Part shown: positions 1 to 64,000 of the stretch, one piece after another
Numbering within the stretch: position 1 is the first letter of the stretch
Layout: each line of letters opens with the position of its first letter
Assembly (NCBI GenBank): GCA_030688315.1
Contig: JAUYIT010000008.1
Span: 21,240 to 85,239 of the forward strand
Direction: 5' to 3'
DNA from: Candidatus Komeilibacteria bacterium
GTDB lineage: Bacteria; Patescibacteriota; Patescibacteriia; UBA1558; UBA10009
Length of the DNA stretch: 64,000 bases
Made by a program: the position numbers and the translations under genes
Notes under the pieces: model-generated
The model's database searches: none
Seen by the model: only the letters and a program-made list of their open reading frames with translations
Told to the model about the DNA's origin: nothing

Positions 1-201
<201 letters not shown>

Positions 202-218
202 TCGTCGTAGTCACTTTT

Positions 219-258
219 CAGCTTTCGCGTCCGAGTAAAACTCGGCCGCCTCAGCTTC
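219..258. repeat. GC-rich hairpin element A (cagctttcgcgtccgag-taaaa-ctcggccgcctcagcttc) upstream of tRNA-Ala
   Basis: About 85% identical to the reverse complement of element B at 391..432. It contains an internal hairpin gcgtccgag/ctcggccgc. Confidence 0.5.
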
Positions 259-390
259 AATATGTCTACTCCTCTTCAAAATCCACCTGCGGTGGATTTT
301 TGATTAAATAAACTTAATCTATGATAGCTATATTTTAACTAAAAATCAAGTACTTCCATTATAGCAAATTTTGAAAGGGGCATATTTACG

Positions 391-432
391 GAAGCTGCAG
401 CGGCCGAACTTGTTCGGACGCGAAAGCTGCAG
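391..432. repeat. GC-rich hairpin element B, inverted copy of A; probable 3' hairpin/terminator of tRNA-Arg
   Basis: gaagctgcagcggccgaacttgttcggacgcgaaagctgcag. Its rc aligns to element A. It lies 15 nt downstream of the tRNA-Arg 3' end on the minus strand. Confidence 0.5.
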
Positions 433-446
433 TAAATATTGACCCG

Positions 447-521
447 TGGTGCCCTGACCAAGAATCGAACTTGGATCTAGACGTTAGGAGTGTCTTGTTC
501 TATCCGTTGAACTATCAGGGC
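447..521 (-). tRNA. tRNA-Arg (anticodon CCU)
   Basis: The rc is GCCCTGA..TCAGGGCACCA with a perfect 7-bp acceptor stem, D-stem GTTC/GAAC, anticodon loop CTCCTAA (CCT), T-loop TTCGATT and an encoded CCA. One A-C mismatch closes the anticodon stem. Confidence 0.8.
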
Positions 522-535
522 CTCGCATTTAAATT

Positions 536-557
536 AAATGTTCCACGTGGAACATTT
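536..557. promoter_or_regulatory. perfect 22-bp palindrome aaatgttccacgtggaacattt (CACGTG core) 15-36 bp upstream of tRNA-Arg
   Basis: The sequence is its own reverse complement. It sits in the AT-rich putative promoter region of the minus-strand tRNA. Confidence 0.45.
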
Positions 558-652
558 TGATCTTAAAATATTAGTTCTAAATCAAAAAATGGCCAAATTC
601 AGCAGAAAAGAAGGTTCGTAAAATATTACAACCAGAGCTAGGTTTGCTGAAA

Positions 653-787
653 TTAAAAATACTTTTGCGCGATTCTATCTAAAATACCGGTCTGATTATT
701 CCAGATCGTCAGAGCCACCATGGCCACGGCAATTAGGCCGAATAAAGCCAATGCTCTATTTAAATTCCTCTTAATGTTTTGTTGCAT
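653..787 (-). CDS. possible 44-aa small membrane peptide (MQQNIKRNLNRALALFGLIAVAMVALTIWNNQTGILDRIAQKYF)
   Basis: The ORF is below the track cutoff. It has one hydrophobic helix and no obvious RBS. This is a weak call. Confidence 0.15.
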   Translation of the reverse strand: MQQNIKRNLNRALALFGLIAVAMVALTIWNNQTGILDRIAQKYF

Positions 788-935
788 AAATATTCTTGGC
801 TAATTTTTAAATCTCCCTTAATATAATACAGTTCCTACTATTTGTCTACCCCAAAACTAATCCACGCCTTATCAACTTTGACAGAATGGCCGCTATTAAC
901 TAAAATTGAACTACTTAACTATTGACCATAAACTT

Positions 936-1325
936 ATGTTTAAAGACGAACCCGGCAAGCAGATTAAAAACGCGGAAACCATTATTGGCCCGTCAGTTAA
1001 AGTTGAGGGAGATTTTGTGGGCGACGGCAACGTGATTGTGGAAGGCATTGTGGTGGGCAACTTAAAAACCAAAAACCATTTAACCATCGGGGCCGAAGCT
1101 AAGGTCAACGCCGAAATTGAAGCCAACAGCGCCTATATTTCGGGCGAAGTGACCGGCAATTTGACTGTGGTTGGTGACGTGGAACTTACGGCCAGCGCCA
1201 GAATCAAGGGCGATATTTCGGCCAGCTCCATTGCTATTGAACGCGGCGCACAGGTCAACGGCCGCCTTAACATGAACGGCGCCAAAAAACCCGAACTCAC
1301 CGAAAAGCACGAGAATAAAAAGTAA
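936..1325 (+). CDS. bactofilin (CcmA-like polymer-forming cytoskeletal protein)
   Basis: The translation shows repeated beta-helical motifs (VKVEGDFVGDGNVIVEGIVVGNLKT..., ISGEVTGNLTVVGDVELT...) typical of DUF583 bactofilins. An ATG at 936 is preferred over the TTG at 906. Confidence 0.7.
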   Translation: MFKDEPGKQIKNAETIIGPSVKVEGDFVGDGNVIVEGIVVGNLKTKNHLTIGAEAKVNAEIEANSAYISGEVTGNLTVVGDVELTASARIKGDISASSIAIERGAQVNGRLNMNGAKKPELTEKHENKK

Positions 1326-1520
1326 TTTTGACTTAACGAGCGAGGGCAAGAAAATTTTTTTGTCCGAGGGCCTGTCTGAGCCACGCTAACCATTTGCTTA
1401 GGCAATGATATTGCTGTACGCACAGTTAAGCGGTGTCCCAAAATCGGTTGGCGAGTTGACGAGGACGAAAAAATTTTACTTGCCCAAGCGAAGTTTACCT
1501 GATTCTACTATTTTTATTTT

Positions 1521-2276
1521 ATGTACTTGTACATCTACGATACGTTCTTAAGCGACAAAAAATATTATTCGCTTTTGAATAAAATTGAAAACCGGCTGGC
1601 CGACTTGGAAATCAAGGGCAAGGTCTGCCGTTTGAATATTTTAAAAAACATGAAAGAGGTGGTGGAAGACGGCATTAAGCAGGGCGTGGATACTGTGGTA
1701 GCCGTGGGCAATGATTTAACTTTTTCCAAAATTGTTAACATCATTGCCGAACTTAACGTGACACTGGGCATTATTCCGGTTACTAAAAGCAAGATTGCTG
1801 AAATTTTGGGCGTGCCCGAAGGCGAAGCGGCCTGCGATACATTGGCCCAGCGTTTGATTCAAAAAATTGATTTGGGCAAAATCAGCAACCAGTATTTTAT
1901 CGACTCGGCCACCATTGACGATACCAACGTAATTTTAAGTTTTGATAAATTCCAAATCAGTTCCATTGCCAAAAACGCTTTGGTCACTATTTGCAATCTG
2001 GGCTTTTTAGCCGATAACCAATCCATTTACAAAGAGCGCTTGTCGGTGCCCACCGATGGCCTATTGGAAGCGGTAATCGCGCCCATTAAAGCAACGTTAT
2101 TTTCTAAAAAAATAAAACAGCAGAGCATTTTTCCTTTTACCAAAATCAAGCTGGATAGTAAAGCCGAGCCCGTGACCGTAACCATTGACCAGCAAGCCGT
2201 ATTTAAAACGCCGCTGGAAGTTACTGTCGCGCCAAAAAAACTGAAAGTCGTGGTTGGTTCTAAAAGATTATTTTAA
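1521..2276 (+). CDS. DAGK_cat/YegS-like lipid kinase family protein
   Basis: Translation: ...VDTVVAVGNDLTFSKIVNII... This resembles the GGDGT-region fold of the diacylglycerol kinase catalytic domain. Confidence 0.45.
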   Translation: MYLYIYDTFLSDKKYYSLLNKIENRLADLEIKGKVCRLNILKNMKEVVEDGIKQGVDTVVAVGNDLTFSKIVNIIAELNVTLGIIPVTKSKIAEILGVPEGEAACDTLAQRLIQKIDLGKISNQYFIDSATIDDTNVILSFDKFQISSIAKNALVTICNLGFLADNQSIYKERLSVPTDGLLEAVIAPIKATLFSKKIKQQSIFPFTKIKLDSKAEPVTVTIDQQAVFKTPLEVTVAPKKLKVVVGSKRLF

Positions 2277-2283
2277 AACAAAA

Positions 2284-2322
2284 AACGTCCCGACTTTGCG
2301 AAGCAAACGTCGGGACGTTTTT
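2284..2322. terminator. bidirectional rho-independent terminator between convergent DAGK-like (+) and yidC (-)
   Basis: Perfect 11-bp stem aacgtcccgac/gtcgggacgtt with A-run on the 5' side and T-run on the 3' side. Confidence 0.6.
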
Positions 2323-2334
2323 ACTTTCTCAAAT

Positions 2335-3063
2335 TTATTTGTTAACAATCTCAACTTTATTATCCATTTTTTTAAACACCCAGGTCTGCTGAGCTACGCC
2401 TAAAACCGTAATCACCAGCCAATAAAGGGTTAAGCCGGCCGGCAAAGAGGCGCCGATAAACACGGTAATCAAAGGCATAAAATAAGTCATCTGTTTGTTC
2501 ATGATGGCCATGGTGCTGTTTTTATTCTTGTCATTCTGCGGCTGTCGAGCAAACATGAGTTTGGACTGCCAAAACTGGGACAGACCCGCCAATACAGCCA
2601 TGATAATACTGGGTTCGCTTAAATTAATCATTCCCAAAGAAATGGGATTAATGGTGCCGGGATTATAGATGAACGGATAAACCGCGTCCAAACTGCCATT
2701 GCTTAAACCAACGCTGAAAACTTTATACACGGCAATTAAAAACGGCAACTGCAACAACAAAGGCAGGCAGGAAGCAAACGGACTGACTTTTTCTTTTTTA
2801 TAAAGTTCCATTAAAGCCGGCCCCAGCTTTTGCTTGTCGTCTTTGTATTTTTCCTTAAGTTCGTCAATTTTGGGCTGAATCGCCTGCATGGACCGCTGGG
2901 CTTTGATGGACTGCGAAAAAAATGGCCACAATATTAATTTAACAACCACGGTCAACATAATAATGGCTAAACCGATATCGTGGCCCGGCACAATGTTATA
3001 AAAAAAGACCAGGATGTTATACAACGGCTGGTACAAAACGGTGTGGTAAATAGTTGAGATCAT
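2335..3063 (-). CDS. yidC: membrane protein insertase YidC (short form)
   Basis: Multi-TM translation in the conserved rpmH-rnpA-yidD-yidC order at the origin. Confidence 0.8.
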   Translation of the reverse strand: MISTIYHTVLYQPLYNILVFFYNIVPGHDIGLAIIMLTVVVKLILWPFFSQSIKAQRSMQAIQPKIDELKEKYKDDKQKLGPALMELYKKEKVSPFASCLPLLLQLPFLIAVYKVFSVGLSNGSLDAVYPFIYNPGTINPISLGMINLSEPSIIMAVLAGLSQFWQSKLMFARQPQNDKNKNSTMAIMNKQMTYFMPLITVFIGASLPAGLTLYWLVITVLGVAQQTWVFKKMDNKVEIVNK

Positions 3064-3069
3064 AATAGA

Positions 3070-3300
3070 TTAAACTTGGTCAACGCCGCCTTGGCTGAAC
3101 GGGTTGCATTTTAAAACTCTTTTAATTGATTTAAAAATTCCTTTGGCCAAACCATGCTTCTCAATGGACTGATAGGCGTATTCGGAGCAATGCGGATAAA
3201 AGCGGCAATAGCCGTGCGGATGCTTGTAAGCCAGCCAGCCCGAATCGGGGGAGAGGGTTTTTTGATATAGCCGGATTAATTTGAGAATTGATTTCTTCAT
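3070..3300 (-). CDS. yidD: membrane protein insertion efficiency factor YidD
   Basis: 76 aa with the typical Cys-containing YidD sequence (..HPHGYCRFYPHCSEYA..), plus synteny. Confidence 0.8.
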   Translation of the reverse strand: MKKSILKLIRLYQKTLSPDSGWLAYKHPHGYCRFYPHCSEYAYQSIEKHGLAKGIFKSIKRVLKCNPFSQGGVDQV

Positions 3301-3321
3301 AGTCGCCGACTTTATTCAAAA

Positions 3322-3675
3322 CTATTTTTTCAGCGGAAACAGCAACTTGGCTTTATCAAACAATCCGGCCAGGGCTTCTTCCAGTTGCTGATAACTTTTG
3401 CCCACGGCAACCGCTTTGACCAAAATCATCACATCATGCCCCGGCTTGATTTGTTTCAGATTCAACCGAATAACTTCCGTTAATCTTCTTTTGATTAAAT
3501 TGCGGACCACGGCTTTTTTACTCACTTTGGCCGAAATCACAATCCCAAAACGGCTGTGCGCTAAATTATTGGGTAAAACCTTAGCGCTGAATAAATCCAA
3601 AGAAGCTGGCCGGCCTTTGCGGGCCAATAATTTAAAATCCTGTTCTTTGGCCAGGCGATAAGCGGGCTTAAGCAT
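3322..3675 (-). CDS. rnpA: ribonuclease P protein component
   Basis: 117 aa basic protein (..KEQDFKLLARKGRP..), plus synteny. Confidence 0.8.
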   Translation of the reverse strand: MLKPAYRLAKEQDFKLLARKGRPASLDLFSAKVLPNNLAHSRFGIVISAKVSKKAVVRNLIKRRLTEVIRLNLKQIKPGHDVMILVKAVAVGKSYQQLEEALAGLFDKAKLLFPLKK

Positions 3676-3687
3676 TGCTCGGTTAAA

Positions 3688-3828
3688 TTAAACGGAAAGT
3701 TTTTGGCGGCCCTTGGCGCGGCGGCGCTTTATTACCTTGGTGCCGGTTTTGGTAGCCATTCTTTTTCTAAAACCGTGGGTTCTGGCGCGCTTTCTCTTTT
3801 TGGGCTGGTAGGTTCGCTTAGTTGACAT
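3688..3828 (-). CDS. rpmH: 50S ribosomal protein L34
   Basis: rc translation [46 protein letters not shown] is canonical L34. It falls below the ORF-track size cutoff. Confidence 0.9.
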
Positions 3829-4050
3829 ATTTTTTGGTTAATAGAGTTTATATTATTTTCAGCCAAAGGCTGATCCGCCTCTGGCGGAGAATATCTTGAA
3901 TTCTAACAGGATTAGGCGGTTAAGTCAATGAGTTTGACATCGCCGTTCAAATTGGCTAATATTCAGATAATTCAAAAACAGGGTCAATAATCCAGTCGTT
4001 AACCGCGATTGGTTGCTGGCCCTGTTATTTATTTAATAATAATCCTAATT

Positions 4051-4626
4051 ATGCTTGTTTTTATAGACGAATCAGGGATTCATAAACAAACAGATCATTC
4101 TAGCTTTGTTCTTGTTTTTATTGAGGTGAAAGACGAGGCGTTGATTAATGAAAGCATTGAACAAATAGAAAAAGGTTTAAAAATCCAACCATTTCATTGG
4201 GCGGATTTTAGCTCACGCTCGGATTGGAAAATAAGAAAAAAGTTTATCAAAGCAATTTCAATTTTGCCTTTTACTCTAAAATATATTATCGTGAAAAATC
4301 CTATTCTACCGCAGGCCATGCTGCGGTACGCTTTAAACCATTTACTGATTGGGGTTGATATTAAAAAAGTCGTCATTGATGGGCGTCATTCCAGAACCTA
4401 TGAGCAACAATTGAAAACATTATTAAGGCGTTACGGCGTCTCCGTGGATAAATTAAGAGTGGCCAACGATCGGTCGATGCCGGCCTTAAGATTAGCCGAC
4501 GCTTTAGCTGGTTTAATAAGATCATATCATGATAAAAATCCCGATGCCGAAAATCTTTACCAATTGATAGAATCCGCAAATAAAATAACCTCCCACTTGG
4601 AAGTGGGAGGTCAGGCTCACCGCTAG
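4051..4626 (+). CDS. DUF3800 family protein
   Basis: N-terminal MLVFIDESG motif, the hallmark start of DUF3800. An ATG at 4051 is preferred over the upstream TTG. Confidence 0.55.
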   Translation: MLVFIDESGIHKQTDHSSFVLVFIEVKDEALINESIEQIEKGLKIQPFHWADFSSRSDWKIRKKFIKAISILPFTLKYIIVKNPILPQAMLRYALNHLLIGVDIKKVVIDGRHSRTYEQQLKTLLRRYGVSVDKLRVANDRSMPALRLADALAGLIRSYHDKNPDAENLYQLIESANKITSHLEVGGQAHR

Positions 4627-4721
4627 ATGGTGTTTAGCCGCCTTTCCCCTTACGGAGGATTTGTCGCGGGCCTCGTTACTTTTTAATCCTATCATAAGCA
4701 AAAATACTGTCAAGCAAAAAT

Positions 4722-4776
4722 TTGAAAATAAAAAAGAGCCCGTGCCGGATTGTTCAGATGAACTTTCCGACACGGG
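4722..4776 (-). terminator. rho-independent terminator downstream of GC-rich ORF
   Basis: Stem cccgtgccgga/tccgacacggg (11 bp, 1 mismatch), followed on the minus strand by a T-run (gctcttttttatttt). Confidence 0.5.
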
Positions 4777-4835
4777 ACTCAATGTGAGTGGTGGGACGAT
4801 TTGCCGCTAGATCAAAATCTGCATATCGACATGGA

Positions 4836-5210
4836 TCAGCTCGACGCGAGCAAGAGGTCGACCTCCTGACCCTCGATGACGAAGTGATATACTTCATCTA
4901 GGATAGGGTCGCCGTGAAAGTCCTCCTTACTCATGAGAGTGGCCCCCTTCTCCTGTAGGACATCCGCGACATGGGCGAGCAAAGCTCGCCGTGCCGGAAG
5001 TATGTTCTGCCCGGCAATTGGGCCATTGATGAACCCCGTGCCACCCGTAATAGCATTACGAAAGGCCGGGACGCGGAGGGCTTTCATGTGGTCGCTGAGA
5101 CCTCCCTCCAACATCACCGCATTGCCCAAAGCGAAGGAGTGGTTGAGCCCGACTCCATCGAGAACCTCTAGAACACTGACAACGACTTGACTATTTGAGT
5201 GATCTAACAT
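4836..5210 (-). CDS. hypothetical protein in a locally GC-rich (~55%) island; probable foreign gene
   Basis: The ORF starts MLDHSNSQ.. and is preceded by a strong SD (aaggagttgg-ATG), unlike most genes here. GC is far above the ~40% surroundings. No family recognised. Confidence 0.45.
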   Translation of the reverse strand: MLDHSNSQVVVSVLEVLDGVGLNHSFALGNAVMLEGGLSDHMKALRVPAFRNAITGGTGFINGPIAGQNILPARRALLAHVADVLQEKGATLMSKEDFHGDPILDEVYHFVIEGQEVDLLLASS

Positions 5211-5361
5211 CCAACTCCTTTTGTTTGATTTTGGCCTAGCTTTTGCCAAGCACTTTGATTTGTAATGTTCAGTTTAATCAGGAATAATAACTTACTATTC
5301 ACAAAATGTCAAGATATATGACTTATTAAATATACTAATATTAGCCAAAATAAATACAATG

Positions 5362-5380
5362 TTGTCAAAAATATTGACAA
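5362..5380. promoter_or_regulatory. palindromic operator TTGTCAA-aaata-TTGACAA overlapping -35 of trmB-like promoter
   Basis: Perfect 7-bp inverted repeat. TTGACA at 5374-5379 with a tatcat -10-like hexamer about 17 bp downstream; 28 bp upstream of the CDS start. Confidence 0.45.
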
Positions 5381-5408
5381 ATTCAGTCAGATTTGCTATC
5401 ATTCAAAT

Positions 5409-6137
5409 ATGATCGAAGCTAAAATACTACAAGACCTCGGCTTAACCGAAATTGAAGCCAAAATCTATTTGGCCTCCTTGGAATTGGGCACAGAGACAGT
5501 GCTTAAAATTGCCAAACAGGCCCAAGTTAAACGCCCGACCGCTTATGTGGCTTTGGATAATTTATTTGCCAACGGCTTTGTTTCTAAAGTTCAAAAAAAG
5601 GGCACGACCATGTACGCCGCCGAGAGCCCGGAAATAATCAGTAATAAATTCAAAGAAAAGTTAGCTAACTTTAATGATTTAATGCCGTTCTTTGCCGCCA
5701 AATTCAACCGCGGCCCTAAACCTAAAATAAGATACTATGAAGGCGCCCAAACCTTGCTGGACATTTATACCAAAGTTCTCTTTCCTTCAGCGGAAATATA
5801 TTTTTTTGGTACGGACGTGGCTAAAATTAAAGAAAAGCTACCTCAACTGTTTAACTATGGCGTAACGGCTTTGGCCAAAAAATCCGTTAAGCCGATGGAA
5901 ATAGTTTCGTATAACCCAGCGGGAATTGAATACGTCAAAAAATATGCCGCCGGCCGGCCGATCAAACTGATGCCTAAAAGTTTACCGGTATTTGCCGACG
6001 TGGCCATTACTGAAAATAAGATCTTCATTGTTTCTTTGGATAATCTCTTTGGGGTTTTAATTGAATCGGAGGATTTGGCTAAAACCTTCAAAAACTTTTT
6101 TCTGCTGGCCTGGTCGGCCGCGACCACGGTTAAATAA
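5409..6137 (+). CDS. TrmB family transcriptional regulator
   Basis: N-terminal wHTH (LTEIEAKIYLASLELGTETVLKIAKQAQVKRPTAYVALDNL) typical of TrmB-like regulators. Confidence 0.65.
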   Translation: MIEAKILQDLGLTEIEAKIYLASLELGTETVLKIAKQAQVKRPTAYVALDNLFANGFVSKVQKKGTTMYAAESPEIISNKFKEKLANFNDLMPFFAAKFNRGPKPKIRYYEGAQTLLDIYTKVLFPSAEIYFFGTDVAKIKEKLPQLFNYGVTALAKKSVKPMEIVSYNPAGIEYVKKYAAGRPIKLMPKSLPVFADVAITENKIFIVSLDNLFGVLIESEDLAKTFKNFFLLAWSAATTVK

Positions 6138-6297
6138 ACTAAACCCGGCCAAAATTAAATCAACAGGTAATCAACAGCTTATAAACAAACGTTGCCCTGG
6201 TGGGGATATTTAACGTTTTTTTTATTTATGCTAAGATGGAACAACCTTTACAAGAAAAATCGAGTCAAGCTGAGCTTGGCCTAAAAAATAAAAAAAC

Positions 6298-7671
6298 ATG
6301 AACAATGAGCAACTGTGGCAAGCCGTTTTAGGCGAACTGGAGCTGTTAATCAGCAAAGCCAACTTTACCACCTGGTTTAAGAGTACTTTTATAATCTCTT
6401 CAGACAACGAAACCGTGCTGGTGGCCACGCCCAATGCTTTTACCAAAAACTGGCTGGAAAAAAAATATTCCGACCAGCTGCTGCGCGCTTTAAAAAATAT
6501 TACCAGCGACGGGGTTAAAAAAATCAACTTTACCGTGGAAACCAAAAAGCCGATCGCGGGCAAACAAATGGTTGATGCCGTGGCGCCACGATTGAACAGC
6601 CAAACTTCCGCGACCGGTGAAAACACCGACAAGCAGGACATTAACAAGTTCGGCTTAAACCCCAAATACACTTTTGAAAACTTTATCGTGGGCAAAGGCA
6701 ATGAGCTAGCCCACGCCGCCGCCCGGGCCGTAGCCCAAAAGCTGGGCCAGGTTTACAACCCGCTCTTTATTTACGGCGGGGTCGGCTTGGGCAAAACCCA
6801 TTTGGTTCAGGCCGTGGGCAACGAGATCATCAAGAACAACCCCAAACTAAGAATTCTCTATATTAATAGCGAACGCTTTACCAACGATTATGTTCAGGCC
6901 ATTAAATCCGGCCAAACCGAAAGCTTTAAAAAACAGTACCGCACCGTTGACGTGTTGCTGATTGACGATATTCATTTTATGGCCGGCAAGGAGCAGACCC
7001 AGGAAGAGTTCTTCCATACTTTTAACGCTTTGCACCAAAACAACAAGCAGATCATTTTAAGCTCGGACCGGCCGCCTAAAGCCATCCCCGACGTGGAACA
7101 ACGTTTGATTTCGCGCTTTGAATGGGGCATGACCGCTGATGTGAGCTCGCCGGATTTTGAAACCAGAATCGCCATTTTACAGGCCAAATGCCAAGAAAAA
7201 TCCCTTGATCTTTCAGCGGAAATAATTTCCTACCTGGCGGAAAACGTGCAAAACAACGTGCGTGAGCTGGAAGGCGCCTTAAACAGAATTATCGGCGTCC
7301 ACGAGCTTAACAAGAGCGTACCGACCCTGGAATCAACCAAGCAGGTCTTGCAGGCCTTAACCGCTTCCAGCCCCAAAGGCAACTTAACGCCCAAAAAGAT
7401 TATTCAGGCCGTTAGCAGTTATTTTGACGTGTCTATTGAAAACATTGTGGGCGCCTGCCGGCGCAAAGAATTGGTTTTACCAAGACAGATTGTGATGTAT
7501 TTAATGAGGGAAGAAATTAACGCTTCCTACCCGTCCATCGGCCAAGAGCTGGGCGGCCGCGACCACACCACCGCTATTCATGCCTGCAACAAAATTATTG
7601 ACGTGTTAACCAGAGATGAAAAAATGAAAAATGATATTTCCATGATCAAGCAACGTTTGTATCATGCTTAA
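6298..7671 (+). CDS. dnaA: chromosomal replication initiator DnaA
   Basis: Walker A GGVGLGKTHL, an AAA+ core, and a C-terminal DNA-binding domain (..ELGGRDHTTAIHA..). Confidence 0.95.
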   Translation: MNNEQLWQAVLGELELLISKANFTTWFKSTFIISSDNETVLVATPNAFTKNWLEKKYSDQLLRALKNITSDGVKKINFTVETKKPIAGKQMVDAVAPRLNSQTSATGENTDKQDINKFGLNPKYTFENFIVGKGNELAHAAARAVAQKLGQVYNPLFIYGGVGLGKTHLVQAVGNEIIKNNPKLRILYINSERFTNDYVQAIKSGQTESFKKQYRTVDVLLIDDIHFMAGKEQTQEEFFHTFNALHQNNKQIILSSDRPPKAIPDVEQRLISRFEWGMTADVSSPDFETRIAILQAKCQEKSLDLSAEIISYLAENVQNNVRELEGALNRIIGVHELNKSVPTLESTKQVLQALTASSPKGNLTPKKIIQAVSSYFDVSIENIVGACRRKELVLPRQIVMYLMREEINASYPSIGQELGGRDHTTAIHACNKIIDVLTRDEKMKNDISMIKQRLYHA

Positions 7672-7941
7672 TATGTTGGTTAAAAGTTTGAGGAAAAGTT
7701 TTTGATAACTTGGTGGAGAAAAATAAATTTACTGTTTAAAACTATTCCACTTGTACACAGTAAATTAAACCGCGCCAAAGTTATCCCAAAGTTATTAAAA
7801 AATAATCACAGGAGTTAAGTAAATTAATCAACAAGAACCAACTGGAAATCGCCAATTGGTTATTGCCTAAAATTTACTTTTCAACTTATCAACTCCCCTT
7901 ATTACTATTATCATCAATTATATATTTAAAAAGAATTGAAT
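7672..7941. promoter_or_regulatory. candidate oriC region (dnaA-dnaN intergenic, AT-rich)
   Basis: Conserved location. Degenerate DnaA-box-like 9-mers (gttatccca; repeated tgtacacag) but no perfect TTATCCACA. Confidence 0.25.
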
Positions 7942-9051
7942 ATGAAATTCACATGTACACAGGAAAATTTAAATAAAGGTTTGGGCATTGTGAGCCATAT
8001 TGCCAATCGCAATATTACTTTGCCGATTTTAAATAACGTGGCCATTAAAGCCGAGGGTGGGGTAATTGCTTTAAGCACCACTAATTTGGAAATTGGCATT
8101 ACCGCCAGTGTGCGCGGTAAAATCGATCAGCCGGGCAGGTTTACGGTGCAGGCCCGTTTAATCGCCGACTACGTCAATTTACTGCCCAAGGAAAACGTGG
8201 AAGTGGAATTAAATGGCGACGTGCTGCATCTTAAATGCGGCAATCATAAAACCAGTGTTAAGGGTGTGAGTTCCGAGGACTTTCCAACTATTCCGGAAAT
8301 GGAGAGTGAGGCCACCATCAGTTTAAAAACCGCCGAGCTAAAAGAGGCCTTGGCCCAGGTGATTTTTGCCGTTTCTGTTGATGAAACTAGGCCTGAAATC
8401 AGCGGTGTGTTATTTTATTTTAACAATAAAACTTTAACCATCGTAGGCACTGATAGCTATCGTTTGGCTGAAAAAAAACTGACCGTTAAAAGCGATTTAA
8501 CTACCGAAAAAAGTTTGATTATTCCTTTAAGAACCTTACAGGAAGTTTACCGGATTTTAAGCGATGATGGCACTGCGGAAATTGAAATTTTAATTAATTC
8601 CAACCAAATTTTATTCAAGATTGCCGGCGAAGTGGAGTTAACTTCGCGCTTAGTGGAAGGCCAATACCCCGATTATCAGCAGATTATTCCGGGCGATTGC
8701 CGCACCAAAGCCAAGGTTAAAACCGCTGAATTTATCAGGGTAATTAAAAGTGCCTCGCTGTTTTGCAAGCCGGGCATTAATGATGTTAAACTTAATTTTG
8801 ACCTAACCAAAGGCACGTTGGTGGTTAGCTCTTTAAACAGCGCGGTGGGTGAAAACGTGGCCACGGTGGAAGTGGATGGCACCGGCGACAATAACGAGGC
8901 GGTGTTTAATTACCGTTATTTGTTGGACGGGCTTAATAATTTGGATAGCGCTGAAGTCAGTGTGGAATTGGTTTCCGAAAGCGCGCCCGGTATTTTGCGC
9001 CCGGTTAATGGCGGCGATTATCTTTACATCATCATGCCTATTAGGCAGTAA
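7942..9051 (+). CDS. dnaN: DNA polymerase III beta sliding clamp
   Basis: Three-domain clamp translation (MKFTCTQENLNKGL...). An ATG at 7942 is preferred over the TTG at 7936. Confidence 0.9.
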   Translation: MKFTCTQENLNKGLGIVSHIANRNITLPILNNVAIKAEGGVIALSTTNLEIGITASVRGKIDQPGRFTVQARLIADYVNLLPKENVEVELNGDVLHLKCGNHKTSVKGVSSEDFPTIPEMESEATISLKTAELKEALAQVIFAVSVDETRPEISGVLFYFNNKTLTIVGTDSYRLAEKKLTVKSDLTTEKSLIIPLRTLQEVYRILSDDGTAEIEILINSNQILFKIAGEVELTSRLVEGQYPDYQQIIPGDCRTKAKVKTAEFIRVIKSASLFCKPGINDVKLNFDLTKGTLVVSSLNSAVGENVATVEVDGTGDNNEAVFNYRYLLDGLNNLDSAEVSVELVSESAPGILRPVNGGDYLYIIMPIRQ

Positions 9052-9059
9052 ATAAAAAA

Positions 9060-9178
9060 ACTTACCCAACCGTCATTCTGGAGCCCCGCTTGCTCGGCGT
9101 GGCAATCCCGCTGTACTAGGTATGCACATCGGGATTGCTTCGTCGCTTCGCTCCTCGCAATGACCGCTAAAGGTAAGT
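9060..9178. repeat. 119-bp GC-rich imperfect palindromic element (REP-like) between convergent dnaN and DUF1653
   Basis: Outer arms acttacc/ggtaagt and inner arms gtcatt..gcaatcccg / cgggattgc..aatgac. It shares the 13-mer cgggattgcttcg and 9-mer cgcaatgac with the element at 24962..25002. Confidence 0.55.
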
Positions 9179-9183
9179 TTTTT

Positions 9184-9402
9184 TTATTTACTCACAAGTT
9201 TAAACCTCGGCACGGCTTTTCCATCAACCATCACTTTCTGCTTAAACATCTTTAACGGCCGAACCCACAATTTTGAGAGTTTGTTTTTATATAAAGTTTC
9301 GTAAACCACTAAATCTTCCATGGTCTCACTGTGTTTGGCAGAGCCAACAACACGATATTTTTTACCTTTGTAGTGGAGATAAACTCCGGGTTTAATTTTC
9401 AT
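9184..9402 (-). CDS. DUF1653 family protein
   Basis: 72 aa (..YLHYKGKKYRVVGSAKHSETMEDLVVYETLY..) matches DUF1653. Confidence 0.55.
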   Translation of the reverse strand: MKIKPGVYLHYKGKKYRVVGSAKHSETMEDLVVYETLYKNKLSKLWVRPLKMFKQKVMVDGKAVPRFKLVSK

Positions 9403-9403
9403 C

Positions 9404-10045
9404 TTAATATCCCTTTAACAGAGTCGAGTTTATTTTTTTGATCTTTTTGCCGTAGGCGTAAGCGGCGTGTTGGGTTAATAACCAAACTGATAATTGACCC
9501 ATATTTTTTATTTTCTTTTTTTTGTTTAAAACATCTATCAGTCCGGCCTGTTCTTTTTTAAATCTTTGTTTAAGCGCCTCGCCGGCTAAACCTTGATCGG
9601 GCGCGCTTAAAAAATCCAATTGATATTTAACCGCGAGAGGCGGTAAGCTAAAGACCCAATTAAAAATCGCCCTCGTTCTGGCCATATGGAAACCACTGGT
9701 AATTACCAGGAGCTTTTTTAAGCGCATGGTTTCTGTAAAAATCTGACGGGCAAAGTAAGCATTGCCGATTGTATCCCAGGAATATTTTTCCACTAGGATT
9801 TTTTTGGCGGGCATGCCGTGTTGCGTTAAATATTTAGCGCCAACCGCGGCTTCGTAAATCGGAAAACCTTTTTTATCCAACGGTCGGGGTTTGTAAACCG
9901 TGCCGGCGCTGGTGGACATGATATATTTTGAACCGGAAAAGTTTTTTAAACCAAGATCATGGCGGGCCTTGGCCCAGAGGGGTAACTCACTCTTTGTGGT
10001 TAAACCGCCACCCATGATTAAAATGGCGTCGTATTTTTTCTTCAT
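9404..10045 (-). CDS. YdcF/DUF218 (ElyC/SanA-like) family protein
   Basis: Translation with the ITSGFHMARTRAIF motif. Confidence 0.55.
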   Translation of the reverse strand: MKKKYDAILIMGGGLTTKSELPLWAKARHDLGLKNFSGSKYIMSTSAGTVYKPRPLDKKGFPIYEAAVGAKYLTQHGMPAKKILVEKYSWDTIGNAYFARQIFTETMRLKKLLVITSGFHMARTRAIFNWVFSLPPLAVKYQLDFLSAPDQGLAGEALKQRFKKEQAGLIDVLNKKKKIKNMGQLSVWLLTQHAAYAYGKKIKKINSTLLKGY

Positions 10046-10049
10046 GTGA

Positions 10050-10976
10050 TTAAAGAAATTTTAATTTGCCTTTGGCCGAATTGATTGAAGGGTATTTTTT
10101 GTTGGTTAAGATTTTAACCAGTTGATCGTCAATTTTATTAAAACAAGCCGGGCCCCGTTCCTGAAAGGCCGTACCAACTTGAACTGCTGCGGCTCCGGCC
10201 AGCAGGAATTCAAAGGCGTCCTGGCCGCTAGATATGCCCCCTACGCCGATGAGGTTGATGTTTTTGGGTAAGAGTTCATAAAACATTCTTACGTTCGCGA
10301 GAGCGACAGGTTTAATGTATTGTCCGCCCAACCCGCCCAGACCCTGCTTGGGTTTAATGACGGGCTTTTCGCCGTGTCCGTCAATTACTAGGCAGTTGCC
10401 TAAAGAGTTAATGCAAGTCACAAATTTAATGCCGAATTTTTTTATCAGTTTGGCCATCATTTGCTGTTGCGCCAAATCACAGTAAGCCGGCAATTTTAGA
10501 CCCAGCGGTTTTTTACCCAGCCGGCTGATTTTTTTTAAAACATTGGCGGAAGCAATAAAGTCATAGGCCACCTGGGGTTTGCCCTTAATATTGGGGCAGG
10601 ACAAATTGACTTCAATCGCGTCGACCGCTGATTGTTGGAAGGCCTTAACCATGATGGGAAAATCAGCCGGGCTTAAACCGGCCACCGAAGCAAAAACCGG
10701 CTTATCATATTTTTTTAAAACCGGAATCATTTTGATATATTCTTGGTAACCTAGATTTGGTAAACCCATGCTTTGAATAGAACCGTAAGGCAAAGCGGCG
10801 TAGCGGGGCTCTTCGTTGCCCAGCCGTGGCTTGATGGTGCAGGATTTCATCATGATCGCGCTGGCAGCCGACTCACCGATTTTTTTTAGTTCCGCTAAAG
10901 TTACATCCCTCGGCCCGGAAGCGTTAAAAACGTAGGATTTTAATTTTATGCCGGCGATGGAAGTTTGTGTAGTCAT
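10050..10976 (-). CDS. pyrD: dihydroorotate dehydrogenase (class 1-like)
   Basis: TIM-barrel DHOD motifs (NASGP.., ..VQVGTAF..). Start taken at MTTQTS to avoid overlap with the upstream PBP gene. Confidence 0.75.
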   Translation of the reverse strand: MTTQTSIAGIKLKSYVFNASGPRDVTLAELKKIGESAASAIMMKSCTIKPRLGNEEPRYAALPYGSIQSMGLPNLGYQEYIKMIPVLKKYDKPVFASVAGLSPADFPIMVKAFQQSAVDAIEVNLSCPNIKGKPQVAYDFIASANVLKKISRLGKKPLGLKLPAYCDLAQQQMMAKLIKKFGIKFVTCINSLGNCLVIDGHGEKPVIKPKQGLGGLGGQYIKPVALANVRMFYELLPKNINLIGVGGISSGQDAFEFLLAGAAAVQVGTAFQERGPACFNKIDDQLVKILTNKKYPSINSAKGKLKFL

Positions 10977-10978
10977 GT

Positions 10979-13864
10979 TTATTCCAAGGTTATTGTTATT
11001 TCCGGGCCTTTGATGGCCTGGCTTTGAAGATCGGTGATAACCGGGAAAAGCCGGTATGTTCCGGCCGGGGGCAGATCGCGCCAAACCACGGTCAGATTAT
11101 TATCCTGTCCGGACTCGGTGTAGCCCAGCCAATGCGATTCATTGTCATCGGATTTTTGATAGTAGAAATCAACTTTGGTTATTTTAGCCGGTTCGTTGAT
11201 GGTTATTTTTAAAGCCAAAGGAAAATCGGCCCGTTTAATTACGCTTTGGTTTAACGGCTCCAGCCAGTCAATGCTTAATGAGGCCTCGCGATCCAGCTTG
11301 ATTTCAATGCTGGCTTCGGCGCTGTTTTGCAAATCGTCGCTTGCCTTAGCTCTTAAGCGATGGGCGCCGTTGGTCATGAATGCAGGCACAGTCAAAGTTA
11401 GATCAAACGGCGACTGGTAAGCCGTGCCCAGCTTTTCGTTGTCCAGATAATATTCCACTTTGTTGACCCCTCGGTTGGCGCTAGCCCTAACGCTGACATT
11501 AAAAGTTTCTTGATTAATGACGGCGTTGGCTGACGGGCTAGTCAGTTCAATGGTCGGCTTGTCTTGACCCCGGTGAACATTATCAAATTCGGTGGGCGGC
11601 AGTTCGTTGGTAATGTTATTTTTTTCCGCCCATCTGGCCACCGGCGCTTCCCAGGCATTATACTGTTCATCCTTGGCCGGATTGGTAGGAATGCCACCTA
11701 AAGGATCATCTTTATCAACGTAATGCAAAATTTCATGCGCCTGCCTAAAAGTTTTTTCTTCCACCAGTTCCACCGGCGTGGCTTCGGTGGCCAGCAGACC
11801 GGTCATCTTATCAATCTTAACCGTAACGCCCGCCGAGCTGCCGCCCATCATGGGTTTGGCCGGAATTTTGTAAATCGGTTTAACAAAGTTTTCTACCGGC
11901 AATTTGGCGTGGGCCGCCCTCATCACTTTTTGCCAAATGGGCGCGGCAATTTGGCTGCCGTCGGCGCCGCGCTTCATTTCGTCATTATTATTATTGCCCA
12001 CCCACACGCCCACCGCGATTTGCGGGGTGTAGCCCAGCGTCCAGGCATCATGATAATCGTTGGTGGTGCCGGTTTTGGCGGCCACCGGACGGTCGCCCAA
12101 AGTTAAATAATTACTGGCGCCAAAAACATAGGCGCGGGCGTTGTTATCTGACAGAACATCGGTGGTTAAACGGGCAATATCCGGCTCCAGCACTTTTTGC
12201 GTACGCGGTTCCCTAAATTCTTCCAGCACTTTTTGCTCGTGATCTTCCAGCTTTAATACTGCCGTGTAAGGAATTTTTTTACCGTCTCGCGCCAAAGTGG
12301 CGTAAGCGTTGGTATGTTCCAATAAAGTAACTTCACCGCCGCCTAATACCAAGGATAAACCAAACCGGCTGCGGTCTTTAAGCGTGGTGTATTCCAAATC
12401 ATCAGCCAAATCAAGTACGTTAGCAATGCCGGCCAAATAAATCATTTTAACGGCCGGAATGTTTAACGAGCCGGCCAAGGCCTGCCGCAAATTAACCGGA
12501 CCGCGTTCTTTTAAATCATAGTTGCGCGGTTCGTACGGACCCTGCGGGGTAGGAAAACTGGTGAACAAATCATAGACCACCGTTTCCGGCACATAACCCC
12601 GTTGCCAAGCGGCCGTGTACACAATCGGTTTAAAGGAACTGCCCGGCTGTCTGGGCGAAGTGGCACTGTTAAACTGGCCGTCAATTTCCACATTGAAAAA
12701 ATCCTTACTGCCCACCATGGCCAGAATCTGTCCGGTCTTAACGTCAATGGCTATTAGGGAAGCGTTGGCGGCGTCAAAGTTAGCCAGATTTTTTTCGGCC
12801 TGTTCGGCCAAGATTTTCTCGGCCTCTTTTTGTAAATCATAATCCAAAGTGGAGATGATTCTCCAGCCGCCCTGTTCAATCAGCGCGTCGCCGTATTTTT
12901 CGGCCAGCAGTTCTTTAACAAAAAACACAAAGTGCGGCGCTTCAATACCTTCAATCCGAGCTTTAAATTCGATTTTTTCTTCTTTCGCCGCAATGCCTTG
13001 TTCAGCGGTAAGGTAGCCAAGCCGGACCATCTGGTCCAGGGCGTATTTTTGCCTACCCAGCAATTCGTCCACGTGACTGCCGTAGGGCGAGTAATATGAT
13101 GGCGCCTGCGGCAGGGCCGCCAAAACCGCGGCCTCGCCCACGGTCAGCTCCTTGGCTGATTTGCCAAAATAGCTGAAGGCGGCCGCCTCAATGCCGTAAC
13201 TGGAGCCGCCGTAGGGAATTTCGTTAAAATACATTTGCAGAATTTCTTGTTTGCTGAATTTACGCTCAATGCGGTAAGCCAAAATCAACTCTTTAATTTT
13301 TCGGACCGGACTGCGTTTGTTGCTTAAAATGGCGTTTTTAACCAATTGCTGGGTCAGCGTTGAACCGCCTTGAGGGCGCTTGCCTTTAAGAGTTTGTATG
13401 ACCACGCCCCTAAACATGCCCCAGAGCGAAAAGCCGCCGTGTTCGTAAAACCGTTGGTCTTCCAAAGCCAAAGTGGCGTTAACGGCGTGAGCTGGAATGT
13501 TTTCAAACTTGATCAGCGTCCTCTGCTGGTCGCCGTGGATATCGTACAGCAAGTGTTCGCCGGTGCGGTCGTAAATTTTGGTGCTTTGCGCTACTGCCCG
13601 GTCAATCAGTTTGCCCGGATCAGGCAGATCTTTAGAAAGCCAAGCTACGCCTACAATGCTAAAAACCAGCACAAACAAAAAAGCCGCCAAACCGTGGCGC
13701 CAGTATTTTTTGAATAAGCCCAACAAACTGAACTTTTCGTTTTTAGGGTTAAAGCGGATATCCAAAAAACGCTTTTTTTGGTGGTTCAAGCCGATCACTT
13801 TGGACGGCCGGTCGTTTTTGTCTTTGGGCGAATGGATTTTGTGGTTTAAATGAGGAATAGGCAT
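10979..13864 (-). CDS. penicillin-binding protein 1A family (transglycosylase + transpeptidase) with a ~250-aa C-terminal Ig-like repeat extension
   Basis: 961 aa with an N-terminal TM, GT51 and TP domains, and C-terminal beta-rich repeats. Confidence 0.8.
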   Translation of the reverse strand: MPIPHLNHKIHSPKDKNDRPSKVIGLNHQKKRFLDIRFNPKNEKFSLLGLFKKYWRHGLAAFLFVLVFSIVGVAWLSKDLPDPGKLIDRAVAQSTKIYDRTGEHLLYDIHGDQQRTLIKFENIPAHAVNATLALEDQRFYEHGGFSLWGMFRGVVIQTLKGKRPQGGSTLTQQLVKNAILSNKRSPVRKIKELILAYRIERKFSKQEILQMYFNEIPYGGSSYGIEAAAFSYFGKSAKELTVGEAAVLAALPQAPSYYSPYGSHVDELLGRQKYALDQMVRLGYLTAEQGIAAKEEKIEFKARIEGIEAPHFVFFVKELLAEKYGDALIEQGGWRIISTLDYDLQKEAEKILAEQAEKNLANFDAANASLIAIDVKTGQILAMVGSKDFFNVEIDGQFNSATSPRQPGSSFKPIVYTAAWQRGYVPETVVYDLFTSFPTPQGPYEPRNYDLKERGPVNLRQALAGSLNIPAVKMIYLAGIANVLDLADDLEYTTLKDRSRFGLSLVLGGGEVTLLEHTNAYATLARDGKKIPYTAVLKLEDHEQKVLEEFREPRTQKVLEPDIARLTTDVLSDNNARAYVFGASNYLTLGDRPVAAKTGTTNDYHDAWTLGYTPQIAVGVWVGNNNNDEMKRGADGSQIAAPIWQKVMRAAHAKLPVENFVKPIYKIPAKPMMGGSSAGVTVKIDKMTGLLATEATPVELVEEKTFRQAHEILHYVDKDDPLGGIPTNPAKDEQYNAWEAPVARWAEKNNITNELPPTEFDNVHRGQDKPTIELTSPSANAVINQETFNVSVRASANRGVNKVEYYLDNEKLGTAYQSPFDLTLTVPAFMTNGAHRLRAKASDDLQNSAEASIEIKLDREASLSIDWLEPLNQSVIKRADFPLALKITINEPAKITKVDFYYQKSDDNESHWLGYTESGQDNNLTVVWRDLPPAGTYRLFPVITDLQSQAIKGPEITITLE

Positions 13865-13987
13865 GAAAAGAGGCCAAAAGATCCAAGAACCAATAAATTA
13901 AAAAATCAAAATAACTAAGTTCTTTGGTTCTTTTATGTTTAAATTTTATCTTGTATTCTATGAGCATTATGCTATAATTTACGCAAT

Positions 13988-15181
13988 ATGTCAAAGGTAA
14001 ATACTGATCCCCAAAAAATTGAAGCGCTCTTAAAACGCGGCGTGGAAGAGGTGATTAAACTGGACCATTTGCGCCAGCGGTTGCTTTCGGGCGAGCGTTT
14101 AAGGGTTAAATTAGGCATTGATCCGACTAGTCCGAACATTCATCTGGGCCGTTCCATTCCTTTGTTAAAGTTGAGGGATTTTCAGGAACTTGGTCATCAG
14201 GTGGTTTTTATCGTGGGCGATTTTACCGGTGTCATTGGCGATACTTCCGATAAGGATGCGGAACGGCCGATGCTGACCCCGGCGGATATTAAAAAAAATA
14301 TGAAGGACTATGTTAAGCAGGCCGGGAAAATTATTGATCTTAAAAAATGCGAAGTCCACTACAACAGCCAGTGGCTGAAAAAATTATCTTACGCCGAACT
14401 GGGGGCGCAGGCCGATCAGTTTTCGGTGGCTGAATTTTCCGCCCGGGAAAATATTAAAAAACGGTTGGACGCGGGCAAGCGAGTTTCGTTTAGGGAAATG
14501 CTGTATCCGTTAATGCAGGCCTATGATTCGGTGATGGTTAAGGCGGATGTGGAATTGGGCGGCACCGATCAACGATTTAATTTGTTGGCCGGCCGGGAAT
14601 TGCAAAAACATTATCAGCAGAATCAGCAGGACGTGATTATGGGGCCATTATTGGAAGGCACGGACGGCCGCAAAATGAGTTCCAGCTGGGACAACACCGT
14701 TAACCTTACCGACGCTCCGTCGGAAATGTTTGGTAAAATTATGACTGTGCCGGATAATTTGATTATGAAGTATTTTATTTTAGCCACTCGGGTCGATTTG
14801 ACCGATTTAAAAGGCGTGGAAGCTCAGTTGCTCGGCGGTGCCAATCCCCGTTACATTAAAGCGCTGCTGGCCAAAGAAATTGTTAAAATGTATCATGGTG
14901 ACCAGGCCGCGGTTTTGGCCGAAGAAGCGTTTAACAAGCAGTTTACTGATAAGGAGCTACCGGAAGATATTGAAGAAAAAAAAATTGAATTAAGAAGTTG
15001 GAAGCTTGATGACCTATTGGTTGAGCTTGGCCTGACTTCGTCCAAAACTGAAGCACGACGACTGATTGAGCAGGGCGGGGTAAAAATTGATTCTCAAAAA
15101 ACCGCTAACCTTGCTGAAATTCAGGTTAAATCGGGCATAATCGTCCAGGTGGGTAAGAGGAAGTTTGCCAGAATTAAATAG
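13988..15181 (+). CDS. tyrS: tyrosine--tRNA ligase
   Basis: Class I HIGH-like (PNIHLGR) and KMSKS (KMSSS) motifs, with a C-terminal S4 domain. Confidence 0.8.
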   Translation: MSKVNTDPQKIEALLKRGVEEVIKLDHLRQRLLSGERLRVKLGIDPTSPNIHLGRSIPLLKLRDFQELGHQVVFIVGDFTGVIGDTSDKDAERPMLTPADIKKNMKDYVKQAGKIIDLKKCEVHYNSQWLKKLSYAELGAQADQFSVAEFSARENIKKRLDAGKRVSFREMLYPLMQAYDSVMVKADVELGGTDQRFNLLAGRELQKHYQQNQQDVIMGPLLEGTDGRKMSSSWDNTVNLTDAPSEMFGKIMTVPDNLIMKYFILATRVDLTDLKGVEAQLLGGANPRYIKALLAKEIVKMYHGDQAAVLAEEAFNKQFTDKELPEDIEEKKIELRSWKLDDLLVELGLTSSKTEARRLIEQGGVKIDSQKTANLAEIQVKSGIIVQVGKRKFARIK

Positions 15182-15194
15182 TTAGAAATAATAA

Positions 15195-15224
15195 AATCGC
15201 TCTAAGAAATTAAAGCGATTTTTT
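15195..15224. terminator. bidirectional terminator between tyrS (+) and ruvC (-)
   Basis: Stem aatcgct/agcgatt followed by tttt. Confidence 0.45.
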
Positions 15225-15232
15225 GATTTAAA

Positions 15233-15715
15233 TTATTTTGTGGAATTGGCGCAGGTAATGGCAATGGCCAAAGCATCGGCGGCATCATCGGGTTTGGGTA
15301 CGGCGTTAAGGTTCAGCATGACTTTAACCATTTGTCCGACCTGATTTTTGTCAGCCGCGCCATAAGAAGTAAGCGCCTGTTTAACTTGTAAAGGCGTATA
15401 TTCAAAAATCGGCAATTTGTTTTGGGCAATGGTCATTAATACTACGCCTCTGGCTTGTCCCACCATTAAAGCGGTTTTAACGTTTTTGCAAAAAAACAGT
15501 TCTTCCACGCTTACGGAACTTGGTTTATATTTTTTGATGATTTTTTTGAGTTCGTTATGCAGGCTTTCCAGGCGTTTGATAAAATCGGTTTTAGCGGAAG
15601 TAACAATGGACCCGCAGGCCACAAATTTTAAATCACCTGCCTCCTTGTTGATGACGCCCCAGCCGGTATCGGCAATGCCCGGGTCAATGCCCAGGATTAT
15701 TTTAGAGGTCGGCAT
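15233..15715 (-). CDS. ruvC: crossover junction endodeoxyribonuclease RuvC
   Basis: ILGIDPGIADTGWGV N-terminus and overall RuvC fold. Confidence 0.85.
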   Translation of the reverse strand: MPTSKIILGIDPGIADTGWGVINKEAGDLKFVACGSIVTSAKTDFIKRLESLHNELKKIIKKYKPSSVSVEELFFCKNVKTALMVGQARGVVLMTIAQNKLPIFEYTPLQVKQALTSYGAADKNQVGQMVKVMLNLNAVPKPDDAADALAIAITCANSTK

Positions 15716-16427
15716 TGGAATAAAAATTACTGACGTCGTCTAACGCTTCCAAGTCATCAAAGAATTTTAAAATGGTTTCCTCGTTGCTGACTTTGACGGA
15801 ATCCTTGGCCACGTATTCAATATTTGATTCCAAAATAGGAATATTGAGTTCGGCAATTTTCTTTTTGATGTTTTCAAATTGATCGGGCGCGGTATAAACG
15901 GTTACGCCGCCATCTCCGAGCTCAGCTTGGCTGTCGGTTTTAATATCCAAAGCGCCGGCGTCAATCAAGGCCAGCTCTTCATCATCGGTCAGTTTTTCCT
16001 TGTCCAAAGTAATTACGCCCCGGTGGTCAAACATCCACATAGTAGCGCCGGGGCCGGCCAAATTACCGCCGTATTTATTTAAAACATGTTTAACTTCCGA
16101 AGCGGCGCGGTTTTTGTTGTCGGTCACAATTTCCATCACCAAGGCCAAACCGGCCGGGCCGTAGGCCTCGTAAATAATTTCTTCCATTTGTTCACCGCCC
16201 AGTTCACCAGTGCCTTTTTTAACGGCGCGATCAATGTTTTCTTTGGGCAAACGGAATTCTTTGGCCTTATCAATGGCCATGCGTAATTTAAAGTTGGTTT
16301 CGGGGTCGCCACCGCTTCTGGCCGCTACCGCAATAACGTTGGCCAGCTTGGTAAAATTGGCTGATTTTTTGGCGTCAACGCCTTCTTTTCTGCGTTTGGT
16401 TGTTGCCCACTTGGAATGTCCGGACAT
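15702..16427 (-). CDS. yebC: YebC/PmpR family DNA-binding regulator
   Basis: MSGHSKWATTKRRK N-terminus, diagnostic of YebC. Confidence 0.85.
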   Translation of the reverse strand: MSGHSKWATTKRRKEGVDAKKSANFTKLANVIAVAARSGGDPETNFKLRMAIDKAKEFRLPKENIDRAVKKGTGELGGEQMEEIIYEAYGPAGLALVMEIVTDNKNRAASEVKHVLNKYGGNLAGPGATMWMFDHRGVITLDKEKLTDDEELALIDAGALDIKTDSQAELGDGGVTVYTAPDQFENIKKKIAELNIPILESNIEYVAKDSVKVSNEETILKFFDDLEALDDVSNFYSNADL

Positions 16428-16508
16428 ATATTTATGGATTATTTTATTTGATAAGCCAAGTTTAGCCCCTTTAATTGAAAAAATCAAGATTTTAATATTA
16501 TATTTTTT

Positions 16509-17687
16509 TTAAACTAAGGAGCTTAAAAATTTATCAGCGCTCATTACCCTAACGCCCGATTTAAGCTGATCCACGCCCGACGTTTTAACAATCTGGTAAA
16601 CCTGAGCCAGCTTCATTTTTTCCTTAAAGTAGATTAAGTTGGGAGAAACTTCCATCGTTTGGCTTTTAACCTCAACGGCAAACCACGGCTGTTTTTTGAT
16701 CGTTACCAAAAAATCAACCTCTCGGCCGGCCGTATCCCTAATAAACCACAGCTCGGCTTGGTAGCCCTGGCTATCAGCCAGATAGTGGACAAATTTTAAC
16801 AAATGGGAAGCAACCATGTTTTCCAATTTGGCCGCTTCGTTTGGCAATTCCGACCAGTCCCACAGATAAAGCTTGGGCTGTTTGCGCAATGATTTTATGG
16901 CTTGTTGATGAAAAGGCAAAATACGGAAGTGATAGTAGAACTTTTCCAAAATATCCAGCCAAGATGTTACGGTTTTATGGGTAACCCGCAGATCTTCTCT
17001 TAGTGAAGACGCGGAAAAAAGCGAACCGACTTTAGCCGGCAATAGCTCCGCCAGAATTTGCAAAGCCGATAAATCATGGATTTTTTCCAGATCGCGGATA
17101 TCTTCTTTAACTAAGCGGTCTAAGCGTTCGCGGTAAAAGCGTCGGGCAATTGTCGCGTTTTGGCTTAAAAACGGTTCAGGGAAGCCGCCGAATTCCCATA
17201 AAGCCGCAAATGCTTCCTTAACTTCAGCCGTGCTTAAAAAGGTTAATTCTTTAAATTCAGAAATGGTCAGAGGTTTTTTATTTATGGCTTCCGCTACCGA
17301 AAAAGGATGCAGACGGTAATAATGGTATCTGCCTAACAGCGAATCCCCGCCCCGGCGATAAATATCCAAACGGGAACTGCCGGTAACTAAGATTTTTAAT
17401 CGCTCTTTGTGAACATCATACAATCCTTTTAAATAATTTTTCCAGCGTTTAAATTTATGGATTTCATCAAAAACTATTAAGGGCTCGTTTAAAGGCAGGG
17501 TATTGCCAATAATTAGTTGGCGATGTTCGCGGTTATCCCAGTTAAGATAAGTGAAACCGGCATAGTTTTTTTGGCCCAAATTTTTAGCTAAAGTGGTTTT
17601 ACCCACTTGCCTGGGTCCGCCTATAAAAACCATCTTTTGATTAAGATCGGCTAGTATATTATCGTTCAAATAACGGTTAATAATCAT
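16509..17687 (-). CDS. AAA ATPase, COG1373-like (AAA_14 + DUF4143)
   Basis: Walker A GGPRQVGKTTLA; paralog of 37612..38745. Confidence 0.6.
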   Translation of the reverse strand: MIINRYLNDNILADLNQKMVFIGGPRQVGKTTLAKNLGQKNYAGFTYLNWDNREHRQLIIGNTLPLNEPLIVFDEIHKFKRWKNYLKGLYDVHKERLKILVTGSSRLDIYRRGGDSLLGRYHYYRLHPFSVAEAINKKPLTISEFKELTFLSTAEVKEAFAALWEFGGFPEPFLSQNATIARRFYRERLDRLVKEDIRDLEKIHDLSALQILAELLPAKVGSLFSASSLREDLRVTHKTVTSWLDILEKFYYHFRILPFHQQAIKSLRKQPKLYLWDWSELPNEAAKLENMVASHLLKFVHYLADSQGYQAELWFIRDTAGREVDFLVTIKKQPWFAVEVKSQTMEVSPNLIYFKEKMKLAQVYQIVKTSGVDQLKSGVRVMSADKFLSSLV

Positions 17688-17721
17688 AATTTAGCTAATG
17701 TTAGTAATTAAGTTATATAGA

Positions 17722-17776
17722 AAATTATACCATAGTATAATTTTTTGTCAAACAAATTATACCATAGTATAATTTT
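17722..17776. promoter_or_regulatory. two perfect 23-bp direct repeats (aaattataccatagtataatttt), each near-palindromic, spaced 32 bp, in a divergent promoter region
   Basis: Copies at 17722..17744 and 17754..17776. Inner motif TTATAC-CATAG-TATAA. Confidence 0.5.
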
Positions 17777-17854
17777 CCATACCAATCGTTAATTAAGATT
17801 TTCGCTTAAAAACAAGGATTTTGGTATAATAGAGGCAATAAATTAACCATTTTT

Positions 17855-18865
17855 ATGAAATTAAACGAACAAAACTATCTTAAATCAATTGAGCTATTGG
17901 GCGAGCAAATTAAGCAGTCATATTTTGAAGCTGGGCGGCTAAAATTACCAGCTTCTTATCGTCAGATTAATAAAATCGCCGTGTTTGGCATGGGTGGATC
18001 GCAACTAGGCACGGATTTGATCAATAACTTATTTAGCCAGGAATTAAAGGTCCCGATTATTCAAATCAGAGATTATAGCGTGCCCGGGTTTGTTGACGCT
18101 AATACTTTGGTTTTATTACTTAGTTATTCCGGCACCACCGAAGAAGTTTTGGCCGTCAGTCAAAAATTATCGAGCCGTAATAAGGTTGTGGTTATCACGG
18201 TTGGCGGAAAGTTATCTGAAGTTTCCAAGAAAAATCATTGGCCCATGTATCAGTTTGATCCGCGGTACAATCCTTCGGGTCAGCCGCGGATGGGCACCGG
18301 TTATTTGGTCGGTTCGGTCATGGCGATTTTGAAAAAACTGAATTTGCTGGCCATTAATGATTCAACCGCCAACCAAATGATTGTTGGTGCTAAGCTGACT
18401 TCAGCTGTAAAACTTCAGGCCAAAAAATTGGCGAAATCCTTGAAAGGCAAAACACCGATCATCATTGGCGCTGAGCATTTATTTGGCAACGCCCACATTA
18501 TGACCAATCAGATTAATGAATCGTCAAAACAAAGGTGCTATTACTTTGCTTTGCCCGAGCTCAACCATCATTTATTGGAAGGATTGTCTTTCCCCTCCAC
18601 CACCAAAAAGAATCTGGTTTTTGTTTTTCTGAATTCTAAAAATTATTTTGCCCGCAACAAAAAACGCTTTGCTTTAACCGAACAGGTGGTTAACAAGCAG
18701 GGCATTGGTTCGGTTAAAATTGATGTGGGCGGCAATAAAGTTCAGGAAGCTATTAAATTATTGGGTCTGGGGGGCTTGCTTTCCTACGAACTGACCAAGA
18801 TCAATAAGGTTGAACCGGATCAGATTCCCTGGGTAAATTATTTTAAAGAACAGTTAGGAAAATAA
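17855..18865 (+). CDS. SIS-domain bifunctional phosphoglucose/phosphomannose isomerase (archaeal type)
   Basis: Translation with a tandem SIS architecture (..VFGMGGSQLGTDL..). Confidence 0.6.
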   Translation: MKLNEQNYLKSIELLGEQIKQSYFEAGRLKLPASYRQINKIAVFGMGGSQLGTDLINNLFSQELKVPIIQIRDYSVPGFVDANTLVLLLSYSGTTEEVLAVSQKLSSRNKVVVITVGGKLSEVSKKNHWPMYQFDPRYNPSGQPRMGTGYLVGSVMAILKKLNLLAINDSTANQMIVGAKLTSAVKLQAKKLAKSLKGKTPIIIGAEHLFGNAHIMTNQINESSKQRCYYFALPELNHHLLEGLSFPSTTKKNLVFVFLNSKNYFARNKKRFALTEQVVNKQGIGSVKIDVGGNKVQEAIKLLGLGGLLSYELTKINKVEPDQIPWVNYFKEQLGK

Positions 18866-18870
18866 AACGC

Positions 18871-20484
18871 ATGCATAGCAAATTTTGGCTGTTTTTCCGC
18901 CACGTTAACAGCAAATACTATTTTGATTATCTAGCTGTTTTTTTTATTGCCTTAATTTTATTCGGCTGGCTGCAAGCCGGTCCGACTTTGGCCGAGCCCG
19001 ATTCATTTTATCACGCCAAGATGGCGGTAATTATGTCGGAAGGCAAAGTTTTACAGCAATTCCCTTGGCTGCAAGAAACCAATTTGCCGGAACAGTATGT
19101 TAACCACCATTTTTTATACCACGCTCTACTGGTTCCTTTTGTTAACATGTTTGATCCTTTGGTGGGCGTTAAAGTGGCCACGGTTTTATTCGCTTCTCTG
19201 TTGGTTTTATCAATTTATTGGCTGTTTAAAAAGTTTGAAGTTAAATACCCCTTGGTTTTTGTTTTAATATTATTAACTATTTCGCCCTGGCTGTTTAGGG
19301 CTAGTTTGGTTAAAGCGCCGGCCATCAGTTTTATTTTTCTGCTCTGCGCGTTTTACTGTCTGGCGCATCAGCATTGGCTGCGTTTGTTTTTGCTTTCGTT
19401 TGCCGCGGTTTGGCTGTACGGTTCCTGGCCGGTTATTTTGGTTATGACCATTACTTATTTGATTGTTTATTGGCTGTTGGAAAAATATCGGCAGGAAGAA
19501 TCAATTTGGCATAAACTAAAAAATATTTTCCAATTAAATAAAAAAGTTCCCTGGCGCGGGTTGCTGTACGTGGTCGGTGGTTTAACGGCCGGCCTGGTTA
19601 TTAATCCCTATTTCCCGCAGAATTTAAAATTTTATTATCAGCAAATTATTGATATTGCCTTATTTAACTATCAGCATGTGATCAGCGTGGGTTCCGAGTG
19701 GTATCCTTATGATATTTATAAATTGATTGCCGACGCGCCTTTGATTATGTCTTTGCTGGTGGTTAGCGTGCTGTTGTTTATTTTAACCGTAAAAAAACAA
19801 TCCATTTATTCCTGGACCTGGGGTTTGCTAGCTGTGGCCTTTTTTATTTTAACCTTAAAATCACGGCGGCAGGTGGAATTTTTTACGCCCTTAACCGTAA
19901 TTTTTGCCGGCTTTACCTTTAACGATTATTTTAGAAAGCTTTCCCGCCTGCATTTGCAATTGTTGTTAAACGTGGCCTGGCAGGCAATTTTTGGTCTGGC
20001 TTTGATTTTAGTCGGACTAATTTTTATTTTTAAAATACCCGGCGATTTAAACAGAGCCAAATCCTATTTGGATAACGGTAAACCTTTAACTTATTATCAA
20101 CAAGCGTCCGCCTGGCTTACAGCCAACTCGCCCAAACAGGCCGTGGTTTTTAACGCCAACTGGTCCGATTTTCCCGCCCTGTTTTACCACAACAGTCATA
20201 ATTATTATCTGACCGGTTTGGATCCGACTTTTATGTATCAGCTGAACCCGGTTAAATACCAACAATACGTAGACATCACCTTGGGCAAGGTACAGCAAAA
20301 TTTAAAAAAAATCATCCAAGATGATTTTAAGGCCGATTATGTTTTATTTGACCATGAGCACTGGCTGTTGGAAAAACAATTAAAATACAGCGGCGATTTT
20401 ATCAAGGTTTATGAAGACAGCGAAGCTAAAATTTATCAGGTTAGGTCTGCGCCGGTGTTATTGCCGAGTTCATCAGGCGATTGA
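18871..20484 (+). CDS. large polytopic membrane protein, possible GT-C-fold glycosyltransferase
   Basis: 537 aa, more than 10 predicted TM helices, with an early periplasmic loop bearing ..AEPDSFYHAKMA.. No confident family. Confidence 0.3.
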   Translation: MHSKFWLFFRHVNSKYYFDYLAVFFIALILFGWLQAGPTLAEPDSFYHAKMAVIMSEGKVLQQFPWLQETNLPEQYVNHHFLYHALLVPFVNMFDPLVGVKVATVLFASLLVLSIYWLFKKFEVKYPLVFVLILLTISPWLFRASLVKAPAISFIFLLCAFYCLAHQHWLRLFLLSFAAVWLYGSWPVILVMTITYLIVYWLLEKYRQEESIWHKLKNIFQLNKKVPWRGLLYVVGGLTAGLVINPYFPQNLKFYYQQIIDIALFNYQHVISVGSEWYPYDIYKLIADAPLIMSLLVVSVLLFILTVKKQSIYSWTWGLLAVAFFILTLKSRRQVEFFTPLTVIFAGFTFNDYFRKLSRLHLQLLLNVAWQAIFGLALILVGLIFIFKIPGDLNRAKSYLDNGKPLTYYQQASAWLTANSPKQAVVFNANWSDFPALFYHNSHNYYLTGLDPTFMYQLNPVKYQQYVDITLGKVQQNLKKIIQDDFKADYVLFDHEHWLLEKQLKYSGDFIKVYEDSEAKIYQVRSAPVLLPSSSGD

Positions 20485-20495
20485 GGTTAATGAGT

Positions 20496-22496
20496 TCAGT
20501 TGACAAAAATTTCACCCAAGTCAATTATCGGCCAAAGCATTTCTTCTTTACTAATCTTCATGACGGCTGACCTTTGCCCGTCTAAAACTAAGGAGCCGCC
20601 GTAATCAAGGACCTGTAATTCCGCCCGGTAATTGCCCAAAGAAAGCTTATTTGGCAGTAAAAACCAGTAGTTGCTTTTAATAACCTGACCCGGTTGCCAT
20701 TCGGAAGTCGGGTACAGGCCGTAAGCCAGGGGATATAGTTTTTGGTGGACAACCTGATCTTGGTTGTTTTTTAAACTAAGTTTAAATTGATAATTTTTGT
20801 TTATTTTTTGATCAGCTTTAAAATACAAGGCCAGCGGAAAAATTCTTAAATTTTCGGCCGTCTGCTCGGTTTTAGGGAGCGGCGTGGAGCCCAGAAAAGT
20901 CAGGAGCTGGTTCAGTTTTAGGTTTTGGCGGTTGGTGATTTTGGTTGTAGGCGCGTCAATTTGATAAAGCTCAAGGCCATCCCCCGCTTCTTTTTTAAAC
21001 AGCGCCAAAGTATCAATGATTTTGATTGCCTTAAAGCCGCGTTCGGCAATAATGTTTCTTAAATTGTCGTCGCCTTGGTCGTAGTATTTACTCCACATTT
21101 TATTATTCGGGAACTGAATTTGATATTCCAGCAAATCGCTAAAATCAACGGCCAGCGCCTCAGTCTCTTGAGGTAGGCGGTAATTAATGTGGGATAATTG
21201 CGTTTTGCCGATAAAAGCGTAGTGCAGGGAATAAATTTTTTCCCGGCCCGACAGATTGGTCAGCAATTCATAGGTGGCGGCCACGGCCTCCTGATCAGCC
21301 ACCGTTTCAATCAGCTCATGCCTGATTTGCCTAGCTTGCGCGTCATAAGTCGGGTTAGCTAGTTTGCCGATAAAGCCCGGCAACGGCCCCAGGGCCAGCA
21401 AACCGTAAACAGCGCTGACAATTAAAATCAGCTTAACTATGGCCCAATTATTTTTTAAGTAAAGCGCCAGTTTGGTTTTGACTTGTCCGGTTTGCAGATG
21501 GTCCAAAGAAAAAATCAGGGCAATAAAAAGCGGGGGCAATAATAAGCTCACATAATGAAGCTTGACTACAATCACGGCGTTGTTGGTTTGGCTTAAAATG
21601 AGCTGGGCAAAAATTGGCAGAGCCAAAAGCAGATATTTTGGCTTAAGCAGGCAAAAAAAGCCCGCCGGCAAAAATAGCAACGGGGCCAGCAACAAATTGC
21701 CCGGCGTTAGCAGGCGTTGTAAAACCAGCCAGGGTTTGGCAAAAAAATTTACGGCCAGTTGCAAAAAACTGTTGCCCAGCCAGCCGTAGTAAGTTAAAAA
21801 TTTAAATAGGCCGCTGGTGCTAAAATGAGCAACGATTTTTACGGCAATAATAAACCAGGTCGCGGCCAGCGCCATGGGCCAGATAATCCACTTTAGAGAT
21901 TTTTTGTCCATGATTGCTAGCGGACTAAACATGAACACGGCTAACGACACGTCTTCACGGATCAATAACGAGATAACAATAAAAAGCAAAAACCAGGGAA
22001 ATTTATCGCGCAGGTAAAAATAGAAAGCCCAGAAAATAGAAAAAATGGCAAAGGGCAAAAAATGGAACTCAAAAAGATTAATGTTTTGGACAAACGGATT
22101 TAACAGCCAGAGCAGGGCAATCAGCAAAGGCCAGCCACGCGTTAACCGGGTTTTAGCGATTAAAAACAAGGGCCAGGCCGATAAAGCCAAAATTGCTGTT
22201 TGTAAAATCAACAAAGTAATCGGATGCTGAAAAAAGTAATAGATGGGCAGCAGGCCAAGTAACAGTAGTTCCAAATGGTCGCCCAGATAGTATTGTTGAT
22301 GAAAAGTAAATTCAAACCAGCGGCCGTGGGCGGAATTAAACAGCACTTGATTGTAAATGGCCAGATCCAAACCGTTGTAGCCGAACTGCCAATATTTCCA
22401 AACGCAGATTGCTGAAAATACTAAAAAATATAAACCGATGGCCAGCCACAGGCATAAGCCGGGTTTATTGTTGATGAAATGGCGGATTTTTTTCAT
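20496..22496 (-). CDS. DUF2079 (COG3463) polytopic membrane protein, GT-C-like
   Basis: GLDLAIYNQVLFN..LGDHLE motifs resemble DUF2079. ATG at 22496 (MKKIRHF) avoids overlap with the pilin-like gene. Confidence 0.45.
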   Translation of the reverse strand: MKKIRHFINNKPGLCLWLAIGLYFLVFSAICVWKYWQFGYNGLDLAIYNQVLFNSAHGRWFEFTFHQQYYLGDHLELLLLGLLPIYYFFQHPITLLILQTAILALSAWPLFLIAKTRLTRGWPLLIALLWLLNPFVQNINLFEFHFLPFAIFSIFWAFYFYLRDKFPWFLLFIVISLLIREDVSLAVFMFSPLAIMDKKSLKWIIWPMALAATWFIIAVKIVAHFSTSGLFKFLTYYGWLGNSFLQLAVNFFAKPWLVLQRLLTPGNLLLAPLLFLPAGFFCLLKPKYLLLALPIFAQLILSQTNNAVIVVKLHYVSLLLPPLFIALIFSLDHLQTGQVKTKLALYLKNNWAIVKLILIVSAVYGLLALGPLPGFIGKLANPTYDAQARQIRHELIETVADQEAVAATYELLTNLSGREKIYSLHYAFIGKTQLSHINYRLPQETEALAVDFSDLLEYQIQFPNNKMWSKYYDQGDDNLRNIIAERGFKAIKIIDTLALFKKEAGDGLELYQIDAPTTKITNRQNLKLNQLLTFLGSTPLPKTEQTAENLRIFPLALYFKADQKINKNYQFKLSLKNNQDQVVHQKLYPLAYGLYPTSEWQPGQVIKSNYWFLLPNKLSLGNYRAELQVLDYGGSLVLDGQRSAVMKISKEEMLWPIIDLGEIFVN

Positions 22497-22522
22497 TGTT
22501 AACAAAAGGCCCCGACCGTCAT

Positions 22523-23119
22523 TTAATTTCTGGCGCACTCGTTTTTAATCGGCCCGCTTTTGCATTCATAGCTGTTGCCGTACCATTCCTGGCATTGTTC
22601 AGTATTATCACATTCTTGGTTAAAACTGCACCAACCCTCTTGGCACAACCAGCCCGAACCAAAATCCCCTAAACAGTCGACGTTGCGATTGCATTTGCCG
22701 CTGGGGTTGCCACCGGCGTTAAAATCGTAATAACCGCCGCTGTTGGTACTGCGCTGGGCTATGTTATCCACGTAAACAACTATTACCATGGAAGCGGCAA
22801 TAATGGTTACGCCGATGATGGAATTTTTAAGGCGTTTTTTGGCGTCTTCTATTTTGTCTTCTTCCCCGCCCGAACTCATCCACTGCCAGCCCGCGTAAAT
22901 AATGCTGATTAAAAAGAACAGACCCACCAAGGTCAGGGCGTAATTAATAAAATTTATAATAATGCGCTGGGGGGAGGCCTCGGTAGTGGCCAAACCGGCT
23001 TCGTTATTAGCGCGGTTAACACGATCCAAAATTCCGCCATCCTGCGCCAGAACTTTGGTCCAAGCCAACAGTAAAAGCGAGTTAACCGCCAGTCCCAAAT
23101 TTTTTATGAATTTAATCAT
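22523..23119 (-). CDS. VirB2/TrbC-like two-helix secreted protein paralog 1 (Cys-rich C-tail, 8 Cys)
   Basis: Signal peptide, then a helix, loop YAGWQWMSSGGEEDKIEDAKKRL, a second helix, and a Cys-rich tail. Confidence 0.6.
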   Translation of the reverse strand: MIKFIKNLGLAVNSLLLLAWTKVLAQDGGILDRVNRANNEAGLATTEASPQRIIINFINYALTLVGLFFLISIIYAGWQWMSSGGEEDKIEDAKKRLKNSIIGVTIIAASMVIVVYVDNIAQRSTNSGGYYDFNAGGNPSGKCNRNVDCLGDFGSGWLCQEGWCSFNQECDNTEQCQEWYGNSYECKSGPIKNECARN

Positions 23120-23121
23120 AT

Positions 23122-23500
23122 TTATAGATAACGATTATCCAAACCCACCTGCCAAAAATTCAGCACGAACAAAATCAAACTGTAGGCAATGGCAATAATA
23201 AAAAAGCCGATGACGGAGTTTTTAAGCCGGGTCTGGGCTTTTTCAATGGTGTCTTCGTTGCCGCCGGCCGTAATCCACTGAAAGCCGGAATAGATGATCA
23301 TAATTAAAAAGAAGATGCCCACAAAGGTTAAAACGTAGGCAATAATACCCAGCACCACCGTGATTTTGGTACCGGTCGCTGTGGTATCAAAACCCGACTG
23401 ATCGGCTAAACTCTTAAAACGATCCAAGGGCGTGGTTAAAGCCAAAACCGAAGACAAGGGGGTTAACAAAAGTAGATAAATGGCAATTAAAATTTTCATA
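23122..23500 (-). CDS. VirB2/TrbC-like paralog 2
   Basis: Loop YSGFQWITAGGNEDTIEKAQTRL. ATG at 23500 lies 1 nt after the stop of paralog 3. Confidence 0.6.
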
Positions 23501-23501
23501 C

Positions 23502-24335
23502 TTAAGGTTGACACTCGTTATTAACGCACCTGCCAGGGGCGCAGTCACCGTCATCTTGGCATTCCTTGCACTCGCCGTCTATGCAATATTTTACGTTGGG
23601 ATTACAGGAGGTTCGGCAGGCGCTATCGGCTAGGCAGATGCCCGTTCTTGGTCCGGTAAATTCCCAAAAGCATAGATTGGCAATACAAAGGCCTCTATCG
23701 TTAAAGTCCGGGCAGGGCGTATTTTCATAAAAACAGCAGGTTGCTTGGTTGGGGCAGGAGGCGTCTTCCGCGTCAATAATTATTCCGTCCTGACCATCGC
23801 AAACCCTCGGATTATTAACGCAGGCAAATCGGCCGTTGGCTCCGTCATTATTTAATTCGTCACAGCTGATTTGATATGGCTCCTCGCCCGTGGGCGGTGT
23901 TTCTATGCCGGTGCCAGGATCTTTTAGGAAGCGCTGGTCAAAATAGCTGTACAGGGCGTAGGTTAAAATAAAAGCCAGCAGGGTAATGGCCACGCCAATG
24001 ACGCCGTTTAAAATCCTTTTTTTTGCTTGTTCCACCTTTTCCTCGTTACCGCCGGCCGTCATCCACTGGAAACCGGAGTAAATGACCAGCCCCAAAAAAA
24101 ATAAACCGGTAAAGCTGATCACGGTCATAATGATCCGGCCCAGCAAAGTGTCAAAATAACTTTCATCGGACTGCAAATCCACGTTATAAGTGCCCTCGCG
24201 GCCGGCTTTATTTAAAAAATCCTGGTAGGTTTGAAAAGTACCGGGATTTTGGGCCAAAACAACATTGGCCACTAGCGCTACCGCGCTGACCGTTAAAATT
24301 AGCAGGCAGATTTTGATCAGGTTTTTTTTAGTCAT
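23502..24335 (-). CDS. VirB2/TrbC-like paralog 3 (long Cys-rich C-terminal ectodomain, 18 Cys)
   Basis: Loop YSGFQWMTAGGNEEKVEQAKKRI. The C-terminal 130 aa carry multiple CxxxC/CC motifs. Confidence 0.6.
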   Translation of the reverse strand: MTKKNLIKICLLILTVSAVALVANVVLAQNPGTFQTYQDFLNKAGREGTYNVDLQSDESYFDTLLGRIIMTVISFTGLFFLGLVIYSGFQWMTAGGNEEKVEQAKKRILNGVIGVAITLLAFILTYALYSYFDQRFLKDPGTGIETPPTGEEPYQISCDELNNDGANGRFACVNNPRVCDGQDGIIIDAEDASCPNQATCCFYENTPCPDFNDRGLCIANLCFWEFTGPRTGICLADSACRTSCNPNVKYCIDGECKECQDDGDCAPGRCVNNECQP

Positions 24336-24346
24336 TTAATTTGATT

Positions 24347-24955
24347 TTATTCACAGCTGTTGCGCCCGCCGATATTTTCGTTGCAGGTTTTGCCTTGCGG
24401 ACAGGCGGGACCGCGTTCTCTAAAACAAGTGCACCATTTGGCTTGGCCGTCTGCCGTTCTAAACGTTTCGCACATCGGCATATTAGCATCAAGGCAATCA
24501 GCGTTGCTTTGGCATTCATAATTAGCGTTATTTGCCGGCGCGTCAGCGCTTCCTCCTTGGGTAAAGATAAAGTTAAAAACGAGATTGGTAATAATGTAGG
24601 CAAAAAAGATCAGGCCAAAGCCCAGCGAGGCGTTTAAAATGCGTTTTTTGGATTCTTCCACTTTTTCCTCGTTACCACCGGCCGTCATCCACTGAAAGCC
24701 GGAATAGATAATTAAGGCCAAAAATAGTGCCCCCAAAAAGCCCAAAAAAATAGCGATCAACTGGCCAAAAGTGGTATCCAAAAACGTTTCGCTGGCCACA
24801 TCGTCGGTGTTATAAAAACCCGTTGAGGCAATGATGTTGATGGTACCGCCGTTATCTCCGCCAAAACCAATGGATTGGGCCATTAAAACGGCCGGGGAAA
24901 ATAAAACTACTACGGCGATAATCACGGTCAAAGTTTTGTAAAAAGTTTTAGTCAT
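24347..24955 (-). CDS. VirB2/TrbC-like paralog 4 (Cys-rich C-tail)
   Basis: Loop YSGFQWMTAGGNEEKVEESKKRI. Confidence 0.6.
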   Translation of the reverse strand: MTKTFYKTLTVIIAVVVLFSPAVLMAQSIGFGGDNGGTINIIASTGFYNTDDVASETFLDTTFGQLIAIFLGFLGALFLALIIYSGFQWMTAGGNEEKVEESKKRILNASLGFGLIFFAYIITNLVFNFIFTQGGSADAPANNANYECQSNADCLDANMPMCETFRTADGQAKWCTCFRERGPACPQGKTCNENIGGRNSCE

Positions 24956-24961
24956 ACTAAA

Positions 24962-25002
24962 CGGGATTGCTTCGCCCGCCGAATCGGCGGGATCGCAATG
25001 AC
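24962..25002. repeat. GC-rich palindromic element, second copy of the 9060..9178 family, between pilin-like paralogs 5 and 4
   Basis: cgggattgcttcg-cccgccgaatcggcggg-atcgcaatgac. It shares a 13-mer and a 9-mer with the dnaN-downstream element. Confidence 0.5.
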
Positions 25003-25006
25003 AGGA

Positions 25007-25387
25007 TTAGGCGGCGCCCAAGGTTTTACTGATAAACCAAGTGATAAAGAAGGCGGCCACAGTTACGGCCAAACCAACGATAGCGTTCATAATTCTGGTT
25101 TTGGCTCTGGTTACTTTTTCCTCTTCGCCGCCGGCCGTCATCCACTGGATGCCGGAAATAACAATGTAGATAAAAAAGATCGCGCCCACAAAACTTAAAA
25201 CAATGCTGATCAAAGTGCCGATGGTTTGGGGGATAGTATCAGAAGTACCGGCGCCGGCAGGGTAACCCGCTCCGTTAATGCCGGCGGCATCGTCAATTAA
25301 ACCAGAGTTGACCTGGGCCAAGGCAGTCAATGGCAAAATTAGGAAGTTAAGGTAAAGACCAATTAATATTTTTTTGACGTTTTTCAT
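25007..25387 (-). CDS. VirB2/TrbC-like paralog 5
   Basis: Loop ISGIQWMTAGGEEEKVTRAKTRI. Confidence 0.6.
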   Translation of the reverse strand: MKNVKKILIGLYLNFLILPLTALAQVNSGLIDDAAGINGAGYPAGAGTSDTIPQTIGTLISIVLSFVGAIFFIYIVISGIQWMTAGGEEEKVTRAKTRIMNAIVGLAVTVAAFFITWFISKTLGAA

Positions 25388-25402
25388 TTTATTGTTTGTT
25401 AA

Positions 25403-25981
25403 TTATGCATTCATTGGGCAGCATTTTTTGTTATTCGGACAGGTTTCATCGGTCGGCTCAATTCCTTCACCGCAGGCGTCTTCACATGAGTACCCCTCAT
25501 CAAGTGGACAGGTATAAGAGCCAGGGTCAACTTCATTTACACTCGGAGTAATCCGCATTCTGTCTACAATAAAGCTGGTTAAGGCATAGGACATCATTAC
25601 AATGCCCAAGCCGATGGCGGCGCGGATAATGCGTTCGCGGGCATGGGTAACCTTTTCCTCGTTGCCGCCGGCCGTCATCCACTGGATGCCGGAGTAAACC
25701 ACTAGGCCGAAAAATACCACGCCAAACACGGACAAAACCATGCCAATAACCTGACCGACTTTTTGGGCCAAGGTTTCCGCGCTAACAACAGTATTGGATC
25801 CGTAACCTGAAGGACCACCGCCCGCTTGCTCCAAAATCCATTTCTGACAATCTTGTAAGCTTTCGTTTGGGTCGCAGCTTTGCAAATTGGCAGCGGCATC
25901 CTGGGCTAAAGCCAAGCCGGGTAAAAATAAACTGGCAGCTAAAGTAAGGGATAATAAATAAAGTTTTATAAATTTTATCAT
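25403..25981 (-). CDS. VirB2/TrbC-like paralog 6 (Cys-containing N- and C-ectodomains)
   Basis: Loop YSGIQWMTAGGNEEKVTHARERI. Confidence 0.6.
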   Translation of the reverse strand: MIKFIKLYLLSLTLAASLFLPGLALAQDAAANLQSCDPNESLQDCQKWILEQAGGGPSGYGSNTVVSAETLAQKVGQVIGMVLSVFGVVFFGLVVYSGIQWMTAGGNEEKVTHARERIIRAAIGLGIVMMSYALTSFIVDRMRITPSVNEVDPGSYTCPLDEGYSCEDACGEGIEPTDETCPNNKKCCPMNA

Positions 25982-25987
25982 AAAAGT

Positions 25988-26428
25988 TTATTGGGGCAGG
26001 CCGGTGCCGATGCCCATGATTCTAAAGACCAAAAAGTTAATAAAAATATAGGACAAAAGAATAATAATAATGCCGATGGCGGCGCTTTCAATGTGTTTGA
26101 CCGCGTCATCAACCATTTGCTGGTTGCCCTTGGCCATCATCCAGGTAAAGCCGGAATAAATAACGATGACTAAAAAAATAACGCCCAAAAAAGCCAAAAA
26201 TAAATTGATGAACCGGCCGACATATTCGAAAACGGTTGGCGCCGGTTTATCGTCACTAAAAATATTTGAGTCCTTGGCGGTATCATCCAGGCGTTTAATG
26301 ATATCACCCACATTGTTGGCCCCCAAATCCTGCTGGGCGTAAATTAAGCCGTTGGGAATAACGGCTGTAAAGCCAAAAAAAGCCAGCAGGCAGGAGAGGG
26401 AAATAATTTTTGCAGTTAATATTTTCAT
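25988..26428 (-). CDS. VirB2/TrbC-like paralog 7 (divergent loop)
   Basis: Loop YSGFTWMMAKGNQQMVDDAVKHI. Start at MKILTAK. Confidence 0.5.
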   Translation of the reverse strand: MKILTAKIISLSCLLAFFGFTAVIPNGLIYAQQDLGANNVGDIIKRLDDTAKDSNIFSDDKPAPTVFEYVGRFINLFLAFLGVIFLVIVIYSGFTWMMAKGNQQMVDDAVKHIESAAIGIIIILLSYIFINFLVFRIMGIGTGLPQ

Positions 26429-26429
26429 C

Positions 26430-26912
26430 TTAAGGATTTTGGCTTTGCGAAGGAGGGTTGGCAATGCCAGCCAGTTGAAAAACCACAAAGTTAACCACCA
26501 GATAGGCGAAAATTATTACCAGCAAGCCCAAAGTGGCCTGGCGCAGGGTGCGGATCGCTTTATCGGCCCGCTCCTTGTTACCGCCGGCCGTCAGCCAAAC
26601 AATGCCGCCGTAAACCGTTAGGAGAAAAAAGACCAGGCCAACAATTTGCAGGCCAATAACCACAAATTCGCCGATAATGGCCGCGGTCGTAGGCGGGCTA
26701 TCTTGGGCATTTTCAGAAACGGCCCCGCTGTTTCGCGCGCCTTTATCAAGAGTTTTTTGGGCGCACTCAATGGCCGAGTCGGTGGGCAGGCATTCCAGGT
26801 CGTTCTGGGCTTGCGCCATTAAAAAATTAAATGGCAGAAAGAGAGCGAATAATAAAAATAGGGCGCAAATGCCCTTGATTATAAATTGTCCATGGTAACG
26901 GGCAATGGTCAT
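26430..26912 (-). CDS. VirB2/TrbC-like paralog 8
   Basis: Loop YGGIVWLTAGGNKERADKAIRTL. The N-terminal ectodomain has 2 Cys. Confidence 0.55.
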   Translation of the reverse strand: MTIARYHGQFIIKGICALFLLFALFLPFNFLMAQAQNDLECLPTDSAIECAQKTLDKGARNSGAVSENAQDSPPTTAAIIGEFVVIGLQIVGLVFFLLTVYGGIVWLTAGGNKERADKAIRTLRQATLGLLVIIFAYLVVNFVVFQLAGIANPPSQSQNP

Positions 26913-27131
26913 AAGCGACGTAGAGTGAGAGAAATAATAAAGCGAAGCTTTATTATTTCCGAACCGAGGAGCTTATATGTACTCATATATGGACTCGGAT
27001 GAGCAGGGCTTAAAATAGCCGTTTAATTATTTGAAGATACAGTTTAGACCTCAACCCCGAAGTAGACGCTCGCGTTTTGCTCGCGACACTTCGGGATTAC
27101 AATTTAAATTGTATCAATGAGTCAGTTATCC

Positions 27132-27566
27132 TTAATTAGCTACAGTCGCTTGTTGAAGGTTTTCGAGTACAAATCTGGCAATGGCGTAAGCCGATAAAAT
27201 CACAATCAAGCCAACGATGCCCGCTGAAATCAGCTTTTTGGCTTCACCGACTTTTTCCTCTTCACCGCCGGCTGTCATCCATTTAAAGCCGCCCAACAGG
27301 ATGATCACCACCGCGATTACGCCCAAAAATCCCAACAACACGTTTAAAATATCGGCAATGGTTTCCTTTAACGGTTTGGTGCCCAAATTGGTATCTGTCA
27401 AAGCATTGATGCCGAATTCATCGCCTTCGGGGTTAAAATTATCTCCTGCTACTCCTCCCTCATCATCTTGCGCCCAAACTTGTGTCCCAACCATGGCAAT
27501 GGGCATGGCTAAAGCCAACAACAGGCCAAAAACCACTAAGTTCTTTTTTAATAAGAATTTTTTCAT
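27132..27566 (-). CDS. VirB2/TrbC-like paralog 9 (acidic N-ectodomain)
   Basis: Loop LGGFKWMTAGGEEEKVGEAKKLI. Confidence 0.55.
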   Translation of the reverse strand: MKKFLLKKNLVVFGLLLALAMPIAMVGTQVWAQDDEGGVAGDNFNPEGDEFGINALTDTNLGTKPLKETIADILNVLLGFLGVIAVVIILLGGFKWMTAGGEEEKVGEAKKLISAGIVGLIVILSAYAIARFVLENLQQATVAN

Positions 27567-27691
27567 ACTTCACCCCCTTTCATTTACTGACGCCGCTTGG
27601 CTGCGACCCCAATAAACTACTTGTTTAATAATAACTCAATTTATTATACAATAATTTTATTTATTCCGCTATAAGTTAGCTGGGTATATCT

Positions 27692-28135
27692 TTATGAAAA
27701 GTTTAATGTTTCAAAGATCGCTCGCAGAATGGCGTAGCTGGAAAAAATAATCACCAGCCCGAGCGCGGCCCAAATCAGAGTATCTTTGCCCTTTTTGACT
27801 TTATCGGCCGCGCCGCCGGCCGTCATCCATTGAAGCCCGCCAATAACGAACATTAATAAAGCAATAACTCCGGTTACGCCCATAAAGCCAAAAATCAGGC
27901 GGGAGTACAGATCAGCCGGTGTTTTAATGTTTTCTCCTAAGGGGTTATCCAATTTAATGACGCCCGAGTTAGCGGCGCCTGCGTCCTCGCAGGTTTTATC
28001 GCAGGCCGCCTTGGCCACTTCGTCGGCCATAGTGCATTTCGATGCTTTGCAGGCCGCTACTGTTTCCGCCATAACTGGTCCGGCAAATAAAAATAGAGCA
28101 AGTAATAAAAAAGCAATTAGTCCTCTTTTATTCAT
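27692..28135 (-). CDS. VirB2/TrbC-like paralog 10 (Cys-containing N-ectodomain)
   Basis: Loop IGGLQWMTAGGAADKVKKGKDTL. Confidence 0.55.
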   Translation of the reverse strand: MNKRGLIAFLLLALFLFAGPVMAETVAACKASKCTMADEVAKAACDKTCEDAGAANSGVIKLDNPLGENIKTPADLYSRLIFGFMGVTGVIALLMFVIGGLQWMTAGGAADKVKKGKDTLIWAALGLVIIFSSYAILRAIFETLNFS

Positions 28136-28168
28136 ATCGGTAATTTTAAATTAAACTTTTAAAAGTTA

Positions 28169-28609
28169 TTATTTGGGGCAAACTTCGTTCCAGGCCTGGC
28201 CGGAAAAAATTCTGCCAACGCCTTTTTCGGTTGGCATAACGGAATTTTGGGGATCGGCCTGATTAAAAGTGAGTAACACCACCACCAAGTTAACAATCAG
28301 CCAGCTGGCTAAAATAATCATAATGCCGACGACGGTATGCACTAAAGCGTCTTTGGTTTTTTTAACTTTTTCACTGTCGCCCATGCTGGTTAGCCAGCCA
28401 AAGCCGTGCCAGACAAACAGTAATAAGGAAAGGCCGCCCACAATGCCCAAAATCCACCTAAAAACATTTAAGCCCAGTTGAACAAAATCGCACAGGCCGC
28501 AATTACCGTCTTTTGTGCATTCAGGCAGAAGATCTTGAGCATAAACCATGGCCGGGCTAAATATTGTTAGGCAGAGCAGTGCTATAATCAAGAACCTTTT
28601 GTTGTTCAT
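28169..28609 (-). CDS. VirB2/TrbC-like paralog 11 (most divergent)
   Basis: Loop WHGFGWLTSMGDSEKVKKTKDAL. Confidence 0.5.
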   Translation of the reverse strand: MNNKRFLIIALLCLTIFSPAMVYAQDLLPECTKDGNCGLCDFVQLGLNVFRWILGIVGGLSLLLFVWHGFGWLTSMGDSEKVKKTKDALVHTVVGIMIILASWLIVNLVVVLLTFNQADPQNSVMPTEKGVGRIFSGQAWNEVCPK

Positions 28610-28621
28610 TTGATTTGAGAA

Positions 28622-29995
28622 TTAGAGGGTTTGGTTGACCTTGTCAGCGGCGTTTTGTAACAGTTTAAGCTGGTTCGGCGTGGTAGCAAAATTTTTAATT
28701 AAATCTTTAAAAATCTCTTCCATTTTAAGTTGATCCTTGCCCTGATACCAGTTTTGAGCCGTTAAAGTTTGATTGGCAAAGACGCCGATTTCCGGGTCGT
28801 CTTTTTGGCCGTTGATTAAGGCCCTTAAAGCGGAGGGCTTTTTGGCTTGAGCTAGGTATTTAACCACTTGTTCTTGGCTGGCCGCAAAGTTAATAAAGCC
28901 CCAGGCCGCGTCAACATTGGCGGTTTTATGGCTGACCGTTTCCGCCCAGTAGTTGGTGTAATTAACGGCTTTGGTGGAGTTTATAATTTGCGGCAGAGGG
29001 GCCACGCCCAGATTGATTTTAGGAGCCCGGCCTTTAATTTCCCTTAATTGATAGGTATAGCCGAGGGTCATGCCTACTTTGCCGGACACAAAGGCGTCTA
29101 AAGAATTGGCCTGTTTGGCGTTCCAGGAATAAACCTGTTTTAAGGGGTCGGCAAAATCGGTGTAAAAATTTAAGGCGGCCAAACCGGGGTAGTAGCTGTC
29201 TTTGCCCGCGGCTTTATTGGCAAAAGCCACTCGTCCGTTTTTATCGGTCATTATCGTGCCGTTTTGGATCATTAATAAAGATACGATATCCACGGCATTA
29301 TTGATGTTATCGGCCGTACCCAGGGTAATGCCCGATTGGATTGGGTTGTTGTTAAGGTCAATTTGGCTGATTTTAGCGGCCGCTTCAGCCACTTCGTCCC
29401 AGTTGGTGGGGGCAGTGGCAATGCCGGCCTTATCCAGCAAATCGCGGTTGTATAGTAAAACCAAGGAATCCAAACTGTAGGGCAAGCCGTAAATTTTTCC
29501 GTTGCTGACCACGTCTTCATAAACCTGATCCACAAATTTGTTTTTTATGTCGGCGGCGCTAAAAATCGGCACGCCCCTAACCACGGTAGTCCGCTCCTCT
29601 TGCCCCAAGGTTTTGGTTATCTGCTCAAACGCCAGTTGGACTTGCGCGGGCTGGGGTGTAATAAAGCTTTGGTATTTGGTCAGCCAGCTGGCCGGTAAAC
29701 TGTAAATATCCGGACCGCGGTCGGCGGCCCAGGCCTCCAACAGTTTTTGCTCATATTCGCTAAAGCGGAAGCGGGTGTATTTGATTTTAATATTAGGATG
29801 CAGGGCTTGAAAATCCTTGATTAATGGCGCTAAAAAGGCCGGTTCGTCCCAGACGCCCCAGTAATTAAGCTGAATGGTTTTGGTTAAAGCGGCCGGCGCT
29901 TGTTTGGTCGGAAAAAGTTTGCAGGAAAAACCGCCGGTGGCCAGAATCACGGCCACAAGCAGGAGTAAAAGTTTTTTTTGAAAATGTTTAGTCAT
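28622..29995 (-). CDS. extracellular solute-binding protein (ABC-type SBP family 1-like) lipoprotein, orphan
   Basis: Signal/lipobox ..ATGGFSC and SBP-like translation. No permease or ATPase adjacent. It ends 12 nt before pilin-like paralog 11. Confidence 0.55.
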   Translation of the reverse strand: MTKHFQKKLLLLLVAVILATGGFSCKLFPTKQAPAALTKTIQLNYWGVWDEPAFLAPLIKDFQALHPNIKIKYTRFRFSEYEQKLLEAWAADRGPDIYSLPASWLTKYQSFITPQPAQVQLAFEQITKTLGQEERTTVVRGVPIFSAADIKNKFVDQVYEDVVSNGKIYGLPYSLDSLVLLYNRDLLDKAGIATAPTNWDEVAEAAAKISQIDLNNNPIQSGITLGTADNINNAVDIVSLLMIQNGTIMTDKNGRVAFANKAAGKDSYYPGLAALNFYTDFADPLKQVYSWNAKQANSLDAFVSGKVGMTLGYTYQLREIKGRAPKINLGVAPLPQIINSTKAVNYTNYWAETVSHKTANVDAAWGFINFAASQEQVVKYLAQAKKPSALRALINGQKDDPEIGVFANQTLTAQNWYQGKDQLKMEEIFKDLIKNFATTPNQLKLLQNAADKVNQTL

Positions 29996-30024
29996 GGTTG
30001 GTAAACCGCTAAACTGACAAATGC

Positions 30025-30903
30025 TTAAATTTTGAGGTTTTTAAGGTATTTTTTAAATTCCCCGTTAAGTTTGGGATGATCCAATGCTAGTTCCACATTG
30101 GCCTTAAGCCAACCCAAAATGGTGCCGGCATCATAAAGCTTGCCCTCTATTTTTTTGGCGTAAAATGGCCTTTTTTTGAGTAAAACGCTGATGGCGTCGG
30201 CCAGCCAAAGTTCACCGCCCTGGCCGGGCTTGGTTTTTTTTAAAATGGTAAAAATTTCCGGAGTTAAAATGTAACCGCCTACCAGTGCCAAATTGGATTT
30301 GGCTTTAGCTGGGCCGGGTTTTTCGGTAAAATCCTTGACTTTATAAACATTTTTTTCCACCCGTTGGCCGTCAATAATGCCATAGCGCTTAGTGTCTTCT
30401 TTACTTACTTCAATAACCGACAAAACCGGATTTTGGTATTTTTCGTAAACTTCAATCATCTGCTTAATCCAGCTTTTGCCGCCCTTGGTTTGCGGGATAA
30501 AAAATTCGTCGCCCCAAAATACGGCAAAGGGCTCATTGCCAATCAGTTGCTCGGCGTTTAAGACCGGGGTGCCATTGCCATAGCCGCCTTTTTGCCGGAT
30601 GTAAACAAAGTTAGCTAGGCGCGGGATTGACCGCAATTCCTTTAATAATTGGGGATTGGTGGATTTTTCCACCCATTTTTCCAGTTCCGGACTGCGGTCA
30701 AAGTGATCTTCCACGGCGCGTTTGTTGCCGCTGGTAACAAAAATTATTTCGGTAATACCTGCTTCGGCGCAGGCCTCCACAATGTATTGGATGGTGGGTT
30801 TATCAACCACCGGCAGCATTTCTTTGGGCTGGGCTTTGGTGGCTGGCAAAAAGCGGGTGCCAAACCCGGCCACGGGGATTATTGCTTTGCGGATTTTAGA
30901 CAT
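30025..30903 (-). CDS. galU: UTP--glucose-1-phosphate uridylyltransferase
   Basis: N-terminal AIIPVAGFGTRFLPATKAQPKEMLPVVDKP is canonical GalU. Confidence 0.85.
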   Translation of the reverse strand: MSKIRKAIIPVAGFGTRFLPATKAQPKEMLPVVDKPTIQYIVEACAEAGITEIIFVTSGNKRAVEDHFDRSPELEKWVEKSTNPQLLKELRSIPRLANFVYIRQKGGYGNGTPVLNAEQLIGNEPFAVFWGDEFFIPQTKGGKSWIKQMIEVYEKYQNPVLSVIEVSKEDTKRYGIIDGQRVEKNVYKVKDFTEKPGPAKAKSNLALVGGYILTPEIFTILKKTKPGQGGELWLADAISVLLKKRPFYAKKIEGKLYDAGTILGWLKANVELALDHPKLNGEFKKYLKNLKI

Positions 30904-30963
30904 ATGTTAGTAATATTATACAATCATTGTTTAACTTTCGCAACCATAAAAGGCCTTTTGTTG

Positions 30964-31362
30964 TTACTCATTCTTAGTAAAATTTAAAGCCGCGGAATTA
31001 ATGCAATAGCGTTGTCCGGTTGGGCCGGGGCCGTCGGGAAAAACGTGGCCGAGGTGAGAACCGCAGTTTTTGCAGATTACTTCAGTTCTGGTAATGCCAA
31101 AGCTGTTATCTTCCTTAAACTCCACCGCTATTTTATCGGCCGCGTCAGAAAAACTGGGCCAGCCCGTACCGGAGTCAAACTTGGTGGCGGAAGAAAACAA
31201 GAGGGCGTCGCAAGCCGCGCAATGGTAAGAGCCATCTTGATGATGATTCCAATACTTGTTGTTAAAGGCCGGTTCGGTGGCGCCCAAACGGCAAACACTG
31301 TACTGTTCGGGCGTTAGTTTTTGTTTAAAGGCCTCTTCCTCTTGCGGGGTAGCTTGAGTCAT
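30964..31362 (-). CDS. msrB: peptide-methionine (R)-S-oxide reductase
   Basis: Two CxxC pairs and the CKNCGSHLGHVF catalytic region. Confidence 0.85.
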   Translation of the reverse strand: MTQATPQEEEAFKQKLTPEQYSVCRLGATEPAFNNKYWNHHQDGSYHCAACDALLFSSATKFDSGTGWPSFSDAADKIAVEFKEDNSFGITRTEVICKNCGSHLGHVFPDGPGPTGQRYCINSAALNFTKNE

Positions 31363-31364
31363 CT

Positions 31365-32378
31365 TTAATTTTTTAAATGTTGATCAAAAAAGGCGGTTGT
31401 TTTTTGCATAAAGTCAGTCCAATGGACGCCGAATTCATGCGGGCCGTTTTGATAAATCGTCAGTTGGGCAGGCACGTCGGCTTTAGTTAGAGCATCCAAA
31501 GTATGCTTTGACCATTCCAAGGGCACCGAGTCATCGGCCGTGCCGTGGAAAATGGCCACGGGCGCAATAATCCGGTCATAAAAATTTTCCGCTGATAAAT
31601 CGTACCAAAAATCAGGGTTGTTGGTTGGGCTACCGTAAAGCTGATCCAGTTTAACTACGGTTTCCGGCCTTTTAGCCAGCCATCTTTCATAACTCAAAGC
31701 GTAATTGCCGGAAACCGGCGCGTATAAAACGGCCGCTTTAATTAAACCGGGCTTGGCCACTAAAGAGGTAAGCGTAACGCCGCCGCCCATGGAATGGCCC
31801 AGCGTGCCGATGTTGTTTGGATCAATAAATGCCAGTTGGGAATTTTTTACTGCCTCGGCGGCGGCCAAAGAATCTTCGGCATAGCTTAAGCGCACGGCCA
31901 GTTCATCGCGGTTATCCTTATCGGATTGGGCGTGATTGCGGTAATCGGTGTGCAAGACCACGTAGCCCTGATTGGCCAGATAATCCTGTTCTCGCTTTAA
32001 ACCGCGTCCGTTGGTGTAAATAGCGGTATCAATATGGCCATGGTTTAAAATTAAAACAGGGAACAATCCGGCGCCGACGGGCACATTCATAATGCCCGAA
32101 ATAGTCAGCTGATTGCTTTGGTAAGTAATATAGTAGCGGGTATATAAGGAAGTTCGCGCCAACACTTGGCCGAGTTTTAAATTTGAACCGATGATTTCTT
32201 TGTCAAATAAGGCCGGCAAAGAAACCGCATGGCTAATTTTGGCTTGAACTGATTCAGCTAGGGTCGCGGAAGTAGGTATTATGTTTTTGTTTTGTCCGAG
32301 AGGCGCGTTAGCAGTCAGACAACCGCTTAATACCAAAGGCAAAACAGTAATCAAATAGAATAATTTAGCCGTATTCAT
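31365..32378 (-). CDS. secreted alpha/beta hydrolase lipoprotein (esterase/peptidase S9-like)
   Basis: Lipobox LSGC, nucleophile elbow GHSMGG and HGTADD motif. Confidence 0.6.
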   Translation of the reverse strand: MNTAKLFYLITVLPLVLSGCLTANAPLGQNKNIIPTSATLAESVQAKISHAVSLPALFDKEIIGSNLKLGQVLARTSLYTRYYITYQSNQLTISGIMNVPVGAGLFPVLILNHGHIDTAIYTNGRGLKREQDYLANQGYVVLHTDYRNHAQSDKDNRDELAVRLSYAEDSLAAAEAVKNSQLAFIDPNNIGTLGHSMGGGVTLTSLVAKPGLIKAAVLYAPVSGNYALSYERWLAKRPETVVKLDQLYGSPTNNPDFWYDLSAENFYDRIIAPVAIFHGTADDSVPLEWSKHTLDALTKADVPAQLTIYQNGPHEFGVHWTDFMQKTTAFFDQHLKN

Positions 32379-32578
32379 ACATCATTTATTATAGCACATT
32401 TTATTTTATCAACATTTGGTATCCTAACCTAAGCCCCAAAAAACGTTTATAAACAGTTTATACACTTTGTACAGTTTGACAATAATTGCCGGCCATGAAA
32501 TAGTATAACTAGGGTATCCTCGGGTTGGTTGGATTGCCCAAAGGTCGATGATTAAAAATAACAGCTAAGGAACAATCA

Positions 32579-32701
32579 TATGAGATTTAAAAATGAAATT
32601 ACCAACCGTCCTAATTCCAATATTGATGGCGCTGATGATGACAAAAAAGACCAAAGCGCGGAGATGGACGACAAAAAAAGCGAAGAAGATGATAAAGAAT
32701 A
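32579..32701 (+). CDS. possible 40-aa highly acidic small protein (MRFKNEITNRPNSNIDGADDDKKDQSAEMDDKKSEEDDKE)
   Basis: Preceded by aaggaaca. Followed by a plus-strand hairpin with a T-tail (14-bp IR 32726..32739 / 32783..32796, then ttttaaaa). Confidence 0.3.
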
Positions 32702-32725
32702 GACTTTTCCCGATCGGGGAATGAG

Positions 32726-32800
32726 GCGGCCGGCTTAAAGAGATCTTTCTCAACATTTATCTCATACAAGAAAGCAATCTTTTTTAAGCCGGCCGCTTTT
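32726..32800 (+). terminator. long-stem hairpin (perfect 14-bp arms gcggccggcttaaa/tttaagccggccgc, 43-nt loop) plus T-run
   Basis: Both arms read directly from the sequence; a T-rich tail follows on the plus strand. Confidence 0.4.
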
Positions 32801-32807
32801 AAAATTG

Positions 32808-33416
32808 TCAGGATTTTTGGTAAAAGTGTTTTTTAACAAAATAAAGCGCGGCTAAAATAAGCAGGCCGAGCATGAGCAGGTCAATGACCTCGGTGTATTT
32901 AATCACCGAGTCCCAGTTGTTTTTAAGATAAAAGCCGGCCGCGGCCAAAAAAGTATTCCATAAACCGGCGCCGATCACGGTATAAACACAAAATTTAAGC
33001 AGATTCATTTTAGCCAAACCCGCCGGCAAAGAAATCAAATGCCGCACGATGGGGATAAAGCGGCTGACAAAAATAGTTAGTTCGCCCTTTTGTTTAAAAA
33101 AGTTTTCGGTTTTGTTTAAGTCCGCTTCATTAAGCAAAAAATATTTGCCCCATTTGGCAATTAAAGCCCGTCCGCCGTATTGGCCGATCCAGTATGAAAG
33201 CAAAGAGCCCACCAAACTGCCCAAGGTGCTAAAAAAAATCACGCCTAAAAAGGTAAAATCGCCCGAAGCAATTAAAAAACCGGCAAAAGGCATGACCGCT
33301 TCCGAGGGAATGGGGAAAATCATGCTCTCGGCCGTCATTAATAAAAAAACGCTCGGATAGCCAAGGGCATTGATAAAGTTGGTAATATGTTCCGCTAAAA
33401 ATTCAGTTAAGCCCAT
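32808..33416 (-). CDS. DedA/SNARE-associated family membrane protein
   Basis: DedA-type translation (..FLLMTAESMIFPIPSE..). Confidence 0.75.
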   Translation of the reverse strand: MGLTEFLAEHITNFINALGYPSVFLLMTAESMIFPIPSEAVMPFAGFLIASGDFTFLGVIFFSTLGSLVGSLLSYWIGQYGGRALIAKWGKYFLLNEADLNKTENFFKQKGELTIFVSRFIPIVRHLISLPAGLAKMNLLKFCVYTVIGAGLWNTFLAAAGFYLKNNWDSVIKYTEVIDLLMLGLLILAALYFVKKHFYQKS

Positions 33417-33453
33417 TGATGTTTTATTATTTATATTATTCTACCAATAATTA

Positions 33454-33487
33454 AGGCCCATTGTCCATGATGCGGATTTGGGCCTTA
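33454..33487 (-). terminator. hairpin aaggccca/tgggcctt downstream of DEAD-box helicase gene
   Basis: 8-bp GC stem with an 18-nt loop; an A/T-rich tract follows. Confidence 0.35.
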
Positions 33488-33510
33488 ACCAGTTATTTAG
33501 TTTTAAGATT

Positions 33511-34734
33511 TTAATAGCGTTTTCTAAACGAACGCCGGCTGTTGTAAGTTGAGCGCGGCCGGCCGGACATCCGCTTGTCATCTTCAGCCGTTATTTTAAC
33601 ATTAGGCAGATCCGGCAGTTTAGAAATTGGCAAGGCGGTTTTAACCAGCCGTTCAATTTCTCTAAGTTCGTAGCGCTGTTCGGGCGTAACCAATGAAATA
33701 GCGTGGCCGCCGGCTCCGGCGCGGGCCGTCCGGCCGATGCGGTGAACGTAATCCTCGGTGTTCATCGGCAGATCAAAGTTTAAAACCAATTCAATACCTA
33801 CCACGTCAATGCCGCGCGAGGCAATATCGGTGGCGATTAAAATGCGGTATTTGCCGGATTTAAAACCCTTCATGGCATCCTGACGCTGGCCCAAGGAACG
33901 GTTGGAATGCAATTCCACGCAGCTGTGGCCAAGTTGCCGGACCAGTTGGCTTAAACGTTTGGCGCCGTATTTGGTTTTGGTAAAAATTAAAGTCGGACCC
34001 GTGTATTGCTTTAACAATTTTTCGGTCAAAGGAATCTTGGCATCTTTAGGGCAGATAAAAATTTCTTGCGTTACGCGATCGGCCGTGGTGCCGGTGGGCG
34101 CCACTTCAATCCTAATCGGCAGTTTCATGTAACTGCTAGCCAGCTTGATAATTTCGCTCGGCATGGTAGCCGAAAAAAGCATGGTTTGCCGGTCATGGGG
34201 CAGATTTTGGAAAATCTGGCGGATTTGCGGGGCAAAACCCATATCCAGCATGCGGTCGGCTTCGTCCAACACCACCACTTTAATATCATCGGTGCGTAAA
34301 GTTTTTTGGTTAAGATGATCGTTTAAGCGGCCGGGCGTGCCGATAATAATATGAGGGTTGCGGGCTAAGGCCTTAATTTGAGGATAGGCCGAAGTGCCGC
34401 CGATCAATACGGCGGTTTTTAAGCCCAGGCCGTGCCCTAGCTGGCGCAAGGCCTCATCCACCTGCGTGGCCAGTTCGCGCGTGGGCAAAACAATCAGGCC
34501 GCGGCCTTTAAGCTGATGCAGGCGTTGGATCATAGGAATGCCAAAAGCAAAGGTTTTGCCGGTACCGGTTTGGGCCACGCCCATCACATCTTTGCCTTGA
34601 ATGGCAATAGGAATGGCCTGTTTTTGAATGGGAGTCGGGGAGGAGATTTTTAATTTGGCCAGGGCCTCCAGTAAAGAGGGGGCAATGCCCAGGCCGGAAA
34701 AGCCGACAGCCGTAGTTTGTGGTTCTTGATTCAT
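33511..34734 (-). CDS. DEAD-box ATP-dependent RNA helicase
   Basis: AQTGTGKT (motif I), VLDEADRMLDMGF (DEAD), SAT and HRIGRTAR motifs. Confidence 0.9.
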   Translation of the reverse strand: MNQEPQTTAVGFSGLGIAPSLLEALAKLKISSPTPIQKQAIPIAIQGKDVMGVAQTGTGKTFAFGIPMIQRLHQLKGRGLIVLPTRELATQVDEALRQLGHGLGLKTAVLIGGTSAYPQIKALARNPHIIIGTPGRLNDHLNQKTLRTDDIKVVVLDEADRMLDMGFAPQIRQIFQNLPHDRQTMLFSATMPSEIIKLASSYMKLPIRIEVAPTGTTADRVTQEIFICPKDAKIPLTEKLLKQYTGPTLIFTKTKYGAKRLSQLVRQLGHSCVELHSNRSLGQRQDAMKGFKSGKYRILIATDIASRGIDVVGIELVLNFDLPMNTEDYVHRIGRTARAGAGGHAISLVTPEQRYELREIERLVKTALPISKLPDLPNVKITAEDDKRMSGRPRSTYNSRRSFRKRY

Positions 34735-35309
34735 AAAGATTTTTTGAATTTATGTTTAGTTAAAGAAGTAATTAATAGTATATTCATGATTACGAGATAA
34801 AACGGAAAAGAGTAAGCGGAAGCTTGCCAGGTGGTGATGGCAAAAAAGCTGGTCAGCGAACTAAACAAACCTGCCACATACGGGCTGATAGTTTCAGTTT
34901 CCGGATATTTCCAGGATTTTATCAAAGTGGGAATGGCGGCAAAGCCGTCACTGACAATGGCCAGCATGATGGCCACCAACGGTTCTTTGGTAATGGCCCA
35001 GAGCACTAAGGCCAAAACGGAAAATAAGCCGCACAAGTAATCAAATTTTTCCAGCTTCCAATAGGCGTTACGGTTGATAAAGGAAGCGATAAAAACCAGC
35101 AACGGGCCAAAGCCGGCGATAAAAGTGGGTATCACCGCCCAGGTAACTCCGTTAGACAGGGCGGCTAAGGTCCCGATCATTGGAGCAATGGTCCACAACA
35201 GCCAGGTAACTTTGTTGGGTTTGGTGTGGCCGCGTAAAGTTTCTTTGATATAGTAGGAAATGCCGATTAATTGAACGACCGCGCCTACTAAAACCAGGTA
35301 TTTTAGCAT
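34731..35309 (-). CDS. hypothetical 6-TM membrane protein
   Basis: Hydrophobic periodicity. 4-nt overlap with the helicase gene suggests co-transcription. Confidence 0.4.
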   Translation of the reverse strand: MLKYLVLVGAVVQLIGISYYIKETLRGHTKPNKVTWLLWTIAPMIGTLAALSNGVTWAVIPTFIAGFGPLLVFIASFINRNAYWKLEKFDYLCGLFSVLALVLWAITKEPLVAIMLAIVSDGFAAIPTLIKSWKYPETETISPYVAGLFSSLTSFFAITTWQASAYSFPFYLVIMNILLITSLTKHKFKKSL

Positions 35310-35525
35310 TGAATTTGCTGGCTAGTTATCAAGATTTATCAAAAAGGATAACTTGATTTAAAACTATATCAAATTATTTAAATTTTGTCAAGCTAAAGTA
35401 TGAATTAAACGCAATTTTCTGATATTTATACCTAACATTAGCTAAAAAGTAGTTTTATTCAATATATAACCTAAAATAAAAACAGCTCTGCTAGGAAAAA
35501 CTGTTGTTTGAAGAGAAATAAGTAC

Positions 35526-36167
35526 TTATGGGATTATTTCCTCTTTAGCGCCGTTGATAATTATCACTTGGCCGTCTGTTAAAGTTTTAAAAGGCATTTT
35601 TTCTTGTTTAAAAAATTCCACTGTTCTATCAATCGCCGCTGATTCGGGGTGGTTTGAATGATAATGAGGCGTAAAGGAGTAGGGTAAAATATTTAGGCCT
35701 TCCCAGATAGGTTCCTGCCCGTAGATTTGTTGGACGGCGTTAACGTCATCAACAATTTCTAAACCCCGCAAAGTGGGTGATAGCACGCAACCGCCGGCGC
35801 TATAACCCGCGTAGATTATTTTGTCTTCAGCCAGTAATTCTTTAATGATTATATCAAAGCCGCTCTCGCGCATGGCACGGCGCAATAAAAATGTATTACC
35901 GCCAGAAACGCACAAACCTTCATAGTTTAGCAATTCATTTTTTAATTCAGCAGTTTTTCCAAAGAATTTTTTTAAATCAATTTCCGAGGCAATCAGGCCG
36001 ATTTTATTTAAACCTTCAAGGTGTTCAAAACACTTCATTTGCCTTTCTTCTTTACTATAACCATCGCGCGCGTTTAAAATAAGAGCGACTTTTTTATTGC
36101 CCTTAAATAAGGCGGTTAGTTTTTCCGGATGATTGCCTAAGCCGTATGAGGATAAGTATAAACGCAT
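35526..36167 (-). CDS. peptidase S51 (dipeptidase E-like) family protein
   Basis: ..VSGGNTFLL.. and ..GYSAGG.. motifs. Confidence 0.55.
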   Translation of the reverse strand: MRLYLSSYGLGNHPEKLTALFKGNKKVALILNARDGYSKEERQMKCFEHLEGLNKIGLIASEIDLKKFFGKTAELKNELLNYEGLCVSGGNTFLLRRAMRESGFDIIIKELLAEDKIIYAGYSAGGCVLSPTLRGLEIVDDVNAVQQIYGQEPIWEGLNILPYSFTPHYHSNHPESAAIDRTVEFFKQEKMPFKTLTDGQVIIINGAKEEIIP

Positions 36168-36170
36168 AGT

Positions 36171-36920
36171 TTATTTTTTAGATTCAGCGTAATTATCTAA
36201 AAATTGTCCTACAGTTTGATTAACTTCATTAATAGCTTGTGAGTTATAACGATAATCATGTTCCGCCTCCACTTCCTGTATCATTTTTGGTTCCAAAAGA
36301 TTTTGGTATATTTTTTTAACTTCATCAACGGCAGTAAACTTATCTTTGGTGCCGTAGACTAAAAGTTTTGGCTTTGTACATTCCTGCAAGGCCTGGAGAG
36401 GATTGTGCAGTTCACCATCTTTCCAATAGTTAAGCGGCAATAGAAATTTTTTCTTTTCATCGCTTGGTGATTCACCGGGCGGCAGATCTCTGTAGCTAAC
36501 TTCAAAACCTTCTTGTAAGGCCTTATTGGTTGGAGGAGTGGGTGCGCCATAGGTAGCCATAATCAGGACGATGTCGGTAACAGAGTTATTAGAACTTGCG
36601 AGCATCGCTGTGGTGGCACCGCGGCTATGACCCAGCAGCAATGTTGGTTTATTACCATAATACTCTATCAGTTCGTTAGTGGATTTTATGTAGTTAGTAG
36701 TTGTGCAAAGATTAATTTCTCCGGGACTTTCCCATGTTCCGGGCGGATCAAAACATACAGCTAAAAATCCTTTGTTCGCCAAATAATCAAGATGGCTGAC
36801 AAAATGAGCGTAATCTTTGGTATCTAACCTGCCGGGAATTAAAATAGCTAATTTTTTAGCGTTTTCATTTCCTTTAATAATAACGGCTAATTCAAATGAT
36901 TTGGTTTTGATTAAATTCAT
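36171..36920 (-). CDS. alpha/beta hydrolase
   Basis: GHSRGA nucleophile elbow. Confidence 0.6.
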   Translation of the reverse strand: MNLIKTKSFELAVIIKGNENAKKLAILIPGRLDTKDYAHFVSHLDYLANKGFLAVCFDPPGTWESPGEINLCTTTNYIKSTNELIEYYGNKPTLLLGHSRGATTAMLASSNNSVTDIVLIMATYGAPTPPTNKALQEGFEVSYRDLPPGESPSDEKKKFLLPLNYWKDGELHNPLQALQECTKPKLLVYGTKDKFTAVDEVKKIYQNLLEPKMIQEVEAEHDYRYNSQAINEVNQTVGQFLDNYAESKK

Positions 36921-37597
36921 TTGTTTACGATGATTTCTTTTTTAGGACTTTTCTTTTTTAAATTTTGGATTATTTTTTTGGCCACATAGTCAATTTCCAT
37001 CCAGGTTTTGTAACCAGCCGGTTTAAACTTGCCGAAGATGGTGGTTTTAAAACCACCCGGATGAACCATAAGAACGGAGATATTGTAAGGTTCCAAGGCG
37101 ATGCGCAAAGATTCGGTAAAACCGCGAGCGGCCCATTTGCTGGCGGCGTAAACGGATGACTGCGCCCGGCCGATCAAAGAGCTCATGGAAACGATATTTA
37201 AAATAGTTCCGCCTTTTTGTTTTTTCATTATTTTTAAAGCGGCTCGGGAACCGTAAAACGTGCCAAAAAAATTGATTTCCATTACCTCGTGAGCGCTTTT
37301 TGGATTAATGTCCTCAACGTCCATATGAGGAATGGTTATGCCGGCGTTATTAATCCAAATATCAATTTTACCGAATTTTTTTAAAGCAAAGGCGGCTAAT
37401 TTATTGACTTCATTTTCCTTACTAACATCGCACAGGCAAGTTAAGGCGCCTGTTTCCTGACTGGCTTTTAACAATTCATTTTTGGATCTGGCGCTGATAA
37501 TCACTTTGGCTTTTTCCAAGACCAAAAAGCGGGCCAGTTCTTTACCTAAGCCCTTGCTACCGCCTGTGATGACAATGACCTTATTTTTTAGATTCAC
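36917..37597 (-). CDS. SDR family oxidoreductase
   Basis: TGGSKGLG Rossmann motif. Confidence 0.75.
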   Translation of the reverse strand: MNLKNKVIVITGGSKGLGKELARFLVLEKAKVIISARSKNELLKASQETGALTCLCDVSKENEVNKLAAFALKKFGKIDIWINNAGITIPHMDVEDINPKSAHEVMEINFFGTFYGSRAALKIMKKQKGGTILNIVSMSSLIGRAQSSVYAASKWAARGFTESLRIALEPYNISVLMVHPGGFKTTIFGKFKPAGYKTWMEIDYVAKKIIQNLKKKSPKKEIIVNK

Positions 37598-37611
37598 TCA
37601 AGTATTTTAAA

Positions 37612-38745
37612 TTATGGTTTAACAAAGTGATCCGCGATATTATCGGTAGTAATACATTTAAAGCGAGCATTTGGGTATTTGTTTTTGAATGGAATGGGTA
37701 TCGCGGCTATTTCTTTCCACTTACATTCATAGGCAAAAATTTCTAGGCCATTTTTTTCTATCACATCAATTTCAATCCCAGTCCGTGTTCTCCAAAACAT
37801 AATTTCCGGCGGAAAAATTTCTAAAGTTCCTTTTTTCATCAGTTCCGTTACAAAAAAGTTTTCAAAAATCGCGCCCTTATCCGTCCGGGTATCCATCGAG
37901 GAAGCAATATCCACCAAGGCGTTACGAACGCCGTTATCAAGAAAGAAAACTTTAAATGCTTTTTTTAATTCAGTCCGCGGGTTATTAGAAAATGAATGGA
38001 CGCGCTTGATAATAAATGATTGCTCTAATAATCTAAGGTAGCGATTTACCGTTGCTCTGGTAACGCCCAATCCTTGGGCCAGTTCATTAACAGAAACCAT
38101 TGACCCAACCTGCAGCGCCAGCATTTTTAGCAAATCTTCAAAAATCTTGGAATCGCGGATAGCTTCAAAAACAAAAACATCCTTGTATAAATAATTGGTT
38201 ACAATGTTTTTAATGGTAAATAATTTTTCATCAATTGTCTCCGCGGCAACCACTGCCGGGTATGAGCCGAATTTTAGTAAAGAAAATAAGTCCGATTCGC
38301 TAATATTTGGATACGCCAAGCCAACTTCGCGCAAAGAAAGAGGCAGAAGTAAAAACTCATACGCCCGGCCGGTCATCGGCTCTTTTATTTTATTCGCCAA
38401 ATCAAACGAGGATGAACCGGTGGCGATAATTTGAACCCCCGGGTAGGTATCGTGAAATATTTTTAAAATACTGCCGATGTTTTGAATAGTTTGCGCTTCG
38501 TCAAAAACAACTATTTTTTTGTTTTGGGTGAGTGGTAATAACTTTTTTGGTTCGCCCAGCGAAAAATGAGTGCGGATATCAGCCAATTGGCAATCATAAT
38601 ACGCGCCTTGTTGGCCATAGGCGTCAATGATTTTTTTGGCCAAAGTGGTTTTTCCTGATTGGCGGGGACCTAAAATAACCACCATTTTACGCTTAAAAAG
38701 GACTGAAGCAATACGCGGTTCGATGTTTCTTTGGAAAATTTTCAT
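37612..38745 (-). CDS. AAA ATPase, COG1373-like (AAA_14 + DUF4143), paralog of 16509..17687
   Basis: Walker A GPRQSGKTTLA. Confidence 0.6.
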   Translation of the reverse strand: MKIFQRNIEPRIASVLFKRKMVVILGPRQSGKTTLAKKIIDAYGQQGAYYDCQLADIRTHFSLGEPKKLLPLTQNKKIVVFDEAQTIQNIGSILKIFHDTYPGVQIIATGSSSFDLANKIKEPMTGRAYEFLLLPLSLREVGLAYPNISESDLFSLLKFGSYPAVVAAETIDEKLFTIKNIVTNYLYKDVFVFEAIRDSKIFEDLLKMLALQVGSMVSVNELAQGLGVTRATVNRYLRLLEQSFIIKRVHSFSNNPRTELKKAFKVFFLDNGVRNALVDIASSMDTRTDKGAIFENFFVTELMKKGTLEIFPPEIMFWRTRTGIEIDVIEKNGLEIFAYECKWKEIAAIPIPFKNKYPNARFKCITTDNIADHFVKP

Positions 38746-38836
38746 AATTATAGTATAGCAAATTGCTACTAAACAAGCAATTTGTAATAGTTAACCAAAA
38801 ATGCCTTTAAAATAAGGGTTTTATGTGGTAATCTTT

Positions 38837-39349
38837 TTATTCGTAGAATATTTTTACCATTTTTGGCAGATCGCTTTTGGTTTTTTCGCCGCTCGCGATG
38901 CGGTCAAACAGTTCTTGAGGCTTAAGCCAAAGATATTCAAAAAAGTCGTTGGGGTTGTAATTTGGCGCATCTTCCATTTTGGTTTCATAAACTTTCATAT
39001 AAGCCGAAACGCCGTCTTGCGGAGTAAGATAACCCAAAAATTTTAAATTAATTTGCTCAACGTCAAGATTCAATTCTTCCAGCGTTTCTCTTTTTAACGC
39101 CTCTTCATAAGTTTCGCCCGCGCTAACGTGTCCGCCCATACTGCAATCCAAATGCAAAGGACAGTGCGCTTTTTCAGTCCGCCTTCTGGGTAGCCAGATT
39201 TTTCCTTCAGAATTTACCACAAAAAGATTGACTACCCTAAAACCGAAGTTTTGATAGCCCTCGGCGTAAACTTCCGACCTTTTCTTTTGTCCGATTACCA
39301 GGTCGTTAACATCAACCAGGTCAAGATATTCTTCCGTGGAATTTATCAT
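38837..39349 (-). CDS. NUDIX hydrolase
   Basis: NUDIX box GGHVSAGETYEEALKRETLEELNL. Start at MINSTEEY. Confidence 0.7.
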   Translation of the reverse strand: MINSTEEYLDLVDVNDLVIGQKKRSEVYAEGYQNFGFRVVNLFVVNSEGKIWLPRRRTEKAHCPLHLDCSMGGHVSAGETYEEALKRETLEELNLDVEQINLKFLGYLTPQDGVSAYMKVYETKMEDAPNYNPNDFFEYLWLKPQELFDRIASGEKTKSDLPKMVKIFYE

Positions 39350-39356
39350 AAATATT

Positions 39357-39599
39357 TTATCGATGAGGGCAACCGGCCCAACAACAAGGCCGGCGCATTC
39401 CGCCGTTAAGTTTAGAGAGCGTTTTGTTGATACGAATAGTTCTTGTCTCTGCTTTTTTGCCGGAAATAACCCAGCAGATCCATTCGTTGCGGGCGAGCGG
39501 AGTAATACTTTTCCAGGCCTTACCAGCTGTTGGCAAGGCAATCAGGGCCTTTTTTAAATCGGCGGGCATTTTATGCGGCGCCTTAGCAGTGATTTTCAT
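39357..39599 (-). CDS. YdeI/OmpD-associated (OmdA) family protein
   Basis: 80-aa translation ..LKKALIALPTAGKAWKSITPLARNEWICWV.. matches the family. Confidence 0.55.
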   Translation of the reverse strand: MKITAKAPHKMPADLKKALIALPTAGKAWKSITPLARNEWICWVISGKKAETRTIRINKTLSKLNGGMRRPCCWAGCPHR

Positions 39600-39635
39600 A
39601 TATTTAAAATAGGTGTTTACTTCCGCAAGTCAAGG

Positions 39636-39956
39636 TTAATTGTTTAAGCCCATCTTATCAAGATACCGATTTACAACCTCCGCAACAAGATCCTGCCTGG
39701 CCTTTGCTAATATCGGAAGCGTAATAATCACGGAAGCATTATCAGTCGGTAAAAGTTCAACTTTGCCTTGATTAAAATCAGTCAGACGGGTAAGAAATTC
39801 ATCTAGCCAGGAAGGCGTTACCGTCAGCACGTCATCAAAACTTATTTGCACCGGAGTGTTGGGGTCTAATTGAGGCCGAATAGCATTAAAAGCTTCTTGG
39901 CCGGCGGGGCGTGAGACAAGGATGTTGCCGAATTTTTTAAGTTGTATAATTTGCAT
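39636..39956 (-). CDS. DUF4325 STAS-like domain protein
   Basis: 106 aa with the pattern FG..LVSRPAG.EAFNAI......PVQISFDDVLTVTPSWLDEF. Confidence 0.5.
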   Translation of the reverse strand: MQIIQLKKFGNILVSRPAGQEAFNAIRPQLDPNTPVQISFDDVLTVTPSWLDEFLTRLTDFNQGKVELLPTDNASVIITLPILAKARQDLVAEVVNRYLDKMGLNN

Positions 39957-39966
39957 ATTAATTAAT

Positions 39967-40695
39967 TTAAAAGGTTATAACACAATAAGTGCCGCGGACA
40001 TTTTGATCAGACATAGCTATAGTAAGAGTTCCGGGTTTTTTAGTTGGGACAGTTACCACCCCAATGCCTGACCGGAAAATAAGTCCAATCTCGCGTGACT
40101 CTAGTGTTTTACGAACAACCTTTAGTCCGTTGCCTCTTTTTTCCGGATTTCTGCCTGACAGAATCTCCGTAAAAGCGACCCGCAATGCTTCCAGATCATT
40201 ATCAATAGACGGCCTTACCTGCCTGAGAGTGGCTTTAACACCACGGCCTCGGTCGGCTATGACGATAGTTTTTTTATTAAGATCAAATGCGTAAAAGATT
40301 CCCGGTATATCCGGCCAATTGCCCACATTGTGGGCAAAGGAATTATCGCCAATCTCACTGGCCACAAGAGTAATAAGAGAAACCAGGTCATTAGAAAATT
40401 TTCCAGCTTGTTGTAAATTTATAGCCATTTTTTGCGCTCTGCTTGTAAACCGATCAGGACGCTCACAGTAGTATTCATCCGTAAGATCCGGCGGGATTTC
40501 ACTTGTGGCCCAAACTAATCCCAGCGCCTTGATATCTAAGGCGAATTTTTTAAGATCTATGAGTGAATAATAACGTTGGTTTCCGGGACTTCTGTGGGCT
40601 TGAAGTTTTCCGGATTTTTCCCAATTACGTAAAGTTTGACCGGATACGCCTAGTATCTGCGCCGCTTCGCTTATCCTGACTTTATTATCATTCAT
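39967..40695 (-). CDS. MerR-family HTH fused to GHKL (HATPase_c) ATPase/kinase-like domain
   Basis: N-terminal ISEAAQILGVSGQTLRNWEKSGKL (MerR HTH); C-terminal N-box SEIGDNSFAH, DRGRG and GNGL boxes. Confidence 0.6.
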   Translation of the reverse strand: MNDNKVRISEAAQILGVSGQTLRNWEKSGKLQAHRSPGNQRYYSLIDLKKFALDIKALGLVWATSEIPPDLTDEYYCERPDRFTSRAQKMAINLQQAGKFSNDLVSLITLVASEIGDNSFAHNVGNWPDIPGIFYAFDLNKKTIVIADRGRGVKATLRQVRPSIDNDLEALRVAFTEILSGRNPEKRGNGLKVVRKTLESREIGLIFRSGIGVVTVPTKKPGTLTIAMSDQNVRGTYCVITF

Positions 40696-40893
40696 ACTTA
40701 GATTAGGTTACTTTATAAGAATACAGCATAAACTTATAAAAGTCAAGTAAACTTTATAAGTTTAGTATTCAAACTTATAAAAAATCATATTTTCCAAGGG
40801 ATATTTACATTGACTAAAGATAATAATATATTGACAAACGATAAACAATGGTTTAAACTTTAGAGGTGGGTTTAATAATTAACTAAAAAACCT

Positions 40894-41382
40894 ATGGTAA
40901 AACGAAGTTCAATAATATTTCTTCAGGTAGTTATTGTGCTAATCGGCATCGGCGCACTGGCTTTGATGCTTTGGGAACCTCACCTTGAGGGCAGAAATAT
41001 AAACGCCACTAACTTTGAAATGTACTTTAAAGATCCATTCTTGGCGTATGCCTATACGGCATCTATTGCCTTTTTTGTGGCGCTTTACCAAGCATTTAAA
41101 CTGTTGGAGTTTGTAGGGCAAAACCAAGTATTTTCGGCAGCATCCGTAAAAGCTTTACGGACTATAAAATACTGCGCTATGATATTTGTCGCTTTTATTG
41201 TGGGAGCGGAAGGATACTTTTTAATTGTTCAGCGCAAAGTGGAGGAGGATATTGCCGGCGGCGTGATGATGGGGTTGGTGCTGATTTTTATTTCCGTCGT
41301 AGTTGCTACTGCCGCGGCCGTGTTTGAAAAAACTTTACAAAGCGCTTTGGAGATAAAGTCCGAAAACGACTTGACGGTTTAA
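40894..41382 (+). CDS. DUF2975 family membrane protein (paralog 1)
   Basis: 4 TM helices plus the conserved C-terminus ..LEIKSENDLTV. Confidence 0.5.
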   Translation: MVKRSSIIFLQVVIVLIGIGALALMLWEPHLEGRNINATNFEMYFKDPFLAYAYTASIAFFVALYQAFKLLEFVGQNQVFSAASVKALRTIKYCAMIFVAFIVGAEGYFLIVQRKVEEDIAGGVMMGLVLIFISVVVATAAAVFEKTLQSALEIKSENDLTV

Positions 41383-41407
41383 TGATAACAAATAATCAAA
41401 TTATTTT

Positions 41408-41890
41408 ATGAAACGTGCCTCAACCATTTTTTTAAGAATAGCCGTCATTTTTTTGGGATTGGTGGCCCTGGCTTTATACATTTTTGCCTTGCCCGCGATC
41501 TATAAAGGCGGATCCGCGGAATTTCCAATGGCGAGCCTTGCTCTATTAATAATCGTCTGTATTTTATACGCTATGGCCATTCCGTTTTTTATCGCCCTGT
41601 GGCAGACCTTAAAATTATTAAGCTATATTGATCATAATCGGGCCTTTTCCGATTTATCCGTGCAGGCCTTGAACAATATTAAATATTGCGCGAGTATTTA
41701 CGCGGTTTTGGCTTTTGTTTGCGTGCCTTTGGTAGTTCCGATTGCCGACGCGGATGACGCGCCTGGGGCCATAGTTTACGCCGCGGCGCTGGCCTGTGCT
41801 CCCGTGGCCGTAGCTGTGTTTGCGGCTATTTTGCAAAAATTGTTGCGGGAAGCGCTTGATATTAAATCAGAGAACGATTTAACCGTTTAA
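41408..41890 (+). CDS. DUF2975 family membrane protein (paralog 2)
   Basis: Same architecture; C-terminus ..LDIKSENDLTV. Confidence 0.5.
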   Translation: MKRASTIFLRIAVIFLGLVALALYIFALPAIYKGGSAEFPMASLALLIIVCILYAMAIPFFIALWQTLKLLSYIDHNRAFSDLSVQALNNIKYCASIYAVLAFVCVPLVVPIADADDAPGAIVYAAALACAPVAVAVFAAILQKLLREALDIKSENDLTV

Positions 41891-41894
41891 AATT

Positions 41895-42098
41895 ATGGCC
41901 ATTATAATCAACATTGATGTGGTGCTGGCAAAAAGAAAAATGAGCGTCACGGAGCTGGCGGAAAAAGTGGGCATAACCATGGCCAATATTTCCATTTTAA
42001 AAAACGGCAAGGCCAAGGCCATCCGTTTATCAACTTTAGAAGCGATTTGTAAGGCGCTAAACTGCCAGCCGGGAGATATTTTAGAGTTTAAAGATTAA
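41895..42098 (+). CDS. XRE-family (Cro/C1-type) HTH transcriptional regulator
   Basis: 67 aa, ..MSVTELAEKVGITMANISILKNGK.. The gene pairing with DUF2975 is conserved. Confidence 0.7.
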   Translation: MAIIINIDVVLAKRKMSVTELAEKVGITMANISILKNGKAKAIRLSTLEAICKALNCQPGDILEFKD

Positions 42099-42115
42099 GA
42101 ACCTTACTTTATAGT

Positions 42116-42607
42116 TCAACCCTGATTGATATTAGAGTTTACTTTCTCTAAAATCTCGGTTGGGTTGAAATGTCCATGATTTTCTAATCTCAACAGTGGT
42201 AAATTTGCTTCTTTTAGAACTCTTTCAACTTCTGCATCTCTATCCTTTCGATTTTGCTGTTCGTGGGTTCGGTCGTCAAGTTCAATAGCCAGCTTTGGCG
42301 AAACATATACCTTATCACACAAAACAAAATCTACTGATTTTTGATTGATGTGACGAAAAGCTGCCCGCCAGCTTTGGCCCTTAACCTTGTTATCTATGAT
42401 TGATGGTAAGTGAACCTGGGGAAAAATGAAGTATTTTTCGCCTAAGGCGATAATCAAGGCGTCATAGCATTCATGTTCCGCTCGAGACATAAAAAACTTT
42501 TTCCGCTTATATTGGTATTGAGGGGGCTTATGTTTGTAGCCATGTGAAAGCTTGGCGAGGACAGTGATTATTATTAACACTGCAATGATTATGACGAATT
42601 TTGTCAT
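42116..42607 (-). CDS. membrane-anchored DUF2726 (restriction-endonuclease-like fold) protein
   Basis: N-terminal TM then ..SVDFVLCDKVYVSPKLAIELDDRTHEQQNRKDRDAEVERVLKEANLPLLR. Confidence 0.5.
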   Translation of the reverse strand: MTKFVIIIAVLIIITVLAKLSHGYKHKPPQYQYKRKKFFMSRAEHECYDALIIALGEKYFIFPQVHLPSIIDNKVKGQSWRAAFRHINQKSVDFVLCDKVYVSPKLAIELDDRTHEQQNRKDRDAEVERVLKEANLPLLRLENHGHFNPTEILEKVNSNINQG

Positions 42608-42786
42608 GGTTTTTAATTTCGCTGAATATAAATTTTTGCGGAGGCGTAAGCTTTCTAGATGCCACTGTGAACTCATTCTTTGACACCCAATCTCCTTACT
42701 TCTAATTTCCTCTAACTATTGTAGGGTCGAAATCCCTCCTAAACCCTTTATTTTATTGATTAAAATAGCGGCTCCTCTAATTGCCC

Positions 42787-44214
42787 CTAAAAATTTGCTT
42801 CATAGTAGGTGTGTTTTCCTGCTCCGCCTGAGTGGATAAGGCCTAATTCCTGCATCTTGTTTAAATCATAGTTGATTGTCTGTCGTGGAACAGAGGAAAG
42901 AATTTCATCACATATCCCTACTGTGATTCTTTTTTTTTCAACAAGATAATCCCAAATACGAAATTGTCGCTCATTTAACTTGCTTAATTTTTCACCAGGT
43001 AAGATCACCTTGAAACTATTAGTGGTATTTTTAAAAATTGGTTGAATCAATCCCCATTTTTCCATTTCTGTAAAAATAATATCAATACCTCTGCCATATT
43101 CTTCTAAGTAGTCAAGATCTTTTAAGCGCGCAGCTATAGTTTCGTTGCGGCTGACCTGGGCATCGCGGATGTTATCTATAGTTACTCCAGGTGGCAAACA
43201 GCCCGGGTTAAAAACTTCAAGCCTATCCTCGAATACATTGACCTGGGCGTATGTTTCGGTAATTCTATAGTCACGGTGGATAATAGCATTAGCGATAATC
43301 TCACGGATCGCCTTTTCCGGATATTCATATCTATCAACTCTTTTCGTACCGACAATTTGAGCACTTGTACGTATATTACGCAGTATAAATTTTTGCATCG
43401 TGTCAATTTGTTCATTTAACGTTCCATCTATGTCCGCCTTATCTATAATATCTGTTGCTACATTTGATCCTTTGTATTTCACACAACGAACAGTATAGCG
43501 ACTGAATGATCGTCTGAGTTGAGGCTTCTCTTTTGCAAAAATAAGAAAACCACCGAAAGTTGGAAAGTTTCCACCATCAAATGTATCGGCTATATTAAGA
43601 TTTTTAAGCAAATCAAAATCTATTTCCTCAATTCGAGCATCGCGGCTCGTCCTTTGTCCCATTCTAGACAGAAGGTCATATATTTTCTTTTCCGATAAAT
43701 CACTAAGTTGTGTATCCGGCGCTTTGGTGCTATCAAATTTTGAAAGCTTCGCGTTATCAAGAAATCGTAGCATTTCCTCATGTGTAATTTTTCTATCGGT
43801 ATTGCCATCGCGTATGTAAGCGCCATTAGGCATACCCGCATCCTTGTGATAACAAGGTTTATGCTGATCCGAACATTCAGAAATATATATAGCTAGTATA
43901 GTTTTATCACCTATGGTTATTGGAAAATACTCCGGACGAATGACAACGCTCATCTGACTACTTACTACATCACTCATTTTTTCTTGTAAAACCGCAAGCT
44001 CAGTAATTCCCGTAGCTTCCATGGAATTTTTTGACCTTTCCTCAGTAACACCAAATACAATAAAACCCCCGCCAGGATGATGAGAAAAAGAGGAAATGGT
44101 TTTCCATGTATCATGAGGGAAGCCGCCACGAGCATCTTTAAACTCAACATTGGATGTTTCCGAGCCTAATCTTATTGTTTCCTCAATGATTTGTTTAACC
44201 TTGGATTCATCCAT
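42787..44214 (-). CDS. COG2865-type Schlafen-like AlbA_2 + HATPase_c_4 + wHTH protein
   Basis: N-terminal ..ETSNVEFKD.. (AlbA_2), mid ..AIREIIANAIIHRDY.., and a C-terminal wHTH. Confidence 0.6.
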   Translation of the reverse strand: MDESKVKQIIEETIRLGSETSNVEFKDARGGFPHDTWKTISSFSHHPGGGFIVFGVTEERSKNSMEATGITELAVLQEKMSDVVSSQMSVVIRPEYFPITIGDKTILAIYISECSDQHKPCYHKDAGMPNGAYIRDGNTDRKITHEEMLRFLDNAKLSKFDSTKAPDTQLSDLSEKKIYDLLSRMGQRTSRDARIEEIDFDLLKNLNIADTFDGGNFPTFGGFLIFAKEKPQLRRSFSRYTVRCVKYKGSNVATDIIDKADIDGTLNEQIDTMQKFILRNIRTSAQIVGTKRVDRYEYPEKAIREIIANAIIHRDYRITETYAQVNVFEDRLEVFNPGCLPPGVTIDNIRDAQVSRNETIAARLKDLDYLEEYGRGIDIIFTEMEKWGLIQPIFKNTTNSFKVILPGEKLSKLNERQFRIWDYLVEKKRITVGICDEILSSVPRQTINYDLNKMQELGLIHSGGAGKHTYYEANF

Positions 44215-44479
44215 AAAATAATTTTAGCTCTCTATGAGAATGATTTTTATTAATAACGGATTTAGTAATTTTGACACCATTAATGCTGTTTGTGATCCTC
44301 TTGACGCTAAATTTTTCTGGCGGTGTACTAAGGTCTGGTACACCGAAAGTAAGGACATTATAAGGGGTTTTTGAGTTTCTGTCCAGATGGCCTTAGAGGT
44401 ACTCGGGTCGGGGTCTAAAAAGGCTAAATGAGACAAATGAGACTGTCCTTAAGGGGTAGACCGCGCGTCTCATTTAATA

Positions 44480-45709
44480 TTAACGCTTTTTTCTTTTCTT
44501 TTCCAAGTTTAAGTGATATTGATGAAATTTATCATCATCGCGCTCTTTATCTAGAGTCATAATTTCAAAGGTTCTGCCGCGTCGATAAGGGCCATACAAT
44601 CTTGCAAATTCGCCTTTAAATTTATCAAGGCTGTTAAATTCACTATGGTTCTTGGTTTCTTTGTTGTAATCCGGATCCCAGGGTAACCGTCCATATTCGT
44701 CCATGGCGCCGCCTGTTCCATCGTTATTCCCCCACATTATTTCACCTCCCCAATGGATTGGACGAGGGTCAGGCATAAGTAAATAACCATCGCCAAACAT
44801 ATTCCATTGGGTTGTGGATACATATTTTTCAGGGTAAAGCCAAGCTTCTTTAGCTGCCCCTATAAATTGATAAGCTCTGCGTTTTATAATATAGTTAATA
44901 TCCCATACTTCTTGTTCGGTTAAATGGCGTAAAGTTTGGATTTCGGTAAATTTAAAAATCGCTCCTCGGAATGGTTGAGCATTAGGCCTTAATGATCTTT
45001 CGGGTTGGTACGGGTTCCTAACCCAAGATAAGTTAGTGAGTATAAGTATTTTATTTAATGATAAAGGAAAAATAGTGTGGGTTGCGTTGAGCCAAATATC
45101 CGGGTCATTGGCTTCCCGACACCATTGTGAACGTGGGCCGCATACTCGATTATAGACAGTAACAGGATGATCAGAAATTATGAATTTGACATTTAATTGG
45201 GTTGCATCAGCAATTTGCCAAACACACTCAGTCCATATAGCACAATGAAGCTGCCTGAGTTTTAACATCGATTCCAATATTTGATTTTTACTAGCAGTTT
45301 TTGACTGTTCAGAAAGCCAAGCTAATCCTTTTGGCGTTCTAAGTTTCTGCGTACTCATAAACAGCATCAAATCTTCAAAAGCTTTGCCGTCAACAGAAGG
45401 GTGTTGAAAATTCGTAAAATATTCTACGGCATTTCTGCCATTTCTATCAATTTTGCCAAAAAAGTATTGTTCAATTTTTGTAGATTCAACATTTTGAAAT
45501 TGAGTAGTATAAAGATCTTTTTTGGCAAAGCAAAAATTAAAACCTTGCTTTTTAATTGGTTTACTTGGATGAGCTATGCCTCGGGGATCAATAAATTGAC
45601 CTGGTTTAAAATTCAGATAATACAGCTCGTTATCCTTTTGTCCGACCGACAAAAAGCGTTTTTGATACCAAACCGGAACATAATGATTATTTCTATATTG
45701 ATTTGACAT
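44480..45709 (-). CDS. DUF4238 family protein
   Basis: N-terminal NHYVPVWYQKRF is the DUF4238 signature (HYVPQFYLRGF-like). Confidence 0.6.
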   Translation of the reverse strand: MSNQYRNNHYVPVWYQKRFLSVGQKDNELYYLNFKPGQFIDPRGIAHPSKPIKKQGFNFCFAKKDLYTTQFQNVESTKIEQYFFGKIDRNGRNAVEYFTNFQHPSVDGKAFEDLMLFMSTQKLRTPKGLAWLSEQSKTASKNQILESMLKLRQLHCAIWTECVWQIADATQLNVKFIISDHPVTVYNRVCGPRSQWCREANDPDIWLNATHTIFPLSLNKILILTNLSWVRNPYQPERSLRPNAQPFRGAIFKFTEIQTLRHLTEQEVWDINYIIKRRAYQFIGAAKEAWLYPEKYVSTTQWNMFGDGYLLMPDPRPIHWGGEIMWGNNDGTGGAMDEYGRLPWDPDYNKETKNHSEFNSLDKFKGEFARLYGPYRRGRTFEIMTLDKERDDDKFHQYHLNLEKKRKKR

Positions 45710-45760
45710 GAATAGTCGTAGGCCAAGGCGAAAACATCGCCTTGGCCTAACAATTATTTA

Positions 45761-45961
45761 TTATTTCCTATTATAGGGCGACTGGTTGACGGGATCAAGG
45801 GTGATGTCTTCCTCTGATGCTTTGCTATAAATTGAACCCTCTGTTCTACCCAGCTTTAATCCAATAACCCTAGTTGGCGTATTTTGGTCAGCCAATTTTT
45901 CAAGCTTTTGGATTTCTGCCGGCGTCCATGGTTTGCCGGAATTGCGATTGTACTTAGCCAT
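45761..45961 (-). CDS. small putative DNA-binding protein (GcrA-N-terminal/Myb-like HTH pattern)
   Basis: ..KPWTPAEIQKLEKLADQNTPTRVIGLKLGRTEGSIYSKA.. resembles the W..E...L..L...G.S...IA..LGRT motif. Confidence 0.3.
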   Translation of the reverse strand: MAKYNRNSGKPWTPAEIQKLEKLADQNTPTRVIGLKLGRTEGSIYSKASEEDITLDPVNQSPYNRK

Positions 45962-46092
45962 ATCGGTTGTTTTTCTTAACCTTTCGGTTGTTATTTTTAG
46001 TAGCTTAGCTTTAGGCGATTACGACGTTATCCTTGGCGAAGCATTCATATGACATTGTAAGCTAACGCTGTACATTTGTCAAGCAAAAAAAA

Positions 46093-46806
46093 TTATAAAC
46101 TCATTTGTGTCTCTTTAGCGACAGGATATAGGCCGTCTAACCTTATTTTTGCCACGATTGGATTGATATTAAAAATATCAACGATTGAATTTATTGCCAA
46201 CGCTCTTTTAGTGGGATCAAGTTGTTTAATGCCCAACAATCCGGCCTTTATTTTGTAAGGTTCTAATGCTTTTTCAAGCAACGGCCGAGGTAATAATAAA
46301 GATCCTATAACAGAATTAGCCTGAAATTCCCACCATCGTCCATCGTAAGTTTTTAAAGATCCGGAATGGTCATTTCCTGGGACGTCTCGGCATAAAACCT
46401 TTGGCCTCCGAGGGTTTTGATAATCCGCAAATAATGGCCTGCTTGATGAAAGATTGGAAAATAAATGGGTATGCAACAGACAATGCCCGGCTTCATGCGC
46501 CAAAGTACTTCTAATCCGTCTTTCTGAGGCTTGGCTATTTTCTTCATCCAAACATCTGTTTATCATCATCGCTTGAACTCCTGTTTGACTGAAAATAGTA
46601 TAACCCAGGATACTATTTTCCATGTTTTCATATTGAGGAGTAATGTTGTATTTTTTTTCAATAAACCTATCTATTCTAATCGGAGCAGGTTCAAGGGGTA
46701 ATAATTCGTTTGCTTGAAGCTCGCTAAGGCAAATACTTTCGATCTCTTGCGGAGTAAAATAAGGCCTTTCCTTGAAAGGCCCGGTATGCGCTTTAAAGGT
46801 TTTCAT
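46093..46806 (-). CDS. ImmA/IrrE family metallo-endopeptidase (DUF955)
   Basis: HEXXH-type motif LAHEAGHCLLH. Immediately downstream of and overlapping the XRE gene. Confidence 0.7.
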   Translation of the reverse strand: MKTFKAHTGPFKERPYFTPQEIESICLSELQANELLPLEPAPIRIDRFIEKKYNITPQYENMENSILGYTIFSQTGVQAMMINRCLDEENSQASERRIRSTLAHEAGHCLLHTHLFSNLSSSRPLFADYQNPRRPKVLCRDVPGNDHSGSLKTYDGRWWEFQANSVIGSLLLPRPLLEKALEPYKIKAGLLGIKQLDPTKRALAINSIVDIFNINPIVAKIRLDGLYPVAKETQMSL

Positions 46807-47147
46807 TTCTTTCGCCCTTTATTTAATTTTTTAATAATATCATCAGCGTCTGCTTTATTTTTAATATCACCCATTACTTGCCGGAAGGCAAAGCCAAATC
46901 CAGGATGAAGTTCATTCATGCGTTTTAATTCTTCAACTGGCGGCCGTGTGTCAAAAGTTAATAAATAATCAACCTTTACTTCTAATAAATCGGCAATTTT
47001 ACTTAATACATGATTGGATGGAAATCTCCTTCCTAATTCAATATCCGAGATAAAAGGAGCGGATAACTTTAATTTATCAGCGAATTCACGCAAAGAGTAT
47101 TCTTTTTTCTGCCTTAAATCCCTAATTATATTGCCTAGATTTTCCAT
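46803..47147 (-). CDS. XRE-family HTH repressor (ImmR-like)
   Basis: ..YSLREFADKLKLSAPFISDIELGRR.. 4-nt overlap with ImmA. Confidence 0.7.
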   Translation of the reverse strand: MENLGNIIRDLRQKKEYSLREFADKLKLSAPFISDIELGRRFPSNHVLSKIADLLEVKVDYLLTFDTRPPVEELKRMNELHPGFGFAFRQVMGDIKNKADADDIIKKLNKGRKK

Positions 47148-47218
47148 ATTTACAGCTTAGTTTAACTAGTGTAAGCTTATAATGTTAATCAATTTTTGTC
47201 AATCAACCGTCAACATAT

Positions 47219-48022
47219 ATGAATAAAAGGGTAAATAAGCCGCATCTTTCTTACAAGAAAAACATGGATAACATGAAGCTCCTGGCCTCATTTAGTGAAT
47301 TTCAAACTTTAGTTGGCGAGGCAAGAAAATTTTTGGATATTCCAGAAGAAGGATTATTAAATGGTAAAGATTCAGAAAAATGGCATAAGGGATTTGTTAA
47401 AAAGAGCGATTTTATAATAGAATCTAAAAGCTTTAATGAGCGGTGTAAAAAGATAAGTGAAAAATTAAAGTCAGGGGAAATTACTAGAAATATCGCTAAT
47501 GAGCAGTTAAAGCTGTTACACCAGCAAATTCCAATTAATTACTTAACGAACATGGTTAAATTTATTGTTGATAAATTTTATCTACCTTTAAATTACCAAG
47601 ATAGCATAAGGCGGTATATTTTATTGAATAAAATAGAGGCACCTTACAATAATTTTATTGTTGGACCTTATATTAATATTAAAAAAATGAGCGATGTTAG
47701 GTTTGTCCCTATTACCATTTACGCTAAATTAACTAGGGAAGAAATTAAAGACCTTCAAAAGGAAATAGACCTGGTTGGCGAAAATTTGCCAGTGTTTAAT
47801 CCTTTAAAAGATATTGATAAAAAATTAGCATTTGAAGAATGGTTAAAAGAGGAAAATCGGCAAAGATCCTCTTACGATGAAGAGTATGTTTTAACAGTGG
47901 CCGAAATAGCGGAAGATAAACTTGGTAGCACAAAAAAGGTCAAGAGCATTTATGATGCTATAAAAGGGTTGAAAGACCTCAGAAAAAAACGATTTAAACA
48001 GTCGGGAAAAACTGAACCATAA
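47219..48022 (+). CDS. hypothetical protein (Lys/Glu-rich)
   Basis: ORF only; no family recognised. Confidence 0.35.
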   Translation: MNKRVNKPHLSYKKNMDNMKLLASFSEFQTLVGEARKFLDIPEEGLLNGKDSEKWHKGFVKKSDFIIESKSFNERCKKISEKLKSGEITRNIANEQLKLLHQQIPINYLTNMVKFIVDKFYLPLNYQDSIRRYILLNKIEAPYNNFIVGPYINIKKMSDVRFVPITIYAKLTREEIKDLQKEIDLVGENLPVFNPLKDIDKKLAFEEWLKEENRQRSSYDEEYVLTVAEIAEDKLGSTKKVKSIYDAIKGLKDLRKKRFKQSGKTEP

Positions 48023-48100
48023 AATCCCGACTGGCTAAAAGCGTAATATGATACCGTGAAAATATACTTCACGGTATTTTATTATTAACCAAAAAAATTT

Positions 48101-49444
48101 ATGCCCAAAAAGCAAAATTTTAGTAGGGACAAGTTGGACATCAACTATGTCCCCATCTCGATACTCAAGCCCATCGATCTAAATCCAAGGGTTTGGTCTA
48201 AGGATGCCATAGGTCAGTTAAAAGAGAGTATCCGTAAATTCGGAATGGTCGATCCTCTTTTAGTTAATTCAGCGCCAAATCGTAAAAACTTTGTTATTGG
48301 AGGCAACTTCCGACTTTCAATAGCAAAGGAAATGGGCATTGCTGAAGTTCCAGTGGTGTATGTCAATATACCTGATCCTGAGCGAGAAATGGAACTGTGT
48401 GTCCGCTTAAACAAAAACGTCGGCGCGTTCGATATGGATGCCTTAGCAGACTTTGGCGAGAGTTTCCTTAAAGACATTGGTTTTTCTAGTGAGGAATTGG
48501 ATTCTATCTTTGAGATTGATGAATTACCGGAAGTATTTGATTTAAACAAGGAATTGGCCAAATTGGACATTAAAAAAGTTGAGGCAAAGAAAGGCGATGT
48601 TTGGCTACTTGGTAATCATCGCCTTTTTATAGGCGACAGCATGATAGAAGAAGACATGTTGAAACTTATGGATGGCCAAAAAGCCGATATGTGTTTCACG
48701 GATCCACCATATATTTTGGACTACCTCAAGGGCAAGAAGAAAAAAGGCGAAGCAACAACTGGTTTCGGCTATAAGCGTGACCGTAGGTATTTGGAAACCG
48801 ATGTTTTGCCACCTGATTTTACCGAAAAATGGATCGGCAACGTGGCTAAAGTAGCTAAAGATGATTTCAGTATTATTATTTACGAAAACTGGAAAAACAT
48901 CAGAACCATTTGGGGTGAGATGGAGAAATACTGGAAAATCAAAAACATGATCGTTTGGCATTTACAGAATCGAACTCAGGGTTTTGCCGGTAGATACAAA
49001 TTCTTTTCCAAACATGATATTGCCATGGTTGGAACTTCGGAAAAGCAAGGCGGCCTTAACCTAAAGACAGAAGAAGAATTACTGCAAAACGAATACGAGA
49101 CCGCTTTGTACGCCATTTCCGGTCATCCGCAGTGGGAATCTTACGAGAAAGGTAAAAAATACTGCCCGACTGACTTTATTGAATACAAAGCTAGTGATGA
49201 AAAATCTTCTGGACAAGGAATTATTTTCGGCACTAAGCCCTTGGAAATCCTGATTCCTTATTTAAAGGTACTAACTAAGCGTGACCAACTAGTACTAGAA
49301 CCATTCGGTGGCTCGGGTAGCACGTTGATTGCTTGTGAAAAAATGAAACGCAAGTGTTTCTTAATGGAAAAATCTCCTGTCTACGCCGAAGTGATAAAGG
49401 CCAGGTGGCAAAAATTAACCGGCCAAAAGGCTAAAAAGTTATGA
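48101..49444 (+). CDS. ParB-like nuclease domain fused to N6-adenine/N4-cytosine DNA methyltransferase (phage-type orphan MTase)
   Basis: N-terminal ParB-like region (..ISILKPIDLNPRVW..) and a C-terminal DPPY motif (CFTDPPYILDY) with an SAM-binding region ..LEPFGGSGSTLIA. Confidence 0.7.
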   Translation: MPKKQNFSRDKLDINYVPISILKPIDLNPRVWSKDAIGQLKESIRKFGMVDPLLVNSAPNRKNFVIGGNFRLSIAKEMGIAEVPVVYVNIPDPEREMELCVRLNKNVGAFDMDALADFGESFLKDIGFSSEELDSIFEIDELPEVFDLNKELAKLDIKKVEAKKGDVWLLGNHRLFIGDSMIEEDMLKLMDGQKADMCFTDPPYILDYLKGKKKKGEATTGFGYKRDRRYLETDVLPPDFTEKWIGNVAKVAKDDFSIIIYENWKNIRTIWGEMEKYWKIKNMIVWHLQNRTQGFAGRYKFFSKHDIAMVGTSEKQGGLNLKTEEELLQNEYETALYAISGHPQWESYEKGKKYCPTDFIEYKASDEKSSGQGIIFGTKPLEILIPYLKVLTKRDQLVLEPFGGSGSTLIACEKMKRKCFLMEKSPVYAEVIKARWQKLTGQKAKKL

Positions 49445-49905
49445 GTAAGGATGAAAAGAAAAAGGCAACTATTCAGGTGAGAAAGAATAAGGATAAGCTC
49501 GCCTTACTGGAAAATCTTAAATCAATTCCAATTATTGAGGTGGCTTGTAGTAAAGCGTCAATCAGTCGAGCTACTTACTATCGTTGGCGGGACGAAGATG
49601 AGGAATTCTGTAAAAATGCTGATGAAGCAATCGCCGAAGGCGAGAAAAGGATTAATGACATGTCAGAGTCACAATTGATTTCATTAATTAAAGATAGAAG
49701 CATGCCTAGCATCGCCTTCTGGCTTCGCCATCATCATCCTAAATACTCCAATAAGTTGGAGGTGGTAGCTAATATTAATAACTCTAATCAACAATTAACA
49801 CCGGAACAACAGGCCGTTGTTGAGAAAGCCTTAACTTTGGCTTTTACTAACAATGCTGAAAATTCCGGGGAAGAAAGTAAGCAACTATATGGAACAAGTA
49901 TTTGA
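49441..49905 (+). CDS. phage terminase small subunit-like HTH protein
   Basis: HTH ..ACSKASISRATYYRWRDEDEEF.. It overlaps the terminase large subunit gene. Confidence 0.45.
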   Translation: MSKDEKKKATIQVRKNKDKLALLENLKSIPIIEVACSKASISRATYYRWRDEDEEFCKNADEAIAEGEKRINDMSESQLISLIKDRSMPSIAFWLRHHHPKYSNKLEVVANINNSNQQLTPEQQAVVEKALTLAFTNNAENSGEESKQLYGTSI

Positions 49906-51388
49906 TTCGGAAATGTTAAAACGCATTTACGAAGATGGTGCAGTGCGCAAGGCTATTGCTCGTCAAAGCCACTTCATGCACTTTAATATTTACCACGCTG
50001 GGTATATTAAATACCCAACAGCACAGTTCCAAAGAGAAATCTTTGCGATTACTGAAGATCCAACGATTAAGACAGCTGTAATCACGGCCTTCAGAGGGGC
50101 CGCTAAGTCATCTATTATCACTACCTCTTATCCCATCTGGGCAATACTTGGGTTGCCTGCTAAAAGATTTGTCGTAATAATCAGCCAAACTCAACGTCAG
50201 GCTAAACAGCACCTGCTCAACATTAAAGCGGAGCTCGAAAGCAATGAATTGTTGAAGACCGACCTCGGACCGTTTACAGAGGATCGCGGCGAGTGGGGGT
50301 CATATAGCTTAATAATTCCCGGCTATAATGCCAAAATTATGGCCGTCAGCATTGAAGAAAGTTTTAGAGGTATCAGGTACCTTGAAACAAGACCAGATCT
50401 GATTATTTGTGATGACGTTGAGGATTTGGATTCGGTTAAAACTAAAGAAGGCAGGGATAAGACGTATCGCACTTTAATGGCTGATATATTGCCCTTAGGC
50501 GACCTTGATACCAAGGTTATTATCACAGGGAACCTTCTGCACCACGATTCGTTAATAATGAGATTAAAAAAGGATATTGAAGAGGGGCGTTTTAATGCCA
50601 CCTTCAAAATGTATCCATTAATTGACGATGATGGCAAGATCTACTGGCCGGGGAAATTTCCAGATCAGAACGCCTTGATGGAATTCAAGAAAAACGTTCC
50701 CAGCGAAATTGATTGGATGAGGGAATATTTATTGAAAATCATGCCGGATGATGGGCAAGAAATTCTGCCGGAGTGGATTCACTATTATGACGAGATTCCT
50801 CATGACAAAAAGGCCTATCGTCATACTCTTACTGGAGTTGATCCGGCGGCGTCTGAAAAAACCCACGCTGATTTTACAGGTATCGTATCGGCTAGGATAT
50901 TCGGCTATGGGGCGGATATGAAAATTGTAATTTTACCTAATCCAATTAATAGAAAGATGGGGTTCCCTGAAGCCGTTGCGGAACTTAAAAGACTTTACGA
51001 TTTTAAGGACGGCGGAAAGTCCAGACGAATATTGGTTGAAGGGTATGGTTATCAAAAGGTGTTAGCTCAAATGCTTGTAAGTATTGGTATTCCAGCTCAA
51101 GAAACGATTCCCTTAGGCATGGATAAACGAGCCCGGTTAAGAATGACTTCGCAGTTTATATCTACCGGAAGGATTGTGTTTCCAAGGCACGGAGCCGAAG
51201 AGTTGATCAATCAGCTGGTTTACTTTGGGGCTGAAAAGCATGACGATTTGGTTGATGCTTTTACCCTGGTTGTTTACAAGGCGTTAGAAGAGATGAAAAA
51301 ACCTGCTGTGCCAGAAATTTGGTTTATAAATCATGGTCATTCAGGTAGAAGAGGTTTGTCTGATTTTATCGATGAAGATGATGACTAA
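49853..51388 (+). CDS. phage terminase large subunit (ATPase + nuclease)
   Basis: Walker A-like ..TAFRGAAKSS.., Walker B ..LIICDDVEDLDS.., and a C-terminal RNase H-like nuclease. The true start may be the internal MEQVF at 49889. Confidence 0.75.
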   Translation: MLKIPGKKVSNYMEQVFDSEMLKRIYEDGAVRKAIARQSHFMHFNIYHAGYIKYPTAQFQREIFAITEDPTIKTAVITAFRGAAKSSIITTSYPIWAILGLPAKRFVVIISQTQRQAKQHLLNIKAELESNELLKTDLGPFTEDRGEWGSYSLIIPGYNAKIMAVSIEESFRGIRYLETRPDLIICDDVEDLDSVKTKEGRDKTYRTLMADILPLGDLDTKVIITGNLLHHDSLIMRLKKDIEEGRFNATFKMYPLIDDDGKIYWPGKFPDQNALMEFKKNVPSEIDWMREYLLKIMPDDGQEILPEWIHYYDEIPHDKKAYRHTLTGVDPAASEKTHADFTGIVSARIFGYGADMKIVILPNPINRKMGFPEAVAELKRLYDFKDGGKSRRILVEGYGYQKVLAQMLVSIGIPAQETIPLGMDKRARLRMTSQFISTGRIVFPRHGAEELINQLVYFGAEKHDDLVDAFTLVVYKALEEMKKPAVPEIWFINHGHSGRRGLSDFIDEDDD

Positions 51389-51505
51389 ATCAAGAATCGG
51401 GATCGAGCCTTTGGTTATAGTCATGATAAATCAATGACCTGTAAAACTAAAAACTCCGGTGGTAAGCCGGGGTTTTTAGTTTTAACCTCAATAAAGTGTG
51501 CTTGA

Positions 51506-52450
51506 TTATTTCTGCCAACTATTTCCATCAGCAAAGTGAGTTTCATAAATTTCAGCTGTAATTTTAGTGGCGGTATCATAGCCGAAAAGTTCCCAAGATA
51601 TATCAATAGTAGCTCCGGGGTTTATTGTTTTTTGAGCGATGCCATCAAAATTATTATCGGACAAAAATCCATTAACTGGCTCATCAAAATTATTAAAAGT
51701 TTTAATGTTAACTTTGAGTCCATCTATAATTTTTTCGGAAATATTTTTGACTTTTAAATTAGCGACAGGGGTGTCGATAATATTTTTTGTTACGCTGGTT
51801 GAAACTATTTCAACAGGCGATGGTTCTTTATTATCAATGACGTTAACTTGCTGCTCCGAATCATTATCTGATTTAACGGGATTGTTTGAATTTACTATTT
51901 CCTTTACTGAACTGGACATTGCAATAGAACCACCGATGATCGCCATTATGATTAAGGCAATAATCATAGTTAGCGAACGATGTTTTTCATAGAAAGTTTT
52001 GTCCTCTTTTTCTTCATCTTGGTCACTGCCTGATTTTTCCAGCTTCTTATTAAAATTATTGGCAATAAGGTGGAAAATCAATCCTCCGAATAAGCCGATG
52101 ACAAAGCCGAGTCCAATGGCCATAGTTCCACCGATGGCGGCTCCTAAAGCGGCACCTGCCTGTGCGGCACCACCATTTGTTTGAGTAACAACACTTGACC
52201 CAAAGGCAACCGTGAATACTATTGCCGAAATCGGTAATAAAAACATACCAATTTCCGAGATCCTGAACAGTTCTTTTAACAAGCGGTTTTTATTACCGAT
52301 GTTAAAAACTAAAGCCGCTGTGAATGCCCAAAAAAGGATAAAGGCAATGCCTGCTCCTTTATTTAAGGTCATCCAAGCGTAATTCTGAGTGAAAATGATT
52401 GCTGGAAGCAAACTCACTAGAATTTTAGATGCGATGTATTTTTTATTCAT
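51506..52450 (-). CDS. hypothetical membrane protein with C-terminal extracellular beta-rich domain
   Basis: N-terminal TMs, a Gly/Ala-rich helix, and a C-terminal ~120-aa domain. Confidence 0.4.
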   Translation of the reverse strand: MNKKYIASKILVSLLPAIIFTQNYAWMTLNKGAGIAFILFWAFTAALVFNIGNKNRLLKELFRISEIGMFLLPISAIVFTVAFGSSVVTQTNGGAAQAGAALGAAIGGTMAIGLGFVIGLFGGLIFHLIANNFNKKLEKSGSDQDEEKEDKTFYEKHRSLTMIIALIIMAIIGGSIAMSSSVKEIVNSNNPVKSDNDSEQQVNVIDNKEPSPVEIVSTSVTKNIIDTPVANLKVKNISEKIIDGLKVNIKTFNNFDEPVNGFLSDNNFDGIAQKTINPGATIDISWELFGYDTATKITAEIYETHFADGNSWQK

Positions 52451-52703
52451 AATACATTTTTGGTTAATTAATAAATTTGCGGAAAACCAAAAAGTTCCCC
52501 GCTAGCCCAGGCTTGTTTAAGGCCCCATACCCGTTTCCAGATATGACCGCAAAGGTAAGCTAAACGAGGAACTCCTCGTAACCTTTGCGGATTTACAACC
52601 ATGCCCGTTGAAACTCAACGAGTTTAGGCTATCTAAATTGTGCCTTTATAATAGCTAAAAATAAGAAAAAATGGAAGTCCTAGTTACCGACAGGTTACCA
52701 ACT

Positions 52704-52745
52704 GGGCAAAATCATAATATCAAAAGCCCCCGTAAATAGGGGCTT
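52704..52745 (-). terminator. rho-independent terminator downstream of MTase gene
   Basis: Stem aagcccc/ggggctt followed on the minus strand by tttgatattatgatttt. Confidence 0.4.
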
Positions 52746-52809
52746 ATTGATTACGGATTAATTATTTTTCCGCATTGATCGCAAGTAACTATAAGTGGGG
52801 TTATAATTA

Positions 52810-55077
52810 TCAAGATTCAACGACTCTTATTTCGTCTTCAGTGAGATCATAAAGTTTATACACCAATGTATCTATTTGATGTTCGAGATCTTTGACCTTT
52901 GCTTGTTCTGCAGAATTATTCTTATATTCCGGAAGCTTGGCGATTTCTGAAATTTTTTCAACAAGATCAGTAAATGATCTTTGCTCATCGGGCAATATTT
53001 TCTTTATAGGGAACTGATCTAAATGCCTTCTTTTAACATATGGGAACACTTCCTTGTTGGTAATAAAAAATTGACTATAAATATACGTGAAGAGTTTAGA
53101 ATTTAATAGGGCTAATAGATATTCTTCTTGCACGTCCTTATCTTTAATGACAATGTTATATAAAGATTGGATAGTAAAAAACTTTTTTGTATCAAGACAA
53201 GCTGTAAATTCTTTACCAGTTTTTCTTAGAAGTATTTTTTTATCCGATAAGTATACTTTTTCATTATCATTACTATGAATTTTCTCCTTATCAAAATTTA
53301 CATAATTACCCCTATCAATATAAAACCATTTAAAAATATCTTTACCTGACAATATCGGCTTACTATTTTTAAAAATAGGGCTATCGGATATCATTTCTTT
53401 CTGACCTCCAGTCATAATCCCGATGTAATTTAAAGCTATTTTACCTAATAGTTCAGATCCTTGTTTCATCTTTTCCAAAATTGAATCTGCTATACTTCCT
53501 TTTGGAAAATCAAAAACATATTTATCATTACTTTTGTATTTATCCTGATTAATAAGTACCCGTTTTGACTTATCGAATAAATCATCGAATAAAATAGTGT
53601 TATCTGAATTATTTGGATCTTTTTGAAAAACAGAAATTATATTATCAACAATAATTCCATTAAAAATATTAGGAGGAAGTTTATTGAATATCTTTATCCG
53701 AACATTATCAAGTAAAAACTTTCTTATCTTAAAAGAATAAAAATTTGATACAAAATTCCACGGGCTTATAAAAGTTATGAAGCCGTACGTTTTTGATATT
53801 TTAATTGCCATCTCAAAAAACAAGACATATAAATCGAGTTTATCATAAGCCGATTCGAAAAGTGTTGAGTATATCTTTTTTTGAGTGTCGCTAATTTTTC
53901 CGTATTTTGTAGTTACATAGGGCGGATTTGCAATAACCACATCAAAACCGCCATTCTCTTGAAAGACTTCGGAAAAATGTAGTTTCCACAAAAAGAATGG
54001 TCTTGAGCTTTCTCTTTCTAGCTTCTGGAGTGTTGACTGTATAGCTTCTATTTGTTGGTCGGCATCCTTAATTTTCTTTTCGTCTTGAGTATTTTTCTTT
54101 ACAGTATTTAATCTTTTAATTTCTTCATCGCATTTCGCCGTTATAAAGGATTGCTCTTTTTCATCAATTTTCTGTTTTAATATGAGTTTCTTGTTTTTAT
54201 TATTTTCCTCAAAATAAACGCTATGTAATTTTTTTAGTTCAGTAAAAATATCTTCACTTTTATCTCTAAAAAGTTTTTCTTGCGTTTTTTTCTCAAAAAG
54301 ATTTTTCATCTCTTTGGTACGATGATCAACCTTAACCAAATCATCAAGATTAAATTTAATAATCGTATCACCAATAACCAAATCCTCAATCAAGCTATTG
54401 CCCTGCATTATTTTATAATCCAAGTTCGGCAATGGTTTGATTTGTTTAATATCGTCCTCGTCAACGATTAAAGAGAGCCATAAACGAAGCTTGGCAATTT
54501 CAACAGCTCCCGGATCAAGGTCAACACCATAGAGAGAATTTTGAATGCAATCACGCTTGAAGCCGTAAACCGTTCGGTCGGTATTTTTAATATAACTAGA
54601 AAGCACAGTCCGAGCTTTTACTATCTCGCTCATCATACCAACCGGAAAAGCCCCGGAGCCAATGGCCGGATCGCAAACTTTAATAGTAGCTAGTTTGTCA
54701 TCAATTTCCTCGGCAAACTTACCAATGGATTCTGGTAAAATTGATTCATACGTGCCTTTATAGCCCGGATCGTCTTCTTTTTTGGCAAGATAGGTAGCTT
54801 CGTGCTCGGCGACATTCTCTCCAAACTTAATAAGCTCCTCTAAATCTTCTTTGGAGACTTTACTCTCAAGCTCGGTTGCAAGATAATTGATCAAACTTTG
54901 TTCACACATATAGTGAACTATTTCCCGAGGCGTATAGTAGGTGCCCTTGGACTTACGGTCTTTAACTTCCAGTAAGTTCTCAAACACCTTGCCAAGCATC
55001 TCTGGGTCCACGGCTACCTCTTTTTCAAGAGGTTCGTCTTCTTTAACAGTGAAGTTGTAACGATCAAAGATGTCCAA
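52810..55077 (-). CDS. N6-adenine DNA methyltransferase, C-terminal part (NPPY motif VIANPPYV; gamma-class, Eco57I/MmeI/DrmMI-like); frameshifted relative to 55085..56161
   Basis: Motif I ..DPAIGSGAF.., motif IV NPPY, and a long C-terminal TRD-like region. The reading frame continues upstream without an ATG (TTG in the track). Confidence 0.65.
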   Translation of the reverse strand: MDIFDRYNFTVKEDEPLEKEVAVDPEMLGKVFENLLEVKDRKSKGTYYTPREIVHYMCEQSLINYLATELESKVSKEDLEELIKFGENVAEHEATYLAKKEDDPGYKGTYESILPESIGKFAEEIDDKLATIKVCDPAIGSGAFPVGMMSEIVKARTVLSSYIKNTDRTVYGFKRDCIQNSLYGVDLDPGAVEIAKLRLWLSLIVDEDDIKQIKPLPNLDYKIMQGNSLIEDLVIGDTIIKFNLDDLVKVDHRTKEMKNLFEKKTQEKLFRDKSEDIFTELKKLHSVYFEENNKNKKLILKQKIDEKEQSFITAKCDEEIKRLNTVKKNTQDEKKIKDADQQIEAIQSTLQKLERESSRPFFLWKLHFSEVFQENGGFDVVIANPPYVTTKYGKISDTQKKIYSTLFESAYDKLDLYVLFFEMAIKISKTYGFITFISPWNFVSNFYSFKIRKFLLDNVRIKIFNKLPPNIFNGIIVDNIISVFQKDPNNSDNTILFDDLFDKSKRVLINQDKYKSNDKYVFDFPKGSIADSILEKMKQGSELLGKIALNYIGIMTGGQKEMISDSPIFKNSKPILSGKDIFKWFYIDRGNYVNFDKEKIHSNDNEKVYLSDKKILLRKTGKEFTACLDTKKFFTIQSLYNIVIKDKDVQEEYLLALLNSKLFTYIYSQFFITNKEVFPYVKRRHLDQFPIKKILPDEQRSFTDLVEKISEIAKLPEYKNNSAEQAKVKDLEHQIDTLVYKLYDLTEDEIRVVES

Positions 55078-55084
55078 AATGCCA

Positions 55085-56161
55085 TCACCAATGTCGCCAG
55101 TTTTTTAAATTCTTGTGATCATTTGAAAATAAGTCGTTTGGAATATTTATTGCTGTGTTAACCCAATCATAATTATTGATCGGGTCAAAAAGACCGCCGT
55201 TCAAAAATGGAATTTTACATTCGAAACGGCTATAAAAATCATCGTCTCTTTCTTTGGCTAAAGCTTCATAAAACAACGGTTCAAGATAATCGTTAAAATA
55301 ATTTTTATTTGCGTCGCAAGCTTTGGTAAATAAAGTCCTCAAAAACCACTTATCACCATCGCCCCAGCTTTTGATCATCGGAACACCAAACCAACCTTTT
55401 TTCTGTAAGAAATATAAGAAAACAATTTGACCAAGTAATTTTTTAGAAAAGTCTACGATGTTAACATTCTTATCGGTAAAATCTTTTTTGATAGCCGGAT
55501 CATTACTAACAATATCTTCCAACGTCTCTTGAACTCTAAGGAATAGATCCCGATATTTTTCAAAAAATTCTTCGGTAACCTTTTCAATGTTAAAGGCTTC
55601 TTCAAGTCGCTTAAGCAAAGGATTATGGCTATCGTCCTCAACAATGGGAGAGAGGCGACTTTGGGCAGTATGGCTATTTTCGTTTGTACCAACTAAAAAC
55701 GACCAGCGTTTGGCTGGGGTAAACTCTTCTTTTACCTTGGCGCGTCCATTTTTGCCTTCCTCAAATTTATATTCCATCTTAACCAACGAGAAACGCCAAT
55801 CGCCGGAATCCGGAGACACAAAAGCAACTAAGGCCGCATCTTTTTGTTTTCCACCCCGACTACCATTTAAATACCAAGCAATAAAATTCCTTTGTCTCGT
55901 CCTTGCTCGTTCAAGCGTTGAATTCTTTTTTAGATGAACAATAAGGACATCAATGCTATTTTCGCCATCAAAATATTTACCGACTCTTTCAAATGTGCTT
56001 ATATATTGATCGTATGCGTCGGGAATAGTGTTTCCGCGATAAACAAAAGAAGCCTCTTCGTAAGAATTAAGGAGTTCACGGATAAATCTGATAAACTTTG
56101 TTTTATCAAAAGAATTTTGAAATACATCCTTTACCAGATTTTGTGACTGCTTTTTCTCCAT
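55085..56161 (-). CDS. N-terminal part of the same methyltransferase/restriction protein (possible PD-(D/E)xK-like region ..SPDSGDWRFSLVKMEYK..)
   Basis: It ends 8 nt before the C-part. The frames are joined by a 1-nt change in the A6 tract (plus-strand T6 at 55101..55106). Confidence 0.55.
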   Translation of the reverse strand: MEKKQSQNLVKDVFQNSFDKTKFIRFIRELLNSYEEASFVYRGNTIPDAYDQYISTFERVGKYFDGENSIDVLIVHLKKNSTLERARTRQRNFIAWYLNGSRGGKQKDAALVAFVSPDSGDWRFSLVKMEYKFEEGKNGRAKVKEEFTPAKRWSFLVGTNENSHTAQSRLSPIVEDDSHNPLLKRLEEAFNIEKVTEEFFEKYRDLFLRVQETLEDIVSNDPAIKKDFTDKNVNIVDFSKKLLGQIVFLYFLQKKGWFGVPMIKSWGDGDKWFLRTLFTKACDANKNYFNDYLEPLFYEALAKERDDDFYSRFECKIPFLNGGLFDPINNYDWVNTAINIPNDLFSNDHKNLKNWRHW

Positions 56162-56165
56162 ACGT

Positions 56166-59100
56166 TTACTTGATTAAATATTCAGACAGAATCACTTCTC
56201 GCTTGCCGATATTGATTGCACTATACTCGGCAAAATGACCACTTAGGAGTCGATTGGAAATGTTAGTTTCAAGTATGCCAAGTATACGCAAAGGACTTGG
56301 TACTTTATTTGTTTCCAATTCTTTATTTAAGACCTGAAGCGTGACTCGAGTGGTTTGTTTTGGCAAGCCACCTTCTTCCAGTTGAATAATAATCTTTTTG
56401 AGATATAATTCCTGATCTTCGGTAAATTGTCGGCGATCTTTCATTGTTGCCTTAATAATTCGCAAAATCTGAGTGGCACTGTCTCGGCCGCCTCTCATTT
56501 TTACTTCCGGAATTTCTTCAGTAGTTGCAAAAATAAAAGCCTTTTTATTCTCATCCAGTAATCCGTAAAAGTTTTTATCTGTTTTTTCTTGGTTAGTTTT
56601 TTCAGCAGTTTCAAGAATTTTCGCCGTCGACATAAAGTCTAATTCTTTAGAGTCGTTGCCAGTATTAGCTATAAAGAATTTTTGCACTTTACCACGGCGG
56701 AAATAAGTAATAAGGTGGCCAGCCAAATTTTTATCTATTCTTGCGGTCCTGGCTTTTTTGGGTAAATGCTTTATTTTCTCAAAGAGATCTGGATTTTTAT
56801 CACGCAATTCTTTGATTGCATGCAAATATTTCAATTCGCTTTCCTCACCATCGTCTTCACCGGTGATAAATTTCTCAGAAGTTAACCTATTAAACAGTTC
56901 GTGTGAACCAATTGGTTCGTTTTCAGTTAAAAGATGAGCGTCTCCGCCAAGGAGAGCCAAGAAGGCGTTAATTTTGGCTTCAGCGGCTTCCCGAAGTTTG
57001 ATCTGATCATTTCCTTGTTTTGTCGGGAAGAAGTTATAAGTGTAAATTTTATCAAATTTGGTATCAACACGATTAATACGACCAACCCTTTGCATCATGC
57101 GAGTCGGGTTCCAAGGAATGTCATAGTTAATGACCACATTAGAACGGTGTAGGTTTACACCTTCAGCCAAGACTTCAGTACAAATAAGAATGCGATAATC
57201 ATCCTTGGGAAATTTAGCTTTGGCGTCAAAGTTTTCAATAACTTGTTCACGGACTAATTCGCTAGAACCGCCGGTAAAACATACCGCTTGGCCGGGTATT
57301 TTTTCTTCAATATTCTGAGTTAGATATTCCGCCGTTTCTTTTGACTCAGTAAAGATAATTAGTTTATTCTTTTTGAGAATCGGATTAGTAGAAAGTTTAT
57401 CAATAAAAGCTACGAGCTTTGGATCTCGTTTAATACCGACCCACATAGCATGTATTTCTTTCAAAATATCTAAGTCGTTTTGTAAATCCTTTCTTAAACC
57501 ATCTTTAAAATCCTTACTTGGAAATTTTTCAGCTTTACCCTTACTGATCAAATTTTCAACAGCCTCATCATTATCATCTTCTAAATACTCAAAAATCTTA
57601 TTAGTATACTTCTTGCTGACATAAACATCGCCTTTTTCCAATTCAGACAAAAAAGAAATATACGAATTTATAAATCTATCAAGAGAATTACGGAAAGCGT
57701 AAAAACTGCTCTCCAGACGTTTGATAAGCAAAATCTTCATAAACTTACCCATGTTCATTTGTGCCAATTCTTCCGGCTGACTCAACTCGCCTTTATAGTA
57801 AAGCATTGGGGTATAACGAGAGTATTTGAATTTTTTGGCGATTAGTTCAATCGTCTTGATGAATACCGAATCTTCGTTCTCGTTCAGCTCATAGAAAACT
57901 GCCTCGGGTTTTTCAACCTCAGGGAATTTCAATTTTTGCTTAGCCAAGTCTTCAACAAAGTATTTATTAATCTCCGAACGAGTTCGGCGAACCATTAAAT
58001 ATTTCAAAACCTTTTCTCTAATCTCTTTAGCATTTTCTTTAACTGTATTTATATAAACTGCATAATCCTTTTGACGGTCAAGATTTTTTAGTTTCCTCTC
58101 CAAACTAGCAAAAAACTGTTCAAGATCTGGGAGGTTCGGAATAGTACTCTTTCGAGCTTTTTGGAAAAGTTTAATTTGACTCAAAATATCTTTTGGCGAG
58201 TTGTTATAGGGCGTAGCAGTAACAAGGATAATTTTTTTACCCCGGCAAATTTCCGCTAATTTTTCATACGTAGCATTATTTTCAGTCCTAAATCTATGAG
58301 CTTCATCAATAATAATGTTATCAAATTTCTCCACCCCTCGCTTAATAATTTCATCAAGTTTACCGACGGATTCACATTCTGCTGAAACCTTAAAATCAAG
58401 TAGCACATTAGCCCATGATCCAGGATTCTTTTTATCAATCAAAACAGGAGGGGCGATTACTAAAGTTCGGCCATCCAACTGCCCTGCAAGCATGGAGGCA
58501 ATATAAGTTTTACCAAGACCAACAACATCGGAAATAAAAACTCCACCATATTCCTCAAGAATCTTTTTCGCGTTTATAACGGCTTGCTTTTGATATTCAA
58601 ATTCCTTAAATTCCTCTGGGAGATATTTCAAAAACATCTCATCTTGCTGGTTTAGATCATCTTTAAAATATTCATATAAAAACTTAAGATAAAGTTCGTA
58701 GGGAGTAATGCTGTCGTTAAGCCATGTTTTTGTCTGAATAGTTTCAATATATTTTTGGCTGACATCAACAGCATCTTGCCAGAGTTCGTTAAACTTTTCT
58801 AAGGCAAAATCGTAGTCGGCTCTGTTTTTAAGCTCAACGTTAAACTCCAAGTTATCCATGAGGCCGGCTTGAGTAAAATTGCTTGATCCGGTGATTACTC
58901 TGCCTTTATCCCTATCCTCATCACTAAAGGTCATAATATAAACCTTGGCGTGTATTTTTTCTGTTGGATAGGCACGAATTTCAAGGCGGCTGGATTTTAT
59001 CCATTCAATAAATTTGAAGACACCGTCCTCCACTTTTTCGCTATCCTCGGCTTCCTCCATTTCTTTCTCAATCGCAGTACCTAATTGCTCCTTAGTTTCG

Positions 59101-59360
59101 GCACTGGAAAATTGCAGAGCGGATTGCTCGGCTGGATTTGCTTTCTGCATCAAATCATATGTTTGCTGATTAGTACTGATACCAATAAGAATTCTAACCT
59201 TGTCGGTGCTTTCAAGAGATTTGTATAAAGCATGAAAACCACTAGTATAAAAATAACCAACCAGACAATCAAAAAATTTAGTGTCTTTGATTAATACCTC
59301 GAATCTCTGTTTAAGACTTTGACCTTTTTCGTTTGTTATAAATGTTAAGTCAGAATTCAT
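56166..59360 (-). CDS. PLD-family nuclease domain fused to SNF2/SWI2 helicase (DEAH + helicase C)
   Basis: N-terminal HxK PLD motif (..EKIHAKVYI.. / GSSNFT), then ..GLGKT.., DEAH (IIIDEAHRFR) and helicase motif VI (..MMQRVGRINR..). Confidence 0.8.
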   Translation of the reverse strand: MNSDLTFITNEKGQSLKQRFEVLIKDTKFFDCLVGYFYTSGFHALYKSLESTDKVRILIGISTNQQTYDLMQKANPAEQSALQFSSAETKEQLGTAIEKEMEEAEDSEKVEDGVFKFIEWIKSSRLEIRAYPTEKIHAKVYIMTFSDEDRDKGRVITGSSNFTQAGLMDNLEFNVELKNRADYDFALEKFNELWQDAVDVSQKYIETIQTKTWLNDSITPYELYLKFLYEYFKDDLNQQDEMFLKYLPEEFKEFEYQKQAVINAKKILEEYGGVFISDVVGLGKTYIASMLAGQLDGRTLVIAPPVLIDKKNPGSWANVLLDFKVSAECESVGKLDEIIKRGVEKFDNIIIDEAHRFRTENNATYEKLAEICRGKKIILVTATPYNNSPKDILSQIKLFQKARKSTIPNLPDLEQFFASLERKLKNLDRQKDYAVYINTVKENAKEIREKVLKYLMVRRTRSEINKYFVEDLAKQKLKFPEVEKPEAVFYELNENEDSVFIKTIELIAKKFKYSRYTPMLYYKGELSQPEELAQMNMGKFMKILLIKRLESSFYAFRNSLDRFINSYISFLSELEKGDVYVSKKYTNKIFEYLEDDNDEAVENLISKGKAEKFPSKDFKDGLRKDLQNDLDILKEIHAMWVGIKRDPKLVAFIDKLSTNPILKKNKLIIFTESKETAEYLTQNIEEKIPGQAVCFTGGSSELVREQVIENFDAKAKFPKDDYRILICTEVLAEGVNLHRSNVVINYDIPWNPTRMMQRVGRINRVDTKFDKIYTYNFFPTKQGNDQIKLREAAEAKINAFLALLGGDAHLLTENEPIGSHELFNRLTSEKFITGEDDGEESELKYLHAIKELRDKNPDLFEKIKHLPKKARTARIDKNLAGHLITYFRRGKVQKFFIANTGNDSKELDFMSTAKILETAEKTNQEKTDKNFYGLLDENKKAFIFATTEEIPEVKMRGGRDSATQILRIIKATMKDRRQFTEDQELYLKKIIIQLEEGGLPKQTTRVTLQVLNKELETNKVPSPLRILGILETNISNRLLSGHFAEYSAINIGKREVILSEYLIK

Positions 59361-59361
59361 A

Positions 59362-59541
59362 TTATTTTTTTAATAAATTTAGAATGTTATTTTTCTTATA
59401 TCTTCTGTCGCCACGAACTCCAAATCTAATGGCTTTCAAAACCCCCTTATTATCCCACTTTCGTAAAGTATTTGGATGGCAATGTAGAAGTTCACACGCT
59501 TCACTTAAGGTTATGATTTCATCGTTCTTTTTTATTGTCAT
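59362..59541 (-). CDS. small HTH_17/excisionase-like DNA-binding protein (59 aa, below ORF-track cutoff)
   Basis: rc translation MTIKKNDEIITLSEACELLHCHPNTLRKWDNKGVLKAIRFGVRGDRRYKKNNILNLLKK. Its stop is 2 nt upstream of the PLD-SNF2 start. Confidence 0.5.
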   Translation of the reverse strand: MTIKKNDEIITLSEACELLHCHPNTLRKWDNKGVLKAIRFGVRGDRRYKKNNILNLLKK

Positions 59542-59684
59542 AAAAGAAGTAATATTTAACTTAACATTACTTTACACCTATTTTAAATCAAAGTAAAGTC
59601 ATTTTTTAGAAGTTTTAGGATTAAAAGTTATCTACTCGGGACGCTCTGGACTCCTTTAGGGATCAGCGTCATCAATAGTGTTAT

Positions 59685-61016
59685 ATGGAATACGCAAATT
59701 ATCAAGGGTTTAAAGGGGCTTCTATCCAAAACCAAGTTCAGGCCCCAGTAAAGGTCAAATATTGCCTTTACGCAAGAAAATCAACGGAATCAGAGGAACG
59801 CCAAGTCCTCTCTATAGATAGCCAGATAAAAGAGATGATCCGGCTAGCTGAAAGAGAAAAACTGGATATTGTAGAGATTAAGCGGGAAAGCCATTCAGCT
59901 AAAGCAACCGGACAACGGCCAATCTTTAACGAGCTTCTGACTGATCTTAGGCAAGGCAAGTTTAATGGTATCCTAACTTGGGCTCCTGATAGAATATCCA
60001 GGAATGCTGGCGACCTCGGAGCGATAGTAGATCTGATGGATGAAAAACTTTTAATAGACATACGAACGTTTAGCCAAAGCTTTAGTAACAACCCAAATGA
60101 AAAATTCTTGCTGATGATTTTAGGTAGTCAGGCTAAACTTGAAAACGATAATCGTGGCATTAACGTAAAACGTGGTTTAAGATCCAGAGCAGAAATGGGT
60201 TTTTGGACAGGACTTGCTCCGCTTGGGTATTTAAACCAGAATAGAGTAGATAAAAAGGGCGATGTCATTATTGATCCGGTAAGAGCGCCTATTATTAAAC
60301 AGATGTTTGAAAAAGTTGCTTATGAATATTATAGCGGCAGGAAATTGTTTCACTGGCTGAAGTTTGATATTAATTTTAAAACCAGGGGTAATAAAAATCT
60401 TACACTAAGCGGAATATACAGGGTAATAAACAGCTCATTTTATTACGGGATGTTTGAGAGGCCGCAGGGTAGCGGTACTTGGTATAAAGGTCAGCATAAG
60501 CCACTAATAACCCAAGAGTTATTTGAAAAAGTCCAAGAACAACTTCAAAGAGCAGAAAAAGAACGTAAGAATAGGGATTTTGCCTTCACTAAATTATTAA
60601 CTTGTGGCTACTGCGGATCAGGGGTAACTGGGCAAGAAAAATATAAGCATCTTAAAAACGGAACCATAACTACCTATATTTATTATGGTTGTACCCGGGG
60701 CAAGGATAAAAATTGTAAAAGTATCTACATTAGAGAAGAAGAGTTGATCGTAGAGCTGCTTAAAATTATTGACCAAGTGGAAATAGATAAACTCGGTATG
60801 AGGTATAAGCTAGAAGCCGAAGTTGAAAGATATAATAAATTTCAAGAATCGGTACTAGGGAGTAGTCCCGATAAAAATATCCCGACTAAAAAAATTGACG
60901 TACGAACGTATGCCAAGTATATATTACAAAATGGAGTGATTACTGAAAAGAGAGAGCTACTGGCTTTATTACAGAGTAAGCTAATTTATAAGGATAAAAA
61001 AATTACTCTCCTTTAA
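59685..61016 (+). CDS. large serine recombinase (resolvase catalytic domain + recombinase domain + zinc ribbon)
   Basis: ..YCLYARKSTESEERQ.. catalytic Ser region, and a C-terminal CGYCGSG...YYGC Zn ribbon. Confidence 0.8.
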   Translation: MEYANYQGFKGASIQNQVQAPVKVKYCLYARKSTESEERQVLSIDSQIKEMIRLAEREKLDIVEIKRESHSAKATGQRPIFNELLTDLRQGKFNGILTWAPDRISRNAGDLGAIVDLMDEKLLIDIRTFSQSFSNNPNEKFLLMILGSQAKLENDNRGINVKRGLRSRAEMGFWTGLAPLGYLNQNRVDKKGDVIIDPVRAPIIKQMFEKVAYEYYSGRKLFHWLKFDINFKTRGNKNLTLSGIYRVINSSFYYGMFERPQGSGTWYKGQHKPLITQELFEKVQEQLQRAEKERKNRDFAFTKLLTCGYCGSGVTGQEKYKHLKNGTITTYIYYGCTRGKDKNCKSIYIREEELIVELLKIIDQVEIDKLGMRYKLEAEVERYNKFQESVLGSSPDKNIPTKKIDVRTYAKYILQNGVITEKRELLALLQSKLIYKDKKITLL

Positions 61017-61779
61017 AAGTATTAGTAGTGAATTTTTTCTGCGCGCGTTGAAAATTCTCAGTTTTCATAAGCTCTTCTTTTAAAGATTCATTTTCTTTTC
61101 TAAGCTCCTTAAGTCTTGTAATAAAATCATCGGAAAAATTAATTACTTCAAAATCTTTGTTTATTCCCCCAAAAATATCCATGAAGTTACCGGCACAAAG
61201 GCCTAGTGTCCATAGATCAGTTTTAACCAAAAAATCATTTTCCTTATCAAAGAATGGAGTGGCAAATTTTTTTCTCTCTTCATCTAAGTAAAAATTTTGT
61301 TGGGCATAAACTATATTTGCATGCGCGGTCGAAGAATTAATTGATTGTTTGATATTTTTAATTGCTAAAGAAGCCTGCGGATACCGTTGTTCAAGCCAAT
61401 CATATCTTTTTTTAGTTAATTCTTTAGATGGATCCATTATTTCCTCTTCATTTATATCAGCAAAATCTTTAATATCTATATTGCCAATAGCATAGGCTGC
61501 GCAGGCACCTGATTCCAGGGATTGCCTTAAATCCATCATAGCCTGAACATGGTGGAGTCTTACTGTTGAAAATAAGGCCAAAGTATGGTGTTTTCTAATT
61601 TGTGAAAGAAACATAGTGAAAATAAACCTATCAGGATCCACGGATTTTATAAATTCGTTTAGTAGATGATTTAATTCAGCGGAGTTAATAAAATGCCTAC
61701 CAAAGCGTTCAGCTCCAGCAAGAACCATTTCTTTTTCGCTTTCAAGGATATCGCCTAATGTTGATTGTTTGAAGTCCAT
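61003..61779 (-). CDS. hypothetical protein
   Basis: ORF only. Confidence 0.35.
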   Translation of the reverse strand: MDFKQSTLGDILESEKEMVLAGAERFGRHFINSAELNHLLNEFIKSVDPDRFIFTMFLSQIRKHHTLALFSTVRLHHVQAMMDLRQSLESGACAAYAIGNIDIKDFADINEEEIMDPSKELTKKRYDWLEQRYPQASLAIKNIKQSINSSTAHANIVYAQQNFYLDEERKKFATPFFDKENDFLVKTDLWTLGLCAGNFMDIFGGINKDFEVINFSDDFITRLKELRKENESLKEELMKTENFQRAQKKFTTNTFKGE

Positions 61780-61783
61780 ATGA

Positions 61784-62518
61784 TTAATACAGTAATGGGT
61801 TTAAGTCAGTCTGGATATTCAGATTGTAAGCTAATAAACTAGGACAAAGTTGAGTTAATGAAATATCATCAGAGCCAAGATTACAAAAAATCCATACTTG
61901 ATGAAATGGTTGAGCTTCATTTTTTAATAATAAATCGCTTATTTCAGTAATATTTAAATTTTCTATTGGTTTATTTAAACTTATTAAAAGTGTGGTTTGA
62001 GGAACGTATCTTTTTATAAATTTTTTTTCAATTATTAATTTAGCAATTTTTTGTGAATCATTTTCTCCCGCTGTATTATTAATTACTTCTGGCGGTAGGA
62101 AAATGCACTCTAAAGGGAATGCATTTATTGTATTACCTCTTCTATCTCCGAGTGCTTCAATGGGTACCAATGCAATATCTGGCACATCGCTTGATACTAT
62201 CAAATGTTTCCCGTAATTTAATTTTGCTAGTAGTAAAGTAAAATATATTGTTGGAAAAATTTCTTCACTAACTTTTTTAAATCGAGTATCCTGGAGCTTG
62301 CCTTTAGTTTTTTCTAAAGCGAAATTGACTAATTCAATTAGTTTTAATGGAGTAAAACCAATATTCCAATCGCCATGGGAACTGTTAGGGCTTAAATTAC
62401 GAGCCTGTAAATAAGTAAGAGCATTAATTAATTCTTCATCAATTAGCTCAAGGCCTAATGTTTTTTTAAAAAATGAATTACATTCTTCTTTTGTCCACAT
62501 AAAATTATTATCTTTCAT
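61784..62518 (-). CDS. hypothetical protein
   Basis: ORF only. Confidence 0.35.
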
Positions 62519-63959
62519 TAACTAGTTTTTTTTCTTGTTCTATGATGCTCCAATACGGCTCGGCGTAATTTCCCCCTCTCATATCTTTTAATACATCAAT
62601 TTGATCCTGTGGAATTTCTACAACTAATTGATCAAGATAGTCCAAGAAAGCTTGCTTATTGTTAAGTGAAAATATCTTTGCAGGAAATTCATTTAACCTT
62701 AAATATGACGGCGTGTTTTCAGGAAATTCCCTAAGCAGTAAAGCTGATTCTTTATCTAAGAAAAGTGCGTCACAGTATGGCAGATAACTAGCTATAAAGG
62801 AAACATCCGTTGTAGATTTTGGAGGATTCTTTTTGCCGTTCCTTGCCCGATGCGCTAATCCAGCGAACATGACGGCATTAATTCTGATCTGAGGTATTTC
62901 AAGTAGCGCGTTTACGTCAATAAAGTATTGAGCAATTGTTTCTTGTGTTTGTTCTTCTGATAAGCCTTTTTGTTTAGCAATTTTGACTAAATCTTCAATT
63001 GTATCATTGGCTGGCGGCGGTAATAAATCATCTAAATCAAAATTATAATTTTCTTCTCTAACTATTTTTGTCATAGCTAAAGATCTTCTTTCAATAAATT
63101 TTTTTACTACCTCAATTAACCCTTTCCCCATGCCCAATGTTTCCTCTTTTACTCTTTGCACAAAAGTGATATTTTTTTCATTTTGCCACCTAGTCCAGAC
63201 TTCTTTTAATTGTTCTTTTGTGAAAGTATTAACTTTTTGAATATTTTCTAATTGTCCTGGATATGGTCTTCCTCCGACAGATATCATCATGCCAGCCGAC
63301 CAAGAATGTAAGTCTTTTTCAAATGCTATATTTTCCGGCTTCAACTCAAATTTAATTTTTCTGCCTTCTAGCCATCCTTCAAAATGTTTAGTAATTTGGT
63401 CTCTTTCTATTATCACGCTAGGATAAAGAGTTTTTCCATTGGAAAAATGTTCATATAATCTTTTCATTAATCTGAAATCTATATTTCCAATTAATGACTC
63501 ATCTACATGATAAAAACTGTCAGGACAAACTATCGCTTGAGATTTTGAAGCAGCCTCAAGTTTTATGAATAAAGATTCCCAAAAAGGATCTGCCTTTATT
63601 CTTTCATGGCTCGGATGCGATTTGTCTAATAATTTTACCAAATTGCTAATAACAAATTGATCGAGATACAAAATATTCTTTTTAATCTTAGGCAAAATAT
63701 AATCCTTTTTATACCCACACTTAATACACTCTCTCGTATATGAACCTTGACCGGACATTAGAAAGGATACGCCAAAAGAATTTTCCGCTTGGCATTTTAG
63801 GTCAGGGCATTGTTTATATGGTTCTGAAATAAAATCTTTACGAGTTATAGTCATAACTTGTTTCTTGGGAATACTTTTTTGTCCATCCCTATCTAAACAG
63901 CATTTTTTATATTTTATTCCCGAACCGCATGGACAGGGATCATTTCTTCCTATTTTCAT
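62508..63959 (-). CDS. SEC-C metal-binding motif protein (N-terminal [16 protein letters not shown]), rest unknown
   Basis: The SEC-C motif read at the N-terminus. 11-nt overlap with the downstream hypothetical gene. Confidence 0.45.
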
Positions 63960-64000
63960 ATCTTATTATTTTACTATAAAACCGCCCTTTTGTGGACGGC

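Follow-up and report, generated by a model that had tools for sequence, protein, structure and literature searches.

A MerR-type HTH-GHKL kinase and its DUF4325-like partner as a putative self-repressed signalling cassette of Patescibacteria

The two-gene cassette described here, from a Candidatus Komeilibacteria bacterium (Patescibacteriota; assembly GCA_030688315.1, contig JAUYIT010000008.1), is, judged by its protein sequences, a minimal-form relative of the CapK/CapS and VapK/VapS systems, and its promoter region suggests that it appears to shut off its own transcription. The window, as used below, is the whole 64-kb stretch of DNA that was analysed. On balance, we take the two gene products, A and B, to be a self-contained kinase/substrate signalling pair that represses its own promoter and is of the CapK/CapS-VapK/VapS type in a minimal form, a reading to which we give somewhat better than an even chance. 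Control of immune operons (CapK/CapS) and of a toxin (VapKSC) by a GHKL kinase and a STAS protein upon DNA damage was shown only in 2026, and neither "Patescibacteria" nor "MerR" occurs in the text or supplementary files of that report (Chambers et al., EMBO J 2026, PMC13373217). The palindromes at the promoter of gene A, and their covariation with the HTH that A carries, are new here.

Kinase A and its partner B

Gene A (39967-40695, minus strand) encodes a protein of 242 aa with a MerR-type HTH, a conserved linker and a GHKL (anti-sigma-kinase-like) domain; a Candidatus Komeilibacteria MAG encodes a protein that matches the product at 100% identity, 859 homologues were found, and its AF2 model has a pLDDT of 80. 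The HTH (residues 7-55; 40531-40677, minus) is short, winged and of a MerR/excisionase/BldC-like kind, with a match to Pfam MerR (PF00376) at E 4.5e-12 and with 41 of 41 homologues matching this model, and structure comparison likened HTH and wing to BldC, Xis and RdfS in fold. Residues 56-100 (40396-40530, minus) form an N-terminal extension of the kinase module in which W62 and Y76-C-E-R-x-D-R-F-T-S-R86 are invariant in the alignment of A homologues (A1), and which is kept as W...YC.TRDVF.AR in HTH-less, wHTH-fused and STAS-fused relatives. As the gap between HTH and kinase domain spans merely ~45 residues, A has no internal STAS domain. The Bergerat-fold ATP-binding/kinase domain (residues 101-242; 39970-40395, minus) follows, and the fusion proposed by the first-pass annotation stands, with the N (40330-40356, minus), G1 (40240-40254, minus) and G2 (40120-40134, minus) boxes all intact. 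The Mg-ATP-binding motifs E-x3-N, D-x-G-x-G and G-x-G-L are all present, their residues E114/N118, D148/G150/G152 and G188/G190/L191 are invariant (n=41 sequences), and the alignment pairs N118 with N218, a catalytic residue in CapK. This domain, an alpha/beta sandwich, is structurally nearest to the anti-sigma Ser kinases SpoIIAB, RsbW and UsfX. Pfam HATPase_c_2 scored A at 12.3 bits against a gathering threshold of 27.4 and matched just 21 of 41 homologues even at E<=1; no Pfam kinase model rose above threshold, and PADLOC and NCBIfam gave matches at the HTH level alone (such as mad1, HspR and IS607), leaving the kinase domain unmatched.

Gene B (39636-39956, minus) encodes a DUF4325 STAS-like protein of 106 aa and begins exactly 10 nt past the end of A, as first annotated and as the ORF coordinates agree. 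Inspection of the 10-nt spacer (39957-39966, minus; ATTAATTAAT) found neither a promoter-like nor a terminator-like site, and A and B are thus presumably co-transcribed as one transcript; an Rfam scan of the region matched nothing. The DUF4325 identity of B holds at the level of the family: PF14213 gave B itself 18.5 bits, below the gathering threshold of 23, and is the sole Pfam match of 39 of 41 B-family proteins at E<=0.01 (best 1.2e-5). B comprises a STAS-like domain and one C-terminal helix, with no DNA-binding domain. B probably has the STAS-like fold claimed for it, given this family-level assignment and the STAS antagonists RsbV and SpoIIAA as nearest structures; one RsbV/RsbW complex, 6m36, provides the best structural match of A with one chain and that of B with the other. 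A Foldseek search of the B model against the PDB returned nothing significant, retrieving neither a STAS fold nor the CapS/VapS entries, hhalign of B against RsbV and SpoIIAA was not significant, the B profile found just one chance thymidylate kinase match among PDB sequences, and PADLOC and NCBIfam yielded nothing for B.

Profile comparisons point to other relatives. With the kinase-family HMM, the bit scores were 24.2 for VapK (E 2e-9) and 15.6 for CapK vs 4.3 for SpoIIAB and 3.9 for RsbW; with the STAS-family HMM, they were 20.2 for VapS (E 5e-8) and 11.4 for CapS vs -0.5 for RsbV and -1.3 for SpoIIAA. RsbW/SpoIIAB, the model adopted at first pass, is therefore apt for the fold but not the best reference, which is CapK/CapS-VapK/VapS because both proteins are closer to these in sequence. 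The same structural neighbours might suggest classical partner switching, in which A would act as anti-sigma factor on a sigma factor whose gene lies apart from the pair, B being its antagonist and the HTH an autoregulatory device only. However, no sigma factor gene is linked to the pair in 80 loci, the nearer relatives in sequence do not act on sigma factors, and the kinase module is repeatedly fused to DNA-binding domains, so that we consider this scenario very improbable.

The first-pass annotation had raised the matter of a phosphorylatable Ser or Thr in the DUF4325 partner, and one is conserved. Ser49 (codon 39810-39812, minus) lies in the motif P48-S49-W50-x-D52-E53-F54 (39795-39815, minus) at the start of helix alpha2, which spans residues 48-61 in the model; P48, S49, W50, D52 and E53 are invariant in 83 of 83 B homologues, including the partners of HTH-less kinases, and F54 is kept in 82 of 83. 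Ser49 aligns with Ser54 of CapS, a phospho-acceptor established by experiment, as was the role of CapK N218 (PMC13373217). The acceptor register in B is uncertain by one residue, as an ungapped alignment sets S48 of VapS opposite P48 rather than S49. W50 sits where CapK has W68 and VapK has F54; this aromatic is carried by B and absent from A. It may also be that no phosphate is transferred, with A an ATP-binding transcription factor whose Bergerat domain senses nucleotide, B a stoichiometric partner and the Ser a structural helix cap. Proteins of the SpoIIAB/RsbW type also act by nucleotide-dependent binding, the P-S-W motif could be structural, and the internal STAS domains of CapK and VapK lack the Ser while retaining the aromatic. 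However, the invariance of every catalytic box, including the Asn equivalent to CapK N218, and of the Ser in all 83 partners speaks for catalysis, and homologous pairs, VapK/VapS and CapK/CapS, do transfer phosphate (PMC13373217); we regard the absence of phosphotransfer as improbable.

Promoter, putative operators and a model of autoregulation

The A-B operon has a predicted sigma-70-type promoter (40718-40746, minus) in which a 17-nt spacer separates the -35 element TTGACT (40741-40746, minus) from the -10 element TATTCT (40718-40723, minus). Two 27-bp palindromes, 41 bp apart, overlap it. The distal putative operator O1 (40753-40781) is a perfect palindrome, TTTATAAGTTT-N7-AAACTTATAAA, just upstream of the -35, and the proximal O2 (40712-40740), the same palindrome with 2 mismatches, fills the spacer and covers the -10. 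In the entire window, 2 such palindromes were seen, both at this promoter, vs 0.07 expected. Across 1.15 Mb of loci, 34 of 34 inverted-repeat matches are no more than 250 nt away from the start of an A gene, as are 36 of 37 matches to the direct-repeat type, a more distant subgroup of A having head-to-tail direct repeats ~20-21 bp apart. The O1/O2 arrangement is kept in other loci, TTGAC stands at a constant offset from the putative operators across group-1 loci, and the wHTH and XRE variants have promoter palindromes of their own. The type of operator co-varies with the recognition residues of the HTH, including in two natural chimeras (L056 and L058). The earlier claim that the switch acts directly on DNA gains support from these conserved sites. 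Given the 17-nt spacer, repression is favoured, and we reject MerR-style activation of the A-B promoter on account of this optimal spacing.

The model that we favour proposes that A, probably dimeric like SpoIIAB/RsbW, binds both palindromes through its MerR-type HTH and that, on O1 abutting the -35 and on O2 over the spacer and the -10, it would repress the A-B promoter. The GHKL domain would bind B and, by analogy with VapK/VapS and CapK/CapS, phosphorylate the invariant Ser49 with ATP, and unphosphorylated B may be a co-regulator of A on the DNA; that A is an active kinase, binds DNA and contacts B is inferred. A stress signal could then activate the kinase, whereupon B would become phosphorylated, the complex would break and the promoter would be de-repressed. 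By analogy, this signal may be ssDNA arising from DNA damage, or alternatively ATP/ADP; the ssDNA signal of CapK and VapK is not simply transferable, as A has no internal STAS groove domain. The output would be transcriptional, comprising the cassette itself, any co-directional gene that follows (in this window OmdA, NUDIX and the PDC-S01 ATPase) and perhaps a small number of solo operators at other places in the genome. A regulon search by a metagenome scan for the perfect palindrome gave 69 loci, 12 of which adjoin an A homologue and 1 of which has B only; the remaining palindromes are isolated, with no second site, no TTGAC and unrelated G+C backgrounds. The scan was low-powered, as its result equals the chance expectation for an A+T-rich 18-base pattern.

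Distribution, neighbourhood and possible outputs

That the pair should be conserved together in other genomes, a point set by the first-pass annotation, held in every informative locus: 80 loci of A were examined, 77 had downstream DNA available, and B lies downstream of A in 77 of 77, in most of them with a short spacing of ~10-45 nt. Neither a third conserved gene nor a sigma factor gene nor a VapC/PIN toxin gene was found near the pair in the 80 loci, and a general, not PP2C-specific, scan of these loci found no recurrent phosphatase family among genes conserved with it. The kinase module is fused repeatedly to DNA-binding domains of MerR, wHTH, XRE and Xis type, and these fusions arose independently; a gene for a DUF4325 or PSW-motif protein comes next both after HTH-less kinases and after those fused to wHTH, XRE or STAS domains. 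Among the relatives, the wHTH-fused ones look like the CapK N-terminus, and one (P0386) has a VapK-like STAS-GHKL layout, likewise with no PIN neighbour. Relatives are patchily encoded, in 286 of 185,579 species genomes, and the cassette was found almost exclusively in Patescibacteria, where homologues of distant lineages share 60-80% identity. A phage or plasmid origin is not supported, as no relatives were found in IMG/VR, among INPHARED phages or among PLSDB plasmids.

Several of these features would suit a toxin-antitoxin or abortive infection system, in which A would be toxic by phosphorylating host proteins, B a pseudo-substrate or decoy antitoxin, and the HTH the usual means of toxin-antitoxin autoregulation. 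The cassette is an autonomous, tightly spaced and apparently autoregulated gene pair in variable contexts, def and fmt flank an inserted HTH-less copy, one locus has a 5-kb duplication of the pair, and the patchy distribution and the high identity across distant Patescibacteria fit as well. We know of no GHKL Ser kinase that is a toxin, and a DNA-binding domain on the putative toxin with the antitoxin gene second would reverse the usual type II layout. Although the characterised protein most closely related to B, VapS, is an antitoxin, the toxin of VapKSC is the PIN protein and not the kinase (PMC13373217). PADLOC matches neither catalytic part, and the virus, phage and plasmid collections are devoid of relatives. 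Such a system is therefore, in our judgement, unlikely.

The neighbourhood in the window bears on whether the pair could instead control an adjacent pathway, as CapK/CapS do, by being a portable stress-responsive promoter module that switches on the downstream accessory or defence gene. The first-pass annotation had placed the pair at the edge of an accessory region, which is reasonable given the lower G+C and the defence and mobile genes from ~35 kb on, and the window contains a defence island with a CapH/CapP-like pair, a type IIG restriction-modification system, a Schlafen/AlbA_2 protein and DUF2726. The five genes that follow B run in its direction, with 37 nt and no terminator-like site on the operon strand between B and the first of them, and include OmdA, NUDIX and an AAA_14/DUF4143 ATPase that matches PDC-S01 at E 4e-121. 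At another locus (L097), the gene for a related ATPase is preceded by a pair of A-type operators, with A absent. Downstream genes elsewhere are mostly accessory (RecQ/PsyrT-like, PD-(D/E)XK nuclease, DNA alkylation repair, Fic, DpdF, reverse transcriptase), and CapK/CapS likewise precede very diverse immune operons (PMC13373217). However, a promoter-like site is present between B and the next gene, and the share of loci with a co-directional downstream gene, 45 of 67 (67%), is below the 76% neighbour-gene background in these loci; in the other 22 (33%) this gene converges, and there no output is visible beyond self-regulation. Further, no downstream gene family recurs in the 80 loci, and PADLOC on 130 downstream neighbours gave merely scattered matches and no enrichment of defence genes. 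Control of an adjacent pathway is a possibility that we hold to be doubtful. A more speculative reading, to be entertained as tentatively, is that the cassette is a mobile, self-contained stress sensor in which DNA, and not a sigma factor, would be the kinase's alternative partner, binding of the HTH to the operator and of A to B being coupled. B might then supply in trans the STAS sensor domain, including the conserved aromatic W50, that CapK and VapK have in cis, so that B would both receive the signal and be the substrate or antitoxin; the pair would be a defence or dormancy switch that is specific to Patescibacteria and has no further gene for an effector.

Relation to known kinase/STAS systems

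The cassette extends the CapK/VapK-type family to the ultra-small Patescibacteria, in which regulation and defence are poorly understood, to a minimal layout of kinase and STAS protein alone, and to recurring DNA-binding fusions, of which the MerR, wHTH and XRE variants examined have a matching promoter palindrome. Autorepression would give a testable role to a kinase-borne HTH, the CapK counterpart of which has no detectable function, and the covariation of operator and HTH, with its two natural chimeras, offers a ready specificity map. Should the pair be a true stand-alone switch or toxin system, its effector-less architecture would be new.

SpoIIAB/SpoIIAA and RsbW/RsbV, the best structural matches of the pair, resemble it in having adjacent genes for a Ser kinase of Bergerat fold and for a substrate (putative and STAS-like in B) whose Ser stands at the N-terminus of alpha2; sequence similarity to them is not significant, both proteins fail the Pfam HATPase_c_2 and STAS models, and, unlike in RsbW/SpoIIAB modules, the kinase is fused to an HTH with no sigma factor gene linked in the 80 loci. 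The HTH and wing of A resemble those of BldC and of excisionases/RDFs. BldC binds head-to-tail direct repeats, and the distant A subgroup has such repeats. Unlike in the MerR family, no coiled-coil dimerisation helix or effector domain but a kinase module follows the HTH, and the 17-bp spacer differs from the 19-20 bp of MerR-activated promoters. CapK/CapS is a DNA-damage-activated controller of adjacent immune operons, in which CapK has an HTH-STAS-GHKL layout, deletion of the CapK HTH has no phenotype, CapS (STAS plus wHTH) acts as repressor, and the internal STAS domain of CapK, as of VapK, forms an ssDNA-binding groove (PMC13373217). Like CapK, A carries an N-terminal DNA-binding domain, S49 and N118 align with S54 and N218, and palindromic operators with autoregulation, predicted for A-B, are common to both. 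However, A has a MerR-type domain in this place and lacks the ssDNA site of CapK, its internal STAS domain, B has no wHTH, the HTH being on the kinase, no downstream immune operon is consistently associated, and the hosts are Patescibacteria. VapK/VapS are the closest characterised relatives by sequence. In contrast to VapKSC, the third gene (VapC/PIN) is missing at A-B loci (80 loci), the MerR HTH of A stands in place of VapK's N-terminal STAS domain, and the acceptor motif of B is P-S-W rather than S-P-F. The HMM match to VapK nevertheless runs across the entire GHKL domain, with an N box EI..NSF.H common to both, and that to VapS starts at residue 1; B and VapS, both ~105-116 aa long, are alike in being STAS-only proteins (STAS-like in B) that have a helix at the C-terminus and conserve a Ser where alpha2 begins, and in VapKSC and CapK/CapS, as here, the kinase gene lies directly ahead of the STAS gene.

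Gene pair and its conservation

Gene A (39967-40695, minus strand; 242 aa) and gene B (39636-39956, minus strand; 106 aa) are separated by exactly 10 nt, and each product has a 100% identical counterpart encoded by a Candidatus Komeilibacteria (Patescibacteria) MAG, on a contig of 119,830 bp. Residues 7-43 of A match Pfam MerR over threshold (E 4.5e-12); the remainder of A reached no model at threshold in Pfam, NCBIfam or PADLOC, with HATPase_c_2 only at E 0.18. An alignment of 41 homologues shows the Bergerat motifs of A to be invariant, namely the N box (E114-I-G-D-N118-S-F-A-H122), the G1 box (D148-R-G-R-G152) and the G2 box (G188-N-G-L-K), and in an AlphaFold2 model (pLDDT 80) two linker helices separate the HTH from an alpha/beta sandwich whose ATP lid is disordered. 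Helix alpha2 of B starts with P48-S49-W50-x-D52-E53, residues that do not vary across 83/83 homologues, which take in partners of HTH-less kinases, and F54 is kept in 82 of the 83; Ser49 is a candidate phospho-acceptor. Detectable homologues number 859 for A and 383 for B, mostly 60-80% identical and spread over many Patescibacteria lineages, and a relative of A is encoded in 286 of 185,579 species (one genome per species). Among the best 80 loci, B lies downstream of A on the same strand in all 77 with downstream DNA, in most at a distance of about 10-45 nt. Parts and linkage are established by sequence and comparative evidence. The first-pass annotation, which had described a MerR HTH fused to an ATPase with its boxes and a 106-aa DUF4325 partner ten nt downstream, is borne out, and the conserved Ser and conserved neighbourhood for which it had proposed checks are both present. 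Clustering of all neighbouring ORFs in the best 80 loci gave no further gene conserved alongside A and B, revealed neither a sigma factor nor a PIN toxin near the pair, and showed no recurring phosphatase family, the clustering not being PP2C-specific. The flanking genes differ widely, with ribosomal protein genes in some loci and recombinases, Fic or restriction-modification genes in others, and no relatives were found in IMG/VR or in phage and plasmid collections. One locus (L080:5852-16746) carries a 4,997-nt tandem duplication holding the entire A-B cassette and three neighbour genes, the compared 300-nt copies being 96% identical.

Promoter operators and their covariation with the HTH

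What is new here is the promoter operators. Upstream of A lies a sigma-70-type promoter (-35 TTGACT, 40741-40746; 17-nt spacer; -10 TATTCT, 40718-40723), together with a 27-bp palindrome in two copies 41 bp apart. The distal candidate operator O1 (40754-40780), a perfect TTATAAGTTT-N7-AAACTTATAA, is directly upstream of the -35, and the proximal O2 (40713-40739), the same palindrome with 2 mismatches, occupies the -35/-10 spacer and overlies the -10; these are the only 2 matches in the 64-kb window, where 0.07 would be expected. As the operators cover an optimally spaced core promoter, the arrangement argues for repression of the A-B promoter rather than MerR-type activation. Two operator types exist across relatives' loci, and operator type tracks HTH type. 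Where the protein shares 52% or more identity with A, the locus shows the inverted-repeat layout, consensus TTATAGGTTT-N7-AAACCTATAA; in a subgroup at 42-50% identity there are instead 3 or 4 direct repeats of TGCATAGTTT with a period of 20-21 bp, the final one including the -35 and pairing with an inverted arm that overlies the -10. Across the 1.15 Mb of loci that were fetched, 34/34 inverted-repeat and 36/37 direct-repeat matches are no more than 250 nt from the start codon of an A gene. Group 1 HTHs carry Q-T-L-R-N-W-E and G-x-Q-R-Y-Y, and group 2 HTHs D-T-L-R-R-W-D and G-G-H-R-Y-Y; in two natural chimeras (L056 and L058) a group-2 HTH is joined to a group-1-like kinase, and the operator there is that of group 2. 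The chief argument for the HTH of A reading the operators is this covariation, which also supports the earlier suggestion of a switch acting directly on DNA. Divergent from A, and having in common with it the operator-bearing 198-nt intergenic region, are two tandem DUF2975 membrane protein genes followed by a 67-aa HTH_26/XRE protein (40894-42098, plus strand). In a metagenome scan the perfect palindrome turned up at 69 loci, 12 of which adjoin an A homologue. In L104 (1867-2340), A-type operators and a TTGACT promoter lie about 130 nt upstream of a typical B without A between, on a contig that stops 160 nt beyond the B region. In L097 (1111-2756), an A-type palindrome, a degenerate second operator and a -10 precede the gene of a 486-aa AAA_14-like ATPase, with neither A nor B present; the site may be a target regulated in trans, or what is left of a cassette since lost. 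The other palindromes are isolated and compatible with chance.

Interchangeable DNA-binding domains, output and genomic setting

The kinase module alone retrieved only 280 clusters at E<=0.001 (phmmer, 1.84 billion representatives). Among the best 150 of these, 56 have the module without another domain (about 190-200 aa), 29 have the MerR HTH, 17 have other N-termini and 48 are fragments. The 17 include CapK-like wHTH domains, an XRE HTH, a Xis-type HTH and a cytidylyltransferase-like domain, the last fusion probably spurious; a further, distant member not counted among them, P0386, begins with a VapK-like STAS domain. In examples of four architectures, HTH-less (P0242), wHTH (P0246), XRE (P0279) and STAS-fused (P0386), the gene after the kinase encodes a DUF4325 or PSW-motif protein. 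The module is therefore kinase plus STAS, with an interchangeable DNA-binding domain, and as the wHTH and XRE variants each have their own, different palindrome over their own promoter, autorepression by a kinase-borne DNA-binding domain appears to be a recurrent design. One HTH-less kinase (194 aa) and its DUF4325 partner (87 aa) sit between the peptide deformylase and methionyl-tRNA formyltransferase genes (L081:3187-5974), which are normally neighbours. In L083-L086 (e.g. L083:4001-5111), a STAS-GHKL fusion (273 aa) and a DUF4325 protein (92 aa) lie at the end of a type IV secretion/conjugation cluster, adjoining a diversity-generating-retroelement-like RVT_1 and bAvd, with no PIN gene there.

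The gene after B runs in the same direction in 45/67 loci, where the background is 76%, and converges on the pair in 22. Ten genes that follow closely are mutually unrelated (among them SLT, DNA-alkylation repair, methyltransferases, cyclodipeptide synthase, TrmB, RecQ, PD-(D/E)XK nuclease and C39 peptidase), and PADLOC matches are scattered among 130 downstream neighbours, all of which argues that the pair is not a dedicated controller of one operon. Directly after the B stop, a promoter-like TTGACT-16-TATTTT (39606-39633, minus strand) reaches to about 6 nt from the ATG of an OmdA/YdeI-like gene at 39599; it may give a leaderless transcript or be a chance match. DNA-repair-type genes (AlkD-like DNA alkylation repair, RecQ, PD-(D/E)XK nuclease, exonuclease III) lie a few genes from the pair in L013, L014, L035, L061, L072, L046, L062, L001 and L025, which fits a DNA-damage-related role, with counts too small to test.

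In the window the pair is located in a defence island that also holds phage-like genes, G+C falling from about 0.45 to about 0.38 past 35 kb and locally to about 0.28-0.31. A PDC-S01 AAA_14/DUF4143 ATPase (37612-38745, minus strand), a PADLOC candidate single-gene defence system (E 4e-121), is encoded three genes downstream of the pair; the L097 ATPase is 23% identical to it, and L061 has a 41%-identical copy about 7 kb from its pair. A nuclease-like DUF2726 gene accompanies one for a 475-aa Schlafen/AlbA_2 plus HATPase_c_4 protein (42116-44214, minus strand) with weak PADLOC matches to pAgo-associated models. At 46093-47147 (minus strand), a 114-aa HTH_3 protein gene overlaps the start of that for a 237-aa protein (PADLOC capP, E 3.7e-11); the two resemble a CapH/CapP-type controller pair and would be the island's second "controller of adjacent pathway", with a DUF4238 gene (44480-45709, minus strand) downstream of them. 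A ParB_N-N6/N4 DNA methylase, a small terminase-small/transposase-type HTH protein and a 511-aa ORF without a Pfam match (48101-51388, plus strand) may be left over from a phage or mobile element. At 52810-56161 (minus strand), a type IIG restriction-modification enzyme appears to be divided between two ORFs 7 nt apart, the 358-aa ORF corresponding to positions 1-354 of PDLC03596 and the best stretch of the 755-aa ORF to 487-646; either a frameshift or a truly split enzyme would account for this.

Relation to CapK/CapS, VapK/VapS and the classical pairs

CapK is an HTH-STAS-GHKL protein which, activated by ssDNA, phosphorylates Ser54 on helix alpha2 of the STAS-wHTH repressor CapS; in VapKSC, the STAS-GHKL kinase VapK frees the PIN toxin VapC by phosphorylating the antitoxin VapS, which consists of a STAS domain and a C-terminal helix (Chambers et al., EMBO J 2026, PMC13373217). 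PIN genes "transcriptionally coupled to DUF4325" had been recorded in an older survey, an observation that fits VapKSC. The terms MerR, Patescibacteria and Parcubacteria are absent from the text and supplementary files of PMC13373217, and DUF4325 from its main text. The four sequences, from that paper's source files, were scored against family HMMs. The kinase HMM (102 representatives) gave VapK 24.2 bits (E 2e-9) and CapK 15.6 bits (E 9e-7), with SpoIIAB at 4.3 and RsbW at 3.9 bits; the STAS HMM (84 B homologues) gave VapS 20.2 bits (E 5e-8) and CapS 11.4 bits (E 3e-5), with RsbV at -0.5 and SpoIIAA at -1.3 bits, the four Bacillus sequences having been entered by hand. A Asn118 aligns to the catalytic CapK Asn218, and B Ser49 to CapS Ser54 by both HMMER and hhalign (hhalign E 8e-4). 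Since an ungapped comparison sets VapS Ser48 on B Pro48 (S-P against P-S), the acceptor position in B is uncertain by one residue. The paper implicates an aromatic residue of the kinase-internal STAS domain in ssDNA sensing (PMC13373217); whereas CapK Trp68 and VapK Phe54 lie in the kinase's own STAS domain, their counterpart here, Trp50, is on B. The first reading of the pair as a partner-switching-like module holds overall. In the switch that we infer, DNA binding would reside on the kinase, and phosphotransfer to B, a phosphorylatable co-regulator, would link a signal (ssDNA or energy state) to the output. Most likely, A and B would form an autorepressed Ser-kinase/STAS-substrate switch that is homologous to VapK/VapS and CapK/CapS.

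Follow-up and report, generated by a model that had tools for sequence, protein, structure and literature searches.

A one-nucleotide frameshift in the methyltransferase gene of a widespread HKD-SNF2 operon: probably a recent inactivating insertion

A methyltransferase gene that is read in two frames may be a dead gene, an error of the record, a reversible switch or a gene that is usefully expressed in spite of its split. This question is raised by two adjacent ORFs on the minus strand of the window, the whole 64-kb stretch of DNA analyzed here (Table 1). We propose, at a probability of roughly 0.6, that a recent slippage insertion lengthened an A5 run to A6 and knocked out the methyltransferase/specificity gene of a conserved, restriction-like defence operon of two genes in an uncultured member of the Komeilibacteria, i.e. 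that the lesion is an ordinary inactivating mutation.

One methyltransferase gene in two reading frames

The two ORFs are the halves of a single methyltransferase gene. Around the A6 run the minus strand reads ..aag aat tta aaa aac tgg cga cat tgg tga.., and deletion of one A from the run yields a single 1116-aa ORF reading ..FSNDHKNLKTGDIGDGILDIF.. The fused junction corresponds to that of the closest homologues residue for residue and without gaps (SNDRKNLKTGDIGDG in P0001, P0005 and P0012), and the split is therefore a real property of the sequence and no chance juxtaposition of ORFs. These results uphold the first-pass annotation, which had taken the ORFs for pieces of one protein of about 1110 aa that are fused by removal of one A from this run, and which had the N-terminal piece ending in NLKNWRHW-stop, as the minus-strand letters confirm. 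The frame of the C-terminal fragment is +1 relative to that of the N-terminal fragment. Because a TAA lies just 5′ of the A run in the +1 frame and a TGA follows seven codons on in the 0 frame, repair of the frame is confined to about 21 nt that include the run. The break falls within an almost invariant segment, among the most conserved of the protein. The TTG from which the C-terminal fragment is counted follows the convention of the ORF caller and is a candidate start only.

The protein consists of an N-terminal alpha/beta domain, a helical region, a gamma-class N6-adenine methyltransferase (motif I, DPAIGSGAF; motif IV, NPPY) and a TaqI-like C-terminal target-recognition domain. Its Pfam matches each exceed their cut-offs (Eco57I, 4e-30; TaqI_C, 1e-25; N6_Mtase, 1.5e-16; MmeI_Mtase, 6e-9), and a PDB profile search matches CamA, BseCI, TaqI and PglX. 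The NCBI entries are MDP2586310.1 ("hypothetical protein") for the N-terminal fragment and MDP2586309.1 ("TaqI-like C-terminal specificity domain-containing protein") for the C-terminal fragment. NCBI thus records both pieces as ordinary proteins and not as a pseudogene, which counts against reading the allele as null; in our view the two records cover a single frameshifted gene between them and should be flagged as a pseudogene or possible error.

Table 1. Features of the split gene and its operon, in window coordinates.
Feature	Position	Strand	Description or basis
Ancestral methyltransferase gene	52810..56161	-	1116 codons after removal of one A
N-terminal fragment, 358 aa	55085..56161	-	ORF; last 5 residues (NWRHW) out of frame
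Premature stop TGA	55085..55087	-	Ends the N-terminal fragment
A6 run (plus strand T6), +1 insertion site	55101..55106	-	Ancestral A5 = tta aaa act (Leu-Lys-Thr)
C-terminal fragment, 755 aa from the first TTG of its frame	52810..55077	-	ORF; whole methyltransferase core and recognition domain
Partner gene, 1064 aa, intact	56166..59360	-	N-terminal HKD/PLD nuclease and SNF2/ResIII SF2 helicase (Pfam, PADLOC)
MerR/HTH_17-type gene, 59 aa	59362..59541	-	Pfam MerR_1 7e-9, HTH_17 3e-8
Terminator-like hairpin	52724..52745	-	8 bp stem, 5 G-C pairs, T-rich tail; consensus scan only

A conserved gene pair on a mobile island

The stop codon of the intact partner gene lies 4 nt before the ATG of the methyltransferase gene. 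In the partner protein a PLDc_2 domain (residues 33-194) is followed by ResIII, SNF2-rel_dom and Helicase_C; it matches the PADLOC profile "HKD+Snf2" at 2e-50 and is 96% identical to the copy in a close relative (L003). The gene pair is conserved: an HKD-SNF2 gene was found in 70 of 84 screened loci. In 63 of these it immediately precedes the methyltransferase gene, and the other seven show a gap of about 1 kb between the two genes. Thirteen of the remaining 14 loci are without DNA upstream of the methyltransferase gene, and the last (L053) has a truncated copy only. Such operons, which combine HKD-SNF2 with a type IIG-like methyltransferase, are very widespread, spread horizontally and occur in CPR bacteria, Omnitrophota, Nitrospirota, Deltaproteobacteria, Dehalococcoidia and others. 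As far as the literature was searched, no experimental characterization of this operon as a unit was found, and the HKD-SNF2/methyltransferase system itself, rather than the broken copy, is the worthwhile target.

The operon is edged by a divergent recombinase gene and by the terminator-like hairpin, which lies 65 nt 3′ of the methyltransferase stop codon and, to judge from the consensus scan, probably marks the end of the operon. The 59-aa HTH gene ends just before the helicase start codon. It may encode a regulator and open the operon, or it may belong to the island as an excisionase-like factor. Genes downstream of the operon are not conserved among loci; two of them in L003 (228 aa and 981 aa) were considered as additional conserved members and rejected, being present in 1 of 168 and 5 of 168 loci, respectively. 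The operon is embedded in an island of low GC content (33-38%) that also carries a serine recombinase, terminase-like genes and a ParB-methylase; megablast of the region against a phage database returned nothing. The island that carries the operon is mobile, and decay of acquired defence genes on such islands is commonplace.

Origin of the frameshift

The ancestral run was A5. In all three closest DNA relatives (L002, L003 and L004) the site reads A5, in frame, and apart from the extra A the alignments, one of 3893 nt (87.8% identity) and one of 5440 nt (88.7% identity), are free of gaps. An intact orthologue (P0122) aligns over the full 1116 residues, recognition domain included, at 93% identity and with no gaps, and the roughly ten closest relatives that encode KNLKTGD or KDLKTGD all have A5 in frame. 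Among 167 related loci the run extends from A2 to A6, as set by codon choice, and is never longer than six, and none of the 167 is frameshifted there, although the underlying searches ranked the top 80 loci and this ranking may under-sample loci shifted at the junction. A protein search with the N-terminal piece returned only short relatives (326-612 aa), mostly contig-end fragments, in which frame-shifted tails are scattered over residues 306-366, with none at K353. Elsewhere in the gene, the frame is disrupted sporadically in 7 of the 167 loci, as well as in about a dozen short database relatives, and an occasional broken copy is therefore the expected background of the family. Compared with L002, dN/dS is 0.04 overall (0.03 for the N-terminal and 0.044 for the C-terminal piece; dS about 0.8), and the repaired gene contains no second stop or indel. 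The lesion is therefore either very recent or an artefact, and the absence of further decay fits the two equally well.

According to our preferred reading, one A was added to the A5 run, most likely by replication slippage, so that tta aaa act became tta aaa aac t. Translation would then stop seven codons past the insertion, so that the first 353 residues would be severed from both the methyltransferase core and the recognition domain. The allele would most likely be null: a pseudogene of very recent origin, either fixed in the sampled population or at least carried by its majority. This supposes that the mutation is real in the cells and abolishes function. The HKD-SNF2 helicase-nuclease, itself intact, would depend on the methyltransferase/recognition subunit for finding its targets, as the parallel with Type I, Type III and BREX-like systems leads us to infer. 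Loss of the subunit would in that case shut off modification and restriction together, and because of this inferred dependence the cell would not be killed. If the nuclease instead acts alone, loss of the methyltransferase beside it would be harmful, which counts against an inactivating insertion.

It is unlikely, in our estimation, that the cells carry A5 and an intact gene and that the extra A arose in consensus building or polishing, or reflects a minority variant taken up by the assembler. The contig belongs to a metagenome-assembled consensus from one sample only, and by exact look-up the N- and C-terminal pieces occur only in run SRR13727534. There is exactly one lesion, it lies in a homopolymer, and nothing points to relaxed selection on the gene, as would be seen with an error in an otherwise functional gene. 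Artefacts also occur in the records of this family, at least one disrupted relative (L047, with NN) being a clear product of scaffolding. Against an artefact, the run was also assembled independently by a k-mer based method (Logan), and a 5025-nt contig of that assembly is identical to window positions 52051..57075, A6 included, although both assemblies were built from the same reads. An exact look-up of the partner helicase for other samples with the strain gave no record, and a literature search for the run accession found no paper. Homopolymers of the window at large also weigh against an error. It holds 87 A/T runs of at least 7 (64 of 7 nt, 21 of 8 nt and 2 of 9 nt), which should be the first to fail, and 75 of these lie inside intact long ORFs. 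Ten other candidate sites for a homopolymer split were noted in the window, each at a boundary between adjacent ORFs, and the three that were checked with Pfam join distinct genes (PBP1/DHODH, RuvC/YebC and two pilin paralogues). No second gene explicable as a homopolymer split was found in the 64 kb, and together with the intact long runs this argues against systematic homopolymer miscalling.

A +1 change of a homopolymer inside an R-M-type methyltransferase gene is a classic site of phase variation, in which the run would change length at high frequency (A5 ON, A6 OFF) and toggle the methyltransferase together with defence or a methylation-dependent regulon. A single slippage event would restore the gene, and the lack of other damage is compatible with a reversible OFF state. 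We nevertheless regard such a switch as highly improbable. The run is only A6, and A5 when ON, where a hypermutable repeat would have a homopolymer of about 8-9 or more. That a 6-mer is short for phase variation, as had been remarked at first pass, agrees with published run lengths: A/T runs below 9 are weak candidates and mainly runs of at least 8 vary (PMC5084427), and the PhasomeIt cut-offs are 9 for G and 11 for T (PMC5953494). Runs of A6/T6 are ordinary, with 201 in the window, and the methyltransferase gene itself holds four further A7/T7 and twelve A6/T6 runs, all in frame. No ON/OFF polymorphism of repeat length appears among the 167 loci, in a ranking that may disfavour shifted ones; the run is never expanded beyond A6, and A5 is in frame in all of the closest KNLKTGD/KDLKTGD relatives. 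The repaired 1116-aa allele is absent, by exact look-up, from a collection of 15 billion proteins. Known phasevarions (Type III mod, e.g. ModA, ModH, ModM and ModS) do resemble the present case in that the frame of an R-M-type N6-adenine methyltransferase is broken by a change of repeat length within the ORF, and in that restriction, too, is expected to fall silent once the methyltransferase/specificity subunit is lost. Their switches, however, vary from strain to strain and consist of long tracts or of multi-copy tetra- or pentanucleotide repeats, unlike an A5/A6 run that is fixed by codon choice, unexpanded in relatives and invariable in 167 loci. Mod enzymes are of the beta class, whereas the present enzyme belongs to the gamma class and carries its recognition domain at the C-terminus. 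Finding a homopolymer frameshift in a gene for a methyltransferase does not by itself indicate phase variation.

Even more doubtful is the conjecture that this short A5/A6 run serves as a low-rate, biologically used, reversible switch of the defence operon or, in a variant, that the 755-aa methyltransferase is active and uncoupled from restriction. The CPR host may lack mismatch repair and hence have elevated slippage.

Least probable of all is useful expression despite the split, either because a +1 ribosomal shift or slippage of RNA polymerase yields some full-length protein or because re-initiation at the TTG yields a stand-alone 755-aa methyltransferase. A Lys-tRNA decoding AAA could find a perfect match on shifting to the +1 frame (AAA A), giving the native ..NLKTGD.., but no slow codon or stop follows the slip site to drive such a shift, the orthologues are all in frame and none needs recoding, and the break lies inside an almost invariant segment. 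Data on transcriptional slippage are likewise unfavourable, since it rises exponentially with run length, deletions are rare in runs and no restoration of frame was seen across the transcriptome (PMC5574713). The C-terminal piece does contain a complete methyltransferase core and recognition domain, and its TTG stands eight nt past the stop, with GGTGAT 6 nt before it. Gene leaders in the window are A/T-rich with ATG starts and no Shine-Dalgarno motif, and re-initiation with GGTGAT as a Shine-Dalgarno sequence was judged weak because the genes of the window lack one; GGTGAT and TTG are probably meaningless as a start signal and simply encode the conserved IGDGIL. Two further candidates were rejected: a -1 programmed frameshift at the in-phase heptamer A_AAA_AAC, because +1 is needed and the -1 frame closes after about 30 codons, and an alternative code with UGA as a sense codon, because TGA ends 10 of 52 long ORFs and recoding of UGA would leave the frame unfixed.

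The first-pass annotation had held a pseudogene, a read error and a phase switch to be about equally likely. The A5 of the orthologues, the absence of shifted loci (0 of 167), the shortness of the run and the longer, intact runs of the gene separate these readings, with a recent inactivating insertion the best supported of the three and phase variation the least; the first-pass interpretation is upheld in part. Intact single-ORF orthologues had been named at the outset as half of what a fixed pseudogene entails, and that half is in place, with A5 in the orthologues. For the other half, reads that uniformly support A6, the A6 of the Logan assembly is an approximation. Comparison with orthologues, together with the setting of the run against its genome background, resolves most of the ambiguity without reads.

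Relationship to known defence systems

Class 1 DISARM (DrmD, DrmMI, DrmA/DrmB and optionally the PLD protein DrmC) likewise combines a SNF2-type helicase, a PLD-type nuclease domain and an N6-adenine methylase. In the present operon, however, helicase and PLD domain share one chain, the profiles for DrmD and DrmMI match only in part (NCBIfam DISARM_DrmD, 142 bits against a cut-off of 610), and neither DrmA nor DrmB (DUF1998) is present in the operon. The methyltransferase core is also distantly similar to BREX PglX/BrxX, at a score for NCBIfam BREX_1_MTaseX of 83.7 bits against a cut-off of 500, and the neighbour genes gave no matches to PglZ or BrxC.

A closer parallel in architecture is offered by the BREX-related Type-2 BR systems, or Gao_RL/MANTIS (PMC12839542; bioRxiv 10.64898/2026.09.23.753747), in which an HKD endoDNase is N-terminal on a Swi2/Snf2 helicase and the effector has as its partner an N6-adenine methyltransferase by which self DNA is marked. 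The partner protein described here is such an HKD and Swi2/Snf2 effector. Type-2 BR/Gao_RL is further defined by a DUF499 AAA+ ATPase, DUF3780 and a methyltransferase with a nested recognition domain (PMC12839542). Flanking genes of the window and of L003 gave no Pfam or PADLOC matches to DUF499 or DUF3780; the recognition domain is C-terminal (TaqI_C) and not nested, and the operon consists of helicase and methyltransferase, with the small HTH gene as a possible third member, unlike the gene set of Type-2 BR/MANTIS.

Taken alone, the methyltransferase most resembles Type IIG/IIL enzymes (Eco57I, MmeI and DrdV), its best profile match being PADLOC REase_MTase_IIG at 1e-255 over the whole length. 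Those enzymes are single proteins with no obligatory helicase partner, in contrast to the present one, which is accompanied by an HKD-SNF2 gene in 70 of 84 loci; in common with them, it has a gamma-class N6-adenine methyltransferase (DPAxGSG, NPPY) fused to a recognition domain, and unites N-terminal domain, helical region, methyltransferase and recognition domain in one chain of about 1100 aa.

Lesion and ancestral state

The two adjoining minus-strand ORFs are, as the first-pass annotation had proposed, one methyltransferase broken at an A-run, and the ORFs, the A6 run and the fused protein of ~1110 aa that it gave were all right. Across the break, the minus-strand sequence is ..aag aat tta aaa aac tgg cga cat tgg tga.., and removal of one A produces a single 1116-codon ORF, reading ..FSNDHKNLKTGDIGDGILDIF.. 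The frame of the C-terminal piece is +1 relative to that of the N-terminal piece; because the +1 frame is blocked by a TAA immediately before the A6 run and the N-terminal frame stops seven codons past it, repair is confined to ~21 nt that include the run. The C-terminal piece matches Eco57I, N6_Mtase, MmeI_Mtase and TaqI_C in Pfam and carries the motifs DPAIGSGAF and NPPY; the N-terminal piece gave no domain in a Pfam search. The intact form is a full-length match to PADLOC REase_MTase_IIG (1e-255), and the family profile matches CamA, BseCI, TaqI and PglX/BrxX, gamma-class adenine methyltransferases with solved structures, within the methyltransferase and recognition part only. The NCBI records of the pieces (N-terminal, MDP2586310.1; C-terminal, MDP2586309.1; 'Candidatus Komeilibacteria' MAG, 119,830-bp contig) need correcting.

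The comparison with orthologues that the first-pass annotation had suggested yielded an intact single ORF in P0122, a JGI metagenome protein of 1120 aa that is 93% identical across all 1116 residues, gapless and with the recognition domain included. The repaired junction aligned without gaps to 22 homologues, the nearest reading SNDRKNLKTGDIGDG, among which K353, D356, G358 and G360 are invariant. In the DNA of three related loci (L002, L003, L004), ..AAAAACTGGCGAC (A5) lies opposite the A6 of the window, and the extra A is the sole gap in alignments of 3893 nt (87.8% identity) and 5440 nt (88.7% identity). These alignments show A5 as the ancestral run and a +1 insertion to A6. Relative to L002, dN/dS is 0.04 overall (0.03 for the N-terminal and 0.044 for the C-terminal piece; dS ~0.8), the methyltransferase gene has no second lesion and the partner helicase is intact; the frameshift is therefore either very recent or not real.

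We favor, with a probability of about 0.6, the reading that the insertion is genuine, arose very recently by slippage and left a mobile helicase-nuclease/methyltransferase defence operon with a null allele of its methyltransferase/specificity subunit. Slippage would have added one A (A5 to A6), knocking out this subunit; tolerance of the intact nuclease fits a putative dependence of its targeting on the methyltransferase subunit. Among the options that had been put forward (pseudogene, read error or phase-variable switch), recent inactivation is thus the best supported.

The L004 copy (ENA WOOD18 scaffold_8370; ~86% DNA identity) has two frame changes and ~35-nt deletions, with pieces of 481 and 288 aa; it appears to be a family member in genuine decay.

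Consensus error, phase variation and recoding

The main rival is a one-off consensus error, which we judge unlikely. An independently assembled Logan contig from run SRR13727534, the sole sample with this strain, is identical to the window over 52051..57075, A6 included; however, both assemblies rest on the same reads. For every homopolymer run of the window, we also asked whether a ±1 change would fuse two ORFs, each 100 codons or longer. Besides the A6 run there were ten such sites (eleven in all), each where adjacent ORFs meet, and the three checked against Pfam each pair two distinct genes. Intact long ORFs of the window hold 75 A/T runs of at least 7 nt; within the methyltransferase gene alone, four A7/T7 and twelve A6/T6 runs are in frame. 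Because long runs are intact and the scan revealed no other split gene, systematic homopolymer miscalling is unlikely. One fusible pair, tandem genes with weak T4SS-pilin (PF18895) matches, was considered as a split gene, yet these are separate paralogues.

Phase variation of the A-run is poorly supported and very improbable. A/T runs of <9 are rated weak candidates, with variation mainly in runs of at least 8 (PMC5084427), and the PhasomeIt cut-offs are 9 for G and 11 for T (PMC5953494); A6 falls below these lengths, and the 64-kb window contains 201 A6/T6 runs. The comparison drew on 167 related loci: exact protein look-ups gave three, JGI metagenomes and GTDB genomes the best 80 each, and IMG/VR four. 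Among the matches listed, one in-frame tblastn segment covered residues 340-366 in 167/167 loci and none had a frameshift at the homologous site, although loci with a shift right at the junction may be under-represented in the best-80 lists. The homologous run, again among the matches listed, spans 2 to 6 nt as set by codon choice (coding for KNLKTGD gives A5, E-K-T as GAAAAAAC an in-frame A6) and is never expanded; seven of these 167 loci have frame changes elsewhere, one being a scaffolding artefact with NN. A protein search with the N-terminal piece, which yielded short relatives only, found about a dozen with out-of-frame tails, their onset scattered over residues 306-366; one of them, P0135, has its shift in a T-run that lies eight codons before the site, and none of these short relatives is shifted at K353. 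The A6 run is without any hallmark of an evolved contingency locus and is just a mildly slippage-prone spot.

Functional recoding or a useful split is the least probable reading: no relative among the matches listed is naturally split at the site; the in-phase heptamer A_AAA_AAC favors a -1 shift, whereas +1 is needed and the -1 frame shuts after ~30 codons; transcriptional slippage climbs exponentially with run length, deletions in runs are rare and frame restoration was not seen transcriptome-wide (PMC5574713); and re-initiation is opposed by the TTG 'start' of the C-terminal piece and the preceding GGTGAT, which encode the conserved IGDGIL, and by the A/T-rich leaders of window genes, which have no Shine-Dalgarno motif.

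Operon and island

The split gene is an ordinary finding, and it points to a widespread helicase-nuclease/methyltransferase operon, for which no experimental study was found in the literature. Its partner gene, 4 nt upstream, is intact and encodes a full-length protein of 1064 aa, 96% identical to that of L003, in which a PLD/HKD domain at the N-terminus is joined to a SNF2/ResIII helicase (PADLOC match 'HKD+Snf2'); a terminator-like hairpin lies 3′ of the methyltransferase gene. The helicase gene is present in 70 of 84 related loci screened, preceding the methyltransferase gene whenever there is DNA on that side, and is usually directly adjacent, with a ~1 kb gap in seven. Thirteen of the 14 loci lacking it start within the methyltransferase gene or at most ~170 nt from its start, and the other, L053, has only a truncated methyltransferase gene copy. 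Because the helicase is upstream in the loci that extend that far and no downstream genes are conserved among related loci, the unit is a two-gene operon.

In L011 an extra gene between the two (2260..3291) encodes a RhuM-family protein (Pfam 2.7e-101), and gaps of ~1 kb in L015, L019, L020, L025, L033 and L042 suggest a similar extra gene; RhuM-type insertions are frequent within Type I R-M operons. A ~980-aa protein without a match in Pfam or PADLOC follows the methyltransferase gene in five of 168 loci (L003, L032, L086, L144, L154) and may be an accessory component in some versions of the system. At the position of the excisionase-like gene that precedes the operon, L003 has a 72-aa HTH_3 (Cro/C1-type) gene, so this small regulator appears exchangeable between relatives.

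GC content falls from 42-47% to 33-38% from ~46 kb onward. This drop, together with the ParB-methylase, the terminase-like genes, the operon and the serine recombinase, argues for a mobile element origin; neither a capsid nor a portal gene was identified on the island (46000..64000), which looks like a prophage remnant, mobile island or integrative element. Operon relatives in many phyla, >60% identical over the conserved half, indicate frequent horizontal transfer, and four relatives are on viral contigs. Three further genes resembling defence or mobile-element genes are found immediately upstream of the island.

Features of the methyltransferase region and island (window positions)
Feature	Position	Strand	Remark
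N-terminal piece	55085..56161	-	358 aa
C-terminal piece	52810..55077	-	755 aa
A6 run	55101..55106	-	T6 on plus strand
MerR/HTH_17 (excisionase-like) gene	59362..59541	-	59 aa, unlisted; stops just short of helicase start codon
Low-GC island	46000..64000		
IrrE/M78-like gene	46093..46806		within island
ParB-N6_N4 methylase	48101..49444		within island
Small and large terminase-like genes	49441..51388		within island
Large serine recombinase	59685..61016	+	divergent from operon, within island
SEC-C-motif protein	62508..63959		within island
Schlafen AlbA_2 + HATPase_c_4 protein	42787..44214	-	upstream of island
DUF4238 protein	44480..45709	-	upstream of island
AAA_14/DUF4143 ATPase	37612..38745	-	upstream of island
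Tandem paralogous genes	25988..26912	-	~160 aa each

Likeness to known defence systems

The operon falls below the cut-offs for BREX, its methyltransferase scoring 83.7 bits against 500 for PglX, and for DISARM (142 against 610 bits for DrmD). The BREX-related Type-2 BR systems (PMC12839542) are defined by a DUF499 gene, a DUF3780 gene and a nested recognition domain, all absent here, but their HKD + Swi2/Snf2 effector architecture (PMC12839542; MANTIS preprint) is shared by the operon helicase.
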